Made by a program: the position numbers and the translations under genes. The notes under the pieces are model-generated. The model did no database searches. It worked only from the letters and a program-made list of their open reading frames with translations, and had not been told where the DNA came from. A stretch of DNA of 64,000 bases from the sequence record PZ445430.1. The stretch is one strand, 5' to 3'. The number at the start of each line of letters is the position of its first letter. The first letter of the stretch is position 1. The stretch comes from a phage. Of the stretch, positions 1 through 64,000 are shown piece by piece.

Positions 1-1317
1 ATGAAAGTCTCTAGAGACTATATTAACACCACAGATGTTATTGACTTTGGTATTGACAAACGATTTTTCCGTCTGCCAGTCTCTAGCATTCTAGCTCAAG
101 AGGGGATTACACCTAACGCCCCTCAGGTTGCAATTATTAACGCGCTGGAAGATCCTAGACACCGTTTCGTAACTGCATGTGTATCCCGTCGTGTAGGTAA
201 GTCGTTCATCGCATATACACTTGGGTTCCTAAAACTTCTGGAACCCAATGTGAAGGTGCTGGTAGTTGCACCTAACTACTCACTGGCTAACATAGGTTGG
301 TCACAGATTCGCGGTCTTATTAAGAAGTATGGATTACAGACTGAACGTGAGAACGCAAAAGATAAAGAGATTGAACTAGCGAATGGTTCTCTCTTTAAGC
401 TGGCTTCTGCGGCGCAGGCTGACTCCGCGGTTGGTCGTTCATATGACTTCATCATTTTTGACGAAGCAGCGATTTCCGACGTTGGTGGTGCAGCTTTCGA
501 TATTCAGTTACGTCCTACTCTAGATAAGCCAAACTCTAAAGCTCTGTTTATTTCCACACCTCGTGGTGGTAACTGGTTTAAAGAGTTCTATGAGAAAGGA
601 TTTAACGAAACGCTACCTAACTGGGTATCTATTCATGGTACATATCGTGATAACCCACGTGCTGATCTGAACGATATCGAAGAAGCGCGTCGTACTGTTA
701 GTAAAAACTACTTCCGTCAAGAATATGAGGCTGACTTCTCTGTATTCGAAGGTCAGATCTTTGACACCTTCAATGCTATCGAACATGTTAAAGACCTCAA
801 AGGTATGCGTCACTTCTTTAAAGATGATGAGGCTTTCGAAACATTACTTGGTATCGACGTTGGTTATCGTGACCCTACAGCAGTTCTTACTATCAAGTAT
901 CACTATGATACTGATGTTTATTACGTACTAGAAGAGTATCAGCAGGCTGAAAAGACTACAGCTCAACACGCTGCTTATATCCAACACTGCATAGATCGTT
1001 ATAGTGTTGATCGTATATTTGTAGACTCCGCTGCTGCTCAGTTCCGTCAGGACTTAGCATATGAACATGAAATCGCTTCTGCTCCTGCTAAGAAATCTGT
1101 CCTAGATGGTTTGGCATGTCTGCAAGCACTGTTCCAGCAAGGTAAGATCATCGTAGATGCTTCATGTACTTCATTGATCCATGCCCTAGCGAACTACAAG
1201 TGGGACTTCCAGGAAGGCGAAGAGAAATTATCACGTGAAAAACCACGTCATGATGCGAACTCTCACCTTTGTGACGCACTGCGTTATGGGATTTACTCAA
1301 TTTCCCGTGGGAAATAA
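1..1317 (+). CDS. terminase large subunit (T5 TerL-like)
   Basis: 438-aa ORF with P-loop-like VSRRVGKS near the N-terminus; sits directly upstream of the portal gene at the head of the late module. Confidence 0.85.
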   Translation: MKVSRDYINTTDVIDFGIDKRFFRLPVSSILAQEGITPNAPQVAIINALEDPRHRFVTACVSRRVGKSFIAYTLGFLKLLEPNVKVLVVAPNYSLANIGWSQIRGLIKKYGLQTERENAKDKEIELANGSLFKLASAAQADSAVGRSYDFIIFDEAAISDVGGAAFDIQLRPTLDKPNSKALFISTPRGGNWFKEFYEKGFNETLPNWVSIHGTYRDNPRADLNDIEEARRTVSKNYFRQEYEADFSVFEGQIFDTFNAIEHVKDLKGMRHFFKDDEAFETLLGIDVGYRDPTAVLTIKYHYDTDVYYVLEEYQQAEKTTAQHAAYIQHCIDRYSVDRIFVDSAAAQFRQDLAYEHEIASAPAKKSVLDGLACLQALFQQGKIIVDASCTSLIHALANYKWDFQEGEEKLSREKPRHDANSHLCDALRYGIYSISRGK

Positions 1318-1431
1318 ATAAGTATAGGATGGGATACTACTCAGTTGGTATCCCATTCCTGCATTTTAAAATCCCCTTTACAAATTCGACATGATTATGT
1401 ATACTATATTCATACAGTTGAGGAGAATACT

Positions 1432-1869
1432 GTGGCAGGAAATGTAAAATATAAACGTGATGCTATATCACTCATGCGAGATGGTATAAAAAGTCAATAT
1501 AAAAAAGCCGATCGCTGCGAAATTTGTGGTTGTGGTGAAGAATTAGAGCTTCATCATTACCATACAGTGTCTCTACTAGTTAAAAAATTTGCTAAAGAAC
1601 TCCAATTGGATTTCACTGACGAAGAAACAGTCCTCTCAAATAGGACGGCATTCTATGAAAGATATAGGCATGAGCTAGTAGACGACACTGTTACCCTTTG
1701 TGTCCACCATCACCAACTATTACATAAGGTGTACACTAAAGAACCTCCCCTTTTCTCTGCTAATAAGCAGAGGGCATGGGTTCTTAAACAAAAGGAAAAG
1801 CTACAGAATCCTCAAGAAAAGACACAAGTCAAGACTGAAACTAAATCAGGATTCGCAAGGTTCTTATAA
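1432..1869 (+). CDS. HNH homing endonuclease-like protein
   Basis: CEICGCGEE...HHYH...CVHHHQLLH zinc/HNH-type motif; inserted between terminase and portal; start moved from track 1345 to in-frame GTG about 1432, preceded by GAGGAG. Confidence 0.6.
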   Translation: MAGNVKYKRDAISLMRDGIKSQYKKADRCEICGCGEELELHHYHTVSLLVKKFAKELQLDFTDEETVLSNRTAFYERYRHELVDDTVTLCVHHHQLLHKVYTKEPPLFSANKQRAWVLKQKEKLQNPQEKTQVKTETKSGFARFL

Positions 1870-3086
1870 TGGGTTTAAAAAGCTGGATTACTGAAAAGCT
1901 AAATCCGGGTCAACGTATTATAAGAGACATGGAACCAGTTAGTCATCGTACTAACCGTAAGCCATTTACCACTGGACAAGCCTACAGTAAGATTGAGATT
2001 CTCAACCGAACTGCTAACATGGTTATTGATAGTGCGGCTGAGTGTTCTTATACTGTCGGAGATAAATATAATATTGTCACGTACGCTAACGGCGTCAAAG
2101 CAAAGACTCTAGACACTCTCTTAAATGTACGACCCAATCCATTCATGGATATAAGCACATTCCGTAGACTTGTAGTCACTGACCTACTTTTTGAGGGTTG
2201 TGCATACATCTATTGGGATGGCACAGCGCTTTATCATGTCCCTGCTGCACTAATGCAAGTAGAGGCAGATGCCAATAAGTTTATCAAAAAATTCATATTT
2301 AATAACCAGATAGACTATCGCGTAGATGAGATTATCTTTATAAAGGATAACAGTTACGTGTGTGGCACAAACTCCCAAATTTCTGGACAATCTCGTGTTG
2401 CTACTGTTATTGACTCCCTTGAGAAGCGTTCTAAAATGCTTAACTTTAAAGAAAAGTTCCTAGATAACGGCACAGTGATTGGTCTTATTCTTGAGACGGA
2501 TGAAATCCTGAACAAGAAATTGCGCGAGCGTAAACAAGAAGAATTACAACTCGATTATAATCCTAGTACGGGTCAGTCTACTGTCCTGATTCTAGATGGT
2601 GGTATGAAAGCAAAACCGTACTCCCAAATATCCTCTTTTAAAGATCTAGACTTCAAGGAAGATATCGAAGGATTTAATAAATCCATCTGTCTTGCCTTTG
2701 GTGTTCCGCAAGTGCTACTTGATGGGGGTAATAACGCTAACATTCGACCAAACATCGAATTGTTCTATTACATGACTATCATTCCTATGCTGAACAAGCT
2801 GACTAGTTCTCTTACTTTCTTCTTTGGCTACAAGGTTACTCCTAACACTAAGGAAGTAGCTGCACTGACGCCAGATAAAGAAGCTGAGGCTAAACATTTA
2901 ACCTCTTTGGTTAATAACGGTATCATGACTGGTAACGAAGCTCGTGAAGAGCTTAACCTTGAACCTTTAGATGATGAGCAGATGAATAAGATTCGTATTC
3001 CTGCTAACGTTGCTGGTTCTGCAACAGGTGTATCTGGTCAAGAAGGTGGTAGACCGCAAGGCACTGCCGATGGGGATAAAGAATGA
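1869..3086 (+). CDS. portal protein (T5 pb7-like)
   Basis: 405-aa ORF, size and position match T5 portal; start overlaps upstream stop (TAATG). Confidence 0.85.
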   Translation: MGLKSWITEKLNPGQRIIRDMEPVSHRTNRKPFTTGQAYSKIEILNRTANMVIDSAAECSYTVGDKYNIVTYANGVKAKTLDTLLNVRPNPFMDISTFRRLVVTDLLFEGCAYIYWDGTALYHVPAALMQVEADANKFIKKFIFNNQIDYRVDEIIFIKDNSYVCGTNSQISGQSRVATVIDSLEKRSKMLNFKEKFLDNGTVIGLILETDEILNKKLRERKQEELQLDYNPSTGQSTVLILDGGMKAKPYSQISSFKDLDFKEDIEGFNKSICLAFGVPQVLLDGGNNANIRPNIELFYYMTIIPMLNKLTSSLTFFFGYKVTPNTKEVAALTPDKEAEAKHLTSLVNNGIMTGNEAREELNLEPLDDEQMNKIRIPANVAGSATGVSGQEGGRPQGTADGDKE

Positions 3087-3565
3087 TTGATTATGATGGT
3101 CTAAAGGCCATTTTTGGTGAAAAGCTGCCAGAATCTCATATCTTCTTTGCTACGGTTGCAGCACACAAGTTCGTTCCAAACTACGCTACTCTACGTAAAG
3201 AGTTTGGAATGACCACTGCACATACCAACCGCAAGGTTTGGAATAAGTTCAAAGAAGCATACGAAGTTACTGCTCCGGTTGTTCCGGCTCTAGCTTTCAC
3301 GAAGAATCTGGCTAAAACTCTAGCTGTTGATACTGGTGCAGCAATTAATCTGGGCGTAACAGTTACTGGTGGTACTGCACCATATACTTATGCTTGGACT
3401 AAAGACGGTTCTCCACTTAGTGGTGTTACTGGCCCTAATTTCAACAAAGCTACAGCTGTTGCAGAAGATGCTGGTACTTACAAAGTTGTTGTAACGGATA
3501 GTAAATCTACTTCCATTACTTCTAATGAGTGTGTAACAACTATCAACCCTGCGCCGGAGGCTTAA
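3083..3565 (+). CDS. capsid decoration protein with C-terminal Ig-like domain (T5 pb10-like)
   Basis: 160 aa; C-terminal Ig-like segment (TGGTAPYTYAWTKDGSPL...GTYKVVVTD); ATGA overlap with portal stop. Confidence 0.75.
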   Translation: MIDYDGLKAIFGEKLPESHIFFATVAAHKFVPNYATLRKEFGMTTAHTNRKVWNKFKEAYEVTAPVVPALAFTKNLAKTLAVDTGAAINLGVTVTGGTAPYTYAWTKDGSPLSGVTGPNFNKATAVAEDAGTYKVVVTDSKSTSITSNECVTTINPAPEA

Positions 3566-3568
3566 TAA

Positions 3569-4201
3569 ATGACAAATGCTGCTATTGACTATAACAAGTT
3601 AAAATCAGCACCGGTTCATTTAGACGCTTACATTAAGTCTATTGATAGCGAATCCAAAGAGGGTGTTGTAAAAATCCGTGGATTCGCTAATACAATTAGT
3701 AAAGATCGCGCTGGTGACGTAATTCCTGCTTCGGCATGGAAAACATCTAATGCACTTGCTAACTACATGAAAAACCCGATTATTCTTTTCGGCCACGACC
3801 ATCGTCGTCCAATCGGCAAGTGTATTGATCTTAACCCTACTGAAATGGGTCTCGAAATTGAATGCGAGATTTATGAAAGTTCTGATCCAGCTATCTTCTC
3901 ACTAATTAAAAACGGTGTACTGAAAACCTTCAGTATCGGATTCCGCTGCCTAGACGCAGAATGGGATGAAGCTACTGACATATTTATTATTAAAGATTTA
4001 GAACTATACGAAGTTTCGGTAGTTTCTGTACCTTGTAATCAGGACTCAACGTTCAACCTCGCTAAGAGTATGAATGGCCACGATTACACTGAATGGCGCA
4101 AATCTTTTACTGCAACAAGTTCTAAGGCTGTCCCAGCTCAAGAACGTAATCTTTCTGAACTAGAAAAACTTGCGATAGCTTTAGGCTACGTTAAAGAATA
4201 A
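3569..4201 (+). CDS. prohead maturation protease (T5 pb11-like)
   Basis: 210-aa ORF between decoration and major capsid genes; GGAGG RBS. Confidence 0.75.
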   Translation: MTNAAIDYNKLKSAPVHLDAYIKSIDSESKEGVVKIRGFANTISKDRAGDVIPASAWKTSNALANYMKNPIILFGHDHRRPIGKCIDLNPTEMGLEIECEIYESSDPAIFSLIKNGVLKTFSIGFRCLDAEWDEATDIFIIKDLELYEVSVVSVPCNQDSTFNLAKSMNGHDYTEWRKSFTATSSKAVPAQERNLSELEKLAIALGYVKE

Positions 4202-4218
4202 CGGAGAATTATTTAAAA

Positions 4219-5595
4219 ATGACTATTGATATTAATAAGCTGAAGGAAGAACTTGGTCTGGGTGATCTGGCTAAATCTCTGGAAGGTCTGACTGCTGCTC
4301 AGAAAGCTGCGGAAGCTAAGCGTCTGCGTGAAGAGCAGGAAGAAAAAGAACTGGCTCGTATGAACGACCTAGTATCTAAAGCTGTTGGTGAAGACCGTAA
4401 GCGTCTGGAAGAAGCTCTGGATCTGGTTAAGAACCTGGATGAGAAGTCTAAGAAGAGCGCAGAACTGTTTGCACAGACTGTAGAAAAGCAACAGGAAACC
4501 ATCGTTGGTCTTCAGGACGAAATCAAGTCTCTGTTGGCAGCTCGTGAAGGTCGTTCCTTCGTTGGTGATAGCGTAGCTAAAGCTCTTTATGGCACTCAGG
4601 ATGCTTTCGAAGATGAAGTTGAGAAACTGGTTCTTCTGTCTTATATGATGGAGAAAGACGTATTCGAAACTGAACATGGTAAGGCTCACATTAAAGCTGT
4701 TAACGGTTCTTCTTCCGTTTCCATGTCTAGCGAAGCATACGAAACTATCTTCTCTACCCGTATTATTCGTGACCTGCAGAAGGAACTGGTAGTTGGTGCA
4801 CTGTTCGATGAACTGCCAATGTCCAGCAAAATCCTTACTATGCTCGTTGAACCAGAAGCTGGTCGCGCTACTTGGGTAGATGCTTCCAAATTCGGTACTG
4901 ACGAAACTGTTGGTGACGAAGTTAAAGGTCAACTGACTGAAATCAGCTTCAAAACTTACAAGCTGGCTGCTAAATCCTTCATCACTGATGAAACTGAAGA
5001 AGATGCAATCTTCTCCCTGCTGCCTCTGCTGCGTAAGCGTCTGATCGAAGCACACGCTGTTTCTATCGAAGAAGCTTTCATGTCTGGTAATGGTACTGGT
5101 CAGCCTAAGGGTCTGCTGAAACTGGCTGCTGATGATGGTGCTAAGGTTGTTACCGAAGCTAAAGCTGACGGTTCTGTTCTGGTAACTGCTAAGACTATCT
5201 CCAAGCTGCGTCGTAAACTGGGCCGTCATGGTCTGAAACTGAGCAAACTGGTACTGATCGTATCTATGGATGCTTACTACGATCTGCTGGAAGATGAAGA
5301 ATGGCAGGATGTTGCCCAGGTTGGTAACGATGCTGTTAAACTGCAAGGTCAGGTTGGTCGTATTTACGGTCTGCCGGTTGTAGTTTCTGAGTATTTCCCA
5401 GCTAAAGCTGCTTCTGCAGAATTCGCAGTTATTGTTTATAAAGATAACTTCGTAATGCCGCGTCAGCGTGCTGTTACTGTTGAACGTGAGCGCCAAGCTG
5501 GCAAACAGCGTGACGCATACTACGTTACTCAGCGTGTTAACCTGCAACGTTACTTCGAGAACGGCGTTGTATCTGGTGCTTACGCTGCCGCTTAA
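4219..5595 (+). CDS. major capsid protein precursor with N-terminal coiled-coil scaffolding domain (T5 pb8-like)
   Basis: 458 aa, same length as T5 pb8; charged coiled-coil N-terminal region; biased codon usage; intrinsic terminator follows. Confidence 0.9.
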   Translation: MTIDINKLKEELGLGDLAKSLEGLTAAQKAAEAKRLREEQEEKELARMNDLVSKAVGEDRKRLEEALDLVKNLDEKSKKSAELFAQTVEKQQETIVGLQDEIKSLLAAREGRSFVGDSVAKALYGTQDAFEDEVEKLVLLSYMMEKDVFETEHGKAHIKAVNGSSSVSMSSEAYETIFSTRIIRDLQKELVVGALFDELPMSSKILTMLVEPEAGRATWVDASKFGTDETVGDEVKGQLTEISFKTYKLAAKSFITDETEEDAIFSLLPLLRKRLIEAHAVSIEEAFMSGNGTGQPKGLLKLAADDGAKVVTEAKADGSVLVTAKTISKLRRKLGRHGLKLSKLVLIVSMDAYYDLLEDEEWQDVAQVGNDAVKLQGQVGRIYGLPVVVSEYFPAKAASAEFAVIVYKDNFVMPRQRAVTVERERQAGKQRDAYYVTQRVNLQRYFENGVVSGAYAAA

Positions 5596-5616
5596 TACAG
5601 GCTTTTCAGCCGATAA

Positions 5617-5642
5617 GGAGAGCTTCGGCTCTCCTTTTTTAT
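5617..5642 (+). terminator. intrinsic terminator after major capsid gene
   Basis: GGAGAGC-TTCG-GCTCTCC hairpin followed by TTTTTTATT. Confidence 0.8.
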
Positions 5643-5654
5643 TGGGAAAAATAA

Positions 5655-6167
5655 ATGCAAATCATCACTGTTGAAGATTACAGACTATATGCTAACGCAA
5701 AACGTCCTGAAATTGAAACTCAAGTAGATATGATGATTAAATCTGCCAATACGCTGATTACTAGCCTTTTAGGTATGGACGACGCGGATGCGGTAGATCA
5801 ATTAATCACTACTAAACCTAGCCGTAGGAAATATTTCCTGAGTTCTCCCTCAGCCACATCTATTACAAAGATGACTATTAACGAGAATGAAATAGACCCG
5901 GAACAGTTTAAACTGTATCCTGATGGTGTTATTCTCCTTAAGTTTAATCCTCCTGAAGGATACATGGATGTAGAGTATACTCAAGGTGGTTTCAATCCAA
6001 TGCCTGAAGATCTTAAACTGGCGGCATGTCTGTTAGTAGATCACTGGCATAAGCAAGATTATCGTCAAGCCAAGACTATTGGTGGTGAGACAGTTACGTT
6101 TAACAATACTAAGTCTGGTATTCCAGAGCATATTCGTACAATCATCGAAGTCTATAGGAGAGTATAA
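5655..6167 (+). CDS. head completion / head-tail connector protein (p144-like)
   Basis: 170-aa ORF directly after the capsid gene terminator; gene order. Confidence 0.55.
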   Translation: MQIITVEDYRLYANAKRPEIETQVDMMIKSANTLITSLLGMDDADAVDQLITTKPSRRKYFLSSPSATSITKMTINENEIDPEQFKLYPDGVILLKFNPPEGYMDVEYTQGGFNPMPEDLKLAACLLVDHWHKQDYRQAKTIGGETVTFNNTKSGIPEHIRTIIEVYRRV

Positions 6168-6934
6168 TGGCTCTTTCTGATCTAGCTAGACAAATTATTA
6201 AAGAGCAGCTAGATACTGCAGGACGATCTGAGAATAATAAGAATACTGTTGTGTATACAGTTGAGACAGGTTTGAAAGATCCTACAAGAGATGGTACAGT
6301 TGCACAGGTATCTTTCAAATTCTCAAAACCAGTATCTCAAGACTTATTAAATGTTAGGACAGCATCTATATTGAAGGCCGTCTCTTCTAACTTAGATCTT
6401 TCTGGTGATTTAGGTGCTCTAGAGAATCTAATTCAAGCAACCGCAGGTAAACGTTCTGCTGTTGGTAAAAAACGTTCTACCGGTAGAGTTCAGGTAAACT
6501 TTGGAGATCCTAGAGATACTGAAGATGGCTATTCTGGTGCAGTAACAGGTGCTTCCGGTCGTTTCGTATCGAATAGTAACATGCGTGCTATTCTTGAGAT
6601 AGTAGCTAAGGAATACTTAATCAAGGATATGAAAAAAGCAGGAGCACCATTGAAGTTCAGAACTGGTCGCTTTGCTAACTCCTTAAAGATTAAAGACGTT
6701 ATGCTACGTGATGCAGAAACTAGTAAAGGTGCTCCAGAGCTGAATGTGACGTATAATTATATGGTTCGTCCTTATTCTGTGTTCAACCCCGCAGTTTCTA
6801 CATATCGAAGACTTTCTCTACGACCTTACCCTGGCGCTCGAAACCCTCAAAAACTTATTGGGGAAGCAATCGCAAAAGCTGCAAGAGACCTGATTCACTC
6901 TAGATATAAAATCAAGGTTAATCAAGGAACCTAA
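6167..6934 (+). CDS. neck / tail completion protein (p143-like)
   Basis: 255-aa ORF; ATG overlaps upstream stop; gene order. Confidence 0.5.
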   Translation: MALSDLARQIIKEQLDTAGRSENNKNTVVYTVETGLKDPTRDGTVAQVSFKFSKPVSQDLLNVRTASILKAVSSNLDLSGDLGALENLIQATAGKRSAVGKKRSTGRVQVNFGDPRDTEDGYSGAVTGASGRFVSNSNMRAILEIVAKEYLIKDMKKAGAPLKFRTGRFANSLKIKDVMLRDAETSKGAPELNVTYNYMVRPYSVFNPAVSTYRRLSLRPYPGARNPQKLIGEAIAKAARDLIHSRYKIKVNQGT

Positions 6935-6937
6935 TAA

Positions 6938-7423
6938 ATGGATCACAGAACAAGTATTGCACAAGCAGTGGTTGACCGAATCGCCACACAAATGGATGGT
7001 TCACAACCTGACGAGTATTTCAATAACCTTTATGGAAACGTTTCTCGTCAAACTTATAAATTTGAGGAAATCCGAGAATTTCCTTATGTGGCAGTCCATA
7101 TCGGAACTGAAACTGGGCAGTATCTTCCTTCAGGCCAACAGTGGATGTTTTTAGAACTTCCAATCTTCGTGTATGACAAAGAGAAAACAGATATTCAAGA
7201 GCAACTTGAAAAACTCGTAGCTGACATAAAAACCGTCATTGACACAGGTGGAAATTTAGAATATACTGTTAGTAAACCTAATGGATCGACCTTCTCATGT
7301 GAGGCAACTGATATGAGCATTACCTCAGTAGCTACAGATGAAGGTCTACTGGCCCCATATGGTTTAGCGGAAATAAATGTAACAGTGAGGTATCAGCCAC
7401 CTCGTAGGGCACTTCGCAGATAA
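6938..7423 (+). CDS. tail terminator protein (p142-like)
   Basis: 161-aa ORF immediately upstream of the tail tube gene. Confidence 0.5.
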   Translation: MDHRTSIAQAVVDRIATQMDGSQPDEYFNNLYGNVSRQTYKFEEIREFPYVAVHIGTETGQYLPSGQQWMFLELPIFVYDKEKTDIQEQLEKLVADIKTVIDTGGNLEYTVSKPNGSTFSCEATDMSITSVATDEGLLAPYGLAEINVTVRYQPPRRALRR

Positions 7424-7449
7424 GTTACAGATTAGGAGAATATAAATAA

Positions 7450-8859
7450 ATGTCTTTACAACTATTACGTAATACTCGAATCTTCGTGTCTACGGTTAAG
7501 ACTGGTCACGATAAGACCAACACGCAAGAGATTCTAGTTCAAGATGATATTTCTTGGGGTCAGGACAGTAACTCAACCGATATTACTGTTAACGAAGCTG
7601 GTCCGCGTCCAACTCGTGGTTCAAAACGTTTCAACGACTCCCTGAACGCAGCTGAGTGGAGTTTCTCTACTTACATCCTGCCTTACTTAGATAAGACTAC
7701 TAGTAAGCAGATCGTTCCAGACTATATGTTATGGCATGCGCTATCTAGTGGTAAGCGTATCAATCTTGATGGTGATACTGGGGCTCATACCAACGAAACT
7801 AACTTCATGGTTAACTTTAAAGATAATGCATACCACGAACTGGATATGCTGCACATCTATATCCTTACGGATAAAGCATGGAGCTATATTGATTCCTGTC
7901 AGATCAACCAAGCTGAAGTAAACGTTGATATCGAAGATATCGGTCGTGTAACTTGGTCAGGTAATGGTAACCAGCTGATCCCATTGGATTCACAACCATT
8001 TGATCCTGATATTGTAGGTATCGATGATGAAACTTACATGACTATCCAAAGTTCTTACATCAAGAACAAACTGACTATTCTGAAGATTAAGGATATGGAT
8101 AGTGGTAAGGCATACGATATTCCGATCACTGGTGGTAGCTTCACAATCAACAACAACATCACCTATCTGACTCCGAATATTATGTCTCGTGTAAACATTC
8201 CAATCGGTTCCTTTACTGGTGCATTCGAACTAACCGGTTCTCTTACTGCTTACCTGAACGATAAAGCTCTGGGTTCTATGGATTTGTATAAAGATCTGAT
8301 TAAGACCCTTAAAGTAGTTAACCGTTTCGAAATTGCCCTGGTTCTTGGTGGTGAATACGATGATGAGCGTCCTGCAGCTGTTCTAGTTGCTAAGCAAGCC
8401 CACGTCAACATCCCAACTATCGAGACTGACGATGTACTTGGTACTTCTGTTGAGTTCAAGGCTATTCCTACTGATCTGGATACTGGTGATGAAGGTTACC
8501 TTGGCTTCTCTAACAAGTATACCAAAACTACTATTGCTAACCTGATTGCTACAGGTGATGGTGGTCAAGCTGCTCCGGTCCCAGTTACTGGCATTACTGT
8601 TAAGTCTGCTGGGGATGCAACTACAGTTGAAAATAGTGCAACTCTCCAGATGACAGTAGATGTTCTGCCTGCAGAAGCTACTAATAAGGCTGTAACTTGG
8701 TCTATCTCTTCTGGTACAGCAGCTACTATTGATGCTGATTCCGGTCTACTAACTGCTGATGTTACCAAAGTAGGTGCAGTTACTGTTAAAGCTGTAGCTA
8801 TAGACGGTTCTGGTGTAGAAGGTACTAAGAGCATTACAGTTACTGCTTCTGGTGGCTAA
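7450..8859 (+). CDS. tail tube protein with C-terminal Big_2 Ig-like domain (T5 pb6-like)
   Basis: 469 aa; C-terminal Ig-like segment (ITVKSAGDATTVENSATLQMTVDVLPAEATNKAVTWSISSG); AGGAG RBS. Confidence 0.85.
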   Translation: MSLQLLRNTRIFVSTVKTGHDKTNTQEILVQDDISWGQDSNSTDITVNEAGPRPTRGSKRFNDSLNAAEWSFSTYILPYLDKTTSKQIVPDYMLWHALSSGKRINLDGDTGAHTNETNFMVNFKDNAYHELDMLHIYILTDKAWSYIDSCQINQAEVNVDIEDIGRVTWSGNGNQLIPLDSQPFDPDIVGIDDETYMTIQSSYIKNKLTILKIKDMDSGKAYDIPITGGSFTINNNITYLTPNIMSRVNIPIGSFTGAFELTGSLTAYLNDKALGSMDLYKDLIKTLKVVNRFEIALVLGGEYDDERPAAVLVAKQAHVNIPTIETDDVLGTSVEFKAIPTDLDTGDEGYLGFSNKYTKTTIANLIATGDGGQAAPVPVTGITVKSAGDATTVENSATLQMTVDVLPAEATNKAVTWSISSGTAATIDADSGLLTADVTKVGAVTVKAVAIDGSGVEGTKSITVTASGG

Positions 8860-8863
8860 TTAA

Positions 8864-9763
8864 ATGTATTACTCTCTAATGCGAGAGTCAAAAATTATAG
8901 TTGAGTATGATGGCAGAGCGTATCACTTTGACGCTCTGTCAAATTATGATATTAATACCTCCTACGAGGAATTTAAAACTCTTCGTAGGACTATCCATCG
9001 TAGAACCAACTATGCTGACTCTATTATTAATGCACAAACTCCATCTTCAATATCGCTGGCTATAAATTTTAGTAATACCCTTACTGAAGCTAACTTCTTT
9101 GAATGGATGGGCTTTGATAGAGAGGGTAACACATTCTTACTACCACTTTATAGTACAAATATTGAGCCAACAATGTTTAATATATACATAGTTAATAAAG
9201 ATAATAACTGTGTATACTTCGAGAATTGCTACGTATCTAATGTAGATTTTTCTCTAGATAAAAGTGTCCCTATCCTAAACGTAGGGATTGAATCCGGTAA
9301 ATTCTCTGAGGTGTCTACTTTTACTCCTGCTGGTTCTATTGTTCAGGGTGAAGTTATATCATATAGTCCTCCTAGAGTATCTACCAACAGTAATGTTTTA
9401 CCAGCTCTTTTATCTGCTTCTATGTCCTTCCAGCAACAATGTTCTTGGAGAGAAGATAAAAGCGTATTTGACATAAACAAAATATATAATAATAAGAGAG
9501 CTTATGTTAATGAAATGAATGCTTCGGCAACAATTGCATTTTACTATACCAAGCGATTTGCTGGTGATACGTTTTATAATATTGAACCCGAAACTGACAT
9601 CCCATTAACCATCCGAAATGAACATATTTCTATTGATTTTCCTTCAGCACGTATAACAAAACGCCTACAATTCTCGGATATATACAGAGTTGAATGGGAT
9701 GTAATCCCTACTGCAGACTCTGATCCGGTAAGAATCGACTTCTTTGGAGAAATAAAGAAATGA
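8864..9763 (+). CDS. tail protein (T5 p140-like)
   Basis: 299-aa ORF between tail tube and tape measure genes. Confidence 0.5.
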   Translation: MYYSLMRESKIIVEYDGRAYHFDALSNYDINTSYEEFKTLRRTIHRRTNYADSIINAQTPSSISLAINFSNTLTEANFFEWMGFDREGNTFLLPLYSTNIEPTMFNIYIVNKDNNCVYFENCYVSNVDFSLDKSVPILNVGIESGKFSEVSTFTPAGSIVQGEVISYSPPRVSTNSNVLPALLSASMSFQQQCSWREDKSVFDINKIYNNKRAYVNEMNASATIAFYYTKRFAGDTFYNIEPETDIPLTIRNEHISIDFPSARITKRLQFSDIYRVEWDVIPTADSDPVRIDFFGEIKK

Positions 9764-10164
9764 TCAATTTAAAAGATATTACCCTTGAAACTCGTACTAT
9801 TGAGCTGGCTTACCCAGGTATGCCTAACTTCAAGCTGCAACTAAACTACATGTCTCGTGCTGCATCTAAGCGTGTTATCTCTTCCGCTAAGCGTGATGAG
9901 TGGGTTAACGGTACTATGATTCAAGTTCAGGACGATGATAAGTTTATTGAAGCTTTCGTTGACACTGCAATTGCTGGCTGGACTGGCTTGACGATTGGAG
10001 ATGTTGAGAAGCTGATGCTTATCGAAACTGAAGCTGATCCTACTACTGAAGTTCCATTTAGTCGCGATAACGCTATCATGCTTATGCAGAACTCTGCTGC
10101 GTTTGATTCTTGGATCAACCAGACAGTGTTCCACTTAGACACTTTTCGTAGCTCAAAAGCGTAA
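9760..10164 (+). CDS. putative tail assembly chaperone
   Basis: 134-aa acidic ORF upstream of tape measure gene; function from position only. Confidence 0.4.
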   Translation: MINLKDITLETRTIELAYPGMPNFKLQLNYMSRAASKRVISSAKRDEWVNGTMIQVQDDDKFIEAFVDTAIAGWTGLTIGDVEKLMLIETEADPTTEVPFSRDNAIMLMQNSAAFDSWINQTVFHLDTFRSSKA

Positions 10165-10225
10165 GCAGTTACTAGATGCTGTTGCCGATTTTGCAGATAA
10201 ATGTATTAAATCCTCAGCATCTAAA

Positions 10226-10594
10226 ATGACAAAACAACAATATTTAATGCTTTGTGATTCACTAGGTATTGAACCTGATCCTAAGGCAATGCCTGTTGAA
10301 CTCGAAGATTTTCCACCTATTGTATCTACTAGTATGAATATTTATAACAGCCTTATTGACTGTTTCATACCAGGTGACTTTCCTATCTTTATAGGAAAAG
10401 ATAAAAGTGCACTAGGTGTTTTATTTGATATCTATGGGATTACTGATCCTATAGAAAAAGAGTTTGTTCTACACATCATCAATATATTTGATTCGAAAGC
10501 TGTAGATGCAGCTCGTAAGAGAGCCGAGAAGCATAGTAAACCTAATGGTCGTACTCCGAACATTAAACCGCATGCTAGATCTCGAGCTCAGTAA
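10226..10594 (+). CDS. putative tail assembly chaperone / hypothetical protein
   Basis: 122-aa ORF directly upstream of tape measure gene; followed by intrinsic terminator. Confidence 0.4.
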   Translation: MTKQQYLMLCDSLGIEPDPKAMPVELEDFPPIVSTSMNIYNSLIDCFIPGDFPIFIGKDKSALGVLFDIYGITDPIEKEFVLHIINIFDSKAVDAARKRAEKHSKPNGRTPNIKPHARSRAQ

Positions 10595-10629
10595 AAGTTT
10601 CCTCCAATGGGCGTTCCACGATGAGGCTT

Positions 10630-10661
10630 GGCTCTGGGTGATTTGCCCAGAGCCTTTTTTA
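10630..10661 (+). terminator. intrinsic terminator upstream of tape measure gene
   Basis: GGCTCTGGG...CCCAGAGCC hairpin followed by TTTTTTATT. Confidence 0.8.
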
Positions 10662-10674
10662 TTGGGAAAAATAA

Positions 10675-13600
10675 ATGACTGATAAGCTAATACGAGAACT
10701 ACTTATAGATGTAAAGCAGAAAGGGGCAACCCGTACTGCAAAATCTATTGAGAACGTTTCCGATGCGTTAGAAAATGCTGCTGCCGCTTCCGAACTGACT
10801 AATGAACAGTTAGGAAAAATGCCCAAAACTCTTTACTCCATTGAGAGGGCGGCGGATAGAGCAGCTAAAAGTCTAACTAAAATGCAGGCTAGCAGAGGTA
10901 TGATGGGCATCACCAAATCTATGGATAGTATTGGTGCTAAGTTAGATGACCTTGCTATTGCTATGATCGAGGTATCCGATAAGCTAGAATCTGGATTTAC
11001 ACACGTTGGTAAATCTGTTAAGGCGATGGGTAATGATGTAGCTGCTGCAACTGAAAAAGTTCAAGATAGATTATATGATACTAACCGAGCACTAGGTAAT
11101 ACTGCTAGAGGCTTTAACGATACAACTACCGCTGCAGGGCGTGCTAGTCGTGCAATTGGTAATACTTCTGGTTCAGCACGTGGTGCTACTCGTGACTTCG
11201 CAGCAATGGCTAAAGTGGGGGGTAGTTTACCTCTTATGTATGCTGCTATCGCATCTAACGTGTTCGTTCTACAATCTGCATTCGAACAACTTAAGATGGG
11301 TGACCAGTTAAACCGTCTTGAGAAGTTTGGTACTATTGTTGGTACTCAAACAGGTACTCCTGTACAAACCCTAGCTAGATCTCTACAAGAGGCCGCTGGT
11401 TATGCAATCTCCTTCGAAGAAGCAATGAGACAGGCATCCTCTGCTTCTGCATATGGATTCGATGCTGAACAACTTAATAAATTTGGTCTAGTAGCTCGTC
11501 GTGCTGCTGCTGTTCTTGGTGTTGATATGACTGATGCACTTAACCGTGTAATCAAGGGTGTATCTAAGCAAGAAATCGAACTTCTAGATGAACTTGGTGT
11601 TACTATTCGTCTTAACGATGCATATGCTGACTACGTTAAACAGTTAAATGCTGCTAACACAGGTATTACGTATAACGTCAATAGTCTTTCTACTTTCCAA
11701 AAGCAACAAGCATATGCTAACGCAGTAATCGCTGAATCTACTAAACGTTTCGGCTATCTGGATGACGTACTTCGTGCAACTCCGTGGGAACAGTTTGCTG
11801 CTAACGCTGATGCTGCACTGAGAAAAGTTCAACAGGCTGCTGCTAAGTATTTAGGGCCGGTAATTGATTCTATCAACGCAGTATTCTATACTTCTCAAGC
11901 GTCTATCTCGGCTTCTGCTGCTAGAGCACAGGAAGAAACTAACCGCCAGATTGATCCAACTAACGTTGGTGCTGTAGCTTTAAGTCTTTCCGCTTCTGAG
12001 GAAGGATATAATAAAGCTCTTGATATGTACAAAGAATCTCTAGAAAAGCGTAATAAGTTAAAAGCTGATCTAGATAAGCGTATGCAGCAAGCAGATGCAT
12101 CTACAGCAGGGGCTATTCGTTTAGTTGCTCAAGGTGCGCCGGTAGGGTTAGCTGCAGGAGGTTTTGAAGTAGGAGGAGTTCGCATAGGATCTTCTGAAGA
12201 AAACCAGAAATTTATTGCAGATACTGCTGCATTAGCTCTCCAGGTAGAGCGTCTTGATAAGGAAGTAGAGGATTCAACTGGCAATCTTAATGCATGGAAA
12301 TCGGCATACCAAGCTGCTGGTGCTGCAGCTGCTAAGGCTAATCCAGAATTCCAGAAGCAAATTAACCTACAGAAAGATGCAAATGACCCTGATGCGGTTT
12401 ATGACTTCAACTCTGCAACTCTGAAAGGACTGACAGAACAGCAGAAAGCATATGATCAGGCTAAGAAAACTGCTAGTGATTTAGCTAACGATATCCAGAA
12501 CATCGCTCAGAATACTAATACTGCGGCTAAAACTAGTGCATCCCTATCAGATACGATTAAGACTATTGAGTCTCTTTCTGCTGGTACTGGTAAAAATGCT
12601 GATGAGTATGTTAAGAGCCTGAACTTAGGATATAATACTCTTAGTGAGATGAAGACTGCTTCTCAAGCTCTTGCTGGTTATGTAAAATTAACTGGTAATG
12701 AGACTAAGAATCAGTTAGAAGTTCAGCAGAAGATTGCCGAAGTGTATAACCAGACTAAGGATAAAGAGAAAGCACAGGAAGCTGGTAGACGTCTGGAAAT
12801 CCAACAGTTAGAAGAACAGGAAGCAGCTCTTAAGCGTGTCCTAGAAACTAACAAAGGTAACAAAGCAATCGAAGGTGAAATAGCTAAGATTCAGCTAGAA
12901 CGTATTAAGATCACTAACCAGGGTATGGAAGCTCAGAAGAAGGTTAAGGACTATACCGATAAGATTCTTGGTGTTGATCGTGAAATTGCTCTCCTGAATA
13001 ACCGTACTATGACAGATACTCAATATCGTTTAGCACAGTTAAATCTTGAATTGACCATTGAAAAAGAGAAGTACGAATGGTATACAAAACAAGCTGATAA
13101 ACAGAAAGAGGCTGAACAGTCTAGACGTTCTCAAGCCCAAATTGAACGTGAAATATGGAAATTCCGTCAGGACCAGCAAGCTGAAATGACCAGTAAAAGG
13201 CAAGAAGCCTTTGAAAATACTCTAACTTCCATGTTCCCTCTGGCAGGGGAAATGCAAAAAATGGAAATGCAGTTAGATTTTTATACTCAGATGAAAGAAC
13301 TTACCAAAGGTAATGCTAACGAGCAAATGCGCTGGAATGCTGAAATAGCTAAGACAAGGGCTCAGATGTCAGCTTTAACAGCACAACGTAATGCTCAGAT
13401 GCAGCAACAGGTAGGTTCTTCTGTTGGAGCTACTTATACTCCTACAACTGGCCTATCTGGAGCAGATAAAGATTTTGCTGATATGCAGAATAGGATGTCT
13501 TCGTATGACCAAGCAATTTCTAAACTATCTGAGTTAAATTCCGAAGCAACTGCTGTAGCTCAAAGCATGGGTAATTTAACTAACTCTATGATCCAGTTCT

Positions 13601-14385
13601 CTCAAGGGTCTCTGGATACTACCTCTCTAGTAGCGGCTGGTATGCAAACTGTATCTTCAATGATTCAGTATAGTGTTGGTCAACAGGTAAGTGCTATTGA
13701 TGCAGCTATTGCAGCAGAACAGAAACGTGATGGTAAATCTGAGCAATCCAAAGCTAAGATCAAGAAGTTAGAGGCTGAAAAGCTCAAGATCCAGCAAGAT
13801 GCAGCTAAGAAGCAAATCATTATCCAGACGGCAGTAGCGGTGATGCAAGCAGCAACAGCTGTTCCATATCCATTCTCTATTCCTCTGATGGTTGCAGCTG
13901 GTTTAGCAGGTGCTATGGCTCTTGCTCAAGCATCCTCTGCATCTGGTATGTCTTCTATTGGGGACTCGGGTGCTGAGACGGCTGGTTACTTAACTCTTGG
14001 AGAGCGCCAGAAGAACGTAGACGTTTCTATGTCGGCTAACGCAGGTGAACTTTCTTATATTCGAGGAGATCAAGGGATTGGTAATGCGAACTCTTTCGTA
14101 CCTCGTGCAGAAGGTGGTAATATGTATCCTGGAGTTAGTTACCAGATGGGTGAGCACGGTACCGAAGTAATCACTCCTATGGTTCCAATGAAGGCTACTC
14201 CTACTGATGAACTCAAAGGATCTTCAAAAAGTACATCGGGTAGACCTATTGTGCTGAACATTAGTACGATGGATGCGGCTAGCTTCCGAGATTTTGCTTC
14301 GAGCAATAGTGCTGCTTTCAGGGATGCCGTGGAACAGGCTCTTAATGAGAATGGAACCACCCTGAAATCACTTGGTAATTCTTAA
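10675..14385 (+). CDS. tape measure protein (T5 pb2-like)
   Basis: 1236-aa ORF, long coiled-coil regions, C-terminal hydrophobic segments; size and position match pb2. Confidence 0.9.
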   Translation: MTDKLIRELLIDVKQKGATRTAKSIENVSDALENAAAASELTNEQLGKMPKTLYSIERAADRAAKSLTKMQASRGMMGITKSMDSIGAKLDDLAIAMIEVSDKLESGFTHVGKSVKAMGNDVAAATEKVQDRLYDTNRALGNTARGFNDTTTAAGRASRAIGNTSGSARGATRDFAAMAKVGGSLPLMYAAIASNVFVLQSAFEQLKMGDQLNRLEKFGTIVGTQTGTPVQTLARSLQEAAGYAISFEEAMRQASSASAYGFDAEQLNKFGLVARRAAAVLGVDMTDALNRVIKGVSKQEIELLDELGVTIRLNDAYADYVKQLNAANTGITYNVNSLSTFQKQQAYANAVIAESTKRFGYLDDVLRATPWEQFAANADAALRKVQQAAAKYLGPVIDSINAVFYTSQASISASAARAQEETNRQIDPTNVGAVALSLSASEEGYNKALDMYKESLEKRNKLKADLDKRMQQADASTAGAIRLVAQGAPVGLAAGGFEVGGVRIGSSEENQKFIADTAALALQVERLDKEVEDSTGNLNAWKSAYQAAGAAAAKANPEFQKQINLQKDANDPDAVYDFNSATLKGLTEQQKAYDQAKKTASDLANDIQNIAQNTNTAAKTSASLSDTIKTIESLSAGTGKNADEYVKSLNLGYNTLSEMKTASQALAGYVKLTGNETKNQLEVQQKIAEVYNQTKDKEKAQEAGRRLEIQQLEEQEAALKRVLETNKGNKAIEGEIAKIQLERIKITNQGMEAQKKVKDYTDKILGVDREIALLNNRTMTDTQYRLAQLNLELTIEKEKYEWYTKQADKQKEAEQSRRSQAQIEREIWKFRQDQQAEMTSKRQEAFENTLTSMFPLAGEMQKMEMQLDFYTQMKELTKGNANEQMRWNAEIAKTRAQMSALTAQRNAQMQQQVGSSVGATYTPTTGLSGADKDFADMQNRMSSYDQAISKLSELNSEATAVAQSMGNLTNSMIQFSQGSLDTTSLVAAGMQTVSSMIQYSVGQQVSAIDAAIAAEQKRDGKSEQSKAKIKKLEAEKLKIQQDAAKKQIIIQTAVAVMQAATAVPYPFSIPLMVAAGLAGAMALAQASSASGMSSIGDSGAETAGYLTLGERQKNVDVSMSANAGELSYIRGDQGIGNANSFVPRAEGGNMYPGVSYQMGEHGTEVITPMVPMKATPTDELKGSSKSTSGRPIVLNISTMDAASFRDFASSNSAAFRDAVEQALNENGTTLKSLGNS

Positions 14386-14392
14386 TACTGGA

Positions 14393-14420
14393 GGAGGACT
14401 TTATGTCCTCCTTTTCTTTA
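14393..14420 (+). terminator. intrinsic terminator after tape measure gene
   Basis: GGAGGAC-TTTA-TGTCCTCC hairpin followed by T-rich run. Confidence 0.75.
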
Positions 14421-14434
14421 TGGAAAAATAAAAA

Positions 14435-14470
14435 TTTCTTGATAAAATTTTCCAACCCTATTATAATATT
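14435..14470 (+). promoter_or_regulatory. sigma70-like promoter upstream of pb9-like gene
   Basis: TTGATA, 17-nt spacer, TATAAT. Confidence 0.45.
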
Positions 14471-14493
14471 GTTATTAAGAGGAGAAATTAACT

Positions 14494-15108
14494 ATGAGAC
14501 TACCAGACCCATACACGAACCCAGAGCTATCAGGGTTAGGTTTTGAAAGCGTTAACTTAGTAGACAATGACCCTATGATTCGTGATGAATTACCTAATGG
14601 TAAAGTTAGGGAGGTTAAGGTGTCTGCTCAATATTGGGGTATTAATATCTCTTATCCAGAATTATTCCCAGATGAATTTGCTAAATTAGATTCATTCATT
14701 CTAGATTACAAAAGAACAGGTAGCTATATTGATGTGTTATTACCGCAATATGAAGCTTTCCGAGTTCGTGGTGATACTAGTGCTGTAAATATTCCTGCTG
14801 GACAAAAAGGTTCAACAGTTATTATGGACACTAAAGGTACACTTCGTGGACTGCCTAAACCAGGCGATTTATTTAAATTGTCCAACCACCCAAAAGTGTA
14901 CAAAATCACTTCTATCAACACAGTAGGAAATACTTGGAATATAAGTGTTTACCCTGATCTATTCATTACTACTACGGGTAGTGAGAAACCGGTATTTAAT
15001 GGTATTCTATTTAGAACTAAATTAATGAACGGAGACAGCTTCGGCTCTACGTTAAATAGTAATGGTACATATACTGGTATTTCACTTTCCTTGAGGGAAA
15101 GTCTATGA
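14494..15108 (+). CDS. distal tail protein (T5 pb9-like)
   Basis: 204 aa; N-terminus MRLPDPYTNPE...; promoter-like TTGATA-17-TATAAT and GAGGAG RBS upstream. Confidence 0.85.
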   Translation: MRLPDPYTNPELSGLGFESVNLVDNDPMIRDELPNGKVREVKVSAQYWGINISYPELFPDEFAKLDSFILDYKRTGSYIDVLLPQYEAFRVRGDTSAVNIPAGQKGSTVIMDTKGTLRGLPKPGDLFKLSNHPKVYKITSINTVGNTWNISVYPDLFITTTGSEKPVFNGILFRTKLMNGDSFGSTLNSNGTYTGISLSLRESL

Positions 15109-17954
15109 AGAAAATTCTTGACAGTGCAAGAGAGTATTTAAGAACTAATAATAAAATAAAAACTGCATGCCTTATTACTCTTGAATTGCCAAGCTCTACC
15201 GGATCAAGTTCTGCATACATTTATCTTACAGACTATTTTAGGGATGTAATTTACAATGGTATTCTTTACACATCCGGTAAAGTTAAGTCTATAACAACAC
15301 ATAAACAAAATAGAAAACTTTCCATTGGTAGCCTTTCTTTTACTATCACAGGTACTGCTGAGGATGAAGTATTAAAACTAGTCCAAAATGGTGTATCCTT
15401 CCTGGATAGATCTATCTCAATCCATCAAGCGGTTATTGATGAAGAAGGTAACATTCTTCCTGTAGATCCAGACACTAATGGTCCTTTACTTTACTTCCGT
15501 GGTAAAATCACTGGTGGTGGTATTAAGGATAACATTGGTACTTCGGGAGTTAGTACATCCGTTATTACATGGAACTGTTCAAACCAATTCTATGACTTTG
15601 ATAGAGTAAATGGACGTTTCACAGATGATGCTGACCATAGAGGGCTTGAGATTGTTGCCGGACAATTAGTTCCGTCTAATGGTGCTAAGCGACCTGAATA
15701 TCAAGAGGACTACGGGTTCTTCCATGCTAACAAGAGTATCTCTATTCTTGCTAAGTATCAGGTTCAGGAAGAACGTTATAAGTTACAATCTAAGAAAAAG
15801 TTATTTGGTCTTTCTAGAAGCTATAGCCTAAAGAAATACTATGAGACTGTAACTAAGGAAGTAGATCTTGATTTTAACTTAGCTGCTAAATTCCTGCCAG
15901 TAGTGTACGGAGTTCAGAAAATTCCTGGAATCCCAGTATTCGCAGATACTGAACTGCATAACCCTAATATCGTATATGTAGTATACGCTTTCTGTGAGGG
16001 TGAGATTGATGGATTCCTAGATTTCTACTTTGGTGATGTACCAATGATCTGTATTGATCCTAATGATAGTAAGTCTCGTACTTGCTTTGGTACTAAGAAA
16101 GTAGCTGGTGATACCATGCAACGTATTGCTTCAGGCCAGCCAAGCTCTGAACCTTCTGTTCATGGACAGGAATATAAGTATAATGATGGTAATGGCGATA
16201 TCCGTATATGGACTTATCATGGTAAAGCAGATCAATCTGCTGCGGATGTTCTAGTTAACATTGCAAAAGAGAAAGGTTTCTATTTACAGAACATGAATGA
16301 GAATGGCCCGGAATACTGGGACTCTCGTTATAAACTGTTAGATACTGCTTATGCTATCGTTCGCTTTACTATTAATGAAAACAGAACAGAAATTCCAGAA
16401 GTTAGTGCTGAAGTTCAGGGTAAGAAGATTAAGATCTATCATTCAGATGGTAGAGTAACTGCTGACAAGACTAGCTTAAATGGTATCTGGCAAACTCTGG
16501 ACTACCTAACCTCTGATCGCTATGGTGCTAATATCACTATTGATCAGTTCCCTCTCCAGCAACTTATTCAAGAAGCAGCTATCCTGGATATCATTGATGA
16601 ATCCTATCAGGTTTCTTGGCAACCCTACTGGAGATACGTTGGATGGACTGATGCTGTAGGAGAGAATAGACAAATAGTTCAAATGAATACTATTCTCGAT
16701 ACCTCTGAGTCAGTATTTAAAAACGTGCAGGGATTAATAGAGTCTTATGGTGGTGCTATCAACAACTTATCTGGACAGTATAGAATAACTGTTGAGAAGT
16801 TCTCGAATACTCCACTGGAGATTGACTTCTTAGATACCTATGGTGATCTGGAGCTATCAGATACTACTGGTAGAAATAAGTTTAACTCAGTACAGGCCTC
16901 TATACTAGATCCCGCATTAAGCTGGAAAACTAACTCCATTACATTCTTTAACTCTATATTTAAGGAGCAAGATAAAGGGTTAGATAAAAAACTTCAGCTT
17001 TCTTTTGCAAACATCACTAACTACTATACTGCGCGTAGCTTTGCGGATAGAGAACTGAAAAAGTCTCGTTACTCACGAACTCTTACGTTCTCGTTACCAT
17101 ATCATTTCATAGGCATTGAGCCTAACGATCCGATTGCTTTTACATATGGTCGTTATGGTTGGGATAAGAAATACTTCCTAGTTGATGAAGTTGAAAACTC
17201 TAGAGAAGGTAAGATTAATATTACACTGCAAGAGTATGGTGAGGATGTGTTCATTAACTCCGAGCAGGTTGATAATAGTGGTAACGATATCCCTGATGTT
17301 AGTAATAACGTATTGCCTCCCAGAGACTTTATGTATACACCAACACCAGGTGGACAAGTAGGGTCTATTGGTAAGAATGGTGAGCTATCTTGGCTCCCCA
17401 GCTTAACTAATAACGTTGTTTACTACTCTATCGTTCACTCTGGGCATGCTGATCCTTACATCGTACAGCAATTAGAAACTAATCCAAATCTACGAATGAT
17501 CCAAGAAATTATTGGAGAGCCTGCTGGTTTAGCAGTCTTTGAGATTAGAGCTGTAGATATTAATGGTAGACGAAGTTCTCCTGTAACATTATCGGTAGAA
17601 CTTAACTCTGCTAAAAACTTAAGCGTCGTTAGTAACTTCAAGGTTACTAATACAGCTTCAGGAGATGCATCGGAGTTTGTAGGACCAGACGTTAAGTTGG
17701 CTTGGGATAGAATTCCAGAAGAAGATATCATTGATGGAATCTTCTACACTCTCGAAATCTACGATAATCTAGATCGTTTATTAAGAAGTGTACGAATTGA
17801 AGATCAGTATGTCTACGATTATCTACTGATATACAATAAGGCAGACTATGCTCTTCATAACGAGGATGCTCTAGGTATTAACAGGAAGTTACGCTTCCGT
17901 ATAAGAGCAGAAGGTGATAATGGCGAGCAATCTGTGGATTGGGCATCTATTTAA
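15105..17954 (+). CDS. baseplate hub / tail tip protein (T5 pb3-like)
   Basis: 949 aa, same length as T5 pb3; overlaps pb9 stop. Confidence 0.85.
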   Translation: MKKILDSAREYLRTNNKIKTACLITLELPSSTGSSSAYIYLTDYFRDVIYNGILYTSGKVKSITTHKQNRKLSIGSLSFTITGTAEDEVLKLVQNGVSFLDRSISIHQAVIDEEGNILPVDPDTNGPLLYFRGKITGGGIKDNIGTSGVSTSVITWNCSNQFYDFDRVNGRFTDDADHRGLEIVAGQLVPSNGAKRPEYQEDYGFFHANKSISILAKYQVQEERYKLQSKKKLFGLSRSYSLKKYYETVTKEVDLDFNLAAKFLPVVYGVQKIPGIPVFADTELHNPNIVYVVYAFCEGEIDGFLDFYFGDVPMICIDPNDSKSRTCFGTKKVAGDTMQRIASGQPSSEPSVHGQEYKYNDGNGDIRIWTYHGKADQSAADVLVNIAKEKGFYLQNMNENGPEYWDSRYKLLDTAYAIVRFTINENRTEIPEVSAEVQGKKIKIYHSDGRVTADKTSLNGIWQTLDYLTSDRYGANITIDQFPLQQLIQEAAILDIIDESYQVSWQPYWRYVGWTDAVGENRQIVQMNTILDTSESVFKNVQGLIESYGGAINNLSGQYRITVEKFSNTPLEIDFLDTYGDLELSDTTGRNKFNSVQASILDPALSWKTNSITFFNSIFKEQDKGLDKKLQLSFANITNYYTARSFADRELKKSRYSRTLTFSLPYHFIGIEPNDPIAFTYGRYGWDKKYFLVDEVENSREGKINITLQEYGEDVFINSEQVDNSGNDIPDVSNNVLPPRDFMYTPTPGGQVGSIGKNGELSWLPSLTNNVVYYSIVHSGHADPYIVQQLETNPNLRMIQEIIGEPAGLAVFEIRAVDINGRRSSPVTLSVELNSAKNLSVVSNFKVTNTASGDASEFVGPDVKLAWDRIPEEDIIDGIFYTLEIYDNLDRLLRSVRIEDQYVYDYLLIYNKADYALHNEDALGINRKLRFRIRAEGDNGEQSVDWASI

Positions 17955-20012
17955 ATGATTTCGAATAATGCACCAGCCAAGATGGTCTTAAATAGTATTA
18001 TGACTGGGTATACAATGGCGTATATCCAGCATTCTATCTATACCGACTACGATGTTATCGGTAGATCATTCTGGCTTAAACTTGGCGAAGAAGTGGATAG
18101 AAGAGATTTCACTGGAATCGACACTTTCTTTGTTATGATCAATAATTTAACTCCCTCAACTACCTATCAGGTTCAGGGAGCTTTTTATGACTCGATTATT
18201 GACTCAGAACTTTTAAATGCAAAAATTGGTATTAACCTCTCTAATGAAACTAACTTTAAAACAAAAGAGAAGCCAATAATTGTCGCAGCAAGATCTGAGT
18301 CAGAACCTGTGGATGTTGGGGTGGGCGCACCGATAGTTGTTGTGGAAACAACTGGTGAAGCAAGTTACTGTACTATTGAGTTAAAAAGTACAGCCACTGA
18401 AGACAGTCCTTGGACTAAATATTATATTGGGGCTTTAGGTTCTACTATTAAATTTGGTGGAGTTCCTATCGGAGACTATAAGATCAGAATATCTGGTCAA
18501 GTAACTATGCCTGATGGTGTTACAGTTGATTCTTCAGGATACTACGAGTTTCCTAATATTCTAACTGTAGCTTATAACTTTGTTCCACCTACTGCACCTA
18601 TCGATATTGTTTTTAAAGCTGCACGAATTGCTGATGGTAAAGAACGATATGATGTTAGAATTGAGTGGGAATGGGAACGTGGTGCTGGTGCTAACGTTCG
18701 TGAGTTCTTGGTTACTTATATAAACTCCGAGGAATACGCTAAAACCGGATGGGCTAAAGCTCAAAAGATAAACGTGGGTGCTGCTAGAGCTGCAACGATT
18801 ATATCATTCCCATGGAAAGTTGAACATACCTTTAAGGTTTCATCAATTGCCTGGGGACCAAATAAGCAAGATATAACAGAATCAGCTCCTGTAACATTTA
18901 TATTGAATGAAGATACTCCTCTAGATAATAGTTTTGTCAATGAGACTGGTATTGATGTTAACTATGCCTTTATTAAGGGTAGTATGAAAGATGGAGAAAT
19001 CTGGAGACAGACATTCTTAATTGATGCAGCTACTGGTGCTATTAACATTGGTCTGCTAGATGAAGAAGGAAAAGCACCTATTTCTTTCGACCCTATAAAT
19101 CGTGTTGTTAACGTCGATGGTAAAGTAATTACTAGAGATATTAATGCTGCGAACTTTATCATGACTAACTTATCTGGTAAAGATAATCCAGCAATTTATA
19201 CTCAAGGTAAATCTTGGGGAGATAATAACTCTGGTATTTGGATGGGTATGGATAATACCTCTGCCAAAGCTAAGTTAGACATTGGTAATGCTACACAATG
19301 GATACGTTATGATGGTACTACTCTGCGTATTTCTAGTGGTGTAGTAATTGGAACACCAAATGGTGACGTAGATATTGGAACTGGTTTACAAGGTAAGCAA
19401 ACAGTATTTGTTTATAAGTTAGCAACATCTTTACCGGCCAAACCGTTAGAACAAGATTATCCACCTCCTGGTTGGTCAAAAACTCCACCTAATCGTACAG
19501 ATATGACACAAAATATCTATGCGACTACAGGTACACTTGATCCAGTTACTAACAAACTTCTTGAAGGTACTAGCTGGTCTGATGTAGTTCAATGGAGTGG
19601 TACTGAAGGTACTATAGGACATGATGGACAGCGTGGTCCTGGGATGTACTCCATGGGTATTCCTGGATTAGGCGGTTGGGATGATGGACAAGCTAACGCA
19701 TTCTTTCAAAATAACTTTGGAAAACCTCCGGTTAAATACGATGTTCTAACACAATTTAACAGTAATGCTCCACAAACAGCATTTACCCGTCAATGGAACG
19801 GGGCTGGATGGATTAACCCTGCAATGGTTCTTCATGGCAACATGATTGTTAATGGAACTGTAACTGCTGATAAGATTGTGGCAGGAAATGCCTTCTTATC
19901 ACAAATAGGTGTTAATATAATCTACGATAGAAATGCTGCGTTATCAGGAAACCCTGAAGCATACTACAAGATGAAGATAGACCTAAATAGTGGGTATATC
20001 CATATAAGGTAA
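17955..20012 (+). CDS. central straight fibre protein (T5 pb4-like)
   Basis: 685 aa; directly follows pb3-like gene. Confidence 0.8.
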
Positions 20013-20017
20013 TTATA

Positions 20018-20440
20018 ATGAGTACAGAAAACCGAGTTATTGATATTGTTGTTGATGAGAAAGTGCCTTATAGTCTTATCATGCAATTTATGGATGTTGA
20101 TGATAGCGTATATCCGCCAACAGAATTTCCTGTTAACTTGACAGGGTATTCACTCAGAGGAACTATTAAATCTAGTTTAGATGAGAACGCCGAGGTTCTA
20201 GCTAATTTTAAAACTCATGTTATTGATGCTGCTCAAGGTGCTGCTGCAATTAGTCTTTCCATTGCAGACACTACTAATATTGGTGAAAAAGCATCTAAAG
20301 AACGTGATAAGTATAACCCAAGACAACGTTTTGCTGGTTATTATGATATCCTAATGACTCGTGATGTAATTGGCTCTGAAGTCAATTCTTTCCGTATTAT
20401 GGAAGGTAAAGTATACATCAGCGATGGAGTAACTCAATAA
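20018..20440 (+). CDS. collar protein (T5 p132-like)
   Basis: 140-aa ORF between pb4-like and tail fibre genes. Confidence 0.6.
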
Positions 20441-23391
20441 TGGCACTTAAAACTAAAATTATTGTACAGCAGATTCTGAACATAGATGACACTACAACTA
20501 CTGCTAGTAAATATCCTAAGTATACGGTAGTTTTAGGTACTTCTATTAGTTCTATTACTGCTAGTGAACTAATAGGGGCTGTTGAGGCCTCTGCTGCTTC
20601 TGCTGCGGCAGCAAAAGATTCTGAAATTGCAGCAAAAGAATCTGAAACAAATGCTAAGGACTCGGAGAACCTAGCTGCAATTTACGCTAACTCTTCAGAA
20701 ACTTCTGCAACTCAATCTGCTGCTTCTGCTACTGAAGCGGAGAGACAAGCTGGTTTATCTAAAGATAGTGCTGATGCCTCTGCTACGTCAGCTGAGGAAT
20801 CCAAAGGATTCCGTGATTCTGCTGAACTTGCTGCACAAAATGCTGAACAGAGTCGTCTATTAGCTGAACAAGCTAAGAAGGACGCTGAGTCTGCTAAGAC
20901 TGCTGCTGCTACTTCTGAGCAAAATGCTGCTACATCTGCTACTGAATCTACCAATCAGGCTATTGCTGCTGCTGGTTCTGCTACAGAGGCGGGAGAATAC
21001 GCTACTACTGCAAAAGACTCCGAGATAGCTGCTAAGACTTCAGAACTTAATGCTAAGAATTCTGAGAATGAATCTGCTATTTCTGCTGAAGCTTCTGAAG
21101 CTTCTGCTTCTCAGTCTGCTATTTCTGCTTCTCAATCTGCTGCATCCGCTACTAAAGCTGCAGAATCATCAGCTGCAGCAAAAATTAGTGAAACTACTGC
21201 TATAGAATCATCAGCTGCAGCAAAAACTAGTGAGATTAATGCAAAAACTAGTGAGACTAATGCAAAAACTAGTGAGACTAATGCAGCAGCATATGCAGCA
21301 GCAGCAAAAACTAGTGAGACTAATGCTGCTGATTCCGCTGCCTCTGCTTCTGACTCCAAAGGATTCAGGGATGAAGCAGAAGCATTCGCTGCACAAGCCT
21401 CCACATCAGCATTAGCAGCAAAAAACTCAGAAACTAATACAAAGACTAGTGAAATTAACTCAAAAGCTAGTGAAGACGCTGCTAAGCTAGCTCAGCAAAG
21501 TGCATCAGGTAGTGCGAATACAGCTACGCAAGCGATGACCACAACCAAAGGCTACAGAGACGAAGCAGAGGTATTTAAAAATACCGCCACTACTGCTGCA
21601 ACGACAGCAACAGACAAGGCCCTGGAGGCCGCTGGTAGCGCTACAATAGCAGGAGAGAAAGCTACTAATGCCACCAGTGCAGCAGATAGAGCGGAGACAG
21701 CGGCTGCATCAGCAGAACAGGTTATGCAAGCGTCGTTAAAGAAGGATCAGAACCTTAATGATCTTGCAAACAAAGACCTTGCAAGGGAGGCGCTAAAAGT
21801 TGAGGCTGTTAATTCTGTAAAAGATCAATATGCTGGCGCTTATAATTCTTTTCGTAATCCTGCATGGACTTATGAATTACGGATCGCTAACAATGGGGAA
21901 TGGCGCGTTGCGCGTAATGACAATAACAGCACATCTGCGCTTTCTATTGGTGCTGGCGGTACTGGTGCTGAAAACGTTGAGGGCGCAAAAATAAACTTTG
22001 GCATTGATCGTTTAAAGCAAACAGAAACAGAAACTATGATGTATGCACCAGGGAGTAACTCACCTTATCGAATCACAATTAGACCTGATGCGGTGTGGGG
22101 TGTTTGGACTGATGAAACTGGAAGATGGATTCCTCTTTCAATTGATGCTGGCGGCACTGGATCTAATACTGAAGTTGGAGCAAGAAAGAACTTAAATACT
22201 CCTGTTGGTGGTCAAGCAATTATTATTCCTAATAATTCAAACATTCTTGGGTTTATGTCAACATACGCAGAAAGCGGTTATTACTCAAGCGGAGAACTTG
22301 TTACATATCAACCACCTGAAGCCTCTGGTTGGTGGATGTATGAATTGCATGTTCACGGTAAAAATGCAAACGGTCATGTTGAGTATGGAAATATTGTTGC
22401 AACCGCAATGAACGGTAATAAATGGGGTATCATTTGCAGTGCTGGCTCTTGGGGTGGATGGTACAGGATAGCAAGATCTGATAGGCAATTGATGTTATTA
22501 AGTCCTGATGCTCAATCGGCTCTTGGTGATTACTCTATAGCAATTGGGGATCATGATTCAGGTCTTAAATGGGATCGTGATGGTCACATAAGCGCATTTG
22601 CTGATTCAGCGAGAATATTTGCATGGACTCCATCAGGAATAAACACTTACAGGGTCATATCATCTTATGTTGATGATAACGCAAGGGGTATGTATGTAAA
22701 TGGAGTTAGGCGCGGTGATCCAAACGCTCTTATTGCTGGTCAAGTTGAGGGTGGTTCATTTGCCGACTGGCGTAGTCGTGCGTCTGGATTGCTTGTTGAG
22801 CACACTGGATTTGATTCTGCGGTTGCCATATTTAAATCTGTTTATTGGGGGAAAGATTGGATAGCTGGCATGGATGTTGTTCCGTGGACTTCTGGCGGCG
22901 CTGAAACACATCTTTATGTTAAGGGCGCTGAATTTATTTTTGATAGTGCTGGAAATGGTAGCGCATCAAATTGGGTTAGCAGGTCTGACATTAGATTAAA
23001 AGCACATCTAAAAGAGATCGAAACGGCATCCGACAAAATTGATTATCTAACTGGTTATACTTACTACAAGCGCAACAATCTAATTGAAGATGAAAACAGC
23101 GTTTATAGTATTGAGGCTGGATTGATCGCACAAGATGTTGAAAGGGTTTTGCCGGAAGCGGTTCATTCTTTGAATAACGATGGTCAGCTAGACCCAAAAG
23201 GCGAGGCAATCAAAGGCATTAACTATAATGGTGTTGTCGCACTTCTTGTTAACGCATTCAAAGAGCAAAAAGCAAAGATTGATAATCAACAGGAGGAAAT
23301 TAACGTATTACGCAATGAGTTATATGAACTGAAAAACCTTGTAAAATCAATGCTTAACGGAAATGCTCCAACAATTACAGAACTACCGTAA
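20440..23391 (+). CDS. ltf: L-shaped tail fibre protein with Ala/Ser/Glu/Thr-rich repeat shaft and C-terminal intramolecular chaperone (peptidase S74-like) domain
   Basis: 983 aa; repetitive N-terminal half; C-terminal about 130 aa (SDIRLKAHLKEIETASDKIDYLTGYTYYKRNN...NVLRNELYELKNLV) resembles auto-cleaving chaperone domains of tail fibres. Confidence 0.85.
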   Translation: MALKTKIIVQQILNIDDTTTTASKYPKYTVVLGTSISSITASELIGAVEASAASAAAAKDSEIAAKESETNAKDSENLAAIYANSSETSATQSAASATEAERQAGLSKDSADASATSAEESKGFRDSAELAAQNAEQSRLLAEQAKKDAESAKTAAATSEQNAATSATESTNQAIAAAGSATEAGEYATTAKDSEIAAKTSELNAKNSENESAISAEASEASASQSAISASQSAASATKAAESSAAAKISETTAIESSAAAKTSEINAKTSETNAKTSETNAAAYAAAAKTSETNAADSAASASDSKGFRDEAEAFAAQASTSALAAKNSETNTKTSEINSKASEDAAKLAQQSASGSANTATQAMTTTKGYRDEAEVFKNTATTAATTATDKALEAAGSATIAGEKATNATSAADRAETAAASAEQVMQASLKKDQNLNDLANKDLAREALKVEAVNSVKDQYAGAYNSFRNPAWTYELRIANNGEWRVARNDNNSTSALSIGAGGTGAENVEGAKINFGIDRLKQTETETMMYAPGSNSPYRITIRPDAVWGVWTDETGRWIPLSIDAGGTGSNTEVGARKNLNTPVGGQAIIIPNNSNILGFMSTYAESGYYSSGELVTYQPPEASGWWMYELHVHGKNANGHVEYGNIVATAMNGNKWGIICSAGSWGGWYRIARSDRQLMLLSPDAQSALGDYSIAIGDHDSGLKWDRDGHISAFADSARIFAWTPSGINTYRVISSYVDDNARGMYVNGVRRGDPNALIAGQVEGGSFADWRSRASGLLVEHTGFDSAVAIFKSVYWGKDWIAGMDVVPWTSGGAETHLYVKGAEFIFDSAGNGSASNWVSRSDIRLKAHLKEIETASDKIDYLTGYTYYKRNNLIEDENSVYSIEAGLIAQDVERVLPEAVHSLNNDGQLDPKGEAIKGINYNGVVALLVNAFKEQKAKIDNQQEEINVLRNELYELKNLVKSMLNGNAPTITELP
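21160..21326 (+). repeat. tandem near-identical 21-bp repeats inside the tail fibre gene
   Basis: gcaaaaactagtgagactaat repeated consecutively with 1-2 substitutions (heptapeptide AKTSETN repeats). Confidence 0.8.
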
Positions 23392-23532
23392 TATAAGTGG
23401 AGTGCAATCTGTCACTGAAAAATATTGCTGCGAAACAAGCCTGAACATTGATTATCCTAGCAACGCAACGCGTGTTCTGCTATGTTAACAGTTCGCTGAT
23501 TCTTAGGCTGTTCTTATGTACAATATGAAAAC

Positions 23533-23558
23533 GCAAAATGCAAAATGCAAAATGCAAG
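23533..23558. repeat. (GCAAAAT)n heptanucleotide microsatellite
   Basis: gcaaaat repeated 3.5 times in the tail fibre 3' untranslated region. Confidence 0.85.
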
Positions 23559-23579
23559 AGGTTCGTTTTGCACCCTCTC

Positions 23580-23598
23580 AAAAAAAAAAAAAAAAAAA
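23580..23598. repeat. A19 homopolymer tract
   Basis: 19 consecutive A residues on + strand. Confidence 0.9.
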
Positions 23599-23644
23599 GA
23601 TTAATAAAATAAAGGAATTAGTAAAACAACTCCTTACTAAATAA

Positions 23645-23685
23645 GAGAAAACCCCAGTGGACAATCCACTGGGGTTTATTATTAT
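23645..23685. terminator. bidirectional intrinsic terminator between convergent late (+) and early (-) transcription
   Basis: CCCCAGTGG-ACAAT-CCACTGGGG hairpin flanked by A-run on one side and T-run on the other. Confidence 0.8.
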
Positions 23686-23948
23686 CTACTACCTGCAATA
23701 CTACCTAAGTTATATACTGCTAGCATGGCTTTAAGCATATGATCTTGAGATTCAGTGCAAAGTGCGATAAATCCTTCTTCATCCCACTGTTCTACTACAC
23801 CAGATGCACCAACTCTCAGTACTATTTTCTCAGGTTCAACGTATTTAACGTCAATCTTGTAAAAGTTAGATTGATCTACGCCTACTCCTACCATAGTAGG
23901 ACCAACAAAATTACTTACTTCCTGAGCTTCCAAAGCCGCCTTCTCCAC
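23682..23948 (-). CDS. hypothetical small protein
   Basis: 88-aa ORF, GTG start preceded by GAGGAG; overlaps dut 3' end; ends just before bidirectional terminator. Confidence 0.45.
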   Translation of the reverse strand: MEKAALEAQEVSNFVGPTMVGVGVDQSNFYKIDVKYVEPEKIVLRVGASGVVEQWDEEGFIALCTESQDHMLKAMLAVYNLGSIAGSR

Positions 23949-24357
23949 GATCAGTCTCCTCTAGTTCGTCAACGATTTCAAAATGATGAGTTGAGTAGTG
24001 TGGTAGTACCACTAACTGACAAAGTCTCTCGAAATTCTCCAGAGTTTGCATTTCAGAACCGTAGTTATAAAGGTTCATCTTAATAGTACCACGGTAGTCT
24101 GAGTCGATCACTCCTGCGGTGTTTGCGATCATCAGTTTACGCTTACCTAAAGAGCTGCGAGGAACTACCAAACCAAACCAACCTCGCGGAATTTCCACCG
24201 CGACACCGGTGTCAATCATAAGGGATTTGCCTGGTGCAATAGCACGTAAATCTGCTGCAAGGTTAGTACCGAAGAATGCACGCAGATCCATACCTGCGGC
24301 ATCATCAGAACCAATCTTCGGCATGCAATCTGGATGAGTTAGTTTAATTTTAATCAT
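23911..24357 (-). CDS. dut: dUTP pyrophosphatase
   Basis: 148 aa; trimeric dUTPase motifs including C-terminal RGEGGFGSSG. Confidence 0.9.
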   Translation of the reverse strand: MIKIKLTHPDCMPKIGSDDAAGMDLRAFFGTNLAADLRAIAPGKSLMIDTGVAVEIPRGWFGLVVPRSSLGKRKLMIANTAGVIDSDYRGTIKMNLYNYGSEMQTLENFERLCQLVVLPHYSTHHFEIVDELEETDRGEGGFGSSGSK

Positions 24358-25229
24358 TGTCCTGCGATCTCCAAAATATCTTTCGTAAACTTATCTAATA
24401 CGTCTTGACCTACAGCAGCAATAGCATCTACACAATAGGTCGGTAAATCAACCAGAATCAAGTTTCGGAAAAGCAACTCCTCCGATGCGTTCAGATTCTG
24501 TATATATTTCTGTTTCCCAGGCAACGGGAGTTGATCAATAATATCCAGAACATTACCAAATTCACGTATAATATTATAACCACGTTTCGCACCAATTCCT
24601 TCAACACCACGGATGTTATCGCCTAGATCTCCCATAATTGCTTTCAGAGAGATAAACTGGTCAACATCATCAACGTTGTGATGTTCATACATATCACGAA
24701 GATGATATTCACGACGTGTGGTAAAGGAGAAGCGAGAAACTCGATCGGTTAATAGAGTATCCCAGTCACCATCGGTAGAAATCAGCCAAACGTGATCGTA
24801 TAAATGACCAATGAGCTTAACAATATAAGCTGCCATATCATCTGCTTCTACACCACGAATAGTAAAGGTTGGAAATGTGGTTTCACACAATTCGAAAGCA
24901 TCACGAAGATATTCGAAGAACTGTTCATCTAGTGCTTTCTCTTCTTCTGTACGTTGAGCATACTTTTCATCACGATTTCCTTTATAATCAGGAAGATGCT
25001 CCAAACGGAATGCAGACTTTCCTTTATCACCTAGAACGATTGTAGTTCTAGCAGAATAAGATTTTGCTAGAGATTGAATTGTAGAAACATAACTTGATGC
25101 GAATGGTTTCTTACTATTATTATGCTTGAAGCGGAAGCCTAAGTTAGTTCCGTCAACAATCATTAGGTTGCGACGAGAAGCCAGCTCAGCTTCTTCCTCT
25201 TCAATAAATTTTCCCCAGGATTTACTCAT
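24354..25229 (-). CDS. flap endonuclease / 5'-3' exonuclease (T5 D15-like)
   Basis: 291 aa, same length as T5 exonuclease; N-terminus MSKSWGKFIEEEEAE...MIVDGTNLGFRF matches the sequence of that enzyme as I recall it. Confidence 0.9.
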   Translation of the reverse strand: MSKSWGKFIEEEEAELASRRNLMIVDGTNLGFRFKHNNSKKPFASSYVSTIQSLAKSYSARTTIVLGDKGKSAFRLEHLPDYKGNRDEKYAQRTEEEKALDEQFFEYLRDAFELCETTFPTFTIRGVEADDMAAYIVKLIGHLYDHVWLISTDGDWDTLLTDRVSRFSFTTRREYHLRDMYEHHNVDDVDQFISLKAIMGDLGDNIRGVEGIGAKRGYNIIREFGNVLDIIDQLPLPGKQKYIQNLNASEELLFRNLILVDLPTYCVDAIAAVGQDVLDKFTKDILEIAGQ

Positions 25230-25711
25230 TATTTAATTAAGTCCTCAACAGATACGTGATGTAACCATGGTTCGAATAACCCGATTACGATTTCCATGTC
25301 TTTCTTATGTAACACCATATGGGTACGACTCATTAAGTCATCTACCATCGGGTCTGAGCTATCCAAAGCAATTAACCACTGTCCTCTGTCTTTCTTGAAT
25401 ATTAAAGCTGGTTTGGAGTTCATCTGCTCACCTTCACGTGAGCACTGCTGCCACCACTTCTCTAGAGTGGATTCACCAACATTAAATAAGTTACTTGAAA
25501 TGCTATCATCTTTATACCACTTAACTTCGAAGCAGTATTTACTAATGTGTCCGCTTTGTGGTGGAAGGTAGATGTCACCCTTCAGTCCATGGCTCTGGCC
25601 AAAAGCACCAGAGCCTGGAACACGTTCCCACTCAAGACCTGTACGTTCACGCAGTATATCTCTTACCTGATATTCACCACGTTTACCTTTCTCTCTACTA
25701 TCTACGGCCAT
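25229..25711 (-). CDS. D14-like protein, putative PD-(D/E)xK nuclease / junction resolvase
   Basis: 160 aa; GDIYLPP...CFEVKWYKD resembles D-x(n)-E-x-K nuclease core; lies between SbcC-like and flap endonuclease genes. Confidence 0.45.
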   Translation of the reverse strand: MAVDSREKGKRGEYQVRDILRERTGLEWERVPGSGAFGQSHGLKGDIYLPPQSGHISKYCFEVKWYKDDSISSNLFNVGESTLEKWWQQCSREGEQMNSKPALIFKKDRGQWLIALDSSDPMVDDLMSRTHMVLHKKDMEIVIGLFEPWLHHVSVEDLIK

Positions 25712-25714
25712 GTT

Positions 25715-27553
25715 TTATTCTAAGTAGGAAAATCCTTCTGCATCTTTTTTGACAGTAATCTTATGGGCTAATGGATGCGTATGCCCATGAGAAACAATGA
25801 TAGAATTCAGACTATCTTCCTCATTTAATAATTCAACTAGAGTATCAAGTCCTTTCGTATCAATAAAGCTAATAACTTCATCAAGGAACAGAAGATTAAT
25901 ATTAACTTTACTAATAGATGTTAACAGCATTCGAATTGCTAGCAGAGTTGCTAGGTTAATTCTACTTTGCTGACCAGTAGAACAGTTCTCCATACTGGTA
26001 CGGTTTCCATCATTGAAGATTACTACTTGTAATTTCGTTTCATCAAGCTCAAATCCAAGTGCGAACTTACCACCAGTCATAATAGAAAGATATTTATTAA
26101 TTAATTCCTCAAATACTTTCACACTATGTTCTAGTTTATATCCTACTAGATTTTTCAATGCGGCAATCAGAATATCAAGATCAGCGACAGCTTCTGATAC
26201 TCCATCCAGTTTGGACGTTATCTCAGACATTTCTGCCTCAGCTTTCTCAATCTGTTCTAGTTTCGCTTTATACTTTGCATTGGCTAACTCGACATTTGCA
26301 TTATGCTCTTTGGCAATTGCAACTTTAGAACGTCCATCTGCGATTTCCTGTTCTAATTGTCGGATTTGCACCTGTAGGATTTGCACATTGAGTTCTTCAA
26401 AAGAAGCATCACTCATTGAATTTTTGAACTCGTCCCTAGCTGCTATTGCCTTATCCAAAGCATCCTTAGCTCTAGTATACGCAGTGTACTCGACTTGTTC
26501 TTTCTTCAACTGCTCTAGCGTAGCTTCAAGAGATTGCTTCTCTTTAAATAGAGGATCATACTCTGTTCTAGCCATATCCATTGCTTTTTGAGCAGCAGTT
26601 GTATCAAGATGAGTGCCACAAGTAGGACATTCAGTATTTGAAGCCTCTTGCTTGAACTTCTGATAACGTTTCTTGACTTCTCCCGCACGTGAGGTAACAA
26701 TCGTTAGGTCACGCGTAACACTTGAGATCTCTTCAGATTGGTCAGTGGGCGCAGGGAAATTTTTGAAAGGCTCGAAAGATTGTTCGGCAACTTGTACAGC
26801 TTTGTCCAAATTACGGAGTTTAGTAATATTAGCCTCTTGTGACTTGGCTAATGCCGCCTTAATTTTCGATTCAGTAAGTTCTTGTGCTAACGGTTCTTCA
26901 TCAAACTCTGGAACTTCGACTGGCTCCTGTAAACTTCCGAGATTACCTTTTCCATTAAGGATCTTCGTAATTACGGCCATCTGGCCTTGCAAGTTACTTA
27001 ACGTACTTGCCACTTCTTTACGATCAGCCTTAATAGTTTCTGACATCTCTTTATACTGTTCCTGATTGAACAGATTAACAAGAAAAGCTTTACGCGTTGC
27101 ATCAGTTGCTTTGAGGAAGTCTAGATTGGAACCAACAGATTGATAGATCAGTTTAGTGAATGTTTGGAAGTCACCACCCATAATCTCTTCAATCATCTTG
27201 TACGTTTGAGTTGCTGTGTGCCCACTGATATCTTCTCCGTTCTTAATCAGCGTAACCTTAGCAGTTGATTTAACTACTTTATGCAATTCATACTCATCTT
27301 CATCTTTCGAGAAGTAAGCGTGCATATCATACTCTTTCTTCGGAGAACCCCAAGAGAATAGAGCGTCCTTCTTGATACCACGTGAGTTCTTGTTATAAAA
27401 CAATTCCTCAATAACAGTAGCAATAGTGGACTTCCCTAGACCGTTTCCTCCTATTAACTGAGTAACTGGATTCTTATCGAAATGAATTACGATATCCTTA
27501 CCGTAAGACATAACGTTGCTGAATTTTAGTGTCTTAATTGTAATCTTTGACAT
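25715..27553 (-). CDS. SbcC/Rad50-like ATPase (T5 D13-like)
   Basis: Walker A GGNGLGKST, long coiled coil with CPTC zinc hook, signature CSTGQQ, Walker B LLFLDEV; start moved to internal ATG (MSKITIK) to reduce overlap with D12. Confidence 0.85.
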   Translation of the reverse strand: MSKITIKTLKFSNVMSYGKDIVIHFDKNPVTQLIGGNGLGKSTIATVIEELFYNKNSRGIKKDALFSWGSPKKEYDMHAYFSKDEDEYELHKVVKSTAKVTLIKNGEDISGHTATQTYKMIEEIMGGDFQTFTKLIYQSVGSNLDFLKATDATRKAFLVNLFNQEQYKEMSETIKADRKEVASTLSNLQGQMAVITKILNGKGNLGSLQEPVEVPEFDEEPLAQELTESKIKAALAKSQEANITKLRNLDKAVQVAEQSFEPFKNFPAPTDQSEEISSVTRDLTIVTSRAGEVKKRYQKFKQEASNTECPTCGTHLDTTAAQKAMDMARTEYDPLFKEKQSLEATLEQLKKEQVEYTAYTRAKDALDKAIAARDEFKNSMSDASFEELNVQILQVQIRQLEQEIADGRSKVAIAKEHNANVELANAKYKAKLEQIEKAEAEMSEITSKLDGVSEAVADLDILIAALKNLVGYKLEHSVKVFEELINKYLSIMTGGKFALGFELDETKLQVVIFNDGNRTSMENCSTGQQSRINLATLLAIRMLLTSISKVNINLLFLDEVISFIDTKGLDTLVELLNEEDSLNSIIVSHGHTHPLAHKITVKKDAEGFSYLE

Positions 27554-28511
27554 ATTTAGCAGCTCTAGCCAAGATTCTATCAATGTCGTCCTGAGACAGC
27601 TTTTCAACTTCACGGAAGTAAAGTTCAAGTTCGCCTAGCATATCAAGATCAACAAGATTTAACTTAGCATCTTTAGTAACTCGATGGTTAATCTTTTTAT
27701 CTAAGAGATCGGAATCTTTAATAGATTTTAACTGAACGACGTCACCAGTGACTTCATAGATTACACGGTCATAGTCACTAGGCTCCATTTCCTCACCAAC
27801 TCCGATTGTTTTACGAATCAGTTGAGGTAAGTCACCAAGTTCAATCCATTCTACTTTTAATGTATCGGTATCAATGATAAAACAACCATTTGTACCTTTT
27901 GTGCGTTCTCTGTGGAACGATGTAGTTAATGGAGATCCTGGATAAAGAAGTCTAGTAGAACCAACAGTTTGACTATTAGTATAAGAATGTAAATCGCCAG
28001 CAATTACAGTGTCATAACAGTTATACCTCGTTAGATCAATCTCTGGTTTTACATGTGGAGGGATTTCACCACGAACATGCGTGAAACATAATTTTGATTC
28101 AGATGGTTTCCACTTTGGTTTGTGAATTTCATCGTAAGGGATAATATCAAATTCAGGAGAACGATATGGTTTAGTAATGACTTCCCAATTTCCGTTTGTT
28201 ACTTTATTAATAACTCCTGCATAATGATACAGACATGAAATAGTTTTAGTTAACATTTCATGGTTCCCAGTGAAGATCTTGCCTGGATGGTCAAGTCTTG
28301 ACATGAACTGTTCAAGAAGTTCTATTTCTTCCGACGATGGGTCGGCAACATCAAGAATATCACCACCAGCAATATGCAGATCACAGTTATGATTATGGAA
28401 TATGTCATTTAACCGTTCTCCTAACATCAGGAAGCGACGCTTCTGCCATTCCTTTGGAACTTTATCTTGTCCTAATTTGATATGATGATCAGCACTAAAT
28501 AATATTCTCAT
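27534..28511 (-). CDS. SbcD/Mre11-like nuclease (T5 D12-like)
   Basis: calcineurin-like phosphoesterase motifs (SADHH, GDILD, GNHE). Confidence 0.85.
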   Translation of the reverse strand: MRILFSADHHIKLGQDKVPKEWQKRRFLMLGERLNDIFHNHNCDLHIAGGDILDVADPSSEEIELLEQFMSRLDHPGKIFTGNHEMLTKTISCLYHYAGVINKVTNGNWEVITKPYRSPEFDIIPYDEIHKPKWKPSESKLCFTHVRGEIPPHVKPEIDLTRYNCYDTVIAGDLHSYTNSQTVGSTRLLYPGSPLTTSFHRERTKGTNGCFIIDTDTLKVEWIELGDLPQLIRKTIGVGEEMEPSDYDRVIYEVTGDVVQLKSIKDSDLLDKKINHRVTKDAKLNLVDLDMLGELELYFREVEKLSQDDIDRILARAAKYVKDYN

Positions 28512-28550
28512 AAGTTAAAAAGAAAGGGAGCCGTAGCTCCCCTTGGTTTA

Positions 28551-29324
28551 TTAGTCGTCCAGATCGCTAGCAGCTTCAGCGTCGATGCCTTTCTGAGAAC
28601 CAGCATCACCACCAGACTTAGCGTCACCGCCGTCTTGCTTCTCACGACCTTCCATGAAGGCGAGAATAGCTTCTTTCTGCTCTTCGTAGGACGGAACCGG
28701 GTAGGTTTCTTCCAGAGAAGGAACTTTTTCAAACTTGATGAACTCACCAGTATCATCACACATAGCTTCACCGAGAATATCGGCATCTGCGGCGTGCAGT
28801 TTAGCTTCTGCGCTAGTAGGATCTTTCAGAGCCATCTGGAACTGCATTGCTGCGATCTGCTGTACATCGTACTCAGTATCGAAGCCTTTACCTTTCTTCT
28901 CGATAGAAATATCGATATCGAACGGGTCGGACAGTTTCAGCTGCTTCATGATAGACTGGATGCCTTTCAGGATAGTAGCTTTAACTTCCATAACTTTCAG
29001 TTTGTTATCAGAACGGTCGATAACGAAAGCGATGTAGTTTTTCTTCGGTTTCAGCGGAACACGATTACCATCTTTGTCCAGCTCTTTCTCGAAGAAACCC
29101 ATTTCGTGAATCGGGTCAGCTTTACCGCGAACGAAGCTCTCTTTAGTACGGTTAAAACGCAGGCACTCAAACGGAGCCGCATTACCATCTTTGTTAGTCA
29201 GCCAGTAGACATAACGCGGAAGAACACCAGAAACGATACGAACACGAGTTACACCGTTGTTGAATTTCAGGAAGTCGATTTTATCGTTAGAACCGCCAGT
29301 AGTTTCGCCCCAAGACTTAGCCAT
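28551..29324 (-). CDS. putative ssDNA-binding protein with acidic C-terminal tail
   Basis: 257 aa; C-terminus ...DAEAASDLDD is acidic like SSB tails; biased codon usage; function not secure. Confidence 0.4.
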   Translation of the reverse strand: MAKSWGETTGGSNDKIDFLKFNNGVTRVRIVSGVLPRYVYWLTNKDGNAAPFECLRFNRTKESFVRGKADPIHEMGFFEKELDKDGNRVPLKPKKNYIAFVIDRSDNKLKVMEVKATILKGIQSIMKQLKLSDPFDIDISIEKKGKGFDTEYDVQQIAAMQFQMALKDPTSAEAKLHAADADILGEAMCDDTGEFIKFEKVPSLEETYPVPSYEEQKEAILAFMEGREKQDGGDAKSGGDAGSQKGIDAEAASDLDD

Positions 29325-29679
29325 ATTTTATTTCCTCTTTAAAGATTATCTTCGATTTATTGATTGCAATTAGTGGGTTAGTGTCGATTACAGAACGTGG
29401 TATCCATATGGGAACATATTGCATGTCCAAACTCGGATCGTTTGTAAACTTATATTCGGCATAATTTCGTAGACTTAGAATTCCTAGATATTCTGCCAGT
29501 TGTCTATTAGACAATTTGTAATGGTTATCAACAATAGTTGATTCATTCAAGATGAATGAAGAACCGACCAGTAACTGGTGAGCATCAGGCTCTGCAAGCA
29601 TTCTATTAAATAGCTTGACAATCAGGTCGGAGTTTCCTCTAGCTAAGAGGTAAATTCTCTCGTAATCAAAGAATTTCAT
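29317..29679 (-). CDS. hypothetical protein with helix-turn-helix-like segment
   Basis: 120 aa; LSNRQLAEYLGILSLRN HTH-like; promoter upstream. Confidence 0.4.
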   Translation of the reverse strand: MKFFDYERIYLLARGNSDLIVKLFNRMLAEPDAHQLLVGSSFILNESTIVDNHYKLSNRQLAEYLGILSLRNYAEYKFTNDPSLDMQYVPIWIPRSVIDTNPLIAINKSKIIFKEEIKYG

Positions 29680-29819
29680 TTTTGTCTCTCATCAATTTAT
29701 GTATATATTATACATTAAATCGGGAGGATTTGACAAGTACAATTTTTATTTTTCTGCTTCGGACTTTCTTATCAATCCGAAACTTTCTCTCTCAAATTTA
29801 TGTGTATATTATACAATAA

Positions 29820-31172
29820 TTATGAGCAGTTGCCAAATGCAATTTTAGCTAATTGTACTGCTTTCTCCGGAGTCATAGTAATAGTTTTCCATGCATTATT
29901 GCGATACACGGCCATACGTCCAGAAGCCTGTCTTAAACCAGTACCTCCTTTCATAATTAAATCTACAACAATCGGATCTAGCTTTCCGTCAACAATACGT
30001 TGAACGCGGCCTGCTAACTGTTCTATGAGAGATTCATTATTAATGAGACTTCCCATTATTAAACAAGACAGCTCGTTAAGAGAAATACCTTCTGAGAAGA
30101 TACTCTGAGCTGCTGCAAGCACACAGGGTCCGCCCTCCGCTACATCTTTCTGGATTCTCAATCGATCATCCAAAGGAGTTGCACCTATAATCTCATAGGT
30201 TGTAACACCACGTTGTGCGAGAGCTTCTAGTATTGTTTGGATTAGTTCCGTCCTATCACTTACAAAGAGAACCTTATGTCCCATAGACACATATAAATGT
30301 GCTAGGTTTATAATAGTTTCTCGATACTCAGGATGATTATACACATCGTTAGCACGTAATGCCCACGGTACATTCTGGTTTCCTGATAACTCAACAGGCA
30401 CGGAGTACCTATGGATTGTAGGTGGAACAGTATTATTAACGGGTGGACTAAAGATCTTATATCCGAAGAAGTCTTTGAACATAACTTGCAGGCCATCCTT
30501 ACGCTTTAACGTACCAGATAGACCAATCTTATAGCGAGCACATGAGATCTCTAGGAAATTAGTGAAAGTTGTAGCCACACAGTGGTGTACTTCATCAACT
30601 ATAACAGTACCGAACACTTTAGAAAGATTATTCGCATGTTTATTCACTGTTTGTATATTACTGACCACGATTGGTGGATCAATATTATACTTCCCAGAGC
30701 CTATAATACCAGGTTCAAACCCAAACCATTTACGAACTTCTGCCGCCCACATTTCACGAATGGATGTGTTAGTGCAGATTACCAGAGTTTTCTGGCCAAA
30801 CTTATATGCAAGAGCAAGAGCTAGGATAGTTTTACCAAACCCAGGCTTACCATTAATAATACAGGTATCATCACACTCTTCATATATAGGAAGCTGATCT
30901 TCTTCACGTAGCTTGAACTTAGGTTCTGGTATTTCTACCGGAGCTAACGTGCGTTTATCAACTAATTCGTATTTTACTCCCTTAGCATCTAGTAAATCCA
31001 GACGCGTAATGGGAATCCATTTAATCTCTTTAGCAACAACACCACTATTCTTATACATAATAGGGTATTTACTAGTCATTGTCTCGATGTGATAAGTGGT
31101 TTGCTTACTACAATAATCCCAGAGTTCATCATCGGGCTTGAAATAGGCTTTATTAGATATAACAACCTTCAT
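29820..31172 (-). CDS. SF2 helicase (T5 D10-like branch-migration helicase)
   Basis: Walker A GKPGFGKT, DEVH box (IVDEVHH), helicase C-terminal motifs. Confidence 0.8.
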   Translation of the reverse strand: MKVVISNKAYFKPDDELWDYCSKQTTYHIETMTSKYPIMYKNSGVVAKEIKWIPITRLDLLDAKGVKYELVDKRTLAPVEIPEPKFKLREEDQLPIYEECDDTCIINGKPGFGKTILALALAYKFGQKTLVICTNTSIREMWAAEVRKWFGFEPGIIGSGKYNIDPPIVVSNIQTVNKHANNLSKVFGTVIVDEVHHCVATTFTNFLEISCARYKIGLSGTLKRKDGLQVMFKDFFGYKIFSPPVNNTVPPTIHRYSVPVELSGNQNVPWALRANDVYNHPEYRETIINLAHLYVSMGHKVLFVSDRTELIQTILEALAQRGVTTYEIIGATPLDDRLRIQKDVAEGGPCVLAAAQSIFSEGISLNELSCLIMGSLINNESLIEQLAGRVQRIVDGKLDPIVVDLIMKGGTGLRQASGRMAVYRNNAWKTITMTPEKAVQLAKIAFGNCS

Positions 31173-31666
31173 AATTTTATTCTAAGTCTAGGAATTTCAG
31201 GCTCCTCTTGATGGACTTGATAAATAACAGGGCTATTATTTACCAGAATATAACTTATATAAGCTGGAACATAGGATAGCACGAATGGATATGGGACTTT
31301 AGCCACATAACATTGGTACTTTCCATTATAAATTCTTGCAGAATGCAGAACTTTAGACGTGATAACATCATAGAACGTAGTTTTCTTCCAGTTAATAAGA
31401 TTTCCATCAGAATCTATGAACTGGCTACGCTTTGACCCAACTAATTGGGACAACATCGATATTCTACCACGAATAGGGTAGAGCTTATATGGTAATTCCT
31501 TCCGCTTCTCAAATAGGGCTAACCTACGCTGAGAGAATGTGCCGGGCAACTTCCTGTTATCTAGCACATATTTATTATATTTTGTTGTAATTACGGAATA
31601 ATCACCTTCCTGCTCAATTGATACAAATGCCCGTAAAGCATATACGGGCAATTTGAAATCAAGCAC
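31169..31666 (-). CDS. hypothetical protein
   Basis: 165-aa ORF between polymerase and helicase genes; no recognisable motif. Confidence 0.4.
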   Translation of the reverse strand: MLDFKLPVYALRAFVSIEQEGDYSVITTKYNKYVLDNRKLPGTFSQRRLALFEKRKELPYKLYPIRGRISMLSQLVGSKRSQFIDSDGNLINWKKTTFYDVITSKVLHSARIYNGKYQCYVAKVPYPFVLSYVPAYISYILVNNSPVIYQVHQEEPEIPRLRIKL

Positions 31667-34226
31667 CTAAAATCCTTTTCACATTATCCAGATCTTTACA
31701 TACAGCAATAAACTTATCATCCTTGTACTTGCTGTGGTCTGGATGCTCTTTATCCATTGCAGCTAACTTCTTATACTCGAAATCTGCATCGAGTAATACA
31801 CCTTTAACGTAACGAGTATACTCATCATCATCAATACAAGCGATTGATGGGTGCTGTTTCTTCATCTTACCACAAGAGTAGTCACGAGAACCACCTTTCT
31901 CAGAATCAGAATCAATACCGATTGGGCAGCCAGGGATACTAATACCACGATCCTTCTGGATGTTACGAATCAGAATCTCGTTATACTGATCAATCAGATC
32001 TTCACGTACAATGGCAACCACGGAGTCGTGAACCAACATGACGATCTTCATCTCTTTTCCTAGACCCAGGGACAGGATTTCTTCATCAGCATCAATAGCA
32101 CCTAACAGGAGACTGTCAGAAGATGCAGACTGAATGATTGCGTTAAATCCAGAACGGATTTCTTCACCCTGAACACCACGATCTTCAGAATGGATATTGT
32201 GCAGACGACGCTTACGACCAAAGTGACTGTAGATGAATCCAAAGTTCTTGATCTGATCGTGGCACTTATCAATCCAACGCTTAAGCTGAGGGAATTGACC
32301 GAAGTAAGTTTCGATATAGTCCTTCGCATCTGCAACGGTACATTCAACAAACGGTTCGCCTGTCTTAGCGGCCTGTTCCAGAAGAGCTTCATTAACAGAA
32401 TGAGCAACTTTAGCTGGGCCAGAACCATACAAAATACCGAAGGTAATTGCCTTAGCAGCCTGACGCAGAGCTGGGAACAGCTTCTTAACATCACGTGGCT
32501 CACAGGTCAGTTTAAATACCATGTGTGCAATGTTAGAGTGGAAGTCAGGGTATTTATCCGGCTCATTCTTCATGTTGATAAATACTTGTTGCATGTTTCT
32601 GTCACCAGACAGTACAGCAGCGTAATAAACTTCCGCAGTTGTTAAGTCCCATGCGATTACACGGTATCTAGGAGGAGCTACTACACAACCCTTGATAATA
32701 GATTCATCACGTGGTAACTGTTGCAGGTTCAGCTTACCAGAAGAACTCAGACGACCAGAAGTAGTCATGTGTTCATGGAAACCAGTACGAATGCAACCAT
32801 CTGCATCAATGCTCAGAAGAATCTTCTCAACATAAGTAGAGATCAGCTTAGTTAGCTTACGAATCTCTAGCAGAGTCTTAGCAATTGGATGCTGAGTAGC
32901 CAGTTCGTTCAGAGCTTCTGCGTTTGTAGAATCTGCACCTGTATCTGTCAGCTTACCAGTTGGAGTCAGACCAACATAATCAAACAGAAGAACACGAAGT
33001 TGCTTAACAGAGTTCGGGTTAAATGCTTCGTTCTGATCTTTCTCTAGCTGAACGACTTCTGGATAAGTATACAGCTTTTCACGAGCCTTGTTCAGGTTGT
33101 GAGTTAACTGATACTGAGCTTCTTTCAAGCGATCAACAGAAATTGGTACACCACGATCTTCAACACGTTGCAGGAATACGCAACCAGGCATCAGAACATC
33201 ATAGTATAGACTGCGAAGTTTTTCATTCTTCTCAATTTTCGGTAAGAAGAAGTTATGCAGACGCAGAGTAGCATCGGTATCTTTTGCAGCATAAGGCCAC
33301 ATAATATCAAATGGAATCAGATCATAGCTGAAATCTTCTTTCTTGATTTTATGTGCTTTGCAATAATCATCCTTGAACTTATCCAGTTCAAAGTCGTAAT
33401 CGCCCATGTCAGTATACTTCATAGCCAGAGATTTCAAGCCGTGAGTACCACGACGTTCATCGAGAACATAGTGTTGTAACATGGTATCATGAAGTCTACG
33501 CTCTTTATGTGCTTTCTCGAAGGAAAGTCCTAGATGATAGGAGTAAAAGTGCATATCAAACTTCAAGTTATGAAAAACGATCTGATGATTCTTGCTATCC
33601 AGAATTTTCTGGAGATAATGTACAGCTACTTCGGTGATACTGTCAGAGTCAATATAGACACCCTGATACTCTTGGTGAGACATAGAAACACCAAGCAGAT
33701 AACCATCACGAGCATACAGAGCCGAGGTTTCGGAGTCGAATGCGATAGGCCCGATAACCATGTTATACACCATCTTGATGTATTCTTCAGCTTCATCTGG
33801 ATCAGTAATAGGACGATAGTCACCGGCTTTTGCAATCTTCTCGCGACCATTAATAATGTCGTGAATACTTTCTACAGTTGCTTCAAAGACCGGTTTCATT
33901 TCAGGCTTAAAGTGTAGCTGAGCTGGACTGATACTTGCAATCCAGTTGGCGTAGCCACCATGCTCTACACGTTTACCAGTATAATCACCGATACCTTTCT
34001 TACCTGCGAAATACAGGAAAGGTTCAGCACCAACTAGTACCACAAAATCGTAATCGTTCGGATCGAACGGGTTATCTGGAGTTCCGATTGTAATATGCTT
34101 TTTCAGCAGACGACCAGATAACTTCTCGTTACACATATGGAATACATCAACTTCCTCACCATAGAGCTGGAAGTGTTTATCATAACGAGTGTTATTTAGA
34201 GCTTTATCAACTACTGCAATTTTCAA
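31659..34226 (-). CDS. DNA polymerase, family A, with 3'-5' exonuclease domain
   Basis: 855 aa, same length as T5 DNA polymerase; Pol A motifs (RRxhKxxxFGxxYG-like RQAAKAITFGILYG; HDS near C-terminus); apparent TTG start. Confidence 0.9.
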   Translation of the reverse strand: MKIAVVDKALNNTRYDKHFQLYGEEVDVFHMCNEKLSGRLLKKHITIGTPDNPFDPNDYDFVVLVGAEPFLYFAGKKGIGDYTGKRVEHGGYANWIASISPAQLHFKPEMKPVFEATVESIHDIINGREKIAKAGDYRPITDPDEAEEYIKMVYNMVIGPIAFDSETSALYARDGYLLGVSMSHQEYQGVYIDSDSITEVAVHYLQKILDSKNHQIVFHNLKFDMHFYSYHLGLSFEKAHKERRLHDTMLQHYVLDERRGTHGLKSLAMKYTDMGDYDFELDKFKDDYCKAHKIKKEDFSYDLIPFDIMWPYAAKDTDATLRLHNFFLPKIEKNEKLRSLYYDVLMPGCVFLQRVEDRGVPISVDRLKEAQYQLTHNLNKAREKLYTYPEVVQLEKDQNEAFNPNSVKQLRVLLFDYVGLTPTGKLTDTGADSTNAEALNELATQHPIAKTLLEIRKLTKLISTYVEKILLSIDADGCIRTGFHEHMTTSGRLSSSGKLNLQQLPRDESIIKGCVVAPPRYRVIAWDLTTAEVYYAAVLSGDRNMQQVFINMKNEPDKYPDFHSNIAHMVFKLTCEPRDVKKLFPALRQAAKAITFGILYGSGPAKVAHSVNEALLEQAAKTGEPFVECTVADAKDYIETYFGQFPQLKRWIDKCHDQIKNFGFIYSHFGRKRRLHNIHSEDRGVQGEEIRSGFNAIIQSASSDSLLLGAIDADEEILSLGLGKEMKIVMLVHDSVVAIVREDLIDQYNEILIRNIQKDRGISIPGCPIGIDSDSEKGGSRDYSCGKMKKQHPSIACIDDDEYTRYVKGVLLDADFEYKKLAAMDKEHPDHSKYKDDKFIAVCKDLDNVKRILGA

Positions 34227-34288
34227 ATTTAGTCTCCTTTTGGTAAGTAAGTATAACTTCAGTGTTTCTTCTCTAACTTACCAATATA

Positions 34289-35179
34289 TTATACCAAATC
34301 TTTGAGCGATTCGGCAACTAAAATTTCAATACGTTGAGCCAACATATCGATCTCTTCTTTATTTAAATCACCTGGGTCTTTACCTTCTGGAAGAAGGAAG
34401 TTACCAATTACAGGTGTTAAACGTGTTTTTGTACGAATTAGCTTCGCCAATGCTTGCGCAGCTTTATTACCAGAGGCATCATTATCTAATAGGATAACTA
34501 CTACTCTTACTCCAGCAATAATGTAAGGACTGAACTTATCGGCAATGTTATCAGATGTAAACTGATGTGTACCAAAGCAGCAAGAAGCATAATCCACACC
34601 GTTATCTTCTAGATTTAACATATCAAAGATACCTTCAACTAGAATAAGAACTGGTGTATTATATCGTACAGGGAAAATCGGTGGTGAAACTTGTTTTGGT
34701 TTTACTAAGTATTTAGGAGGGGCAGAACTGTTTATAGAACGTCCCAAGAATAGGATATTGCGTCCAACAGCATCTGTTATTGGGAATACAATTCTGCCTT
34801 CCCAGTCTGCTTGATGTTGGAAAGCAAAATATTTCTTCAAGGTCTTAGAACTGATACCTCGGAAATCACCTTCGAAAAGGTAAGCAGATTCAGGAATTGC
34901 AAGATTCGTAGATCCATTCCTAATCTCTGAAATCTTTTTACGTACTTGTGACAATCTTGGTGACTGTCTGTACTGAGTCTCATTAAAATAATGGTAAATG
35001 CTCGGTATTCCTCTACCAAAGCCACAGCTCAAGCAATGCATAATACCTGATTCAGGGTCAATACGCAAGCTTGGGTGTTTATCATCATGATCTGGATTGA
35101 GACAACAGATGAGGATATCCCCACCTGTGTCTTTGTATTCAATGCCTTTCAGATCAAGTAGTTCTGTTATTCTACTCAT
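34289..35179 (-). CDS. DnaG-like DNA primase (zinc finger plus TOPRIM)
   Basis: CxxC...CxxC zinc-binding motif near N-terminus, TOPRIM-like acidic motifs (LVEG, LLDNDASG). Confidence 0.75.
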   Translation of the reverse strand: MSRITELLDLKGIEYKDTGGDILICCLNPDHDDKHPSLRIDPESGIMHCLSCGFGRGIPSIYHYFNETQYRQSPRLSQVRKKISEIRNGSTNLAIPESAYLFEGDFRGISSKTLKKYFAFQHQADWEGRIVFPITDAVGRNILFLGRSINSSAPPKYLVKPKQVSPPIFPVRYNTPVLILVEGIFDMLNLEDNGVDYASCCFGTHQFTSDNIADKFSPYIIAGVRVVVILLDNDASGNKAAQALAKLIRTKTRLTPVIGNFLLPEGKDPGDLNKEEIDMLAQRIEILVAESLKDLV

Positions 35180-36648
35180 ATATCGCTGGCCTGTTCACCT
35201 GTTGAATTTTCAGCTTTGTCTTTCTTAGCACGTTTAGGTTGAGCTGGTTTATCCTTTTCAATAGGAATAACGAACTCAGCTTCCATTTGCGCAATATCTT
35301 CCATTGCTAGGTTGGTAGTGTTATCCATTCGTAGAGTTTCCCAGTTCATCTTAGGCATAAACTTCACACTATCAGAGGAACGAGTCTTAACGAAATCAAA
35401 CATAATAGCACCTTGACCATTATCAGCTTTTGCAGCGTTAAGATTAGCAGCCATATCTGCGGAATCAAGAATCCCTTTAGACATACGCGTTCTACCATCT
35501 TGGTCAATCTGGTAAGGGGCAACACCAGCCACGTTATGTTTCTGGCAGATAGATTTGAAAGATGAACTAACAACCATCTGTTCTTTCCAGTCATACATGT
35601 CAATGGTCTTTGAATCTGGAAGTCTTGTTTGGTTAATATAGTCTAGAAGAGCTACAGTAACCTTATCACCATATTTAGCAACTAGTTTATTTAATTCTAC
35701 GTCAACCGTCGTAATAGACAGTTCAGGATCGTAAACGATGATCATAGGAGTGTGAAGCTCATAGCCTTCAAGGAGTTTACTTTCCATATCATAGAAGTCA
35801 CTCATTTTAGCCATAGTGTATTGCTTAACGAAGTTATCGAAAAGCTCTTCACCGCCATTAAACATCCTAGCCCTAGTTCTGGCTAATCTCAACAGAGCAG
35901 CACCTTCAAGAGTGTTATTACGCATTGCTAATGCAGATACTCCAGCCAACATAGCCAGATTACGTCTAAACACTTCGTGCTCTTTCATCTCAATTGAGAA
36001 ATATGGAGCAATGTCTCCATTCAAATATTGCTGAACCTGTATGTTTGAACAGATAATGGATTTACCAGTACCACGCCAACCACCAAGCAGTAACGTTTCT
36101 GTGCGAGCTAAACCAATTTGAGCGTCGAACTCATTACAAATACCAAGAGCGATCAAGTTCAGTTTGGTATCTTCTTCTCTCTGGAAAATACGCATTGTGT
36201 CTGCGTTGAATACCTTTCCAGTATTCGTTACTTTCTCTTCTAATTTTAAGTGAAGGGAGGCAACTCGGTTGAGAATTTCTCCCTGATCCAGCATTGTTAA
36301 ATCTTGAAGCACGTCTGTTTCTAGAAGTTTCAGGAATAGATCCTGTGTATATTCGGCTTCTAGGACTTCAAGCGCCTGTTCCATGCTCACTTCTGGAATT
36401 TGAGTGTTAGCTAAGACGACAAGAGCTTGAGAAAGGCGGGCGTTCCTATTGGCCTCAAGCATCAGTGCGTCAATGGACGGCATTGCGTTATATTTCTTAT
36501 AATAATTCTGGACGGCTTGGTAAATTGAGGAGAAAGCGTCATTAAAATGATCTTTATGCAGTTTTGAGAATGTTTCCAATGCTATTTGCTTCTGTTCAGA
36601 AGCGAGAAGCATCTTCAACACTACAGCTCGCACGTTAAACAAGGTCAT
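35176..36648 (-). CDS. DnaB-like replicative helicase (RecA-fold ATPase)
   Basis: P-loop GGWRGTGKS; upstream extension of track ORF overlaps a terminator hairpin, so start moved to about 36642-36648. Confidence 0.65.
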   Translation of the reverse strand: MTLFNVRAVVLKMLLASEQKQIALETFSKLHKDHFNDAFSSIYQAVQNYYKKYNAMPSIDALMLEANRNARLSQALVVLANTQIPEVSMEQALEVLEAEYTQDLFLKLLETDVLQDLTMLDQGEILNRVASLHLKLEEKVTNTGKVFNADTMRIFQREEDTKLNLIALGICNEFDAQIGLARTETLLLGGWRGTGKSIICSNIQVQQYLNGDIAPYFSIEMKEHEVFRRNLAMLAGVSALAMRNNTLEGAALLRLARTRARMFNGGEELFDNFVKQYTMAKMSDFYDMESKLLEGYELHTPMIIVYDPELSITTVDVELNKLVAKYGDKVTVALLDYINQTRLPDSKTIDMYDWKEQMVVSSSFKSICQKHNVAGVAPYQIDQDGRTRMSKGILDSADMAANLNAAKADNGQGAIMFDFVKTRSSDSVKFMPKMNWETLRMDNTTNLAMEDIAQMEAEFVIPIEKDKPAQPKRAKKDKAENSTGEQASDI

Positions 36649-36679
36649 TCTCCTTTGCACGCTTTCGTGCCTTCTAAAT

Positions 36680-36714
36680 GCAAAAAGGGGAAGGAGCATA
36701 GCCCCCTCCCCTTA
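36680..36714 (-). terminator. intrinsic terminator after D5-like gene
   Basis: AAGGGGA...TCCCCTT hairpin followed by T-run on - strand. Confidence 0.6.
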
Positions 36715-36730
36715 GGTTTAATTTACCAGA

Positions 36731-37498
36731 TTATTCAGCAGCCGCAGCTTTTGCATCCAGTTTAGCACGCTTAGCAGCACCATCATAGTCCTTAGCAACC
36801 AGACCACGACGAGACAGCATAGATTTAACACCGCGCTCAGACTTACCAGTTTTCTCAGCGATCTCAGCAACAGCCATGTTAGCCAGATCCAGACCTTCTA
36901 ACAGATCTTCACGGGTTTTAGCACTTGAAGTTTCCTGTACCGGCATAGCAGCGATACGACCTTCGCGAAGCAGGCTCAGAGCTTTACCACGGATCTGCTT
37001 AATATTGCGACCGAAGTGAGCAGCGATAGCTTCAATAGTAGCACCAGCAACAACCTGATTAACGAAATCAGTTTCTTCATCAGGAGTGAAGGAACGAACA
37101 GCGGCAGCTTTTTCAGTTGGCTTAACAGAAGCAGTCATTTCTAGACTCAGGATCTTACCCTGTACCTGCTTAGCACCGAACTGACCACCAGCTACAGCAG
37201 CAGCGATTTCAGCGTAAGTATACTGACCAGCATGAGCGTTCAGGAAATCAACCAGTTCAGCTTCCTGCTCAGGAGTCCACGGGGATTTCTGTACTTCGTT
37301 TGCTTTCTGTACTTCGAAACCTTCTTTACGCAGCTTAGAGCCAACAGAGCGAGCGGTAACGTCTTTACCGGTCTCGGTAGCCAGTTCAGCAGCGATAGCA
37401 GCTACTTGTTCTTGAGAGATTACAGTAACACCCAGAGCAGTGGCTTTTGCTTTCAGAGACTCGGTTACACCTTCTACGTTCCAGTTCAGTTTAGACAT
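36731..37498 (-). CDS. D5-like DNA-binding protein
   Basis: 255 aa, Ala/Lys-rich with three internally repeated motifs; strongly biased codon usage; position between helicase and ligase genes. Confidence 0.55.
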   Translation of the reverse strand: MSKLNWNVEGVTESLKAKATALGVTVISQEQVAAIAAELATETGKDVTARSVGSKLRKEGFEVQKANEVQKSPWTPEQEAELVDFLNAHAGQYTYAEIAAAVAGGQFGAKQVQGKILSLEMTASVKPTEKAAAVRSFTPDEETDFVNQVVAGATIEAIAAHFGRNIKQIRGKALSLLREGRIAAMPVQETSSAKTREDLLEGLDLANMAVAEIAEKTGKSERGVKSMLSRRGLVAKDYDGAAKRAKLDAKAAAAE

Positions 37499-38273
37499 TA
37501 TTATTTTTCTCCAATAGTTCTTTAATCGACAGGATTTCTATCCCATTCGTTTCGGCTTTCTTATAAGATGAGGAAGAACGTTTTGATTCATCCTCACAGA
37601 TTAGGTATTTGACGTCTTTGGTAACGGACTTCTTAACCGTATATCCTAGACTCTCTAAATAGTTTGTTGCATCCGTTCGATTTGCAAAATCTTGCAAAGA
37701 TCCGGTAATACAGACCGTGATTCCATTTGGCTGAGCAACTAAATCATCTGTAATGATGATATCAGCTTTAGCACCTCGAATACCAGTTGAGAATTTCCAC
37801 GGTAATTCAATAACATCCTTGCCTTGCGGGGAATTTAGCCAGGTTTTGTAATTTTCTCCAGCCTTGCCGTCAGCCTTCACATCGTGGAAGCTAGTGCAAT
37901 TTTGGGACAGTTTCTTTGCTGCAACCTCTCCAATAAGAGGAATTCCTAAAGAACCGAGAACTGAACCAAAGTCAATGTCTCCGCGAACCTTAGTATTTAA
38001 CTCGCTAATCAACTTAGCGGCAACCTTGCTACCCACAGCTCCGACCAAATCTTCTTCGGTCAGGTAAAACAGTTCTGAGATTTTAGTCAGCTCCAGCTTC
38101 TCAATAGTTTTCGGGCCAAAGCCCTTTAACTTCATTTTTGTGCAGAAGTTCTCGATTAACTTACTTGATTGCGCTGGACAGTTGGACTTATTCCTACAGA
38201 ATAATTGCCCGTTGACAAGATCTAGCTTAGAACCACAAGAGGGACATTGTGTTGGAATTTCGATTTTCATCAA
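37491..38273 (-). CDS. NAD-dependent DNA ligase, C-terminal part (Zn finger, HhH, BRCT)
   Basis: N-terminal CPSCGSKL...C zinc-finger-like motif, HhH-like and BRCT-like regions; own promoter and RBS. Confidence 0.75.
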   Translation of the reverse strand: MMKIEIPTQCPSCGSKLDLVNGQLFCRNKSNCPAQSSKLIENFCTKMKLKGFGPKTIEKLELTKISELFYLTEEDLVGAVGSKVAAKLISELNTKVRGDIDFGSVLGSLGIPLIGEVAAKKLSQNCTSFHDVKADGKAGENYKTWLNSPQGKDVIELPWKFSTGIRGAKADIIITDDLVAQPNGITVCITGSLQDFANRTDATNYLESLGYTVKKSVTKDVKYLICEDESKRSSSSYKKAETNGIEILSIKELLEKNNNV

Positions 38274-38294
38274 ATTTCTTCCTTATCAATTTAT

Positions 38295-38340
38295 ATAAAT
38301 ATTATAGCAAGTATTTAAGCATTTAGCAACTACAATTTTA
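38295..38340 (-). promoter_or_regulatory. promoter in ligase spacer driving the C-terminal ligase ORF
   Basis: on - strand TTGCTA, 17-nt spacer, TATAAT, A/T-rich upstream. Confidence 0.65.
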
Positions 38341-38472
38341 ACTAACTTTGCTTACCCTCGCCATAACTTTCTATCCCTCAACTGAATGATAATAGTATAT
38401 ACCTAAGCGGCGAAAATGTCAATAACCACTTTATAATTCCGACATGGTAAACGGGTAGCAAAGGGTTACGAA

Positions 38473-39444
38473 TTAGTCGTATACTCGCTCTACTATACAA
38501 GGGATTACACCACCAGCACGAATCACTCGAATCTGGCTACCGATCTCTAAATCGAGAGCGTTAATATAGTCAACGTTATTAAGAGTTGCTTTAACGATTG
38601 TGGCATCATCAATAATCACCGGTTCGAAATAACCAACTGGAGTTACTTTACCAGAAGCCCCAACTTGCCATTCAACTTTAACAAGAGTGGTAATTTCGCC
38701 TTCTTCATCCTCTTTAATAGCAAATGCACCACGAGGAAATTTATTAGTCCAACCTTCACGGAAGAATTTATTGTTGTCATTAATACGAACAACTTTACCG
38801 TCCGTCGGAATCCATTTAAAGAAGGAACGAACATTAACAACTGTCAAGAAGTTCTCATTCTCTAGCCAAAGCATATCTTTTAAATAGGCTTCTGTAATAC
38901 CGACTGTTTCCGCTGAACACTGGATACCATATGCAACGAAGATTAAACCACCTTCACCAATACGTTGGATGAAATCATCGCTGTCTTTCAGGTTAATAGC
39001 ACCCGAAGCGTAGTTACGTTTGTTCTCTACTTCTTTAGTAATTAGAACTTCACCAGTGATTTGAGTTGGTACTTTTTGGGAAATAGTTTTGGGGATGTTC
39101 AGCATTTTAACATTATGCGTTACATCATTCCCTAGAATACCGTTACCACGAGTTAACGCTTGAACAAACTCACCATTAATATATAATAGAGAAATCGCAC
39201 AACCATCTAACTTATCAGTTTCAACCTGACCAAGTGGGTTGAATGGAGCTTTATCACCACGATCGTAATAGACTTTCTGCAAAGAATACATACGATACAA
39301 ATGAGGGATATCACCTTTCGGTCCGATTTCTTCCTCTAGTGGGAATCTTTTAATCAGACGATCATATTCTTCGTCAGAGATTAAAGACATACCTTGATAA
39401 TATGCTTCTTGACAGCGTTTAATAAATTCTTTTACATTAGTCAT
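38473..39444 (-). CDS. NAD-dependent DNA ligase, N-terminal adenylation/OB part
   Basis: KLDG adenylation motif (VETDKLDGCAISLLY) and LigA-like N-terminus. Confidence 0.8.
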   Translation of the reverse strand: MTNVKEFIKRCQEAYYQGMSLISDEEYDRLIKRFPLEEEIGPKGDIPHLYRMYSLQKVYYDRGDKAPFNPLGQVETDKLDGCAISLLYINGEFVQALTRGNGILGNDVTHNVKMLNIPKTISQKVPTQITGEVLITKEVENKRNYASGAINLKDSDDFIQRIGEGGLIFVAYGIQCSAETVGITEAYLKDMLWLENENFLTVVNVRSFFKWIPTDGKVVRINDNNKFFREGWTNKFPRGAFAIKEDEEGEITTLVKVEWQVGASGKVTPVGYFEPVIIDDATIVKATLNNVDYINALDLEIGSQIRVIRAGGVIPCIVERVYD

Positions 39445-39469
39445 TTATTTATATCTCTCATCAATTTAT

Positions 39470-39512
39470 ATAAATATTGTATAACAAAACTGAGTCGAAA
39501 GCAAGTACATTT
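39470..39512 (-). promoter_or_regulatory. promoter upstream of ligase N-terminal ORF
   Basis: on - strand TTGCTT, 17-nt spacer, TACAAT. Confidence 0.55.
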
Positions 39513-39531
39513 ATAAAGAAAAAGCCAAGAA

Positions 39532-39840
39532 CTAGGCATTCTTGGCTTTGAGTTCTTCAGCTCGTTTCTGTACTTCATGCAATACCTCGGATTCACTGAG
39601 GATTTGCGTAAAAGCGTAAAATAGCTGTGATGTAGTTTCTAGGGTATAAGGAAAAGAGAAGCCGGATTTCGTTGGAAACCACTCTCCAGTAATATCTTGG
39701 AGCCAGTAACGAATTCCCATGTATAGATTCCCACGAAATTCAGATACGGTTAGTCTTACTTGTTCCCCCTCCTTCTCCCAAAGCATGATGGACTGGTCGT
39801 CAACGTGTCCTTCATAGTTTTGATTTACCTGATCGCTCAT
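39532..39840 (-). CDS. PC4-like ssDNA-binding protein
   Basis: 102 aa; RLTVSEFRGNLYMGIRYW...GEWFPTKSGFSFP resembles PC4/YdbC-type fold. Confidence 0.5.
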   Translation of the reverse strand: MSDQVNQNYEGHVDDQSIMLWEKEGEQVRLTVSEFRGNLYMGIRYWLQDITGEWFPTKSGFSFPYTLETTSQLFYAFTQILSESEVLHEVQKRAEELKAKNA

Positions 39841-39856
39841 TTACATATCCCAAATA

Positions 39857-39881
39857 CACAAAAAGCCCCATATAGGGGCTA
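39857..39881 (-). terminator. intrinsic terminator
   Basis: AGCCCC-TATA-TGGGGCT hairpin followed by TTTTTG on - strand. Confidence 0.7.
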
Positions 39882-39890
39882 ATTGGTTTC

Positions 39891-40187
39891 TTATCGGCCT
39901 ACTGGAGAAGCACGATCTAACTCTGACTGGAGGCTCGTCACACGGCGAACTTTCGCAACAGGAATAAAACGGAAGCTATCATTAGTACGAGAGAAAACGA
40001 GGATTTCATCTTCTTTCGGCTTACGGATGCGCTCACGTTTAATACGCTCAGCCAGGTATTTATCCTGAGCTGGATCAAATTCCATCGTACCCTGAAGGTA
40101 CGTGGTTCCTTTCTGACGAAGTTTTTCGTAATGAAGATAAAACTCACCAAATTTTTCGCATTGAGCAATAATTTCAGCTTTGTTCAT
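39891..40187 (-). CDS. hypothetical protein
   Basis: 98-aa ORF in - strand early operon. Confidence 0.5.
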   Translation of the reverse strand: MNKAEIIAQCEKFGEFYLHYEKLRQKGTTYLQGTMEFDPAQDKYLAERIKRERIRKPKEDEILVFSRTNDSFRFIPVAKVRRVTSLQSELDRASPVGR

Positions 40188-40223
40188 AACTGTATTCCTT
40201 GTATTGGTGGATTTATCTAAGAT

Positions 40224-40634
40224 TTACTTAGTGATAGCTCGGATAGCTTCTGCCAGATGAGCAGCTGCTTTACCGGTCAGCTTGTCGATGATTGCGTCGT
40301 CCAGGAAGTCCGGTGCTAAGCCAGCATCAGAGAATGCAGAGCGAAGATCGGAGTGAGCCTGAGCTTTGGAAGTACGAGAACCACCAGAAGCTTTTTCTCC
40401 AGTAGATGCGCTTGATTTAGAAGTAGAGCCAGCAGCTTTCTTGATATACAGACCTGCTTTGGTCAGCTTCATACGGAAGCCGTTCGGAGTTACACCATTT
40501 TCCTGAGCAATTTCGCTAACAATTTCCATGCTAACGCCCGGACGCTCATCTTCTGGGAATTGCTCCATACGAGCAACGTAGTCGGAAGACATTTTTTCGA
40601 ACAGTTCATCAGTCCACTGAGTTGGAGTAGTCAT
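40224..40634 (-). CDS. hypothetical protein
   Basis: 136-aa ORF; T5-type promoter and RBS upstream. Confidence 0.55.
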   Translation of the reverse strand: MTTPTQWTDELFEKMSSDYVARMEQFPEDERPGVSMEIVSEIAQENGVTPNGFRMKLTKAGLYIKKAAGSTSKSSASTGEKASGGSRTSKAQAHSDLRSAFSDAGLAPDFLDDAIIDKLTGKAAAHLAEAIRAITK

Positions 40635-40687
40635 ATTTTTCGATTTCCTTAATTAAGGATTAAACAGAATAGTTCTTTCAAACTATG

Positions 40688-40726
40688 AGAATATTATATC
40701 AAGAATTACAGGATTAAGCAACTGAA
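40688..40726 (-). promoter_or_regulatory. T5-type early promoter
   Basis: on - strand TTGCTT, 17-nt spacer, TATAAT. Confidence 0.6.
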
Positions 40727-40741
40727 ATTTTTCAGTAACTG

Positions 40742-40996
40742 CTACACATCTAGTTCAACGATCTCCCAATCGTTGGCCAGAGCTTCGTCTAGAGTTAGCT
40801 CAGTGGTTTTCCACGATGCATCGTCTAGCGTGAGTTTAGTACGCCCATCTTTAGACCACCACCAAGTAAATTCTATGATGTCATTATTATCAACATCTAC
40901 TTTGATAATAGTGGTAGAATAGGCATTATTTTCCCAGCTATCTCGCTGGAGATATTTTACGTCTCCAGCTTTTAACAGATCAGTTAGTTTACTCAC
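40742..40996 (-). CDS. hypothetical protein
   Basis: 84-aa ORF, start overlaps upstream gene. Confidence 0.5.
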   Translation of the reverse strand: MSKLTDLLKAGDVKYLQRDSWENNAYSTTIIKVDVDNNDIIEFTWWWSKDGRTKLTLDDASWKTTELTLDEALANDWEIVELDV

Positions 40997-41693
40997 GGCG
41001 TTTTCCTTTCTCTTTATCGAGTTTCAAGGCAGCTTTAACAGCTTCATTAACCAATGTGATAACTTCTTCACGGCTCCACTTAAAGCCTAGAGCCTTAACA
41101 TCAACTCCCAGCTTTTCCAGATGTTTAACAGAAGCTAATTCGTAGTGCATATAATGAACGTTCTGTTGCTTACCTTCTGATAACAGCCAAACACGATAGC
41201 AACCAACTGGATTAGTCATTGCTTTCTTGATTTCACCAATACACTGATAGCCAGGAACCCAAACAAGTTCACCAACTTCAAATTCTTCTGCCATTGCATC
41301 ATCAGGAATCAGTGGTGGATTCAATGGATCGACAATATCATTTAAACGAAGCAGAGCACCGTAACGTTCCAGAACAGATTTAATCATCGCTACAGAACGA
41401 TAGTTACGATCTGCGATTTCTTCAAAAGAATCACCAGATAAATACTGTTCAATTACGTTTGCAAGCTCAACACCCTCAATCAGTGTTCCGCGCTTCTTCT
41501 TTTTCATTTCCGCAACCTGAACCTGACGATCTCTCCATTCTTCGATCATTCGTTCCATAGTTGGGTTAGAAGAAACACCGAGCATTTCACATGCTGCTTT
41601 CTTAGTACCACCATTCTCCAGATGTTCGATAACCTTTTTAAAGGTTTCATCAGGGATTTCATGGATAAGTTTCTTTCTACGAGAACCAGCCAT
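40989..41693 (-). CDS. putative HTH DNA-binding protein, first gene behind PN25-like promoter
   Basis: 234 aa starting MAGSRRKK; HTH-like segment TKKAACEMLGVSSNPTMERM. Confidence 0.55.
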   Translation of the reverse strand: MAGSRRKKLIHEIPDETFKKVIEHLENGGTKKAACEMLGVSSNPTMERMIEEWRDRQVQVAEMKKKKRGTLIEGVELANVIEQYLSGDSFEEIADRNYRSVAMIKSVLERYGALLRLNDIVDPLNPPLIPDDAMAEEFEVGELVWVPGYQCIGEIKKAMTNPVGCYRVWLLSEGKQQNVHYMHYELASVKHLEKLGVDVKALGFKWSREEVITLVNEAVKAALKLDKEKGKRRE

Positions 41694-41719
41694 ATTTAAA
41701 CTCCTCTCTCAAATTTATG

Positions 41720-41760
41720 AATCTATTATACAGAAAATTTTTGCAAGATGCAAATAAATT
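41720..41760 (-). promoter_or_regulatory. strong T5 early promoter closely resembling PN25
   Basis: - strand reads TTTATTTGCATCTTGCAAAAATTTTCTGTATAATAGATTCATAAATTTGAGAGAGGAG, near-identical to PN25 as I recall it. Confidence 0.7.
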
Positions 41761-42332
41761 TATAAAGAAGCTGCTTTCAGCTTGTTATACCTATAAAGAA
41801 TGGCCGGGGCGCTTTTAAATCCAAGCACTCTAGCAGTTTTTCTCCAAGAATTGGTTTTCTGATACGTAGATTCTATTAACTCTAAGGTTAGAGTATCGCC
41901 GGAGGGAATAACCACATTATATTTAAACATAGCCCTGCACCTATAAGATGCAGCCGCTTTAGTTATGCCCATACTTTCTAATTTCTTAATTTCTGCTAGG
42001 AAATCTGGATGTTCTCTCCAATTTTTATTATGAAATTTTATTGCATTAGCTTTGTAGGTTAATACCTGCAAGTTAACTAATCTAGGATCTAACTTATCAT
42101 CATTTATATGGTCTACTACCAATTCTGATTCTAATCCAGGAAGTAGCCCAAAACAATAAGCTACTAACCTATGCACCCTCACATTTATAGGAGAGCCATC
42201 CTTCATTAAATTAACTTGTAAGTACCCCGCAGTATTTTGACCCGGAGCAAGAAATTTGTTGGAGAGAAAAGAATACACCTCTCCATTTTCATTCACTGCA
42301 TAGTCAGGAAATTCGGGAATTCTTATAAACAT
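41760..42332 (-). CDS. HNH homing endonuclease
   Basis: 190 aa; HRLVAYCF...VVDHINDDKLDPRLVNLQVLTYKANAIK HNH core. Confidence 0.75.
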   Translation of the reverse strand: MFIRIPEFPDYAVNENGEVYSFLSNKFLAPGQNTAGYLQVNLMKDGSPINVRVHRLVAYCFGLLPGLESELVVDHINDDKLDPRLVNLQVLTYKANAIKFHNKNWREHPDFLAEIKKLESMGITKAAASYRCRAMFKYNVVIPSGDTLTLELIESTYQKTNSWRKTARVLGFKSAPAILYRYNKLKAASL

Positions 42333-42565
42333 TATTGTTCCTTGAGCAAAGAAGCAAGTTCAGCATAGACTTTATCTAGCTCAAAGCCAATGCGAAGGGA
42401 CACACGAGTCTTCCGTTGTTTAAGTAACCATATGGAGACATTAGGGATGCCAGCGAGACGTGGTGGTACCACTCTACATAGTTTCTCCGCAGTATCGTAA
42501 ACAGAAGTTTTACGTTCTTTTACGGGAAACTTCCTTGTTTCCCACTTTTTATTCTTCACTGTCAT
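42332..42565 (-). CDS. hypothetical small protein
   Basis: ORF overlapping 3' end of D2-like gene; start moved to internal ATG (MTVKNKK) preceded by G-rich RBS. Confidence 0.4.
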   Translation of the reverse strand: MTVKNKKWETRKFPVKERKTSVYDTAEKLCRVVPPRLAGIPNVSIWLLKQRKTRVSLRIGFELDKVYAELASLLKEQ

Positions 42566-45338
42566 TTCTAGCCCCCAATTCAGCAAGAGCTTCCTCATGC
42601 ATCTGACGTTCTTCATCTGTCATAAACTTAACTGGAATCGGCATACATTCGATCTTACAGTAAGTTCTGTACCAGTCCACAATCTTTTCCGTATCCAGAT
42701 CTTTACCAATACCCATCATGCCAAGATACATACGAGCATATTTTGGGTTAGCACTCTGACCTGTCTTAAGGAAGAAATCCTTCTTCTTATTCTTAAGAGC
42801 TTCAATAAAAGGTTTGATTGTTACGTTTGAACACTTCTTAATATCCTCCCAGAACATATCGTGCATCTTATGGAAGAATGCAGCTCTATCGTTTGGTTTA
42901 TCCTTGATATATTGTTCAACGTGTTCCACTGTTACATCTTTAATAGAATCCAGATGATAATAGCGAACCAGAAGTAACTTGGCTTCATATGCATCTGCAT
43001 GACGTGGTGCGCAGTATTCAGGAGTTGAGTGCAAAATAGCTTTGATTCGCTCTTCTGTATACTCTTTGCCTGCACCTTCGATAGTTCCCCAGCTTTCACT
43101 GAAAATATCAATAGTTGCACCTTGATCGAGAAGATAATACCGCAAAGTACTGGTATAGTTTCTAGATTCCAGCTCACGACGACGTGCGTACAGTTGTTGG
43201 GCTAACTCAATCCAACCTTCGTCAATATTATATTGCTCGGAACCCGCAGAAAATCCACTCGTAGATTTATCAATAAAATAATAAATGTTCTGAGCACCAC
43301 GGTCGCGCCTGATTGCTTGAAAACGCATGTTTGGCGCTTGGTTTGAGGTTCTAGTAATTACGAATACATTATCAAAATAGTTAAAGTCAACACCACTCGT
43401 TACAGATGGACTACATAATAAACAATCAATCTGTTGATCAATTAGCTCATTAGTTGTATAATCCAGAATACGTCGGATATCTACATCAGACGTAGAGTTT
43501 GAGTGAATTTCTTTAACTAACGCACCAGTATTACGACGTAACGCCATTCCCTTTTCATTCAGTTCATCTGGTCCACAGTCAGATACTAGGATTGACTTCT
43601 CACCCATCTCTAGAGATGTTTGAAGTGCAACCCAAATACTGGATTCATCAGGGAATTCATAAGCATGAGCTTTCGCCAGCATTTTACGGTGGTGATTATA
43701 AAATGCGACTGGTTTATCAAAATCAATCAAAGAACCATAGGCTTCAATCGTTTCTGCACTGATATCCCCATCAGATAAGATCACCGTTTTTGCAGTAATA
43801 AGAATATCACGAAGAACCTGAATACATTCACGACGGTTTTTAACAACCGGAGCGAATAACAGATCATTCATTACTGCGTCACATTCATCAATAAAGATCG
43901 TATCAATCTGACCCACAAAGCTCTTGAACTTATGTATAGAGTGAATAGTTGAAGACATACGATCAATAGCACCACGTTTGAAGTTCAGCATATCAACTGA
44001 CTTATCATACTGGCCAGCACCGAATTTCTTCGCATTAGAAGATACAAGTGCCCTAGTATTTGTGATTGCAATAAAGTTTCCTGGAAGAACACCTGCATCT
44101 AGCCACTTAGTTACTGCGGTAGTTTTACCCGTACCAAGACTTGCCTTAACAAATGTTAAATGTCCTTTTGGTGGTACAATGTTAATTTTCAGGTATGGAA
44201 CTTCTGGTGGAGAATCTGTGTCTAGACGTTTTAATGGTACACCTTTTAAGTTTGGTGGAATCTCACGTTTGGAGTTATTTACAAAGGCTTTGAGAGCCTG
44301 CTTACGACCGTTATTAAAGTAATCTTGAATATTACGACTATTATCTTTAGTCGCAATATACTCAGATAAAGCTGGTTTAATCTCACGTTCTAACCACGTA
44401 AAGTCAACACCATCTTCTAACGCTCTGTGATAAAGTTTTGGGATAATACGCAGGTACACTCCATCCTCAGCTTCTTCTAGTTCGCTGATGGTTTCTTCCA
44501 CTTTATCAGATGCAGCCTTCTTGCCTTTAATTTGGTCAAGTAAGGAGTAGAATTCTTCTTTAAACTCACCTCTAGTTGTTTCAAAGTCAACTAGGTTATT
44601 GGGTAGATTCACTTTCGAACCCTTAACATACACAAGACGTGGTTTATTCTCCGCTTTAAACGGATCGACTATACCATCATCAAATAAGGGGTCTGCAAAA
44701 TAGTGAAGCTGAACAGAAGAATAATAAGCTAAGTCAGCAATATCAAAACCATACTTTTGCTTACTACTGTCATTGATAGATGTAAATAAGAACTTTAACT
44801 GACCTTGCGTTACCTTGACATTAGATTCTAGCATTAAGTGCATTCGGATACCTGGTTTTAGGCCAGCCGAAGACGATGCATGAGCAATAAACCCTGCATC
44901 AAGAGGAAACATATCCTCACTAATACTATTCAACATCTTAATAATATGACGTGCCATGCCAACAAGATTAAACTTGTCATAGCCACCAGTATCTACAATA
45001 CCATCCACGTCCATAGCGATAATATGACTAGGATTGGATACGTTAAAGTTTCCTCTGGTACGACGCACATTATCTTTTGGAGCTAAACATTTACCACGAA
45101 TAGCTACAATATGCGGGTCTTTGGTAAGACGACGCATGATAGGTAACATTTCAGCAAGGTTTTGCGGGTCAAGTTCTTCAAGTACATCAAATTTGAAGGG
45201 CATGGAAGCTGGTTTACCTTCTGGATGCTCTTTAGAGAATCGCTTTGCAAAGGTGTAGTCTTCCACTTTGATCTCTTTCCAGATGCCAGTGGCTTTATCT
45301 CTGGAAAATCCTGCGTGACCTTGTAGGATTGAGAACAC
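42549..45338 (-). CDS. D2-like large P-loop NTPase / helicase, possibly with N-terminal primase-like domain
   Basis: Walker A ASLGTGKTT; possible primase-like acidic motif MDVDGI; start moved from track ATG 45461 to in-frame GTG about 45338 preceded by AGGAG. Confidence 0.55.
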   Translation of the reverse strand: MFSILQGHAGFSRDKATGIWKEIKVEDYTFAKRFSKEHPEGKPASMPFKFDVLEELDPQNLAEMLPIMRRLTKDPHIVAIRGKCLAPKDNVRRTRGNFNVSNPSHIIAMDVDGIVDTGGYDKFNLVGMARHIIKMLNSISEDMFPLDAGFIAHASSSAGLKPGIRMHLMLESNVKVTQGQLKFLFTSINDSSKQKYGFDIADLAYYSSVQLHYFADPLFDDGIVDPFKAENKPRLVYVKGSKVNLPNNLVDFETTRGEFKEEFYSLLDQIKGKKAASDKVEETISELEEAEDGVYLRIIPKLYHRALEDGVDFTWLEREIKPALSEYIATKDNSRNIQDYFNNGRKQALKAFVNNSKREIPPNLKGVPLKRLDTDSPPEVPYLKINIVPPKGHLTFVKASLGTGKTTAVTKWLDAGVLPGNFIAITNTRALVSSNAKKFGAGQYDKSVDMLNFKRGAIDRMSSTIHSIHKFKSFVGQIDTIFIDECDAVMNDLLFAPVVKNRRECIQVLRDILITAKTVILSDGDISAETIEAYGSLIDFDKPVAFYNHHRKMLAKAHAYEFPDESSIWVALQTSLEMGEKSILVSDCGPDELNEKGMALRRNTGALVKEIHSNSTSDVDIRRILDYTTNELIDQQIDCLLCSPSVTSGVDFNYFDNVFVITRTSNQAPNMRFQAIRRDRGAQNIYYFIDKSTSGFSAGSEQYNIDEGWIELAQQLYARRRELESRNYTSTLRYYLLDQGATIDIFSESWGTIEGAGKEYTEERIKAILHSTPEYCAPRHADAYEAKLLLVRYYHLDSIKDVTVEHVEQYIKDKPNDRAAFFHKMHDMFWEDIKKCSNVTIKPFIEALKNKKKDFFLKTGQSANPKYARMYLGMMGIGKDLDTEKIVDWYRTYCKIECMPIPVKFMTDEERQMHEEALAELGARNDSEE

Positions 45339-45829
45339 AACAATACTCCTATGTTGGTTATTCGGATATCTTTCTTTAGGACTATTCAAAAGAATAGAAC
45401 AACTATTACTACCATTTACACAAACATTAATCATCATCAAGCAGTATGAATAAGTTATCATACCTCAGTGCTGCGCTCTCTTAACTCTTATCCAGATCAG
45501 AATCTAGGTCATTGGCCGCTAAGCCGATTCTGATTGCCCTCACTATCCTATTGGTAGGTGGCTACTGGACGTGTCACCATTCGCTGCTCTTTTCGTTCGC
45601 ACCCCCATATAAAGCTCTGCCTATATAACGAGCTAAATATGCACGGTTTGGATTTACCTTTCCGAATTCAGGGTACGCAGATCACTTAATTGATAATTAA
45701 CTAACGCAGTATAAACACTAGTAATAGTTAAAACAACCCTTAATGGGGCAGCCTAACTGTTCCGTATTGCGGATTGTAAACAAGAAAAATTAGCAAAATC
45801 AATTTTTACTAATGTCTCTCAATTCAATA

Positions 45830-45870
45830 TAAATATTATATCAAGATTTTGAGCATCCTGCAAGTAAAAT
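45830..45870 (-). promoter_or_regulatory. promoter upstream of long leader of D2-like gene
   Basis: on - strand TTGCAG, 17-nt spacer, TATAAT. Confidence 0.5.
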
Positions 45871-45902
45871 TTTTCCGAAGGTGCTATCAGTGTCCTTGAG
45901 CA

Positions 45903-45931
45903 CAGAGAAAACCGAGTCATTTTGACTCGGT
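45903..45931 (-). terminator. intrinsic terminator after paralog gene
   Basis: CCGAGTC-AAAAT-GACTCGG hairpin followed by TTTTCTCT on - strand. Confidence 0.7.
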
Positions 45932-45954
45932 AATCAGGATTGAGCTAATGAAAA

Positions 45955-46350
45955 TCAATCATCATTTAGGCCTGGGACATAGATTCCAATGCGATTTAAT
46001 TGACCTTTAGCTTCTTCGAGAATATCTTCGGTGTACTCCCAAATATCATCTTCTACTTGCAAAAGATAAGGGGATTCACCAGTTTCGGGGTCACGTGTAA
46101 TGGCTAAGCCACGTGGATGGAATATAGAGAAGTTGAGGGCAACAATCAAGCCCATGCTGGACAATTCATTCCAGTCAGCTTCCCAACCATCATCTTCATC
46201 TTCGTCCACAAAGACACCTACACTAGGGTCTGTTACAGAAGTAAACGGAAATGTTACACTAACCTTGTCAACCCCCAACCAACGTGCAAGGAGCCCTTCA
46301 GCACGCTCTACCAAATTAGGATCTATCTGACGCCAAAATACTTGTTCCAT
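45955..46350 (-). CDS. hypothetical protein, paralog A of tandem pair
   Basis: 131 aa; clear similarity to adjacent 142-aa ORF (GLIVALNFSIFHPRGLAI / GLVFALNHKLFMPANHRL; C-terminal GIYVPGL / GYMIPGL). Confidence 0.6.
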   Translation of the reverse strand: MEQVFWRQIDPNLVERAEGLLARWLGVDKVSVTFPFTSVTDPSVGVFVDEDEDDGWEADWNELSSMGLIVALNFSIFHPRGLAITRDPETGESPYLLQVEDDIWEYTEDILEEAKGQLNRIGIYVPGLNDD

Positions 46351-46359
46351 TCTGCCTCC

Positions 46360-46788
46360 TTAAGCAGTTAAACCTGGGATCATATACCCGAAACGACGAA
46401 GTTTCTGAATCCCCTCATTTACTTCTTCGGGCGAATATGACCAGCCCTCACGTTCATTTACCTGGAAAGCAGGAGCTTCACCAGTGCGATAGTTTACAAT
46501 AAGACGGTGATTTGCAGGCATAAACAGCTTATGGTTCAAGGCAAAAACCAGACCCATTTCATCTAGTTCTTTCCAGTCTACAATTTCTTCTACTCTCTCA
46601 CCTAAATCCACGCTAACTCCAATACATGGAGCTTCCTCTAGTGGGCCTTTAAAGGATAGGAAGATATCGTTATTATCACACCAAATCTTAAGCAGATTGA
46701 TGGTTTCATTATACATACCATTAGGGAGAGAACGCCAGAAGTTGAGGAGCATAGGGTTTACCTCTTTCATGAAAAGATTATCGAACAT
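46360..46788 (-). CDS. hypothetical protein, paralog B of tandem pair
   Basis: 142 aa; paralogous to 45955-46350. Confidence 0.6.
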   Translation of the reverse strand: MFDNLFMKEVNPMLLNFWRSLPNGMYNETINLLKIWCDNNDIFLSFKGPLEEAPCIGVSVDLGERVEEIVDWKELDEMGLVFALNHKLFMPANHRLIVNYRTGEAPAFQVNEREGWSYSPEEVNEGIQKLRRFGYMIPGLTA

Positions 46789-46790
46789 AT

Positions 46791-47330
46791 TTACACCTTA
46801 AGTTTCTGAAGAGCCTTACACATTTCAAGATCTGGACTAAACTCCAGCATATAGCTGATAGCATTTAAATCTTGAAGGTTTATTCCAGTCCTGCCATTTA
46901 CAATAACAGTAGGGAATTGGTACATCATAGCACCAGCATCATCTAGGACACACCAATGCTTGAGCTTATATTTTTCGACGAAACGTAAAACAGAATTACC
47001 CCGAGATAAACCACCTCCAGTAAAATCTGTTGTACCAAGGAAACGATCGATCAAACCGAGCCCGGTCATAATCTGAACGTTCTCCATCTCATTTCGTACA
47101 GAAAACCATGAAGATACCCCAACAATCATTATTGGGGATGGCTTAAGAAAGTTCTGAAAAGCCTGGAGTAATGGCTTGTAAACCCAATCACCACCAAAGA
47201 ATAGCTTCTCACTATCTGGAGCATGATGGTGAGAGATGCTCGAATTGAGCACCCCATCAATATCCAGGAAAATCACAGGAGTATTACTTATTTCCACCAG
47301 TAGCATCCCACGTCCAGACTTTAACTTCAT
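46791..47330 (-). CDS. HAD-like hydrolase/phosphatase (putative)
   Basis: 179 aa; N-terminal VIFLDIDGVLN matches HAD motif I. Confidence 0.45.
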   Translation of the reverse strand: MKLKSGRGMLLVEISNTPVIFLDIDGVLNSSISHHHAPDSEKLFFGGDWVYKPLLQAFQNFLKPSPIMIVGVSSWFSVRNEMENVQIMTGLGLIDRFLGTTDFTGGGLSRGNSVLRFVEKYKLKHWCVLDDAGAMMYQFPTVIVNGRTGINLQDLNAISYMLEFSPDLEMCKALQKLKV

Positions 47331-47469
47331 CAGTAAAAGGAACTGGAACCTTCAATTCACCTTTACCCCACATAACAGATAGGAACAGAGAATAAATGGT
47401 AATCATACCGATTAGGTTGACAAACCATACTAGACCTTTCCAGATACCCTTAAAAATCTTCTTCACCAT
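47284..47469 (-). CDS. small membrane protein
   Basis: 61-aa ORF (MVKKIFKGIWKGLVWFVNLIGMITIYSLFLSVMW...) with hydrophobic helix; AAGGAGGG RBS before internal ATG of track ORF. Confidence 0.5.
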   Translation of the reverse strand: MVKKIFKGIWKGLVWFVNLIGMITIYSLFLSVMWGKGELKVPVPFTDEVKVWTWDATGGNK

Positions 47470-47632
47470 ATTCTCCCTCCTTAATAAGGAACTCTTTCCA
47501 TTCTGCTGTATCCTCATAGATAACGCAGAAATCATCACTCTTCCATGAGAAGTCATCAGTAGCAAATTCGAAACGGTAGCACCAACTACCATCTGGCCAT
47601 ACTAAAAGATCACACATGCTTTTCTGGGACAT
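47450..47632 (-). CDS. small acidic protein
   Basis: 60-aa ORF (MSQKSMCDLLVWPDGSW...) preceded by GGAGGG; start overlaps 3' end of Sir2-like gene. Confidence 0.4.
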   Translation of the reverse strand: MSQKSMCDLLVWPDGSWCYRFEFATDDFSWKSDDFCVIYEDTAEWKEFLIKEGEYGEEDF

Positions 47633-48461
47633 AAATATTTCCCTCCATAAAAGCTTCAACTTGATCAATAAAGTGTTTATTACCAAAAACTTCGGCAGCT
47701 CCAGCACGCCATACAGTAACACCACGTTTCTCATACTCAAGCTGTTCGTCATAACGAACTTGTGGGTTAACAACCATCATCTTAGTTCCACGACATACAG
47801 CAGGAAATAATTCCCAGTTGAAGTTGATAACTTGGTTACTACAACCCACCACAATAACCATGTCATTGCTAGTAAGAGTATCAAACAGGTTGATTTGACC
47901 CATGTACCACGGAGCTGTCTCACCAAAGAACACCACGTTTGGTTTTACCCATTCGTAATCTTCAGGGGCAATCGCAGTATACCCAACATCTTCGATGATT
48001 TGATTGCGACCCTGATGATAGATCACCTCTTTCAAGTACCCGTGAGCGTGAATGATTTCATCACGAGGGATACCAGCACGTTCCAGAAGGTCATCAACGT
48101 TAGTAGTGAAGTTCTTCACGCTACCCGCATCATAACGCTGGAACCATTCTGCAATTCGCAGATGGGCAATGTTAGGCTCAACAGTCTGTAGTTCCTGACG
48201 ACGCATGTTGTAGAACTCATGAGTCTTGAGATACAGATCGTTACCATCTTCATCAATGCCAGGGAAACGAGCGCTGAAGTAGTTAGGATCATCTTCACCA
48301 CAGAAGCGACGGAAGCCAGCTTCAAAGTTAGGCAAGCTACATACTTCCTCTAGATCGTACTCATCCCACAAAGATTTTCCACTAGCAGTATCAGTACGGA
48401 AAGCACGAACACCACTATCTACACTCAAACCTGCACCACTAACAACAATTAGTCTACGCAT
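47610..48461 (-). CDS. Sir2-like NAD-dependent protein (sirtuin fold, no obvious Zn ribbon)
   Basis: 283 aa; GAGLSVDSGVRAFR, TTNVDDL, HAHG, VVGCSNQV match sirtuin motifs; no CxxC pairs seen. Confidence 0.7.
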   Translation of the reverse strand: MRRLIVVSGAGLSVDSGVRAFRTDTASGKSLWDEYDLEEVCSLPNFEAGFRRFCGEDDPNYFSARFPGIDEDGNDLYLKTHEFYNMRRQELQTVEPNIAHLRIAEWFQRYDAGSVKNFTTNVDDLLERAGIPRDEIIHAHGYLKEVIYHQGRNQIIEDVGYTAIAPEDYEWVKPNVVFFGETAPWYMGQINLFDTLTSNDMVIVVGCSNQVINFNWELFPAVCRGTKMMVVNPQVRYDEQLEYEKRGVTVWRAGAAEVFGNKHFIDQVEAFMEGNIYVPEKHV

Positions 48462-48655
48462 TATACGATTCCTTGCTTGAATCCTTCGATGATATTTTGG
48501 AGCAGAATTGCTTCTTCTGGGCGAACCTTCTCTTGCTTAATAAGCATATCCAAACCAGCAATACAGGTAGCTACTCCAGCATTATACCCAGCATTCCACT
48601 GCTCCATAAGCATATTTTCTAAATTACTTTTTAGATTCTGATTCAAGAAGTCCAT
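48461..48655 (-). CDS. hypothetical small protein
   Basis: short ORF (likely start MDFLNQ) downstream-coupled to Sir2-like gene. Confidence 0.35.
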   Translation of the reverse strand: MDFLNQNLKSNLENMLMEQWNAGYNAGVATCIAGLDMLIKQEKVRPEEAILLQNIIEGFKQGIV

Positions 48656-48827
48656 AAAGTTTTTCCTCCAATTCCATAATACGATTTTCGTAAGAAGCAC
48701 GCAGCTTCTCGATGGACAAAGCACGAACTGTAACTTCATCTGAATTGATCGCTAGCTGAGCTAGATCTTCTGTTTCCATACGTCCGTTGTAAATTAAGCG
48801 ATATTTAAGATGTTTTACGTTTTTCAT
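48624..48827 (-). CDS. hypothetical small protein
   Basis: 67-aa charged helical ORF. Confidence 0.35.
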   Translation of the reverse strand: MKNVKHLKYRLIYNGRMETEDLAQLAINSDEVTVRALSIEKLRASYENRIMELEEKLYGLLESESKK

Positions 48828-48836
48828 TCTTGTTCC

Positions 48837-49118
48837 TTAGTTCTGTACTGTAAATTCATTCTTATCACAGTGAGCATAATAATACCCATACATACGATAA
48901 ATTTTCACAGCCTTAGTAGACCCCTTCGATTCTTCATAATCAATCCAGAGCCACTTGTCTTTACCTACATAATGTACCCGAAACTTCTTAACTTTCTTAT
49001 CATTCCATGTTGCAACAACACGACGATAATCAAATCCACCCAACCAATCTAGAGCCTTACGTTCTTCACTAGGCTCTCCAAGATAGGAAACATCTACTTT
49101 CGGAAGCAATTCGCTCAT
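48837..49118 (-). CDS. hypothetical protein
   Basis: 93-aa ORF with T5-type promoter and GAGGAG RBS upstream. Confidence 0.5.
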   Translation of the reverse strand: MSELLPKVDVSYLGEPSEERKALDWLGGFDYRRVVATWNDKKVKKFRVHYVGKDKWLWIDYEESKGSTKAVKIYRMYGYYYAHCDKNEFTVQN

Positions 49119-49141
49119 AGCTTTCTCCTCTCAAATTTATA

Positions 49142-49180
49142 AATCAATTATACATAAGTTTTAGCTCGAAAGCAAATAAA
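49142..49180 (-). promoter_or_regulatory. T5-type early promoter
   Basis: on - strand TTGCTT, 17-nt spacer, TATAAT. Confidence 0.6.
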
Positions 49181-49211
49181 ATAAAAGCCAGGTCGACTAG
49201 CAACCTGGCTG
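49175..49211 (-). terminator. intrinsic terminator after nrdD
   Basis: AGCCAGGT...ACCTGGCT hairpin followed by TTTTATTTTA on - strand. Confidence 0.7.
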
Positions 49212-49216
49212 ATTCA

Positions 49217-51091
49217 TTATTTAGCGCGAATGTCCTGATGTTTCACTCGACCCATAACCTCATGTTGTTTACCTGGGTTAAATGGACGAGCACCTGGATT
49301 TCCGAGATATCCACAAACTCGACGAGTTACCTCAAGAGTCTCAGGATCATGGTTGCCACAAATTGGGCATTTGAAACCATCCTCAGAAGCTATAGTTTCA
49401 CCCAAGAACCCACATTCCCCACAAGAGTCTACTGGAGTATTAATACCAAAGTAATGAACTTTACTTGCGGCATAGTTAATAACCCATTCCAGTGCATCTG
49501 GGAATCGTTTCATATCCGGCAATTCCACATAGGAAATGCATCCACCAGAAGCAATTGGAGTAAAGTTAGACTCATAATCGAACTTCACGTTTGGAGCAAC
49601 CTTACGTTCTACATCAAGGTGATGGGAATTAGTGTAATATCCTTTAGCCAGAATATCTTCATGCTCTGGAAAATACTCACGGTCTAGGCGACAGAAGCGA
49701 TCACATAGAGATTCAGATGGTGTAGCATATAGACTATACCCTAATTGAGTCTCTTCCTTCTTCTGATCAGCACGATCACGCATGTATTGTAGCACACGTT
49801 GAACGAACTTGACACAAGACTCAGACATTGTATCTACATCTTTACCAAACATGAACTGCAACATTTCGTGGCAGCCTATATATCCTAGAGATACAGAAGC
49901 ACGCTTGTAGAAATGATCAAACACATACTCATCTGGCCCCAGACGTAATCCAAAGGCTCCTGACATATAGAGGATGGGCGCAGCTTTAGCTTGGATGTAT
50001 TTTAAGCGATCAACCCTCCACTCCAATGCTTTTAACGCGGTATCCACACGCAGCTCAAGTAGATCGAAGAATAGATCAATATTTCCTTCCGCTTCGATAG
50101 CGATTCGAGGAAGGTTTACGGAAACAACGCCTAAGTTGTTACGACCAGAAGTTTCACCATCTTCCGCAGCAGCCAGGAATGAACGACAGCCCATAGAGAC
50201 TTTGTAGTCTCCCGTAACTTCTACAACCTTATCATAACTGATGTAGTCAGGATACATACGTTCAGCAGTACATTTCATAGCTAACTTCTTGATATCATAG
50301 TTAACATCACCAGGTTTCATGTTTACGCCATCACGCAAAACAAATACCAGTTTAGGGAAGATAGCTGTACGTTTATTGATACCCAAACCATCCATACGCA
50401 CTTCTAGGATTGCTTTCTGTACAAGACGTGCTTCCCAAGAAGTTCCTAGACCAAACCCAAAGGTAATAAACGGACTTTGACCATTAGAGTTGAACATCGT
50501 ATTGATTTCATACTCCAGGCCCTGACAGGCATCGTAAACTTCTTTCTCAGTCATTTCCGTAGCCATTACAGATGCTTTAGCTTCATCCTTAGTCCAACGC
50601 TTTGCAAACGCATGATTCTTATCATAAGACTTACGAACATAAGGAGCCAATACTTCATCTAATCGGTCTACAGAAGTACCCCCATATTGATGTGAACTAA
50701 CCTGAGTGATAATCTGAGCTGTGATAGCAGCCGCAGTAGTAATAGAGTTTGGTGTACTGATTTCAGCATTACCAACCTTCATACCATTCTTCAACATATC
50801 TTCCAAAGCAACCAGGCAACAGTTAGTCATACCTAACGCAGCGTAATCAGCATCATGGAAGTGAATATCACCAATCATGTGAGCATTTCGAATCTGGATT
50901 GGCATTTCTTCCAGAATCAGATATTTACTCAATTCCCCTGCAAGCATATCCCTTTGTGTAGGGAAACGTTCTGAGGGCTTATTGGCATTATTAAACAGCA
51001 GCTCTTCATCTGCTGAACCTTCGATAATTTCTTTGCAGTTTCGAATCAAGGACTGCATTCCTTTATACTTTAGTTCTTCATTGTGATTCAT
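49217..51091 (-). CDS. nrdD: anaerobic ribonucleoside-triphosphate reductase (class III)
   Basis: 624 aa; C-terminal glycyl-radical motif RVCGYLG and Zn-ribbon cysteines (CGECGF...CPICG). Confidence 0.85.
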   Translation of the reverse strand: MNHNEELKYKGMQSLIRNCKEIIEGSADEELLFNNANKPSERFPTQRDMLAGELSKYLILEEMPIQIRNAHMIGDIHFHDADYAALGMTNCCLVALEDMLKNGMKVGNAEISTPNSITTAAAITAQIITQVSSHQYGGTSVDRLDEVLAPYVRKSYDKNHAFAKRWTKDEAKASVMATEMTEKEVYDACQGLEYEINTMFNSNGQSPFITFGFGLGTSWEARLVQKAILEVRMDGLGINKRTAIFPKLVFVLRDGVNMKPGDVNYDIKKLAMKCTAERMYPDYISYDKVVEVTGDYKVSMGCRSFLAAAEDGETSGRNNLGVVSVNLPRIAIEAEGNIDLFFDLLELRVDTALKALEWRVDRLKYIQAKAAPILYMSGAFGLRLGPDEYVFDHFYKRASVSLGYIGCHEMLQFMFGKDVDTMSESCVKFVQRVLQYMRDRADQKKEETQLGYSLYATPSESLCDRFCRLDREYFPEHEDILAKGYYTNSHHLDVERKVAPNVKFDYESNFTPIASGGCISYVELPDMKRFPDALEWVINYAASKVHYFGINTPVDSCGECGFLGETIASEDGFKCPICGNHDPETLEVTRRVCGYLGNPGARPFNPGKQHEVMGRVKHQDIRAK

Positions 51092-51184
51092 TATACCCTC
51101 CTTCTCTAACTAAGACTACTATTATAACTCATTCGAAGGCGGATGTCAACAATATTTTACTATAAAGTTCTGTAACATGATCTG

Positions 51185-51235
51185 AGTCAAAAAATTTTAT
51201 TTGCCAACCTCTACTAAAAATAGTATAATCACGCA
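51185..51235 (+). promoter_or_regulatory. T5-type early promoter (distal, upstream of phoH-like)
   Basis: A-rich UP region, TTGCCA, 17-nt spacer, TATAAT. Confidence 0.5.
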
Positions 51236-51324
51236 CCCGTGCACGCGATATAAAATGATTATCTAGTACCATACATCTCCCAATAAAAGCAAGCAAATTT
51301 TTTATTTAAATGCAATATCATAGG

Positions 51325-51385
51325 CTTATTTAAAATTGTAGTTGCTTTCTCCCGTATATATTGGTATAATATATTTGTAAGTTGA
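51325..51385 (+). promoter_or_regulatory. T5-type early promoter (proximal, upstream of phoH-like)
   Basis: AAAATT UP, TTGCTT, 17-nt spacer, TATAAT. Confidence 0.6.
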
Positions 51386-51443
51386 TAAACAAGATCTTTT
51401 TGTTGATCCTCTGTTAGCGAAGTACACTATAGGAGTGTTATTT

Positions 51444-52196
51444 ATGGGAAAAGCACGTCAAAAAAGAGAGAACCGCAATGGTTCAAGAAAGCGTGGCAAC
51501 AAGTACGAGAGTAACGTAATTCAAGCAGATTTCTCTGGTGATTACGCCAATCCAGTTGCTAAACCCCTAGTTGGTAAAAACCGTGAGCAAAAATCATATA
51601 TCAATATGATCAAGAACAACACAGTGACTGTGGGTATTGGTGAACCAGGTACTGGTAAAACCTTTATTCCATCCGTTCTTGCAGCTCAGGAACTCGTAGA
51701 CATTCACTCAGATATTGAGCAAGTGATCCTCGTGCGTCCGAACGAACCTCTAGGTAAATCTCTTGGTATGCTCCCAGGTGATCTGGCAGAAAAGCTAGAG
51801 CCTTGGTTGGAACCAATAGCCGATGGCATGAAATGGGCAATCGGTGATCACGCCTACAAAGGATATGTCGAACGTCAGAAAATTAAATTCCTGGCTATCG
51901 AACATGCCCGTGGCCGAACTTTCAACAACTCCTATGTAATTGTCGATGAAGCTCAGAATATCTCCGTTGAAGCAATGATCTGTCTCCTGACTCGTGTAGG
52001 ACAAGATTGTCGTTTAATTATCTGTGGGGATATAGCGCAGAAAGACATCAAGGGTGATTCAGGTCTAGCACTTCTTATGGAAGTCTATGAGAAGTATGAA
52101 AACTCTCCTTTCTCTATGATCGAACTGATCGACAACGTTCGCTCACCAGAGTCTAAAGCATTCTACGATATCTTTAAGGATATGGGGAAGGTGTAA
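51444..52196 (+). CDS. phoH: PhoH-like ATPase
   Basis: Walker A GEPGTGKT, Walker B VIVDEAQN; start at ATG 51444 after AGGAG. Confidence 0.85.
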   Translation: MGKARQKRENRNGSRKRGNKYESNVIQADFSGDYANPVAKPLVGKNREQKSYINMIKNNTVTVGIGEPGTGKTFIPSVLAAQELVDIHSDIEQVILVRPNEPLGKSLGMLPGDLAEKLEPWLEPIADGMKWAIGDHAYKGYVERQKIKFLAIEHARGRTFNNSYVIVDEAQNISVEAMICLLTRVGQDCRLIICGDIAQKDIKGDSGLALLMEVYEKYENSPFSMIELIDNVRSPESKAFYDIFKDMGKV

Positions 52197-52197
52197 T

Positions 52198-52440
52198 ATG
52201 GGAAACGTCGTACATCTGCACCGCAAAACTAAGATCCACCGTACTTCATTGAGTGCTGCTAATATGATTACACGTAAGGAAGGGGAAGAAAGTCCTAAGA
52301 CTACCCTAGCGTGGAAAATTGTAGCCTCTAATCCAAATCGGCCATTCAACTATAATGAACTGAGTACTTCTATAGACATTCTTATGGCTAAGGAAATACG
52401 ACAGAAACTAACTGATATGACCGATAAACTTAAATGGTAA
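52198..52440 (+). CDS. hypothetical protein
   Basis: 80-aa ORF coupled to phoH-like stop; terminator follows. Confidence 0.5.
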   Translation: MGNVVHLHRKTKIHRTSLSAANMITRKEGEESPKTTLAWKIVASNPNRPFNYNELSTSIDILMAKEIRQKLTDMTDKLKW

Positions 52441-52446
52441 GACAGA

Positions 52447-52481
52447 CGAGCCTGGGTATGAAAATATCCGGGCTCTTTTTA
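52447..52481 (+). terminator. intrinsic terminator
   Basis: GAGCCTGGG...CCCGGGCTC hairpin followed by TTTTT. Confidence 0.7.
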
Positions 52482-52530
52482 TCTGTAAAATTGTACTTGC
52501 AAAATGACCCAAAACAAAGTAGAATATCTT
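52480..52530 (+). promoter_or_regulatory. promoter upstream of nrdA
   Basis: TTGCAA, 17-nt spacer, TAGAAT. Confidence 0.5.
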
Positions 52531-52563
52531 CTAAATCCTGATAACTACAAAAAGGAAAGCCAA

Positions 52564-54894
52564 ATGAGCCATCGTATCGAAAAAGTAATTAAACGTGACG
52601 GTACTGTTCAGGACTTTGCTCCTGAAAAACTCAATGATTGGGCTGCATGGGCATGTAAAGATACTGACGTAAGTTGGTCTGCCGTAGTTATGGCTGCCCT
52701 GAAAAATCTACCCAAAGGTGTTGTAGACTCCGATACACTCCAAGATGTGTTAATTAAAGCCGCTGAAGGTCTTATCAAAGACAACCCAGCATATGATACT
52801 GTAGCAAAGGAATTACGTCTTGCGCAGATGCGTAAACGCCTATATGATTCCTTTGAACCTCCTTCTCTGCGTTTCTTCCACGATCATATGGTTCGTATTG
52901 GCGCCTGGGAAGACATGAGTGCATGGATTAGCGATGATCATTTTGATGCTCTGAATCAAGTTATTGATCATGATCGCGATCGTTTATTCACCAGTGGTGG
53001 ACTGAAACAGTTCTTCGACAAGTATTCCCGTCGTAATATTGCAACTGGTGAAATTTATGAAACCCCGCAGTTTGCCTACATGGGTATGGCAATGGCGATG
53101 TTATCTCAACCTAACTGGACAATCCTAGATGCAATCGACCTCTACAATGCAATGTCGCTCCACAAAATCAACGTTCCTACGCCGCCACTGGTTGGCCTGC
53201 GCTCTAGTGACCGTGGATTTGCTAGTTGCTGTCTCGTGGATTCCACTGACACGCTGGATTCAATCGACACAGCCGAGCACATCGTCTTCAAAATGGTCGC
53301 AGCCAGAGCGGGAATCGGGTATCATCTTGAAAGCCGATCAATTGCTGATCCGGTGCGAAATGGGGCATTCCCGCATTCCGGAAAACTGCCATATTATCGA
53401 CACATTGACCGATCAGTAAAAGCTAACACTCAGCAAACCCGTGGTGGTTCTGCTACTGTGTCTTACCCATACTTCGATCCTGAAATCATTCAATTGATGC
53501 AAGTTAAGCAGCAACGTGCTACAGACGAGAATAAAATCGATAAGATGGATTACTCTCTGAGCTTTAACAACCTCCTGCTAAAACGTTACCTGAAAAACGA
53601 AGATATTACGCTAATGTCCTACTTCTACGCACCAGAAGTTCATGAAGCGTTTTATGGCGAAGATGAGGCTAAGTTTGAAGAAATCTACGTGGCAGCGGAG
53701 AAACGTGTGGCATCTCTTACAAAGATCGACCACGAAGGAAAAACAATTCCAGCAGCTCCTAGAATCTCTGCAAAAGAAATCCTAGATACTTGGTTACGTA
53801 TCCGTATGGAAACAGGGCGTATGTATGCTCATCACATTGGTGAATCTAACCGTCATGGTAACTTCCTTGACCCGATTCGTATGACCAACCTTTGTGTTGA
53901 AATTACTCAGCCAACCCGTCCATTCCATCACATTACGGAGCTGTATAAGACCCAAGATCAGTTAGACGATATGCGTCCAGAAGATATTGGTGAAGTATCT
54001 CTGTGTAACTTAGGTGGTGTTGTACTAGGTCGTATGGAATCTCTGGCTGAATGGGAGAAAACTTGCTACATTCTTCTGAAATTCGTTGATACAATCATCG
54101 AGATTCAGGATTACCCATTCCCAACTATGGAGTACACGGCTAAGAAACGTCGTAACGTTGGTATTGGTCTGATGAACGCAGCAGGTGCAATGGCAGCAGA
54201 AGGTTTGGCTTACGAAGGTGTTGAAGCCCGTAACTGGATTCACCGTGAAGCTGAAAAGCTGTCCTACTTCCTACATAAAGCCTCTGTACGTCTGGCTAAA
54301 GAACAAGGTGCATGTGACTGGTTTAATCGTACTAAACCATCCAAAGGAACTCTGGTAATCGACACGTACAAGAAAACTGTTGATGAACTGGTAACTGTAG
54401 GTCTAGAAATGGATTGGGAATCTCTGCGTGCAGATATTCTGAAATATGGTATGCGCAACTCTGTTCTGACTGCTCAGATGCCGGGTGAAAGTTCCTCTGT
54501 ACTGCTAGGTGTTACTAACTCTATCGAGCCGCCTCGTAAGATTGTATCTATCAAGGGTAGTGCAGTTAATAAAGTAATTGCAATTGCTCCAGGTGCAACC
54601 GATTGGGATACATTAATGAGTTATAAACTAGCTTATGATGTAGATCGTATCGAGTGGATAAAATGGGTAGCAACCATGCAGAAATTCTTCAGTCAGTCTA
54701 TCAGTACGAATATGTACTATGACTACACCAAGTTTGAGAATGAAATCATTCCTGGTCCAGTAGTAGTTCGTGATTTCATGACTGCTGTTAAGTACGGCTG
54801 GAAAACTTGGTACTACGCTAACTTCAACACTGAAAATGGTGGTGGAGCTGGTGAAGAAGCAGCAGGTTGTGCATCAGGTGGTTGTAACCTGTAA
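52564..54894 (+). CDS. nrdA: ribonucleoside-diphosphate reductase large subunit (class Ia)
   Basis: ATP-cone N-terminus (MSHRIEKVIKRDGT), RNR catalytic motifs, C-terminal CxxGGC tail; start at internal ATG because track ATG 52504 lies inside the promoter. Confidence 0.9.
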   Translation: MSHRIEKVIKRDGTVQDFAPEKLNDWAAWACKDTDVSWSAVVMAALKNLPKGVVDSDTLQDVLIKAAEGLIKDNPAYDTVAKELRLAQMRKRLYDSFEPPSLRFFHDHMVRIGAWEDMSAWISDDHFDALNQVIDHDRDRLFTSGGLKQFFDKYSRRNIATGEIYETPQFAYMGMAMAMLSQPNWTILDAIDLYNAMSLHKINVPTPPLVGLRSSDRGFASCCLVDSTDTLDSIDTAEHIVFKMVAARAGIGYHLESRSIADPVRNGAFPHSGKLPYYRHIDRSVKANTQQTRGGSATVSYPYFDPEIIQLMQVKQQRATDENKIDKMDYSLSFNNLLLKRYLKNEDITLMSYFYAPEVHEAFYGEDEAKFEEIYVAAEKRVASLTKIDHEGKTIPAAPRISAKEILDTWLRIRMETGRMYAHHIGESNRHGNFLDPIRMTNLCVEITQPTRPFHHITELYKTQDQLDDMRPEDIGEVSLCNLGGVVLGRMESLAEWEKTCYILLKFVDTIIEIQDYPFPTMEYTAKKRRNVGIGLMNAAGAMAAEGLAYEGVEARNWIHREAEKLSYFLHKASVRLAKEQGACDWFNRTKPSKGTLVIDTYKKTVDELVTVGLEMDWESLRADILKYGMRNSVLTAQMPGESSSVLLGVTNSIEPPRKIVSIKGSAVNKVIAIAPGATDWDTLMSYKLAYDVDRIEWIKWVATMQKFFSQSISTNMYYDYTKFENEIIPGPVVVRDFMTAVKYGWKTWYYANFNTENGGGAGEEAAGCASGGCNL

Positions 54895-54902
54895 TAAAAA
54901 CA

Positions 54903-54930
54903 AGGAGATCTTCGGGTCTCCTTTTTCTTT
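54903..54930 (+). terminator. intrinsic terminator after nrdA
   Basis: GGAGATC-TTCG-GGTCTCC hairpin followed by TTTTTCTTT. Confidence 0.7.
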
Positions 54931-54975
54931 GAAATTTTACTTGCTAATCGCTACCAGATTTGCTATAATATTCCT
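54930..54975 (+). promoter_or_regulatory. T5-type early promoter upstream of nrdB
   Basis: TTGCTA, 17-nt spacer, TATAAT. Confidence 0.6.
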
Positions 54976-55010
54976 GAAATAGTGAGAAATAGTGAGAAAG
55001 AGGAAAATCA

Positions 55011-56156
55011 ATGACTACTTTACTAAACCTGAATTGGGATCATACTAACGCTGACCTTTTCCTGGGCGATTCTCTTGGTATCGCAGATTACGTTCGTGTA
55101 GCACATCCTGAACTTGAGCGTCTAGCACTTTTGCAACGTTCTCAATTTTGGACTGAAACTGAAATCAGTCTGGAAGCCGATAAGAAACAATGGCCAAACC
55201 TCCCGCGTGATATTCAGGAAATTACTCTCCTGAACTTAGCATGGCAGACCCAAACAGATTCTTTCATTAGCCGTGCTCCTGAAGCAGCTATTATGCCGCT
55301 TGTAAGCCGTCCTGAATTGGAGGGTATGCTCAAGCAGTGGAGCTACTTCGAAGATCTGCACAGCCGTGCATATAGTAACATTATTCGTAACGTTCTGACT
55401 GATCCAGCAGAATTTATTGATTCTGTAACTAAAAACCAAGAAGCATTTGCACGTATCGCAGATTCTGTTGAACTGTTTGATGAATTGTATCTGTTAGGCC
55501 AGTATTTCCTTGCAGTACGTGATCATCGTGGTGATAATACTTATCCAGAAACTGAGTTCCCTGAAGTTAAACGTGAAACTCAGGCTAAACTGTTAGACGC
55601 TTACTTTGCAATCTATGGTCTGGAAGCAATGCAGTTCTACGCATCCTTTGCATGTACCTTTGCTCTAGCAGAGAACGATATTCTGCAAGGTATTGCTAAG
55701 AACCTGCAATTAATCGCTAAAGATGAAGCTCTACATACTCAAATGTCTAAAGCTATCATCCAGATTATGTTCCAGCAGTTTGATAAAGATCTGGTAGATG
55801 AAGCATTAGCTAAAGCACCAGCACAACTCCTAAAAACTCTGAAAACTGAGATTGAATGGGGCCACTTTATCTTTAAAGGCCGCAGTCTGATTGGTTTGAA
55901 CGCAGAATTGCTTGAAGAATACCTTTACTTTGTAGGACGTAACGCATTTATGCACATTGGTGTAGAATGGCCAAGCCACTTACCTGTAATTACTAAGAAC
56001 CCTATTCCGTGGATTATGAACTGGTTGGATACTACATCTTTACAACCTGCTCCACAAGAGATTCAGATTGGTGCAGCGTACCGTGTAGGTCAAGTAACTG
56101 AAACCTCTGCTGATACTCTGAAAGATCTTGGCAACGAATTTGAGGATATGTTCTAA
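55011..56156 (+). CDS. nrdB: ribonucleoside-diphosphate reductase small subunit
   Basis: 381 aa; di-iron ligand motifs and conserved C-terminal tail; directly follows nrdA. Confidence 0.9.
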   Translation: MTTLLNLNWDHTNADLFLGDSLGIADYVRVAHPELERLALLQRSQFWTETEISLEADKKQWPNLPRDIQEITLLNLAWQTQTDSFISRAPEAAIMPLVSRPELEGMLKQWSYFEDLHSRAYSNIIRNVLTDPAEFIDSVTKNQEAFARIADSVELFDELYLLGQYFLAVRDHRGDNTYPETEFPEVKRETQAKLLDAYFAIYGLEAMQFYASFACTFALAENDILQGIAKNLQLIAKDEALHTQMSKAIIQIMFQQFDKDLVDEALAKAPAQLLKTLKTEIEWGHFIFKGRSLIGLNAELLEEYLYFVGRNAFMHIGVEWPSHLPVITKNPIPWIMNWLDTTSLQPAPQEIQIGAAYRVGQVTETSADTLKDLGNEFEDMF

Positions 56157-56686
56157 TGATAGCAGCAATCTATGCAACTGGGCCGAATGGGGAGTTCGGC
56201 CTCAATGGTAAGCTCCCCTGGGGTTCTTTCAAAGAAGAACTAGATATCTTCTATGCTACATTGGATTCTCTGGCACCTGACAATATTATTGTAGGAGCAG
56301 GAACTTGGTTAGCATTCCCTGAGACTCTGCAAAAAAGAATACTAGGAGATTCTGACCTATTTATTTATGCAAATAGACCACTACCGAACTCTATAAGATC
56401 AGCTACACGCATAAGCAACATTGGATACCGTCTGCCTGATTTTCTCAAGGAAGAGGTAACTGTAGTATTAGGGGGAGCAACTCTGCTTCTTGAAATGTAT
56501 GTCAAAAATCATCTAGATATGGCGTATATCTCTACTATTACTTCAGCCACACCATTATCTGCTGATGTACATCTGCATCATCATATTACTTTAACTAATT
56601 CAATGGCAACTAGAATGGACTATGTGGCAGGACAGAATGCAGATAAAACGCTTTCATTCTTACAAGAATTGGTGATATTTAAATGA
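56156..56686 (+). CDS. frd: dihydrofolate reductase
   Basis: 176 aa; IAAI...[21 protein letters not shown] match DHFR motifs; precedes thyA. Confidence 0.75.
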
Positions 56687-57537
56687 AGCAATATATTGAA
56701 ACTGGAAAACGTATTCTTGAAGAGGGTGTATGGGTAACGAATCCTAGAACAGGGGTTCGTTGCCTAACCATTATTGATGCAGACTTTACCTTTAACGTAG
56801 GAGCAGGAGAACTGCCGCTAGTAACTACTCGTAAAGCATTTGCTAAACAAGCAATAATGGAAATGATCGGATATCTCCGTGGGTACGACTCAGCAGCACA
56901 ATTCCGCGCTATTGGTGTTAATACATGGAATGCTAATGCAAATGAAAATATTGCCTGGCTAGGTAATCCATTCCGTAAAGGCGAGGATGATATGGGACGA
57001 GTCTATGGTGTTCAAGGACGTCATTGGACTAATTCTGATGGTATGGTATTTGATCAGTTAGCCAAAGTCTATCATAATTTGAAAAGAGGGATTGACGATC
57101 GTGGAGAAATTTTAACTTTTTGGAACCCTGGGGAATTTCGTAGAGGATGCCTACGTCCGTGTATGCATACCCATCAATTCTCTATTTTAGGTGATACACT
57201 ATACCTAAACTCTTTCCAGAGGTCTAATGATTTCTTGCTGGGCCAAGTATTTAATATGGTGCAATGCTATGCACTTCTAGCTATTATGGCACAGATTACA
57301 GGTCTTAAGCCAGGTATTGCTCGTCAAAAGATTATTAATCTTCATATCTATGAAGATCAGTATAATGTTCTGATGGAGCACAAGCAATTCGATCGTGAAC
57401 CTTTTGCACCTCCTACTTTAGAAATCAATCCAAATATTAGAACTTTGGATGATGTATTAACGTGGGTAAGTAAGGATGATTTTACTGTTCGTGGCTATGA
57501 ACACCATCCTGCTATTGCATATCCATTTACGGTGTAA
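56683..57537 (+). CDS. thyA: thymidylate synthase
   Basis: 284 aa; active-site region [11 protein letters not shown] and [22 protein letters not shown] match ThyA motifs. Confidence 0.85.
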
Positions 57538-57540
57538 CAT

Positions 57541-57894
57541 ATGTTAATTATACTATTATTTGTCATATTCTTTCTAAAACATTTTATGGCCGATTATACA
57601 CTCCAAACTCCATATATGCTAAGAAAGACGAATAAAATAGGGTGGAAACTTCCATTATTAACCCATTCGCTAGTACATGCTGGATTAACATTTGCAATTC
57701 TAATCCTATTCACATCACCAGGAATGTCTATAGCTTTAGCTATTATGGAATTAATTCTACACTTTATTATAGATTATTGGAAAGCACAACGCTGTAAATA
57801 CGCTATAAGCGATGCTAAGTTTTGGATAGCTTTAGGATTTGATCAGTTACTGCATTATCTGACATACGCCCTAATAATCTTGATTATAATCTAA
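57541..57894 (+). CDS. small integral membrane protein
   Basis: 117 aa, about three hydrophobic helices. Confidence 0.55.
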   Translation: MLIILLFVIFFLKHFMADYTLQTPYMLRKTNKIGWKLPLLTHSLVHAGLTFAILILFTSPGMSIALAIMELILHFIIDYWKAQRCKYAISDAKFWIALGFDQLLHYLTYALIILIII

Positions 57895-57899
57895 TTCAA

Positions 57900-57925
57900 A
57901 TAGCCCTTCGGGGCTATTATATTTA
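57900..57925 (+). terminator. intrinsic terminator
   Basis: TAGCCC-TTCG-GGGCTA hairpin followed by T-rich run. Confidence 0.65.
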
Positions 57926-57970
57926 AATTTCATTTGCTTACTGAGTGAAATTCAAATATAATATACTTCT
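57920..57970 (+). promoter_or_regulatory. T5-type early promoter
   Basis: TTGCTT, 17-nt spacer, TATAAT. Confidence 0.6.
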
Positions 57971-57992
57971 AGTTTGACAGAAGGATTTAATA

Positions 57993-58571
57993 ATGACAGC
58001 CATAGTAGCATTTAAATATAAAGATAAAGTATACTTAGCTGGTGATCGTATGGGTTCTAATGGCTATACGAAACTGCTGGTTAAAAATCCGAAAGTATTC
58101 AAAATCTCTGATGATTTGTACTTCGGATACACTAGTTCCTTCTACATGGGACAATTACTAGAGCATAGCTTTACTGTACCACCACGTTTAGCAGATATTT
58201 CCGATGATAAATATTTATATACGGAAATAGTACCTAAATTACGTGATATGTTTAACCAGAAAGATTTTGGCGAAAAGAAAAATGAAAAATATGCTGAACC
58301 TAATCTGGGACAATTTATTATGCTCTACAAAGGAAGAATCTTTATTTTCCAATCTAATGCTTCTATTCTAGAAGTTGAATATGCCGGTGTAGGCTGTGGA
58401 GGAGAAGATGTACTTTCCAGTATTCGTACAGGTTTAGCTATTGCGGATTGTCGAGCCACAGATTTAGATGTAGATGATATATTTGAAATCATTGATCTGG
58501 CTTTTACGCATTGTGCAGATTATATGTGTGGTGTATCTTCTCAACATGATGTATTAGTAATTGGAGAATAA
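57993..58571 (+). CDS. HslV/proteasome-like Ntn-hydrolase (putative peptidase)
   Basis: 192 aa; Thr at position 2 (MTAIVAFKYKDKVYLAGD) and later YAGVGCGGEDVLSSIRTGLAIAD resemble HslV. Confidence 0.45.
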   Translation: MTAIVAFKYKDKVYLAGDRMGSNGYTKLLVKNPKVFKISDDLYFGYTSSFYMGQLLEHSFTVPPRLADISDDKYLYTEIVPKLRDMFNQKDFGEKKNEKYAEPNLGQFIMLYKGRIFIFQSNASILEVEYAGVGCGGEDVLSSIRTGLAIADCRATDLDVDDIFEIIDLAFTHCADYMCGVSSQHDVLVIGE

Positions 58572-58573
58572 AT

Positions 58574-58843
58574 ATGTCTATTCTTTTATCTGCTTTAGAA
58601 GCAAAACAAAATACTATTGCTAGCATTAAAAAGGAAGTAATTGACCTAGAATCACTTATTGCCATAGAGATTGACAAAGCTATCAAAGATAAAGAATTTA
58701 ACTGTCACATCCAGGGATTAACTGAATACTCAGAAAACGCTAGAAATAGCGTCATGCAAAAACTTAGCAAACTAGGTTATGTTGTAGAAGCTAAGTATGA
58801 ACAGCGTGAAGGTTTTTGGCTTGAAATTGATTGGAGCAAATAA
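58574..58843 (+). CDS. hypothetical protein
   Basis: 89-aa ORF between HslV-like gene and rnh. Confidence 0.5.
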   Translation: MSILLSALEAKQNTIASIKKEVIDLESLIAIEIDKAIKDKEFNCHIQGLTEYSENARNSVMQKLSKLGYVVEAKYEQREGFWLEIDWSK

Positions 58844-59319
58844 TGTCGGTTTTCCACATATATACAGATGGTGCATGTAAAGGCAATCCTGGTTTAGGTG
58901 CGTGGGGATTCGTTGTCTATAATGATAATGATGATCGTATTGGCTCTAAATCTGGCTTCAGCCCTAAAACTACTAATAACGAAATGGAACTTACTGCAAT
59001 TGTAGAAGTTCTTCGTTGGTCTACTAAGAAAGATAATCGTCCAGTAATTATCTACACTGATTCTGCTTACTGCAAAAATGGTATGGAAAGCTGGATGTGG
59101 TCTTGGCAGAAGAAAGGCTGGAAGAAGGGAGATGGTGAAACTCCTCTTAATCTAGAACTCTGGCAAGAAGCATTTAAACTAACTCAACAGTATATTAACT
59201 TCCATGATACCAATCCAACCTTTGTTAAGGTTAAAGGTCACTCAGGTATTCGTGGTAATGAAGAAGTTGATGCTCTATGCAATACTGTAATTACTGAGCA
59301 AGAACTTGCTGAGATGTAA
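58831..59319 (+). CDS. rnh: ribonuclease H
   Basis: 162 aa; IYTDGACKGNPGLGAWG, TNNEMELTA, YTDSAY match RNase HI motifs. Confidence 0.9.
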   Translation: MEQIMSVFHIYTDGACKGNPGLGAWGFVVYNDNDDRIGSKSGFSPKTTNNEMELTAIVEVLRWSTKKDNRPVIIYTDSAYCKNGMESWMWSWQKKGWKKGDGETPLNLELWQEAFKLTQQYINFHDTNPTFVKVKGHSGIRGNEEVDALCNTVITEQELAEM

Positions 59320-59324
59320 TAAAT

Positions 59325-59375
59325 AATTTAAAAATTCACTTGCTTAAAGCCCTCGAATTTAGTATAATATTCGTA
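59325..59375 (+). promoter_or_regulatory. T5-type early promoter
   Basis: AAAAATT UP, TTGCTT, 17-nt spacer, TATAAT. Confidence 0.65.
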
Positions 59376-59395
59376 TTGAAAGTGAGGAGGGCTTT

Positions 59396-59674
59396 ATGCG
59401 AATTTACAACTCAAATTCATTAGGATTTAAACCTTTGAGAAAACGCGCACAATCTCCGCGTCAGATCAGAAAGGCAAATATTGGTGAGCCAGAAACTAGG
59501 CTTCCACCACCTCCGGAGCAGCGTCTAGTTTATCTAGATGAAGAATTAGCCGAAAGGGAACGCAAAGCTCAAGAAGAAATTGAGCGTAAGAAACTGTGTA
59601 CTGCTCCTGCATATAACAAGGGTGGTTATCAGTACGTTTCCAGTGAGGAACAAGCTAAGATGATCGGCAGATAA
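59396..59674 (+). CDS. hypothetical protein
   Basis: 92-aa charged ORF behind its own promoter. Confidence 0.55.
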   Translation: MRIYNSNSLGFKPLRKRAQSPRQIRKANIGEPETRLPPPPEQRLVYLDEELAERERKAQEEIERKKLCTAPAYNKGGYQYVSSEEQAKMIGR

Positions 59675-59730
59675 TTTTTAAAAAATTCATTTGCTAAACG
59701 CTTCAAAATTTCGTATAATATATCTCATAA
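59675..59730 (+). promoter_or_regulatory. T5-type early promoter
   Basis: AAAAAATT UP, TTGCTA, 17-nt spacer, TATAAT, conserved CATAAATTGAT box downstream. Confidence 0.65.
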
Positions 59731-59757
59731 ATTGATCAACAAAAAGGAAAACAAATA

Positions 59758-60273
59758 ATGGCTAAGCAGAAAAACGCAAAAACTCAGGCAGCTCCGGCAG
59801 TTAAAACTTTCGCTCAGACCGAAGCCAATCGTAAGGCTCGTCTGGAACGTCATCTGCGTAAGCATCCTACTGATGCTCAGGCTCAGACTGCCCTGAAGTC
59901 TGCGGCTCCGGTTCGCCAGAAGCCGAAGGCCAAGAACTCTACTCGCGCAACTGCTAAGCAGGTTGTGTTCATCAAGGGTGAAGGTCATAAGTCTGTACCG
60001 GTAACTCTGAGCTTTAACGGCGGTGCTGAGATGTTCGCCCGCAACGGTATGGCTCTGAAAGACTACGAAAAAGCAGTCAATCAGAAGCGTAAGCCAATGG
60101 CTGACGTAATGCGTGAATCCCGTGGACAGTTTGGCTCCGTTAAACCGAATATTTTCGGTGTAGAGTATAGCCGTGACAACGTTCGCGCTCTGTGCTACGG
60201 TATCGGTATTAAGTTTACTGGTGCTTCTGATCGTAAATCCGCTAAACCTACTCGTAAGCGTAAAGCGAAGTAA
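59758..60273 (+). CDS. basic Lys/Arg/Ala-rich protein, possible DNA-binding protein
   Basis: 171 aa; strong RBS; codon usage biased toward preferred E. coli codons; hairpin follows. Confidence 0.6.
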   Translation: MAKQKNAKTQAAPAVKTFAQTEANRKARLERHLRKHPTDAQAQTALKSAAPVRQKPKAKNSTRATAKQVVFIKGEGHKSVPVTLSFNGGAEMFARNGMALKDYEKAVNQKRKPMADVMRESRGQFGSVKPNIFGVEYSRDNVRALCYGIGIKFTGASDRKSAKPTRKRKAK

Positions 60274-60281
60274 TGATTGAT

Positions 60282-60295
60282 GGGGCGAAAGCCCC
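60282..60295 (+). repeat. GGGGCGAAAGCCCC stem-loop, copy 1
   Basis: 5-bp GC stem with GAAA tetraloop immediately after stop codon. Confidence 0.6.
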
Positions 60296-60334
60296 ATATA
60301 CTAACTCTTTCTCTGACTAATTAAGGATATTTTT

Positions 60335-60550
60335 ATGTTCTCTAAGAAACCACGTTCCGTTACTGAAATCGTTGCTTCCTTTACCACTATTACTGATGAA
60401 CTTCAAGCTCGTATTGAAGCTGACCAGAAAACTGCTGCTGATATTCAGAAACAGCAGGAAGAACTCGCTCTGAAACTGGCTGAAACCAATAAGAGTGAAA
60501 AATCTGCTCAAACTATTAAGGAAAATATCCTTAAACTGCTGGGCAAGTAA
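60335..60550 (+). CDS. hypothetical protein
   Basis: 71-aa helical ORF. Confidence 0.5.
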   Translation: MFSKKPRSVTEIVASFTTITDELQARIEADQKTAADIQKQQEELALKLAETNKSEKSAQTIKENILKLLGK

Positions 60551-60560
60551 TTTAAATCAG

Positions 60561-60574
60561 GGGGCGAAAGCCCC
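60561..60574 (+). repeat. GGGGCGAAAGCCCC stem-loop, copy 2
   Basis: identical 14-nt hairpin after next gene. Confidence 0.6.
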
Positions 60575-60591
60575 TCTTATTTGGAGAAACT

Positions 60592-60804
60592 ATGCGTAAC
60601 TTCGTTGCAAAGAATGATTTTAACCGTGCTAGCACTCACAAGTCTGCTAGAGACTACACTCGTCTTTCTAAACATGAGCTTCTAGAAGAAATCATGGAAG
60701 AAAACTGGGATGTTAGTGAAAATGGAACAGACCTGTTTGAAGAAGAGGAAGTTCCTCTGAAAGACCCCAAACAGTGGGAGTCTATTAAAGAGACAGCTCT
60801 TTAA
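60592..60804 (+). CDS. hypothetical protein
   Basis: 70-aa acidic ORF. Confidence 0.5.
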   Translation: MRNFVAKNDFNRASTHKSARDYTRLSKHELLEEIMEENWDVSENGTDLFEEEEVPLKDPKQWESIKETAL

Positions 60805-60834
60805 TAGTTTTCTACAACAATAAAGGACATAATT

Positions 60835-61536
60835 ATGAAATTCAAGCCCTTTGGTATGCTGGACATTGAATCTCTAGGTACTCCAGGAAATTGCGGTACT
60901 ACTCATATTGCAATGCCTTCTTTCGCTTTTGTAGCGATGCACGGAATTGATAAAGATCCTGATCTGGTATTCGTTACTCTAGACGTTCAAGATCAGCTTA
61001 ATGCGGGTGCTAAGGTAACTGCCTCTACTATTGCATTCTGGATGGATCAAGCTAAAAACAGTCCATCTGCGCTCCATATTATGGAGGCTCTAAATGGTCG
61101 TAATCCTAAGCTGATTGCCTTCCGTGATGGTAAGCATCACTGCACTAATGACGTAGGCTCTAATTATGCTGCCTTCTCTATGGCTCAGAACATTATGGAA
61201 TTGTCTCTAGGAGATAATGCTCTGTATTACGGCAATGGCCCAGAGTTTGATATGACAATCTACTCTGCAAATACGTTCCATGCCGGAACCCATGAAGAAA
61301 TAGTTCCGTGGAAATTCTGGAACTTAGGTAACGTTCGATCTTTCCGTAATCAGTGGATGCAAGCTGGTTATAGCTATAAAGATCTAGAAGCCGAAGGTGC
61401 TAGCTGGGCAAAAGCTAAAATGGAAAAGATGGACACCATTCGTTATGGAATCTATCCTGTGAAGCATGATCCAGCATTCGATGCTTTAGTTGAAAGTTAT
61501 TGTGTAGCCGTCATGATCGAAAAAATCAAAATTTGA
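60835..61536 (+). CDS. DEDDh-type 3'-5' exonuclease (putative)
   Basis: 233 aa; Exo I-like MLDIESLGT, Exo II-like GPEFDMTIY, Exo III-like HDPAFDALVESY. Confidence 0.55.
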   Translation: MKFKPFGMLDIESLGTPGNCGTTHIAMPSFAFVAMHGIDKDPDLVFVTLDVQDQLNAGAKVTASTIAFWMDQAKNSPSALHIMEALNGRNPKLIAFRDGKHHCTNDVGSNYAAFSMAQNIMELSLGDNALYYGNGPEFDMTIYSANTFHAGTHEEIVPWKFWNLGNVRSFRNQWMQAGYSYKDLEAEGASWAKAKMEKMDTIRYGIYPVKHDPAFDALVESYCVAVMIEKIKI

Positions 61537-61575
61537 TTTGCTTTCAGCTCCAAAATTCTGTATAATATATTCATA
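61520..61575 (+). promoter_or_regulatory. T5-type early promoter
   Basis: TTGCTT, 17-nt spacer, TATAAT, conserved CATAAATTTGAGAG box. Confidence 0.65.
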
Positions 61576-61606
61576 AATTTGAGAGAACAACAAAAGGAAA
61601 ATAATT

Positions 61607-61789
61607 ATGCCAGTATCTAAAAACGTCCGTAAAAATGGTAAAGTAGCAAAACGTAACCTGGGTCTGCGTCGTATGGCTGAGTGTCAGTCCGGCATCCAGA
61701 AAATCTTTAATGTACTGAATCGCGCCAACCCGAATATTGATAACAGTTCTGATACTGTTCTGCGCACTCTGCTGGCAATCGGTCTGTAA
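61607..61789 (+). CDS. small basic protein
   Basis: 60 aa, Lys/Arg-rich N-terminus. Confidence 0.5.
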   Translation: MPVSKNVRKNGKVAKRNLGLRRMAECQSGIQKIFNVLNRANPNIDNSSDTVLRTLLAIGL

Positions 61790-61843
61790 TAGGCCGTTTT
61801 TAAAACAAATTCAAATCTCAAACTTCATATAAGGAAGCAAATA

Positions 61844-62482
61844 ATGACTACTCGTATCTCTAAAACTCGTGCTCTGGCAACTATCAAGTCTCTGGAAGCT
61901 AAAATCCGTAAAGCTACTGAACAACAGCTTTTGATCGCTGTTGGTGAAGGTAAGGACAAGAACCAAGTTGTCGTTGGCGCTGCAATCGAAGTAGATGCTC
62001 TGTCTACTCGTATTAAGACTGATTTCCAGTCTCTGCTGGATATGATGTCCCAGCGTGATCAGCTGAAAGCTGCGCTGATCAAGAGCAATGCTGAAACTGT
62101 TGTAGAGATCGGTTCTCGCTCTATGACTGTTGCGGAAGCAATCGAAGCTAAGCGTTCTATGGAACTCAAAGCTCAGTTGCTGGCTAACATGCGTAAGCAG
62201 TTCCATGCTGCTACTGTTAAGTTTAACACTCAGAAGGCTCAGTTTGACGCCAAGTATGAGCGTCTGCAGGATACCATGGCTACCCGCGACAAGAAGACTT
62301 CCGAGGATGAAGTTAAGATGCAGCTTAACCTGCTGGAACTCAAGAACACTCCGTTCCTGATCGATCCGCTGGAGCTAGAAAAGCTGATCAAGCAACACGA
62401 CGAAGAATACCAGGACTTTGCAACTAACGTTGACTTTGTTCTGTCTGAGTCCAACGCCTCTACTTTCATCGAAGTAGAGTAA
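61844..62482 (+). CDS. hypothetical protein
   Basis: 212 aa, helical; strongly biased codon usage; AAGGAAG RBS. Confidence 0.6.
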   Translation: MTTRISKTRALATIKSLEAKIRKATEQQLLIAVGEGKDKNQVVVGAAIEVDALSTRIKTDFQSLLDMMSQRDQLKAALIKSNAETVVEIGSRSMTVAEAIEAKRSMELKAQLLANMRKQFHAATVKFNTQKAQFDAKYERLQDTMATRDKKTSEDEVKMQLNLLELKNTPFLIDPLELEKLIKQHDEEYQDFATNVDFVLSESNASTFIEVE

Positions 62483-62844
62483 TAATTTAAAAGACTAGTA
62501 AATCGGTAGACGAAAGCCCAAGCATCTTACCTCGCAGCAGCGGTTGAAATACGAGGTTAAATAAGACCGCTGACCATACTATAAAGTATAATCTATTGGA
62601 GATTATGTTTATTACACCAGCCTCTTAAGCTGAACTGTAAAAACGGTCGTTGGTAGTACCAACACAACTTCAAAGATCAACGCTCAAGTATGAAAGCTGA
62701 AAAGTTAAAAGAACTCAAACTTCTAACCTTCTAAAGCTAAAAGATGCAAAGTATTCGTTGATGATTCAAACCCTAGATCAAAGGTACATGGCTCATAAGA
62801 TATGGCCTGTGGCGCCTCTAGGCTGTTTATCGGTTCACTAGTCT

Positions 62845-62900
62845 CTCAATTTAAAAATGTATTTGCTAATTAGTTTAGTTTTCTATATAATATATTTTTA
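62845..62900 (+). promoter_or_regulatory. T5-type early promoter
   Basis: TTGCTA, 17-nt spacer, TATAAT, conserved AAATTGATGAG box. Confidence 0.65.
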
Positions 62901-62921
62901 AATTGATGAGACGAGGCTATT

Positions 62922-63239
62922 ATGATTTTTCATATTCTGATTGATGATGTTCGTGACCTGCATGGGATGGATATTATCATTCGAACCCCCGAAGCCGCTA
63001 TTGAGTTTCTGAATACAACCGATACCACCGGACATTTCGTTTATATGGATAATGATCTGGCTGTAGATGGTATGGAAGGTTATCAAATTCTTCGTTTACT
63101 CCTAGAATTTGGACAGAGACCCAAGAAAGTGGTACTAGTAACCTCGAACCCTGTAGCTAAGCAGAACATGCGTAATGATTTGCTTGACGAAGGGTATCAA
63201 GAAAGCCCTAATCGTATTGAGTACGATTGGCCGGAGTAA
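62922..63239 (+). CDS. small flavodoxin-fold protein, possibly receiver (REC)-like
   Basis: 105 aa; ILIDDV, YMDNDLAVDGMEGYQIL, VVLVTSNP resemble the acidic pocket, phospho-acceptor Asp and Thr/Ser of receiver domains; assignment tentative. Confidence 0.35.
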   Translation: MIFHILIDDVRDLHGMDIIIRTPEAAIEFLNTTDTTGHFVYMDNDLAVDGMEGYQILRLLLEFGQRPKKVVLVTSNPVAKQNMRNDLLDEGYQESPNRIEYDWPE

Positions 63240-63244
63240 ATAAA

Positions 63245-63694
63245 ATGAAGGCAGCTTTGCTTCTAATAGCTGCCCTAACCTATAGCTTCAATAGTCATGC
63301 TACCTACGACTCAAAGCAGATTGATTGCATTGCAAAAAATATCTACTTCGAAGCACGAGGTGAGGGCACAAAGGGAATGATTGCAGTTGCACAGGTTACT
63401 AAAAACCGTGTAAACTCCGGTAAATTCCCTGATTCTTACTGTAAAGTAGTATATCAGTCTAACCAATTCAGCTGGACAGCTAAAAAACCTAGGGTTGATA
63501 AAACAGATGAGACTTGGCAAGTTGCTAAGAACTTAGCTAGAGTGATATACTACGTTGATTTACCACAAGATCCAACACAGGGGGCGTTATACTTCCATAG
63601 TGGTAAAGATAAACCGTACTGGACAAAGAAGTTTAAGAAAACAACGAAGATTCAAGGCCATACGTTCTACAAGCCTGTGGTTAAGAAAACTTAA
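63245..63694 (+). CDS. secreted cell-wall hydrolase, SleB/CwlJ (Hydrolase_2) family
   Basis: N-terminal signal peptide (MKAALLLIAALTYSFNSHA); IAKNIYFEARGE...VTKNRV...FPDSYCKVVYQSNQFSW matches SleB-like core; start at ATG 63245 after GGAG. Confidence 0.65.
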   Translation: MKAALLLIAALTYSFNSHATYDSKQIDCIAKNIYFEARGEGTKGMIAVAQVTKNRVNSGKFPDSYCKVVYQSNQFSWTAKKPRVDKTDETWQVAKNLARVIYYVDLPQDPTQGALYFHSGKDKPYWTKKFKKTTKIQGHTFYKPVVKKT

Positions 63695-63735
63695 AAATTC
63701 GATTGCTTAAAGACTTAAATTTCTGTATAATACTT
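63690..63735 (+). promoter_or_regulatory. T5-type early promoter
   Basis: TTGCTT, 17-nt spacer, TATAAT. Confidence 0.65.
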
Positions 63736-63762
63736 TCATAAATTAATGAGAGGAAGCGAAAT

Positions 63763-63933
63763 ATGAAATCAGTTGTAATTATTGGTGTTAATACCCGTGG
63801 TATCCGTACTACGAAAACAGTTAAAACTACTAACGTTGCTGAAATTACTACAAACCCTAAGAAGTTTGATTTCGCCAAAGTCTCGGCAGTTATGACAGAA
63901 CAATCTTTTAACCAAGTACTGGGAATTAAATAA
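63763..63933 (+). CDS. hypothetical small protein (56 aa)
   Basis: ORF below track cutoff (MKSVVIIGVNTRGIRTTK...), GAGAGGAAG RBS and promoter upstream. Confidence 0.45.
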   Translation: MKSVVIIGVNTRGIRTTKTVKTTNVAEITTNPKKFDFAKVSAVMTEQSFNQVLGIK

Positions 63934-64000
63934 TGGAAGAAAATATTCTAAATGTTTTGCGTAGGGCTTTGCAGGAATCTAAGATTGATGGCTCTGATAA
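63933..64000 (+). CDS. hypothetical protein, 5' end only (runs off window)
   Basis: ATG overlapping preceding stop (TAATG); open to window end. Confidence 0.3.
   Translation, partial: MEENILNVLRRALQESKIDGSD

What the first reader, a model, noticed from the sequence alone, without database searches (positions are those of the whole stretch)
37491..39444. NAD-dependent DNA ligase encoded as two ORFs separated by a promoter-bearing 199-bp spacer
The adenylation/OB part (38473-39444, KLDG motif) and the Zn-finger/HhH/BRCT part (37491-38273) are separate ORFs. The spacer carries a canonical T5-type promoter and RBS for the downstream half, so the halves can be expressed independently. I recall T5 ligase being annotated as two subunits, but whether they form one enzyme or the halves act separately is unclear to me. 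The spacer is too short and unstructured for an obvious group I intron.
Basis: partly seen in the sequence, partly recalled or inferred. Interest (0 to 1): 0.5.

Follow-up and report, generated by a model that had tools for sequence, protein, structure and literature searches.

The report
Split two-subunit phage DNA ligase, known

Summary
The window is 100% identical to Escherichia phage SuperGirl, a T5-like phage. ligA (38473-39444, minus strand) encodes domain Ia, the adenylation domain and the OB domain. ligB (37491-38270, minus strand) encodes the Zn finger, HhH and BRCT domains. About 200 nt of non-coding DNA separates them.

This is not a sequencing error, intron, intein or translational bypass.
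- The break falls at the same linker position in nine Demerecviridae phages compared, from at least seven lineages.
- Both halves are under strong purifying selection (dN/dS 0.04-0.08).
- In other genera whole genes sit between the halves: NADAR-domain, DprA-like, or a GIY-YIG homing endonuclease.
- A T5-syntenic metagenomic contig carries a colinear fused 557-aa version.

The spacer holds two tandem promoters, which the T5 GenBank record names P-K 28b and P-K 28a. The ligB-proximal promoter is conserved in all nine phages.

PDB 9HU3 is titled [quoted passage not shown] and was released in January 2026. Its two chains match the window's proteins at E = 7e-105 and 1e-79. [quoted passage not shown] Verdict: already known, low interest.

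The parts
38473..39444 (-). [quoted passage not shown]
   Evidence: ORF. Pfam DNA_ligase_aden and DNA_ligase_OB. Matches PDB 9hu3_A at E = 7e-105. K78, R99, E132, D215 and K243 align with E. coli K115, R136, E173, D285 and K314; R220 replaces K290. dN/dS against T5 is 0.043.
37491..38270 (-). ligB: NAD-dependent DNA ligase subunit B (259 aa; Cys4 Zn finger, HhH and BRCT domains)
   Evidence: ORF. Pfam BRCT. Matches PDB 9hu3_B at E = 1.1e-79, and residues 3-122 align with E. coli LigA 402-529. The AlphaFold model has pLDDT 83.7 and its best PDB match is 9hu3_B at E = 4e-26. dN/dS against T5 is 0.076.
38271..38472 (-). Non-coding spacer between the ligA stop and the ligB ATG (202 nt)
   Evidence: Sequence. 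No Rfam family. RNA fold z = -0.74. The last 152 nt are 100% identical to T5, while fourfold-degenerate sites of the flanking genes are 69% and 87% identical.
38368..38442 (-). Orthologue of T5 early promoter P-K 28b (-35 TTGACA 38422..38417; -10 TATACT 38399..38394)
   Evidence: Promoter scan, 11 of 12 matches. T5 annotates the colinear, identical stretch as 'promoter P-K 28b'. The 25-nt initial transcribed region is 92-96% identical in phages KpnB01 and Eos, where fourfold-degenerate sites of the flanking ligase genes are only 31-45% identical.
38275..38349 (-). Orthologue of T5 early promoter P-K 28a (-35 TTGCTA 38329..38324; extended -10 TGcTATAAT 38309..38301; ATT discriminator)
   Evidence: Promoter scan. 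T5 annotation. TTGC-N16-TGnTATAAT-A immediately upstream of ligB is kept in all nine Demerecviridae phages compared, including Vibrio phages. Klimuk et al. 2020 report ATATT in the discriminator of all known T5 early promoters (PMC7472727).
38278..38284 (-). Ribosome-binding site of ligB (AAGGAAG, 7 nt before the ATG)
   Evidence: Read directly from the sequence.
39476..39504 (-). Promoter of ligA (TTGCTT-17-TACAAT), followed by the leader ATATTTATATAAATTGAT that also precedes ligB
   Evidence: Sequence. T5 annotates a promoter at the colinear position. The shared leader TATAAATTGAT is found at 38285-38295 and 39460-39470 and is aligned.
36731..37498 (-). D5 DNA-binding protein gene; its start overlaps the ligB stop (ATGTCTAA), so it lies in the same transcription unit as ligB, downstream of P-K 28a/b
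   Evidence: ORF, sequence, annotation. A D5 homologue (43% identity, E = 1e-57) also follows the fused ligase in contig L013.
38338..38364 (-). 8-codon mini-ORF (MARVSKVS) between the two promoters; probably not a gene
   Evidence: Sequence. Its ATG is not kept in phages KpnB01 or Eos.

Best explanation
The locus encodes a heterodimeric NAD+-dependent DNA ligase that arose by fission of a compact (about 560 aa) phage LigA-type gene, exactly in the short linker between the OB domain and the Zn finger.

Inferred from homology: LigA (domain Ia, NTase, OB) carries the chemistry, namely self-adenylylation from NAD+ on K78, AMP transfer to the 5' phosphate, and sealing. LigB (Zn finger, HhH, BRCT) supplies the DNA-binding half. 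The two associate non-covalently around a nick to reconstitute the usual LigA clamp.

Shown by sequence: the roughly 200-nt gap is an expression module, not an intervening sequence. It holds two tandem sigma-70 early promoters (orthologues of T5 P-K 28b and P-K 28a) and an RBS for ligB. ligB overlaps the start of the D5 DNA-binding protein gene.

Inferred: ligA is transcribed from its own upstream promoter. With no convincing terminator after ligA in this phage, ligB-D5 probably receives read-through transcription plus the output of two additional strong promoters. The DNA-binding half and D5 would then be made independently of, and probably in excess over, the catalytic half.

Shown by comparison: the gap is also a permissive site where relatives have acquired cargo genes or a homing endonuclease.
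For: Identity and annotation
- The window is 100% identical to phage SuperGirl, and subunits A and B are annotated across T5-like phages.

Domain content and catalytic residues
- Pfam domains and alignments to E. coli and Thermus LigA structures.
- LigA residue 320 aligns with E. coli residue 390 and LigB residue 3 with E. coli residue 402, so nothing is missing at the break.

Heterodimer
- PDB 9HU3/9I5I hold both chains. The title is 'PR1 phage heterodimeric DNA ligase in complex with 21-mer nicked DNA containing phage nick sequence'.
- Chain B is 100% identical to Providencia phage PR1, a Demerecviridae phage.

A true, old fission
- The break point is the same in nine phages from at least seven lineages.
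- dN/dS is 0.043 for ligA and 0.076 for ligB.
- Every one of the best 120 LigB homologues, down to 49% identity, is a standalone protein of 190-263 aa (117 of them 247-263 aa).
- Of the best 150 cluster representatives, 100 are of standalone size and 96 of those have CPxC within the first 30 residues.

Fused relatives
- Ten compact proteins of 555-578 aa are colinear with LigA, a 4-10-aa linker, then LigB.
- One of them, P0225, lies in a T5-syntenic contig: PC4-like gene, ligase, D5, DnaB, primase.

Promoters
-, and PMC7472727.

Genes inserted at the gap in relatives
- NADAR-domain gene in Proteus phage Stubb; DprA-like genes in Vibrio phages KIT04 and JSF12; GIY-YIG gene in Salmonella phage SP3.

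Biochemical precedent
- A LigN truncation containing only Ia, NTase and OB adenylylates itself but cannot ligate (PMC1684257).
Against: - No biochemical or structural data exist for the SuperGirl or T5 proteins themselves. The heterodimer is shown only for PR1, whose chains are 57% (A) and 56% (B) identical to the window's proteins. I found no paper describing 9HU3, so only the entry's title, chains and release date are known to me.
- Promoter activity in vivo and the LigA:LigB ratio are inferred from sequence and the T5 record's annotation, not measured here.
- Read-through from ligA into ligB is inferred only from the lack of a convincing terminator in T5 and SuperGirl. Phages Eos and PR1 do have a hairpin followed by a T-run after ligA.
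- The direction of evolution, fission versus fusion, is not resolved. The neighbour-joining tree is star-like, and three of the fused forms nest among split ones.
Confidence: 0.9

Rival explanations
1. The two halves work separately. LigA alone is the ligase, or a minimal one. LigB is an independent DNA-binding or nick-binding factor co-expressed with D5, for example for replication, or for handling the site-specific nicks of T5-type genomes.
For: - ligB has its own two promoters and overlaps D5, not ligA.
- Relatives place unrelated genes, and in some a terminator-like hairpin, between ligA and ligB. Expression is therefore uncoupled.
Against: - The PR1 orthologues were deposited as a heterodimer on nicked DNA.
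- Ia-NTase-OB truncations of other NAD+ ligases adenylylate but do not ligate (PMC1684257).
- ligA and ligB are always found together and in the same order in the phages examined.
- An additional role for free LigB is not excluded.
Confidence: 0.07
2. The halves are rejoined into one polypeptide or one mRNA, by a group I intron, translational bypassing or frameshifting, or a split intein.
For: Split phage genes are sometimes rejoined. The known example is the 50-nt translational bypass in T4 gene 60 (bioRxiv 10.1101/2022.08.31.505936, listed). The gap also lies at a domain boundary.
Against: - No Rfam intron family matches, and the spacer RNA fold has z = -0.74.
- ligB has its own RBS and ATG.
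- LigA and LigB together are colinear with fused relatives, with no extra intein-like residues.
- The gap holds 443-1015 nt including whole genes in other genera.
- The PR1 enzyme is deposited as two separate chains.
Confidence: 0.01
3. The stop codon is a sequencing error, or the gene is a decaying pseudogene.
For: None beyond the bare presence of a stop codon inside a normally single gene.
Against: - The same arrangement appears in 430 independent phage records and across several genera.
- dN/dS is 0.04-0.08 in both halves.
- The promoters in the gap are conserved.
Confidence: 0.005

Closest known systems
Bacteriophage T5 ligA/ligB (T5.116/T5.117), described as the 'split NAD+-dependent DNA ligase' of the T5 genome paper (Wang et al. 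2005, as cited in PMC1684257)
   Same: - Orthologous genes: 96% amino-acid identity in LigA and 96.5% in LigB.
- The same 202-nt spacer; its last 152 nt are identical.
- The same promoters, P-K 28b and P-K 28a, and the same downstream D5 gene.
   Different: Only synonymous divergence and small ORFs upstream of ligA differ. Nothing functional differs as far as I can see.
Providencia phage PR1 heterodimeric DNA ligase (PDB 9HU3, 9I5I; released January 2026)
   Same: - Two chains homologous over their full length to LigA (E = 7e-105) and LigB (E = 1.1e-79).
- The same break point.
- A gap of about 190 nt carrying an annotated promoter.
   Different: - 57% (A) and 56% (B) amino-acid identity to the window's proteins.
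- PR1 has an annotated terminator directly after ligA, whereas the equivalent hairpin is degenerate in T5 and SuperGirl.
- The upstream promoter is much less conserved in PR1.
Bacterial LigA (E. coli LigA, PDB 2OWO)
   Same: - The same domain order: Ia, NTase, OB, Zn finger, HhH, BRCT.
- The same catalytic motifs.
- The LigB model superposes on the C-terminal part of LigA.
   Different: - E. coli LigA is a single 671-aa chain; the phage enzyme is two chains of 323 and 259 aa.
- The NTase domain is about 70 residues shorter.
- Arginine replaces K290.
'Genes in pieces': the nrdA gene of Aeromonas phage Aeh1, split by the mobE homing endonuclease gene (PMC3045599)
   Same: An essential DNA-metabolism gene of a lytic phage is broken into two ORFs whose products reassemble. 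A free-standing homing endonuclease can sit at the break: a GIY-YIG ORF lies immediately after ligA in Salmonella phage SP3.
   Different: The window has no endonuclease gene in the gap, only promoters. The split predates the family radiation. That an endonuclease caused it is conjecture.

Membership tests
NAD+-dependent DNA ligase (LigA family) | Nucleotidyltransferase motif I, KxDG, with the adenylylated lysine, plus motifs III, IV and V | tested here: met
   K78-L-D-G aligns with E. coli K115. R99, E132, D215 and K243 align with R136, E173, D285 and K314. R220 replaces K290. Pfam DNA_ligase_aden 1.8e-23.
NAD+-dependent DNA ligase (LigA family) | N-terminal domain Ia, which confers NAD+ specificity (the YH...D..YD residues in E. 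coli) | tested here: met
   AYYQGMSLISDEEYDRL aligns with the domain Ia segment of Thermus, Deinococcus and E. coli LigA, although these local alignments are weak. The segment is strongly conserved in PR1 chain A. The cofactor itself was not tested.
NAD+-dependent DNA ligase (LigA family) | OB domain following the NTase domain | tested here: met
   Pfam DNA_ligase_OB 1.2e-21, residues 252-321.
NAD+-dependent DNA ligase (LigA family) | Cys4 Zn finger, HhH and BRCT domains C-terminal to the OB domain | tested here: met
   C9, C12, C25 and C31 are invariant in 24 homologues. LigB 3-122 aligns with E. coli 402-529. Pfam BRCT 1.1e-8; HHH_2 scores 21.6 bits, below its cut-off of 27. The model matches 2owo_A.
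NAD+-dependent DNA ligase (LigA family) | All domains on one polypeptide | tested here: not met
   A stop codon follows the OB domain, then a 202-nt gap with promoters, then a separate RBS and ATG. This is the feature that makes it the split variant.
T5-type heterodimeric (split) NAD+ ligase | Two ORFs broken in the linker between the OB domain and the Zn finger, in the order ligA then ligB, inside the replication gene cluster | tested here: met
   LigA ends ...GGVIPCIVERVYD and LigB starts MKIEIPTQCPSCGS. The break point is the same in nine phages. Synteny is shown.
T5-type heterodimeric (split) NAD+ ligase | Full-length homology to both chains of the solved PR1 enzyme | tested here: met
   E = 7e-105 over residues 4-323 and E = 1.1e-79 over residues 1-255.
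T5-type heterodimeric (split) NAD+ ligase | Physical A-B complex that seals nicks | not testable with these tools
   Known only from the PDB entry title for PR1.
Group I intron, intein or translational bypass element | Structured RNA or an intein-like insert that restores one product | tested here: not met
   No Rfam family matches. RNA fold z = -0.74. There are no extra residues relative to the fused homologues.
Gene split by a resident homing endonuclease ('genes in pieces') | A homing endonuclease gene between the two pieces | tested here: not met
   The window's gap contains only an 8-codon ORF that is not conserved. A GIY-YIG ORF is present at this position only in phages SP3 and vB_Sen_SG_WM_RUS_R2.

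The most novel reading that the evidence does not exclude
The fission persists because it is useful for regulation. It lets the phage place strong early promoters inside the former ligase gene, so that the DNA-binding half LigB, together with D5, is made in excess of the catalytic half. Free LigB would then have a role of its own, for example marking or protecting the site-specific nicks of T5-type genomes until LigA is recruited. The promoter ahead of ligB, conserved across all nine phages compared, and the '21-mer ... phage nick sequence' substrate of PDB 9HU3 are compatible with this idea but do not show it.
Probability: 0.12. Interest if true: 0.5.

Novelty: already known. Interest (0 to 1): 0.15.

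Why it matters
It matters little as a discovery. The split ligase has been annotated since the 2005 T5 genome, was discussed as such in 2006, and a homologous heterodimer bound to nicked DNA is now in the PDB.

What the comparison adds is modest:
- The break point is fixed across all nine Demerecviridae phages compared.
- An early promoter ahead of ligB and D5 is as conserved as the proteins.
- The gap is a landing site for cargo genes and for a homing endonuclease.
- Colinear fused orthologues exist in T5-syntenic metagenomic phages.

Together these make the locus a clean natural example of gene fission at a domain linker. It could be used to ask why some enzymes tolerate being split.

Tried and rejected
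- Rfam scan of 37300-39700 at E <= 1: only a chance antisense match inside ligA.
- Folding the spacer RNA: no more stable than shuffled sequence. The intron idea was dropped.
- Terminator search after ligA: nothing convincing in SuperGirl or T5. Eos and PR1 have a hairpin followed by a T-run, but the consensus scan did not call the Eos one.
- The mini-ORF MARVSKVS: its start codon is not conserved in KpnB01 or Eos. Dropped as a gene.
- My first promoter pattern had the wrong spacing; I corrected it.
- Literature searches for a paper on 9HU3/9I5I or on a heterodimeric T5-like ligase found nothing.
- A neighbour-joining tree of 124 LigB-type sequences, meant to decide between fission and fusion, was star-like and unresolved.
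- The size differences among relatives seen are mostly insertions upstream of ligA, not in the spacer. The exception is the GIY-YIG gene in SP3.
Full report
**1. Observation**

The window region 37300-39650 is 100% identical to Escherichia phage SuperGirl (Bas29; Epseptimavirus, Demerecviridae). It matches 459 phage records, and 430 of them cover at least 80% of the region. The minus strand carries two ORFs.
- The first runs 39444..38473 and encodes 323 aa.
- The second runs from 38273 (TTG) or 38270 (ATG) to 37491 and encodes 260 or 259 aa.

Pfam finds the NAD-ligase adenylation and OB domains in the first ORF. It finds BRCT in the second, with HhH just below the cut-off. The ATG at 38270 lies 7 nt after AAGGAAG and is the start used in GenBank. 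The gap is therefore 202 nt, or 199 nt counted to the TTG.

**2. What the proteins are**

LigA aligns with E. coli LigA as follows:
- K78 (KLDG) with K115, R99 with R136, E132 with E173, D215 with D285, and K243 with K314.
- K290 is replaced by R220.
- Residue 320 aligns with E. coli residue 390.
- The N-terminal AYYQG...SDEEYDRL segment is the domain Ia signature.

LigB residues 3-122 align with E. coli 402-529. Its four cysteines are invariant in 24 homologues. The cut therefore falls precisely in the linker between the OB domain and the Zn finger, and no residues are missing.

An AlphaFold model of LigB has a mean pLDDT of 83.7. Its best PDB match is 9hu3_B at E = 4e-26; 2owo_A and other bacterial LigA structures follow.

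**3. It is a real, old, selected gene fission**
- LigB homologues occur in 1009 phage records.
- I inspected representatives of Tequintavirus, Epseptimavirus, an unclassified Markadamsvirinae phage (Eos), Sugarlandvirus, Priunavirus, Novosibvirus and the Vibrio Ermolyevavirinae. In every one LigA ends at ...GG(V/I)IPKIVxxV.. and LigB begins M(K)IxIPxxCPxCGS.
- dN/dS between SuperGirl and T5 is 0.043 for ligA and 0.076 for ligB.
- Every one of the best 120 homologues, down to 49% identity, is a standalone protein of 190-263 aa, and 117 of them are 247-263 aa.
- Of the best 150 representatives of 50%-identity clusters, 100 are of standalone size, and 96 of those have CPxC within the first 30 residues.

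In other genera the gap is 443-1015 nt long and contains genes:
- an NADAR-domain protein in Proteus phage Stubb (Pfam 1.6e-31);
- DprA-like proteins (phrog_768) in Vibrio phages KIT04 and JSF12;
- small ORFs of unknown function in Vibrio phage D123.

In Salmonella phage SP3, a Tequintavirus, a GIY-YIG ORF starts on top of the ligA stop codon and replaces the first part of the spacer. It occurs in only two phages, and GenBank mislabels it 'ligase subunit A'.

These facts rule out a sequencing error, a pseudogene, an intron, an intein or a translational bypass. The negative Rfam scan and the unstructured spacer RNA (z = -0.74) agree with this.

**4. Fused relatives**

Ten compact proteins of 555-578 aa are colinear with the two halves.
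- The N-terminal part is 34-43% identical to LigA over its full length.
- A 4-10-aa linker follows.
- The C-terminal part is 30-36% identical to LigB.

One of them, P0225, lies in a metagenomic contig (L013) with T5 gene order: a PC4-like gene (45% identity to the window's 39532-39840 ORF), the ligase, a D5 homologue (43% identity, E = 1e-57), DnaB and primase. Split and fused forms are therefore orthologous at the same locus.

A neighbour-joining tree places most compact fused forms basal to the split radiation, but it is star-like and three fused forms nest inside. I treat fission as the likelier direction, not as proven.

**5. The spacer**

The T5 GenBank record labels the colinear sequence 'promoter P-K 28b' and 'promoter P-K 28a'. 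In the window these correspond to:
- TTGACA-17-TATACT at 38422..38394;
- TTGCTA-17-TATAAT, with an extended -10 TG and the ATT discriminator, at 38329..38301.

Klimuk et al. 2020 report ATATT in the discriminator of all known T5 early promoters (PMC7472727).

Conservation of the spacer is high.
- The last 152 nt are identical between SuperGirl and T5, although fourfold-degenerate sites in ligA are only 69% identical.
- In phages KpnB01 and Eos the fourfold-degenerate sites are saturated (31-45% identity). Yet the first 25 transcribed nucleotides of P-K 28b are 92-96% identical and the region downstream of P-K 28a is 87% identical.
- A TTGC-N16-TGnTATAAT-A promoter directly upstream of ligB is present in all nine phages, whatever else the gap contains.
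- The motif is a phage-wide promoter type: 7 copies in the window against 0.19 expected by chance.

The ligA promoter (39504..39476) is followed by the same leader, TATAAATTGAT, that precedes ligB. There is no convincing terminator after ligA in SuperGirl or T5, whereas Eos and PR1 have one. The ligB stop overlaps the D5 start (ATGTCTAA), so P-K 28a/b also drive D5.

**6. One enzyme or two?**

PDB entries 9HU3 and 9I5I contain a 339-aa chain 'DNA ligase (NAD(+))' and a 248-aa chain 'DNA ligase subunit B'. Chain B is 100% identical to the ligB product of Providencia phage PR1, a Demerecviridae phage of the genus Priunavirus. The entry title is 'PR1 phage heterodimeric DNA ligase in complex with 21-mer nicked DNA containing phage nick sequence', released 2026-01-14.

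[quoted passage not shown] 2005. They showed that an Ia-NTase-OB fragment of LigN adenylylates itself but does not ligate (PMC1684257). Helicase work on T5 also lists ligA and ligB as ligase subunits (PMC3632103).

By homology, the SuperGirl proteins most likely form the same heterodimer. This is an inference and was not measured.

**7. Mechanism, with the status of each step**
- Shown by sequence: two genes, the domain split, catalytic residues, promoters and RBS, and the overlap with D5.
- Shown for a homologue: a heterodimer on nicked DNA.
- Inferred: NAD+ use; LigA performing the chemistry with LigB providing the DNA clamp; read-through from ligA plus two extra promoters giving more LigB and D5 than LigA; and the linker as a permissive site that first accepted an insertion (a promoter, cargo gene or mobile element) and has since been maintained.

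**8. Comparison with known systems, and verdict**

The locus is the orthologue of T5 ligA/ligB and a member of the T5-type heterodimeric ligase group. It is a split variant of bacterial LigA. It resembles the 'genes in pieces' nrdA of phage Aeh1 (PMC3045599) in outcome, but it has no resident endonuclease.

Nothing here is new beyond comparative detail. Novelty: already known. Interest: low. The only open, mildly interesting question is why the split and the internal promoter are so stably kept, and whether free LigB has a role of its own.

Noticed in passing
L003 1850-2491 (Salmonella phage SP3, MG387042.1 64022-64663): A 213-aa GIY-YIG homing-endonuclease-like ORF (Pfam 1.1e-5) starts on top of the ligA stop codon (ATGAATAG) and replaces the first ~45 nt of the spacer. 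[quoted passage not shown] It is found in only two phages. The ligA 3' end next to it has diverged from T5, which might be a co-conversion or target-immunity tract.
   Followed up: partly
L006 1192-1809 (Proteus phage Stubb); L007 1190-1747 (Vibrio phage KIT04); L008 1331-1903 (Vibrio phage JSF12): Other Demerecviridae genera carry whole genes between ligA and ligB. Stubb has an NADAR-domain protein (Pfam 1.6e-31); from my own knowledge NADAR domains can reverse ADP-ribosylation, so it may be a counter-defence gene. The Vibrio phages have DprA-like proteins (phrog_768).
   Followed up: partly
L013 6001-7674 (JGI metagenome 3300051786, contig Ga0502775_0003803): A T5-syntenic metagenomic phage contig encodes a fused 557-aa ligase. 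Inside that gene, about 50 nt 3' of the position equivalent to the split, lies a strong promoter-like site: TTGACA-17-TG-CATAAT at 6992-7020, 11 of 12 matches. It could be chance, or an internal promoter for the D5 homologue that predates the fission.
   Followed up: no
window 39441-39461 (minus strand): GenBank annotates a 6-codon ORF (MRDINK, bas29_0039) whose stop overlaps the ligA ATG (ATGA). A similar 8-codon ORF (MARVSKVS, 38364..38338) follows promoter P-K 28b. Neither looks conserved as a peptide. They may be leader mini-ORFs or annotation noise.
   Followed up: partly
window 39445-39531 and the colinear region in relatives (for example L002 705-1172): The region just upstream of ligA varies among T5-like phages. 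Many relatives carry an extra 190-460 bp there, with one or two small ORFs of unknown function that SuperGirl and T5 lack.
   Followed up: no
window 38369-38393 (minus strand): The first 25 transcribed nucleotides after promoter P-K 28b (ATTATCATTCAGTTGAGGGATAGAA) are 92-96% identical in phages KpnB01 and Eos. That is better conserved than the promoter's own -35 to -10 stretch (72-79% identity), and fourfold-degenerate sites of the flanking genes are saturated. The constraint seems stronger than a promoter alone would need, and its cause is unknown.
   Followed up: partly
window 39521-39549 (minus strand): A 12-bp terminator-like hairpin followed by a T-run lies at the end of the PC4-like gene (39532-39840), just upstream of the ligA promoter. 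This suggests ligA starts a new transcription unit.
   Followed up: no

What the first reader, a model, noticed from the sequence alone, without database searches (positions are those of the whole stretch)
45339..45954. Unusually long non-coding leader upstream of the D2-like gene, with strong inverted repeats
The best Shine-Dalgarno-supported start of the D2-like gene is a GTG near 45338; the track ATG at 45461 has none. Upstream there is no convincing ORF until the terminator of the preceding gene, leaving a leader of roughly 500 nt behind a promoter near 45830-45870. It contains a 9-bp inverted repeat (ATCAGAATC ... GATTCTGAT, around 45495-45540). Long structured leaders upstream of replication proteins can hold origins, autoregulatory operators or riboregulators.
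Basis: seen in the sequence. Interest (0 to 1): 0.5.

Follow-up and report, generated by a model that had tools for sequence, protein, structure and literature searches.

The report
Conserved ornate RNA leading T5 helicase gene
The 616-base gene-free stretch in front of the replication helicase gene D2 of this T5-like phage is transcribed into a large, intricately folded RNA that is conserved across T5-like phages, matches no catalogued RNA family, and has no known function.

Summary
The window is Escherichia phage SuperGirl (Bas29, T5-like). D2 starts at GTG 45338: the N-terminus MFSILxGH is conserved from residue 1 in nine genera. A terminator (45931-45911) and a strong promoter (-35 45863-45858, TGnTATAAT 45843-35) leave a leader of about 490 nt with no conserved ORF.

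The leader is more than spacer with a hairpin. From seven leader lineages only 40-67% identical, I derived a 5' hairpin (P0) and a core of about 325 nt, closed by a long-range helix (P2) of constant span. The core holds helices P3-P10 and is followed by hairpin P9. Across 59 hand-aligned pairs, 97% of cells pair (64% when shuffled) and 55 pairs show compensatory changes. RNAalifold on untouched MAFFT alignments recovers P3 and P7 on its own.

It presents an invariant GCUUAGCGGC mini-hairpin. G:U pairs favour the sense RNA over DNA.

Rfam 15 gives no match and I found no description in the literature.

The function is not shown. My best guess is a cis-acting regulatory leader of D2 mRNA. The rivals are an independent ncRNA and an origin transcript. 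Classical origin features (iterons, skew switch) are absent.

The parts
45905..45931 (-). Intrinsic terminator of the upstream DUF7415 gene (9-bp stem ACCGAGTCA/TGACTCGGT, then a T-run)
   Evidence: I5. The T5 record annotates a terminator at the homologous place.
45835..45875 (-). Early sigma-70 promoter: A/T-rich upstream stretch, -35 TTGCAG 45863-45858, 17-nt spacer, extended -10 TGaTATAAT 45843-45835. The inferred transcription start is near 45829.
   Evidence: Read from the sequence. Conserved in all six genera aligned. T5 annotates a promoter here. In mar003J3 it is replaced by another promoter of the same design, placed directly before P0.
45784..45820 (-). P0: 5'-terminal hairpin of about 15 bp. 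The lower stem is GAGAG/UUUUC, the upper stem AUUAGUAAAA/UUUUGCUAAU. It is followed by a U-rich run.
   Evidence: helix 1: 7 of 8 pairs with changes on both sides. The upper stem has a different sequence in lineages C, D, E and G. The hairpin is absent in the Pantoea lineage.
45743..45767 (-). Most conserved primary-sequence block, AUACGGAACAGUUAGGCUGCCCCAU. It includes the small hairpin CAG-UUAGG-CUG (45759-45749).
   Evidence: single copy in the window. The hairpin changes to CGG/CCG in the Pantoea lineage.
45719..45729 (-). P2 5' strand (AACUAUUACUA), the long-range closing helix of the core
   Evidence: (I1): 9-14 perfect pairs in all but one lineage (5 in L066), with different sequences. 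The span is 301-324 nt.
45401..45411 (-). P2 3' strand (UAGUAAUAGUU)
   Evidence: Same as for the P2 5' strand.
45675..45686 (-). P3 5' strand (AGUG-AU-CUGCGU)
   Evidence: helix 3: 10 of 10 pairs with compensatory changes. RNAalifold recovers it from the raw MAFFT alignment.
45467..45476 (-). P3 3' strand (GCGCAG-CACU)
45601..45674 (-). P4 domain: P4 is ACCC (45674-45671) paired with GGGU (45604-45601). It encloses P5, AGCUC (45634-45630) paired with GAGCU (45617-45613).
   Evidence: helices 4 and 5: 100% of cells paired, 9 of 9 pairs compensatory, including CCCG/CGGG to CCCA/UGGG within one lineage.
45491..45569 (-). Three-way junction. P10 is UCCAG (45569-45565) paired with CUGGA (45495-45491). 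It encloses a variable hairpin and P7.
   Evidence: helix 7. Covariance model R1 matches 45487-45573 with E = 1e-8 and finds no other copy in the window.
45496..45534 (-). It encloses the mini-hairpin GCUUAGCGGC (45524-45515), whose core CUUAGCGG is invariant.
   Evidence: I3; helix 8; RNAalifold on the raw alignment: 5 pairs, 4-8 sequences compensatory. CUUAGCGG is invariant in 14 of 14 leaders.
45444..45463 (-). P8 hairpin (GUAUGA/UCAUAC). It contains the non-functional ATG 45461.
   Evidence: helix 9. T5 has AUAUGA/UCAUAU, a compensatory change.
45382..45397 (-). P9 hairpin (CUAUUC/GAAUAG), the last structured element. No U-run follows it.
   Evidence: helix 10: 6 of 6 pairs compensatory. 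No terminator is found between here and D2.
45336..45350 (-). Shine-Dalgarno AGGAG (45350-45346) and the true start GTG (45338-45336) of D2
42549..45338 (-). D2 gene (929 aa), the replication SF2 helicase annotated as 'replication origin binding protein' or primase
   Evidence: Pfam Herpes_ori_bp, residues 391-533 only; phrog_3712. PMC3632103 characterises T5 D2 as a bipolar helicase.

Best explanation
What is shown. The interval is the 5' part of the D2 transcription unit. A strong, conserved host-type early promoter fires about 490 nt upstream of the true GTG start. No terminator is predicted before D2. The sense transcript can fold into a conserved, multi-helix RNA. It consists of a 5'-terminal hairpin (P0), the highly conserved block AUACGGAACAGUUAGGCUGCCCC, and a core of about 325 nt closed by the long-range helix P2. 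The core holds P3, a P4/P5 arm, a three-way junction (P10, a variable hairpin, P7) and hairpin P8. P6, present in other lineages, is not evident in the window's lineage. A final hairpin, P9, lies outside P2 and ends 43 nt before the start codon. The helices are maintained by compensatory substitutions across lineages whose leaders are only 40-67% identical. Whole modules are swapped by recombination without loss of the architecture.

What is inferred. The RNA most likely acts in cis as a regulatory or structural leader of the D2 mRNA. On this reading it is a platform for a protein (D2 itself, another phage early protein or a host factor) or for a small ligand. It would set how much replication helicase is made, or how long its message lasts. 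P0 would serve as a 5' stabiliser or a processing site.

The existence of the structured RNA is well supported (about 0.9). The cis-regulatory role is a best guess.
For: Identity and start codon.

Promoter and terminator.

Structure. The minimum free energy of the window leader is -145 kcal/mol, z = -5.1. The hand-curated table has 10 helices, 59 pairs and 14 sequences from 7 lineages. In it, 97.3% of cells pair against 63.9% in shuffles (0 of 500 shuffles reach the observed value). 55 of 59 pairs show changes on both sides, against 34.9 in shuffles. Slid-partner controls give 33-41% pairing. RNAalifold on untouched MAFFT alignments independently finds P3, the CAG/CUG hairpin, P7 and the mini-hairpin, and P2, P5, P6 and P8. 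P2 has 9-14 perfect pairs in all but one lineage (5 in L066), with different sequences, at a constant span of 301-324 nt.

RNA level and strand: 687 of 705 cells pair on the sense strand against 639 of 705 on the antisense.

Non-coding.

Linkage to D2. In the lineages compared by eye, the RNA lies on the same strand as D2 and P9 ends a few tens of nt before the start (43 nt in the window). No terminator is predicted in between. In mar003J3 a mobile endonuclease cassette replaced the promoter but left everything from P0 onward intact and supplied a new promoter.
Against: The function was not tested.

No expression platform was found. The Shine-Dalgarno sequence and start codon sit in an A-rich, apparently open tail about 45 nt after P9. 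The SD-masking pairings I saw (UCCUA/UAGGA in the window, UUCUUC/GGAGAA in Sugarlandvirus) are not conserved.

In the Proteus-type relative L070, motif evidence places the RNA about 350 nt further from D2, and a perfect 12/12 sigma-70 promoter lies between them. In that phage D2 can be expressed without the leader.

The size and complexity far exceed those of known translational operators.

Thermodynamic z-scores of the core are inconsistent among homologues, from -4.3 to +0.5.

The helix table was chosen by eye, which inflates the pairing statistics to an unknown degree.
Confidence: 0.45

Rival explanations
1. It is an independent, trans-acting non-coding RNA gene. It would work as an RNA-protein particle scaffold, a decoy for a host factor or defence system, or a base-pairing regulator. 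On this reading it merely sits upstream of D2 and is read through into it.
For: The size (about 400 nt), at least eleven helices and invariant loop nucleotides resemble large ornate ncRNAs more than mRNA operators. L070 has its own perfect promoter for the RNA and a second perfect promoter for D2. The Aeromonas relatives have 1.2-1.6 kb of gene-free sequence carrying the UUAGCGG loop motif twice. Near-matches to the loop sequence GCTTAGCGGC are mildly enriched in the window: 6 against 1.9 expected, reached in 1 of 100 shuffles. Three of them are complementary to the loop on - strand mRNAs.
Against: No terminator or obvious 3' end lies between P9 and D2 in any lineage scanned. The RNA is always co-oriented with D2, and in the lineages compared P9 ends a few tens of nt before the start (43 nt in the window). 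The enrichment of loop-complementary sites is borderline and was noticed after the fact.
Confidence: 0.25
2. It is the transcript of a replication origin. The strong promoter and the folded RNA would create a persistent RNA-DNA hybrid, or a primer, next to the initiator gene, as in ColE1 RNA II or the T4 oriF/oriG R-loop origins. D2 would then load there.
For: The interval lies immediately upstream of the gene for the presumed initiator helicase (PMC3632103). In T5 it sits at 48.4-48.9% of the genome (59.0-59.5 kb of 121.75 kb). The promoter is strong and conserved, and AT-rich stretches (26-30% GC) flank the core. ColE1 RNA II also needs a defined fold, so covariation fits this reading. The T5 origin has not been mapped at sequence level (PMC3632103, PMC10055335).
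Against: There are no iterons or direct repeats. GC skew shows no switch at the locus. Recombitron strand bias in T5 pointed to dominant unidirectional replication from one genome end (PMC10055335). No conserved G-rich or C-rich hybrid-forming tract was identified. The relatives with 44% D2 identity lack the motifs.
Confidence: 0.15
3. It is a DNA-level operator or origin. The inverted repeat at 45496-45534 would be a binding site for D2 or a repressor on double-stranded DNA, which is the EMSA idea of the first reader.
For: A perfect 9-bp inverted repeat is present. GTTCGCAC, the Box 1 of the herpesvirus origin-binding protein (PMC12543377), occurs at 45595-45602.
Against: The repeat's sequence is not conserved, only its pairing is: 7 different arm sequences, with G:U pairs. 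This is the signature of an RNA helix, not of a protein-recognised DNA site. The Box 1 octamer occurs at chance frequency, 2 in the window against 0.97 expected, and only in one lineage. D2 shows no match to the UL9 DNA-binding domain.
Confidence: 0.05
4. It is hidden coding sequence: either translation starts at ATG 45461 and gives a longer D2, or a small protein is encoded in the gap.
For: An in-frame ATG at 45461 opens a 970-aa ORF. Some GenBank records annotate peptides of 33-39 aa in the gap.
Against: The N-terminus MFSILxGH is conserved from residue 1 at GTG/ATG 45338 in nine genera. No extension or small ORF is shared between lineages, and the window has no sense ORF of 25 aa or more in the leader. 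ATG 45461 has no usable Shine-Dalgarno sequence and lies inside helix P8.
Confidence: 0.03

Closest known systems
Large ornate bacterial and phage ncRNAs (GOLLD, ROOL, OLE, HEARO, raiA)
   Same: It is several hundred nucleotides long, has many covarying helices and invariant loop or junction nucleotides, is phage-borne, and has no function established from sequence.
   Different: No Rfam covariance model matches it. It is fixed in the 5' leader of one gene rather than lying free or beside tRNA genes. It is restricted, as far as seen, to Demerecviridae.
ColE1 RNA II and the T4 oriF/oriG R-loop origins
   Same: A strong promoter drives a long non-coding transcript with a defined fold, located in the replication module.
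   Different: No hybrid-forming G/C tracts, RNase H site or unwinding element could be identified, and there is no evidence that replication starts here. In ColE1 the RNA is not followed by the initiator's coding sequence.
Autogenous mRNA operators of phage replication proteins (T4 gp32 pseudoknot, gp43 hairpin, RegA sites) and long structured bacterial 5' UTRs (rne, rpoS)
   Same: It is a structured leader of a replication or housekeeping gene, co-transcribed with it, and plausibly bound by a protein to tune expression.
   Different: The T4 operators are tens of nucleotides long and overlap the ribosome-binding site. Here the structured core is about 385 nt and ends 43 nt before the start, leaving the SD apparently free.
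Riboswitches
   Same: It has covarying stems around highly conserved unpaired nucleotides in a 5' leader.
   Different: It is much larger than known aptamers. No terminator or conserved SD-sequestering expression platform is present, and no ligand is suggested by the gene context.
HSV-1 oriS with the origin-binding protein UL9
   Same: D2 shares the SF2 helicase core with UL9. The element lies next to the initiator gene and contains inverted repeats.
   Different: There are no repeated recognition boxes. The single Box 1 octamer is at chance level. D2 has no detectable UL9 DNA-binding domain. The conservation pattern is that of RNA pairing.

Membership tests
Any Rfam 15 family (including GOLLD, ROOL, OLE, HEARO, raiA, RNase P, tmRNA, 6S, group I/II introns, riboswitches) | A match to the family's covariance model | tested here: not met
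   Window 44800-46500 searched at E <= 10 gave only two sub-threshold chance hits outside the core. Eleven homologous loci searched at E <= 1 gave nothing in the leaders.
Riboswitch | An expression platform: an intrinsic terminator, or a conserved helix that sequesters the SD or start codon in alternation with the aptamer | tested here: not met
   No terminator lies between the core and D2. The SD-masking pairings seen in two lineages are not conserved (read from the sequences).
Riboswitch | Specific binding of a small ligand | not testable with these tools
   This needs in-line probing or ITC.
Primer or R-loop origin (ColE1 RNA II, T4 oriF/oriG) | A promoter directing a non-coding transcript into the origin | tested here: met
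   A conserved extended -10 promoter at 45863-45835.
Primer or R-loop origin (ColE1 RNA II, T4 oriF/oriG) | A persistent RNA-DNA hybrid, or initiation of DNA synthesis, at the site | not testable with these tools
   This needs DRIP-seq, marker-frequency analysis or 2D gels. GC skew is uninformative because it follows gene orientation.
Iteron or box-type origin bound by its initiator (HSV oriS/UL9, lambda ori/O) | Repeated initiator-binding boxes flanking an AT-rich spacer | tested here: not met
   No direct-repeat family beyond chance two-copy matches. The GTTCGCAC octamer is at chance frequency.
Iteron or box-type origin bound by its initiator (HSV oriS/UL9, lambda ori/O) | An initiator with a homologous sequence-specific DNA-binding domain | tested here: not met
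   The Pfam Herpes_ori_bp match covers only profile positions 48-197 of 820, the helicase core. No RVKNL motif is present in the D2 sequence.
Autogenous translational operator (T4 gp32, gp43, RegA type) | An operator that overlaps or abuts the ribosome-binding site | tested here: not met
   The last helix, P9, ends at 45382, 31 nt before the SD and 43 nt before the GTG.
Autogenous translational operator (T4 gp32, gp43, RegA type) | Binding by the encoded protein | not testable with these tools
   This needs EMSA or RIP with D2.
Intrinsic terminator or attenuator (applied to P0) | A G+C-rich hairpin directly followed by a U-run, conserved | tested here: inconclusive
   A U-run follows P0 in lineages A, B, C and E but not in D or G. 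The stem is A+U-rich in the window, and the terminator scan does not call it.
Structured non-coding RNA (generic) | Helices kept by compensatory substitutions in diverged homologues, and no conserved reading frame | tested here: met
   for covariation; for the absence of a conserved ORF.

The most novel reading that the evidence does not exclude
The D2 leader is a previously undescribed class of large ornate RNA. It is about 450 nt long, with at least 11 helices and an invariant UAGC-loop mini-hairpin, and it is conserved across T5-like phages of Enterobacterales, possibly also of Aeromonas. On this reading it has a dedicated role in starting or licensing phage DNA replication. It could act as an origin transcript or R-loop that recruits the D2 helicase, or as an RNA partner of D2. 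It would not be an ordinary translational operator.
Probability: 0.2. Interest if true: 0.85.

Novelty: new variant of a known kind. Interest (0 to 1): 0.62.

Why it matters
T5 is a classic model phage, and its relatives are used in phage therapy, food safety and anti-phage defence screens. Even so, its origin of replication and the control of its replication genes remain undefined at sequence level.

A 400-450 nt RNA is kept by compensatory evolution in front of the replication helicase gene across several genera. No Rfam family matches it, and I found no description in the literature I could search. That gives a concrete and easily manipulated handle. It can be deleted, helix-swapped or probed in T5 or in the BASEL phage Bas29.

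If it regulates D2, it is one of the largest cis-acting leaders known in a phage. If it acts in replication initiation or in trans, it would add a new functional class of large structured RNA. It could also locate the long-sought T5 origin.

Tried and rejected
(1) Rfam, at permissive thresholds on the window region and on 11 homologous loci, gave nothing. There are no tRNA or tmRNA genes in the window.

(2) A pattern scan of IMG/VR with GAACAGTNNGGCTGCNNCAT returned 120 loci. Ninety-one were an unrelated, highly repeated coding region or other chance matches, and no new lineages emerged.

(3) The metagenome scan with the D2 N-terminal alignment added only 11 loci. One was a new leader lineage, L213.

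(4) Thermodynamic z-scores of the core are not consistently negative in homologues, ranging from -4.3 to +0.5. I do not use stability as evidence beyond the window sequence.

(5) P1 (GAACAG/UUGUUC) and a pairing of GCAAUAC with the SD-start spacer exist in lineages A, B and, for P1, D. They are absent elsewhere, so I did not count them as conserved.

(6) Covariance model R1 of the P10/P7 junction finds the close lineages (E from 1e-8 to 1e-15) and no second copy in the window. It does not reach the Proteus, Aeromonas, Vibrio or 44%-identity relatives, even with filters off. The RNA's presence in the Proteus and Aeromonas phages therefore rests only on motif and local-hairpin evidence.

(7) A single-sequence AlphaFold model of the D2 N-terminal domain had pLDDT 40.7 and was unusable. 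The profile search of PDB sequences gave no hit. Whether that domain is a primase therefore remains open.

(8) GC skew follows transcription direction only.

(9) The resemblance of GUGCGAAC to HSV OBP Box 1 is at chance level.

(10) Literature searches for a T5 or Demerecviridae ncRNA, leader or mapped origin found nothing relevant. Bourguignon et al. 1976 is not held in the library.
Full report
IDENTITY AND CONTEXT. Window 45300-46000 is 100% identical to Escherichia phage SuperGirl (Bas29; Epseptimavirus, Demerecviridae), and more than 500 T5-like phage records hold similar DNA. All genes in this part of the window are on the - strand. The gene downstream of the finding is T5 D2, annotated as 'replication origin binding protein' or 'DNA primase'. 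It is a biochemically characterised bipolar SF2 helicase (PMC3632103). Its only Pfam match is to the helicase core of the herpesvirus origin-binding protein. Upstream lie two tandem DUF7415 genes.

CHECK OF THE OBSERVATION. GTG 45338 is preceded by AGGAG at a 7-nt spacing and is the deposited start in SuperGirl, T5 and Lindwurm. tblastn with the first 313 residues aligns from residue 1 down to Providencia (56% identity) and Vibrio phages (28%). A nine-genus alignment keeps M-F-[ST]-[IV]-L-x-G-H at the very N-terminus. ATG 45461 has no usable SD, its 41-codon extension is not conserved, and it lies inside a conserved hairpin (P8).

The interval 45339-45954 (616 nt) has no sense ORF of 25 aa or more, and no ORF is shared between lineages. 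The terminator is at 45931-45911. The promoter is TTGCAG, 17 nt, TGaTATAAT at 45863-45835, it is conserved across genera, and T5 annotates terminator and promoter at the homologous places. The leader is thus about 490 nt. The 9-bp inverted repeat is at 45496-45504 / 45526-45534.

THE GAP IS WIDESPREAD IN THE FAMILY. A gene-free stretch precedes D2 in T5 (617 nt), Sugarlandvirus FZ41 (598), Pectobacterium My1 (590), Providencia PSTCR5 (711), Vibrio JSF10 (about 1100) and Aeromonas TS3 (about 1590). It is shorter or broken by small annotated ORFs in some distant relatives (368 nt in L077).

IT IS A CONSERVED STRUCTURED RNA. Leaders from the phage records, IMG/VR and metagenomes fall into about seven lineages that are only 40-67% identical to one another:
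- A: SuperGirl, T5, phiR2-01
- B: Lindwurm type
- C: My1
- E: DU_PP_V
- H: Pantoea AAS21 and L213
- D: Sugarlandvirus
- G: Providencia

Islands of sequence are conserved: the promoter, AUACGGAACAGUUnGGCUGCCCC, GAGAAGUG, and an invariant CUUAGCGG. Between the islands the sequences differ, but they can form the same helices.

From the sequences I derived the following elements.
- P0, a 5'-terminal hairpin.
- P2, a long-range closing helix. It has 9-14 perfect pairs in all but one lineage (5 in L066), with different sequences, and a span held to 301-324 nt.
- P2b, P3 (4 + 6 bp, about 210 nt apart in the window), P4, P5 and P6. P2b and P6 could not be placed in the window's own lineage.
- P10 and P7, which form a three-way junction with a variable hairpin.
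- P8 and P9.

A table of 10 of these helices (59 pairs, 14 sequences) gives 97.4% paired cells, and 55 pairs show changes on both sides. I loaded the helix strands into the counting tool as a gapless pseudo-alignment. It gave 97.3% paired against 63.9 +/- 1.4% in shuffles (0 of 500 shuffles as high). It gave 55 pairs with compensatory changes against 34.9 in shuffles, and a covariation score of 0.767 against 0.207. With slid partners, pairing fell to 33-41%.

Several compensations occur between close relatives. Examples are P4 CCCG/CGGG to CCCA/UGGG within lineage B, and between WIN and T5 P3 CUGCGU/GCGCAG to CUGUGU/GCACAG, P10 UCCAG/CUGGA to UACAG/CUGUA, and P8 GUAUGA/UCAUAC to AUAUGA/UCAUAU.

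Because the table was chosen by eye, I looked for support that does not depend on me. RNAalifold on untouched MAFFT alignments recovers the long-range P3, the CAG/CUG hairpin, P7 and the GCU-UAGC-GGC mini-hairpin. On a six-sequence alignment it also recovers P2, P5, P6 and P8. The unconstrained MFE of the window leader contains nearly all curated helices: -141.7 kcal/mol unconstrained against -137.8 with the helices enforced.

STRAND AND LEVEL. There are 51 G:U cells. Pairing is 687 of 705 on the sense RNA against 639 of 705 on the antisense. Together with the conserved sense promoter, this points to a function as RNA on the D2 strand, not as a DNA cruciform or operator.

A caution: MFE z-scores of the core range from -4.3 (window) to +0.5 among homologues. 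Thermodynamic stability is not a consistent signal, and the case rests on covariation.

It is P7. Its arms differ in every lineage:
- AUCAGAAUC/GAUUCUGAU (WIN)
- GAUUGAGG/CCUCAAUU (phiR2-01)
- CAAAUC/GAUUUG (lineage B)
- AUACGGG/CUCGUAU (My1)
- GUGGU/ACCAC (L213)
- CACCU/AGGUG (Providencia)

What is invariant is the loop sequence GCUUAGCGGC. It probably forms a 3-bp mini-hairpin with a UAGC loop. My1 changes its closing G-C pair to A-U.

BOUNDARIES AND MODULARITY. In mar003J3 a homing-endonuclease cassette has replaced the terminator and promoter. Homology to the window resumes exactly at P0, and a new promoter of the same design sits in front of it. In phiR2-01 and some Tequintavirus contigs, about 100 nt are inserted right after P0, flanked by UUUUUCUU.

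T5 and Lindwurm belong to the same genus but carry different central domains. SuperGirl belongs to another genus yet has the T5 type. phiR2-01 joins an A-type 5' half to a D-type junction domain. Modules are therefore exchanged by recombination within a fixed architecture.

RANGE. The Proteus-type contigs L070 and L071 have several matching features. They carry a perfect promoter, a long P0, a GGUUCG variant of the conserved block like that of Providencia, and CUUAGCGG in a loop closed by CCACG/CGUGG. In them the element lies about 350 nt further from D2. A second perfect 12/12 promoter sits just upstream of D2.

The Aeromonas phages have (C/U)UUAGCGG in hairpin loops twice, plus an a1-like GACGGAAC...UUAGGCUCCACCC, within 1.2-1.6 kb of gene-free DNA. 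Covariance model R1 of the junction finds the close lineages and only one copy in the window, but it does not reach these distant ones, so their membership is tentative. I found no motifs in the Vibrio lineages or in the relatives with 44% D2 identity. One of the latter has a divergent upstream gene and only a 368-nt spacer.

WHAT IT IS NOT. It matches no Rfam 15 family. It is not coding. It is not an iteron-type origin: there are no repeat families and no skew switch. The HSV Box 1 octamer GTTCGCAC at 45595-45602 occurs at chance frequency and in one lineage only (PMC12543377). It is not a riboswitch with a recognisable expression platform, because no terminator is present and no SD-masking helix is conserved.

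HOW IT MOST LIKELY WORKS. Shown: a promoter, a leader of about 490 nt, a conserved fold on the sense RNA, and physical continuity with D2. Inferred: the RNA acts in cis on D2 expression or message stability, probably through a bound protein or ligand, with P0 as a 5' stabiliser or processing site. I give this 0.45.

The rivals are:
- An independent trans-acting RNA (0.25). It is favoured by the size, the invariant loops and the second promoter in L070.
- An origin transcript or R-loop of the ColE1 RNA II or T4 oriF type (0.15). It is favoured by the position next to the initiator gene, near the centre of the T5 genome, behind a strong promoter. Nothing I could test disfavours it decisively.
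- A DNA operator (0.05).
- Hidden coding sequence (0.03).

NOVELTY. I found no description of this element. I searched Rfam, large-scale phage structured-RNA surveys (PMC10690425), and T5 and Demerecviridae literature. Subscription-only papers and unnamed entries in bulk catalogues cannot be excluded. It is a new RNA family of a known general kind: a large structured non-coding RNA or structured mRNA leader. It has unusual size and a fixed association with a replication helicase gene.

Noticed in passing
window 45955-46350 and 46360-46788 (- strand): Two tandem paralogous small genes (131 and 142 aa) lie directly upstream of the leader. Both match Pfam DUF7415. Their function is unknown, and they are syntenic in T5-like phages.
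   Followed up: partly
L218 (phiR2-01) about 765-870; also L023, L025, L038: An insertion of about 100 nt sits immediately after hairpin P0, flanked on both sides by UUUUUCUU. It contains its own hairpin (UUUACGG...CCGUAAA). It may be a small mobile insertion or an optional extra domain.
   Followed up: partly
L219 (mar003J3) 365-990: A homing-endonuclease gene cassette has replaced the terminator and promoter upstream of the RNA. Homology to the window resumes exactly at P0, and a new promoter (TTTGCA...TAGTATAAT) is supplied.
   Followed up: yes
L070 1205-2000: The Proteus-type relative has two perfect 12/12 sigma-70 promoters. One lies before the RNA (1205-1233) and one just before D2 (1935-1964). 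About 300 extra nt lie between them and carry a second loop-like GCCUUAGCCG.
   Followed up: partly
L011 380-1608 and L085 560-1860 (Aeromonas phages): A gene-free stretch of 1.2-1.6 kb lies upstream of D2, with patchy conservation. UUAGCGG occurs twice in hairpin loops, and there is an a1-like GACGGAAC...UUAGGCUCCACCC. This may be an enlarged or duplicated relative of the RNA, but the junction covariance model does not detect it.
   Followed up: partly
window 45595-45602 (+): [quoted passage not shown] There are two copies in the window against 0.97 expected, and it is present only in lineage A leaders. I judge it a coincidence.
   Followed up: yes
window 32363-32372, 36769-36778, 38012-38021 (+): There are one-mismatch matches to the invariant loop sequence GCTTAGCGGC: 6 in the window against 1.9 expected, reached in 1 of 100 shuffles. 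Three of them lie on the + strand, so - strand mRNAs of replication-module genes carry sequence complementary to the loop. These could be trans targets, or chance.
   Followed up: no
window 41760-42332 (- strand): A putative HNH homing endonuclease gene lies just downstream of D2, with a small ORF overlapping the D2 stop. T5-like genomes are peppered with such free-standing endonucleases.
   Followed up: no
loci L087-L205 (IMG/VR sample 3300045988 and others): More than 60 near-identical contigs from one metagenome match the 16-base a1 pattern by chance, inside an unrelated coding region (TCGAACAGTCTGGCTGCATCATC). This is a reminder that short-pattern scans of redundant collections inflate hit counts.
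   Followed up: yes
window 45773-45802 (- strand): A second, weaker promoter-like site (TTGATT, 18 nt, TACAAT; 9/12) overlaps the 3' half of P0. It could start transcripts that lack P0. It is conserved in lineages A and B only.
   Followed up: partly

What the first reader, a model, noticed from the sequence alone, without database searches (positions are those of the whole stretch)
45955..48461. Accessory cluster: Sir2-like protein, HAD-like hydrolase, two tiny coupled genes and a tandem pair of paralogs
Between the D2-like gene and nrdD lies a tight - strand run of genes with no obvious replication or structural role. The Sir2-like protein keeps the sirtuin NAD-pocket motifs (GAGLS..SG.R.FR, TTNVDDL, HAHG, GCS) but shows no Zn-ribbon cysteines, which is the arrangement seen in NAD-consuming Sir2 effectors rather than classical deacetylases. 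A phage-encoded Sir2 next to a HAD-type phosphatase and duplicated small proteins could be an NAD or nucleotide manipulating counter-defence or host-takeover module. A Sir2-like gene is annotated in T5-like phages as far as I recall, but I know of no assigned function.
Basis: partly seen in the sequence, partly recalled or inferred. Interest (0 to 1): 0.65.

Follow-up and report, generated by a model that had tools for sequence, protein, structure and literature searches.

The report
Phage T5-type sirtuin accessory operon
This is the already-annotated early accessory operon of T5-like phages, holding a zinc-free CobB-like sirtuin, a phosphatase of a family predicted to repair RNA, and small proteins of unknown function; a 2022 paper predicted that it repairs cleaved RNA using NAD+, but nobody has tested this.

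Summary
The window is Escherichia phage SuperGirl (Bas29, T5-like). Coordinates 45955-48461 hold six minus-strand genes:
- a 283-aa SIR2-family protein;
- two overlapping genes of 60 and 61 aa;
- a HAD_SAK_2 phosphatase;
- two DUF7415 paralogs.

They form the distal two-thirds of a nine-gene early operon (49118 to 45955), bounded by a T5-type promoter and two terminators.

The sirtuin does lack the zinc cysteines, and this loss is shared by a whole phage clade. But by sequence and predicted fold it is closest to the class III deacylases CobB and SIRT5. It keeps the catalytic His and the YxxR pair. It matches no model of a defence NADase.

The sirtuin plus "Swiss-army-knife" HAD neighbourhood of T5-like phages was described by Iyer et al. 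2022. They predicted NAD+-dependent RNA-end repair, with the sirtuin acting like Tpt1/KptA. I confirmed that orthologues in rV5-like phages sit in an RNA ligase, cREC, kinase and phosphoesterase operon.

Against this reading, T5-like phages have no detectable RNA ligase. No experiment exists.

Minor new points: a conserved 60-aa partner overlaps the end of the sirtuin gene, the DUF7415 fold matches nothing solved, and the sirtuin core is a mosaic allele.

The parts
49186..49210 (-). Terminator-like hairpin directly after nrdD; upstream boundary of the operon
   Evidence: 10-bp stem with 6 GC pairs, followed by a T-run
49147..49175 (-). T5-type early promoter: TTGCTT (49175-49170), 17-nt spacer, TATAAT (49152-49147)
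   Evidence: Read directly from the sequence. It matches the T5 promoter consensus TTGCTT-N17-18-TATAATA quoted in the AKFV33 annotation. A putative promoter is annotated at the same place in phage S114.
48837..49118 (-). First operon gene, 93 aa, unknown function (bas29_0056). It is variable: a non-homologous gene sits here in AKFV33.
   Evidence: phrog_7953, E 1e-64. 15% identity to AKFV33 orf102. Present in 14 of 30 T5-like loci.
48624..48827 (-). 67-aa gene of unknown function (bas29_0055, T5.101-like)
   Evidence: phrog_5236, E 2e-46. 90% identical in AKFV33. Present in 26 of 30 T5-like loci.
48461..48655 (-). 64-aa gene of unknown function (bas29_0054). Its stop codon overlaps the sirtuin ATG by 1 nt.
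   Evidence: phrog_5827, E 6e-33. Present in 23 of 30 T5-like loci.
47610..48461 (-). Zinc-free phage sirtuin, 283 aa (bas29_0053, T5 'Sir2-like'). NAD+ pocket, catalytic His140 and class III Y84/R87 are intact.
   Evidence: Pfam SIR2, E 8e-22. phrog_2162, E 2e-107. CobB is the best PDB match by sequence and by fold. Invariant residues listed. No Cys in the zinc module.
47450..47632 (-). tinyA: 60-aa acidic protein (pI 4.05) with core motif VWPDGSWCY...SDDF. It overlaps the 3' end of the sirtuin gene by 23 nt and is a candidate sirtuin partner.
   Evidence: phrog_5116, E 4e-29. A homologous ORF overlaps the end of the sirtuin gene in the five lineages inspected: SuperGirl, Tequintavirus L033 and L045, Sugarlandvirus L019, and unrelated contig L060. 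A tinyA homologue is present in 24 of 30 T5-like loci.
47284..47469 (-). tinyB: 61-aa basic protein with one hydrophobic, transmembrane-like segment (GLVWFVNLIGMITIYSLFLSVMW). Variable accessory gene.
   Evidence: phrog_11166, E 3e-44. pI 9.7, GRAVY +0.42. Present in only 7 of 30 T5-like loci. 100% identical to the AKFV33 copy.
46791..47297 (-). Stand-alone HAD phosphatase of the HAD_SAK_2 family, 168 aa (179 aa if the ATG at 47330 is used). Predicted active.
   Evidence: PF18143, E 7e-18. Motif residues D12, D14, S62/S63, R99 and D119/D120 are conserved across 52 relatives. Present in 27 of 30 T5-like sirtuin loci.
46360..46788 (-). DUF7415 paralog A, 142 aa, acidic, with two DUF7415 repeats. 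Function unknown.
45955..46350 (-). DUF7415 paralog B, 131 aa, very acidic (pI 4.05). Function unknown.
   Evidence: PF24187, E 9e-28. 31% identical to paralog A, E 1e-20. DUF7415 is present in 30 of 30 T5-like sirtuin loci, as two copies in 28.
45911..45931 (-). Terminator-like hairpin closing the operon
   Evidence: 9-bp stem followed by a T-rich tail, 24 nt after the last stop codon

Best explanation
The region is the distal part of a nine-gene early accessory operon that is standard in T5-like phages. Its two enzymes most likely act on damaged RNA ends, such as tRNA or rRNA cut by host anticodon nucleases or toxin RNases.

Inferred mechanism:
1. The stand-alone HAD_SAK_2 phosphatase removes terminal 2'/3'-phosphates. 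Alternatively it processes the ADP-ribose phosphate by-product.
2. The zinc-free, CobB-derived sirtuin uses NAD+ as Tpt1/KptA does. A 2'-phosphate attacks C1'' of NAD+ and releases nicotinamide.
3. [quoted passage not shown]
4. In T5-like phages any sealing would have to be done by a host enzyme, or is not needed, because no phage RNA ligase is detectable.

What is shown: gene identities, operon structure, family memberships, conserved catalytic residues, and gene contexts in related phages.

What is inferred: the RNA substrate, the 2'-phosphotransferase chemistry, and any role for tinyA, tinyB and the DUF7415 pair. tinyA is the most likely direct partner of the sirtuin. The DUF7415 pair may be functionally separate.
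For: Published prediction:
- Iyer et al. 2022 describe exactly this neighbourhood type, a sirtuin plus a Swiss-army-knife HAD in T5-like phage SP15 (PMC9503650 section 3.7.3).

Independent checks here:
- The rV5-like orthologue (47% identical, E about 1e-77) sits in a co-directional row of Metallophos, RNA_lig_T4_1 (E 6e-15), cREC_REC (E 2e-13), AAA_33 kinase, sirtuin and MazG.
- Of 11 rV5-type IMG/VR loci, 9 have the ligase, 8 cREC, 10 the kinase and 10 the phosphoesterase.
- In jumbo phage GAP32 the sirtuin is flanked by a 2H phosphoesterase and a Nudix-cREC fusion.
- In T5-like loci the HAD is present in 27 of 30.
- The HAD and all 52 sampled relatives are HAD_SAK_2 with intact catalytic motifs.

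Chemistry:
- The catalytic His140, N121, D123 and F21/R22 are invariant, as is the anion-binding class III pair Y84/R87 plus R88.
- The Tpt1 two-step mechanism is given in the abstract of PMC11417386. The parallel with sirtuin chemistry is my inference.

Genome context:
- The phage also invests in NAD+ supply. It carries NadR-like and PnuC genes, homologues of the NARP3 system (PMC13464706).
- It carries about 30 tRNA genes, which fits pressure on its translation RNAs.
Against: - No RNA ligase, cREC, 2H or rV5-type kinase homologue is detectable in SuperGirl record 1-100000 (tblastn, E 0.01). The annotated 'polynucleotide kinase' has no Pfam support.
- The sirtuin's nearest characterised relatives are protein deacylases. 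It keeps the FGE peptide-staple motif. It is acidic, pI 4.8, which is unusual for an RNA-binding enzyme.
- Sugarlandvirus, phi92-like and nt-1 type phages carry the sirtuin without any recognisable RNA-repair neighbour.
- The RNA role of HAD_SAK_2 is itself only a contextual prediction. No solved relative exists. Similarity to the T4 Pnkp phosphatase is only generic for the HAD superfamily (hhalign probability 18.7%).
- DT57C is a viable isolate without the sirtuin or the HAD.
- No experiment was found in the literature.
Confidence: 0.4

Rival explanations
1. The sirtuin is what its closest relatives are: an NAD+-dependent protein lysine deacylase of class III (deacetylase or desuccinylase). 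The phage would use it early in infection to reset acylation of host or phage proteins. On this reading the HAD and the small genes are unrelated neighbours.
For: - Best sequence and fold matches are CobB, Sir2-Af1 and SIRT5.
- All NCBIfam hits are CobB-type deacylase models.
- The catalytic His, the YxxR pair and the FGE motif are invariant.
- Several lineages carry the sirtuin without any RNA-repair neighbour.
Against: - It scores far below every curated CobB cutoff, for example 75.7 against 320 bits.
- The zinc cysteines, which classical deacylases keep, are lost across the clade.
- There are clade-specific motifs (VINFNWELFP, EVC) and a roughly 30-residue insertion.
- Two other phage groups show strong, repeated linkage to RNA-end-processing genes.
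Confidence: 0.25
2. The sirtuin is an NAD+-consuming anti-defence or takeover enzyme. It would either ADP-ribosylate a host target or destroy or divert NAD-derived immune signals. The HAD, and the Nudix, 2H or cREC partners in other phages, would clear the ADP-ribose-phosphate or cyclic-nucleotide products.
For: - In GAP32 the sirtuin lies 3-5 kb from NadM and NamPT (NAD salvage). It sits next to a 2H protein that matches the anti-CBASS Acb1 family (E 6e-16) and next to a Nudix-cREC fusion.
- SuperGirl carries homologues of the NARP3 NAD+ salvage system.
- The sirtuin core is a mosaic, exchanged allele: 48-70% nucleotide identity inside flanks of 83-100%. This pattern fits an arms race.
Against: - There is no similarity to ThsA, DSR, Sir2-HerA or pAgo-type sirtuins in PADLOC.
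- No Macro-domain partner is present.
- The phage depends on NAD+ for its own split NAD-dependent DNA ligase, so bulk NAD+ hydrolysis would harm the phage itself.
- Retention of the catalytic His points to two-step transfer chemistry rather than simple hydrolysis. This last point is inference.
Confidence: 0.15
3. The six genes are not one module. The sirtuin (with tinyA) and the HAD are one or two independent accessory functions. The DUF7415 pair is a separate acidic early-protein function, for example a host-protein inhibitor, that is merely syntenic.
For: - DT57C deletes the sirtuin, both tiny genes and the HAD, but keeps both DUF7415 genes.
- DUF7415 occurs alone in T4-like phages such as RB43 and Klebsiella myoviruses.
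- HAD_SAK_2 occurs alone in T4-like Aeromonas and Morganella phages.
- The sirtuin occurs without either of them in rV5-like and phi92-like phages.
Against: - DUF7415 accompanies the sirtuin in 30 of 30 T5-like loci, in one operon with tight or overlapping gene junctions.
- In Sugarlandvirus the DUF7415 pair directly follows the sirtuin and tinyA genes.
Confidence: 0.35

Closest known systems
Phage 'RNA-repair' sirtuin clade, SP15-type neighbourhood (Iyer, Burroughs, Anantharaman and Aravind 2022, Viruses 14:1977)
   Same: The same gene pair, a sirtuin plus a Swiss-army-knife-type HAD, in the same phage group (T5-like). The SP15 DUF7415 protein P0132 is among the homologues. The sirtuin belongs to the same clade as the rV5 and jumbo-phage versions.
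   Different: Nothing material differs. The paper does not mention the tinyA partner, the DUF7415 pair, the mosaic sirtuin allele or the HAD-less Sugarlandvirus variant. Its mechanism is a prediction only.
E. coli CobB and class III sirtuins (SIRT5, Sir2-Af1)
   Same: Rossmann fold plus small domain, with TM up to 0.83 normalised to CobB. GAGxS, FR, xNxD and HG motifs, the class III YxxR pair and the FGE motif are shared.
   Different: - No zinc cysteines, and a small-domain ribbon about 10 residues shorter.
- A roughly 30-residue insertion at residues 47-80.
- TTNVDD in place of TQNID.
- Clade-specific EVC and VINFNWELFP motifs.
- Only about 26% identity, and far below the NCBIfam CobB cutoffs.
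Tpt1/KptA RNA 2'-phosphotransferase
   Same: Proposed functional analogue. It is NAD+-dependent and transfers ADP-ribose to an anionic oxygen nucleophile, followed by O2'' attack (mechanism from PMC11417386; the analogy is from PMC9503650).
   Different: An unrelated fold: ART superfamily against a sirtuin Rossmann fold. No sirtuin has been shown to act on RNA. The comparison is an analogy only, not family membership.
T4 Pnkp-Rnl1 tRNA repair against PrrC
   Same: A phage counter-defence that heals RNA ends using a HAD-type (DxDxT) phosphatase. The rV5-type sirtuin operon contains an Rnl1-family ligase and a P-loop kinase.
   Different: SuperGirl has no detectable ligase or Pnk-type kinase. 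Its HAD shows only generic HAD-superfamily similarity to the Pnkp phosphatase domain.
Defence sirtuin NADases (ThsA, DSR1/2, Sir2-HerA, short pAgo-Sir2)
   Same: Sirtuin superfamily. They use NAD+ and, from my own knowledge, lack a zinc ribbon.
   Different: A different family: these are Pfam SIR2_2 type, from my own knowledge. There are no PADLOC hits, no sensor or partner domains such as SLOG, HerA or pAgo, and the gene is phage-encoded and expressed early.

Membership tests
Sirtuin / SIR2 (Pfam PF02146) | Score above the Pfam gathering threshold | tested here: met
   78.4 bits against a cutoff of 24, E 8.4e-22
Sirtuin / SIR2 (Pfam PF02146) | NAD+ pocket and catalytic motifs: GAGxS, SGxxxFR, T(Q/T)N(I/V)D, HG | tested here: met
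   G9, A10, G11, S16, F21, R22, N121, D123, H140 and G141 are invariant in 66 diverse homologues
Sirtuin / SIR2 (Pfam PF02146) | Sirtuin fold: Rossmann domain plus small domain | tested here: met
   AlphaFold model with pLDDT 90. The Foldseek top 50 are all canonical sirtuins, E down to 8e-16.
Sirtuin / SIR2 (Pfam PF02146) | Cys4 zinc-binding module in the small domain | tested here: not met
   No Cys between HG and FGE in this protein or in the T5-, rV5-, phi92-, nt-1- and GAP32-type homologues. Distant viral homologues L068-L070 keep 4 Cys.
CobB-type protein deacylase (NCBIfam NF040867, NF001753 and related models) | Score above the curated equivalog or subfamily cutoff | tested here: not met
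   92 against 243 bits, and 75.7 against 320 bits
CobB-type protein deacylase (class III sirtuin) | YxxR acyl-carboxylate recognition pair | tested here: met
   Y84 and R87 align with the CobB FYNARR motif and are invariant
CobB-type protein deacylase (class III sirtuin) | NAD+-dependent lysine deacylase activity | not testable with these tools
   Needs an enzyme assay
Defence-type Sir2 NADase effectors (ThsA, DSR1/2, Sir2-HerA, pAgo-Sir2) | Match to the defence-system sirtuin profiles | tested here: not met
   No PADLOC hit at E 0.01 for any of the nine operon proteins
Defence-type Sir2 NADase effectors (ThsA, DSR1/2, Sir2-HerA, pAgo-Sir2) | Fused or adjacent sensor or partner (SLOG, HerA, pAgo, large DSR domains) | tested here: not met
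   The protein is a single domain of 283 aa. Its neighbours are the HAD, DUF7415 and small ORFs.
Phage RNA-repair sirtuin systems (Iyer et al. 2022) | Sirtuin of the distinct phage clade encoded next to RNA-end-processing genes, here a Swiss-army-knife HAD, with no Macro-domain partner | tested here: met
   HAD_SAK_2 lies two small genes downstream in the same operon. It is present in 27 of 30 T5-like loci. No Macro domain is present.
Phage RNA-repair sirtuin systems (Iyer et al. 2022) | Orthology with the sirtuins embedded in RNA ligase, cREC and kinase operons | tested here: met
   47-57% identity over the full length to the rV5-type sirtuins, with shared clade motifs and the shared zinc loss. 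Their neighbourhoods were verified by Pfam and by the locus census.
Phage RNA-repair sirtuin systems (Iyer et al. 2022) | RNA 2'-phosphate removal using NAD+ | not testable with these tools
   This is a prediction only. No experimental paper was found.
HAD_SAK_2 (Pfam PF18143) | Score above the gathering threshold, and HAD motifs I-IV present | tested here: met
   65.5 against 27.5 bits. FLDIDGV, SSW, R99 and DD are conserved. All 52 of 52 sampled relatives hit the same family.
HAD_SAK_2 (Pfam PF18143) | Multidomain 'Swiss army knife' RNA-repair architecture | tested here: not met
   The protein is a stand-alone 168 aa. Most of the 124 related clusters are 150-180 aa.
HAD_SAK_2 (Pfam PF18143) | Specific relationship to the T4 Pnkp polynucleotide 3'-phosphatase domain | tested here: inconclusive
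   hhalign probability 18.7%. Only motifs I and II align.
DUF7415 (Pfam PF24187) | Score above the gathering threshold | tested here: met
   124.2 and 96.7 bits against a cutoff of 27, with two repeats in each protein

The most novel reading that the evidence does not exclude
The zinc-free phage sirtuin and its translationally coupled 60-aa WxDGSWCY partner (tinyA) would form a two-component NAD+-dependent enzyme acting on nucleic-acid ends. That would be the first sirtuin with an RNA 2'-phosphotransferase activity. In T5-like phages it would work with a stand-alone HAD and with the DUF7415 proteins, whose predicted fold matches nothing solved, as a ligase-independent RNA-healing counter-defence.
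Probability: 0.2. Interest if true: 0.7.

Novelty: already known. Interest (0 to 1): 0.3.

Why it matters
If the published prediction is right, this would be a new catalytic use of the sirtuin fold: NAD+-dependent removal of RNA 2'-phosphates. It would also be a widespread phage answer to RNA-cleaving immunity. The sirtuin is present in about 980 sequenced phage genomes.

The cluster lies in a well-studied model phage group (T5 and the BASEL collection) and can be dissected genetically. A natural null mutant, DT57C, already exists.

As a discovery, however, it adds little. The genes are annotated, and both the association and the hypothesis are published.

Tried and rejected
- Defence-NADase reading: PADLOC gave no hit, and the fold search returned only canonical sirtuins in the top 50.
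- HAD: no PDB relative was found with either the single sequence or the profile. Comparison with T4 Pnkp showed only generic HAD similarity.
- The distant HAD homologue near rnlA in Aeromonas phage PX29 looked suggestive. It is explained by the ordinary T4 backbone gene order, td, nrdA, nrdB, denA, rnlA, so I rejected it as evidence.
- The 'putative polynucleotide kinase' bas29_0173 has no Pfam hit and no similarity to the rV5 kinase. I did not use it.
- tblastn with the rV5 and GAP32 repair proteins against SuperGirl found nothing.
- The 161-aa and 217-aa genes upstream of the sirtuin in phi92-like phages, and the nt-1 neighbours, have no Pfam family or named PHROG.
- The small gene upstream of the sirtuin in SEL21 is not a homologue of bas29_0054.
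- The DxDxT-containing 142-aa protein of L060 has no Pfam hit.
- Rfam found nothing in 45300-49400.
- tinyA has no match in PDB sequences.


Full report
**Identity of the window and check of the observation**

Megablast of window 45800-48800 finds 100% identity to Escherichia phage SuperGirl. This phage is Bas29, MZ501105.1, family Demerecviridae, genus Epseptimavirus. A further 553 phage records match, almost all of them T5-like. Record coordinates equal window coordinates plus 480.

- 47610-48461: 283 aa, annotated "Sir2-like protein";
- 47450-47632: 60 aa;
- 47284-47469: 61 aa;
- 46791-47297: 168 aa, or 179 aa from an upstream ATG at 47330;
- 46360-46788: 142 aa;
- 45955-46350: 131 aa.

Family assignments:
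- the 283-aa protein hits SIR2 PF02146, E 8.4e-22;
- the 168-aa protein hits HAD_SAK_2 PF18143 ("HAD domain in Swiss Army Knife RNA repair proteins"), E 8e-18;
- the last two proteins hit DUF7415 PF24187, E 2e-36 and 9e-28, with two repeats each.

The last two are paralogs, 31% identical with E 1e-20. Every gene, including the tiny ones, belongs to a PHROG family.

**Operon structure**

The finding cuts a larger transcription unit.
- A strong terminator-like hairpin lies directly after the nrdD stop codon (49186-49210).
- It is followed by TTGCTT, a 17-nt spacer and TATAAT (49175-49147). This matches the T5 promoter consensus quoted in the AKFV33 record.
- A ribosome-binding site and the first of three small genes come next (48837-49118, 48624-48827, 48461-48655).
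- The six genes of the finding follow.
- A second terminator-like hairpin sits at 45911-45931.

Gene junctions are tight or overlapping: a 1-nt overlap into the sirtuin gene, then 23-, 20- and 14-nt overlaps, then gaps of 2 and 9 nt. The unit is therefore a nine-gene early operon between nrdD and the replication-origin-binding (D2-like) gene. The same nine-gene order, T5.100 to T5.107, is annotated in the Tequintavirus AKFV33.

**The sirtuin**

By sequence, the best solved relative is E. coli CobB (1s5p, E 5e-16), followed by archaeal Sir2-Af and SIRT5/2/3.

An AlphaFold model built on 66 diverse homologues is confident. Mean pLDDT is 90 and pTM 0.88. Only the cofactor-binding loop, residues 22-30, is uncertain. 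In Foldseek against the PDB, the top 50 of 271 significant hits are all canonical sirtuins. CobB is first, with TM 0.81-0.83 normalised to the target.

Residues invariant across the 66 homologues include:
- G9, A10, G11, S16, F21 and R22;
- N121 and D123;
- the catalytic H140 and G141;
- F178, F179 and E181;
- Y84, R87 and R88. Y84 and R87 align with the CobB FYNARR motif, the class III pair that binds anionic acyl groups.

The zinc cysteines are indeed absent. No column between HG and FGE holds a conserved Cys in 120 homologues.

A broader alignment shows that this is a clade character. The T5-, Sugarlandvirus-, rV5-, phi92-, nt-1-, GAP32- and L066-type proteins have no Cys there, a ribbon about 10 residues shorter, and TTNVDD. 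More distant viral homologues (L068-L070, 33-37% identity) keep four Cys and the canonical TQN(I/V)DD. The model still predicts the small-domain beta strands.

The protein is far below every curated CobB cutoff in NCBIfam. It hits no PADLOC defence model. It is therefore a derived, zinc-free offshoot of CobB-like sirtuins.

**What is already published**

Literature searches found no experimental work on a T5-type phage sirtuin. They did find a direct computational treatment: Iyer, Burroughs, Anantharaman and Aravind 2022 (PMC9503650).

That paper defines a distinct clade of phage sirtuins found in three conserved neighbourhoods:
1. jumbo phages, with 2H, Nudix, cREC and PIN genes;
2. rV5/Mydo-type phages, with a T4-like RNA ligase, cREC, a kinase, MazG and a calcineurin-like phosphoesterase;
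3. [quoted passage not shown]

The authors propose that the sirtuin acts like KptA/Tpt1 and removes RNA 2'-phosphates using NAD+. The earlier jumbo-phage survey assigns Swiss-army-knife HADs to hydrolysis of linear terminal phosphates in RNA repair (PMC7824862). The core of the finding is therefore already described and interpreted, but only in silico.

**Independent tests of that context**

- rV5-like phage APECc02: the genes around the sirtuin are RNA_lig_T4_1 (E 6e-15), cREC_REC (E 2e-13), an AAA_33 kinase, a Metallophos phosphoesterase and a MazG-like pyrophosphohydrolase.
- Jumbo phage GAP32: a 2H protein (Acb1/2_5_RNA_ligase2) lies upstream and a Nudt16-like Nudix fused to cREC lies downstream. 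NadM and NamPT sit 3-5 kb upstream.
- Phapecoctavirus Schickermooser and Vibrio phage nt-1: no recognisable partner was found.

A census of 56 IMG/VR loci encoding the sirtuin gave four groups:

| Group | Loci | Neighbours found |
|---|---|---|
| T5-like (sirtuin next to nrdD) | 30 | DUF7415 30/30 (two copies in 28), HAD 27/30, tinyA 24/30, tinyB 7/30 |
| rV5-type | 11 | ligase 9, cREC 8, kinase 10, phosphoesterase 10, MazG 11 |
| phi92-type | 8 | only two unknown upstream genes |
| Others | 7 | none of these |

The rV5-type row (phosphoesterase, ligase, cREC, kinase, sirtuin, all co-directional) is strong guilt by association for RNA end-healing. The T5-type protein is a clear orthologue of those sirtuins: 47-57% identity, with the same clade motifs and the same zinc loss.

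**The HAD**

All four HAD motifs are present and conserved in 52 relatives: D12 and D14 in FLDIDGV, S62/S63, R99, and D119/D120. An active phosphatase is expected.

An exhaustive HMMER search found only 124 related clusters. Most are stand-alone proteins of 150-180 aa. All 52 that were scanned match HAD_SAK_2.

No solved structure is related by sequence. Comparison with the T4 Pnkp phosphatase domain shows only generic HAD similarity (probability 18.7%). The RNA role of this family therefore rests on context, not on experiment.

**Variation among T5-like phages**

- Klebsiella Sugarlandvirus phages (SEL21, L019, L020) have sirtuin, tinyA and two DUF7415 genes, but no HAD and no tinyB.
- Some Tequintaviruses place the HAD directly after the sirtuin, with neither tiny gene (L050).
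- DT57C carries a deletion that fuses a sirtuin fragment to the last 46 codons of the HAD. Both tiny genes are removed and the DUF7415 pair is kept.

The sirtuin-HAD block is therefore dispensable for a viable phage, and the DUF7415 pair is separable from it.

DUF7415 single-domain proteins occur alone in T4-like phages. HAD_SAK_2 proteins do too. One such HAD lies near rnlA in phage PX29, but this merely reflects the T4 backbone gene order.

**The small genes and DUF7415**

- tinyA: 60 aa, pI 4.05. An ORF with the conserved core (V/L)W(P/A)(D/N)G(S/T)WCY...SDD(F/Y) overlaps the 3' end of the sirtuin gene in every lineage I inspected. These are SuperGirl, Tequintavirus L033 and L045, Sugarlandvirus L019, and an unrelated 13.7-kb contig, L060. 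The ORF is not annotated in the Sugarlandvirus phage SEL21. It is the most plausible direct partner of the sirtuin, but this is inference only.
- tinyB: basic, with one hydrophobic segment, and sporadic in distribution.

**Mosaicism**

Between SuperGirl and AKFV33, protein identities are uneven:

| Gene | Identity |
|---|---|
| 67-aa and 64-aa upstream genes | 90% and 89% |
| tinyA, tinyB | 98% and 100% |
| HAD | 90% |
| Sirtuin | 55% |
| DUF7415 paralogs A and B | 74% and 69% |

At the DNA level the background identity is about 83-85%. A block at 47271-47470 is 100% identical, while the sirtuin core falls to 48-70%.

The SuperGirl sirtuin is closer to those of Sugarlandvirus and phi92-like myoviruses (60-63%) than to the T5-type one (52%). 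The sirtuin core therefore looks like an exchanged allele.

**Genome context**

SuperGirl encodes:
- a split NAD-dependent DNA ligase;
- about 30 tRNA genes;
- a NadR-like enzyme plus a PnuC transporter. These are homologues of the NARP3 NAD+ reconstitution system recently shown to defeat Sir2-HerA and DSR1 (PMC13464706).

It has no detectable homologue of the rV5 ligase, cREC or kinase, or of the GAP32 2H or Nudix-cREC proteins, in record 1-100000. The annotated polynucleotide kinase is unsupported.

**Verdict**

The most likely function is NAD+-dependent RNA-end healing as a counter-defence, with confidence about 0.4. The sirtuin would act as a Tpt1 analogue and the HAD as an end or by-product phosphatase. 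Sealing would be left to the host.

The main rival is an ordinary CobB-like protein deacylase (0.25). An NAD- or ADP-ribose-directed anti-defence role is less likely (0.15). Whether the DUF7415 pair belongs to the same function is open.

The finding is real but ordinary for this phage family. Its central idea is already published, so I rate it "already known" with interest 0.3.

Noticed in passing
window 47450-47632; L019 8818-8979; L060 816-1001: A 60-aa acidic ORF with core motif VWPDGSWCY...SDDF overlaps the 3' end of the sirtuin gene in each lineage inspected: T5-like SuperGirl, L033 and L045, Sugarlandvirus L019, and the unrelated contig L060. A homologue is present in 24 of 30 T5-like loci. 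It is not annotated in the Sugarlandvirus phage SEL21. It may be a dedicated sirtuin partner or regulator.
   Followed up: partly
window 47610-48461 compared with L003 (AKFV33) 4001-4819: The sirtuin core is a mosaic allele. Nucleotide identity is 48-70% inside flanks of 83-100%, with a 100% identical block at 47271-47470. The SuperGirl sirtuin is closer to those of phi92-like myoviruses and Sugarlandvirus (60-63%) than to the T5-type one (52%), which suggests exchange between phage families.
   Followed up: partly
window 46791-47297; L002 3992-4507; L006 3468-3740: RefSeq annotations name the HAD gene 'Sir2 (NAD-dependent deacetylase)'; PHROG-derived labelling is the likely route. phrog_18062 is a 92-position profile labelled Sir2 that matches only the HAD C-terminus. 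The label probably comes from Sir2::HAD fusion ORFs left by DT57C-type deletions. This looks like a propagated annotation error.
   Followed up: partly
L068, L069, L070 (IMG/VR contigs), sirtuin match starting at 8001: Distant viral homologues (33-37% identity) keep the four zinc cysteines and TQN(I/V)DD. The T5-, rV5-, phi92-, nt-1-, GAP32- and L066-type proteins have lost them. The zinc loss therefore marks a subclade of phage sirtuins.
   Followed up: partly
SuperGirl record 67282-69016 (outside the window; L012 15783-17517): NadR-like (CTP_transf_like plus AAA_28) and PnuC (NMN_transporter) genes. They are homologues of the NARP3 NAD+ reconstitution system reported in 2026 for the related phage Bas30.
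   Followed up: partly
window 37491-39444 (record 37971-39924): A split NAD-dependent DNA ligase, annotated as A and B subunits. The phage's own replication therefore depends on NAD+.
   Followed up: no
window 45462-45954: A 490-bp intergenic region downstream of the operon. It holds a promoter-like TTGCAG-N17-TATAAT at about 45862-45834 and a leader of about 370 nt before the replication-origin-binding gene. The leader folds slightly better than shuffled sequence (z = -2.3). There is no Rfam hit. AKFV33 has a homing endonuclease gene inserted at this site.
   Followed up: partly
L010 (GAP32) 4270-4716: The 2H phosphoesterase upstream of the GAP32 sirtuin matches the anti-CBASS Acb1 family (E 6e-16) better than the generic 2'-5' RNA ligase family. 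The jumbo-phage sirtuin neighbourhood could therefore act on cyclic-nucleotide signals rather than on RNA ends.
   Followed up: no
L060 1813-2241 and 2439-3011: In an unrelated 13.7-kb viral contig, the sirtuin and tinyA pair is followed within 1-2 kb by a 142-aa protein carrying a DxDxT-like motif (LDFDDTV) but no Pfam hit, and by a borderline Metallophos protein.
   Followed up: partly
L007 (RB43) 2184-3234: A single-domain DUF7415 protein (RB43ORF184c) lies two genes downstream of the NudE Nudix hydrolase. A GmrSD_N-domain protein is nearby. The significance is unknown.
   Followed up: no
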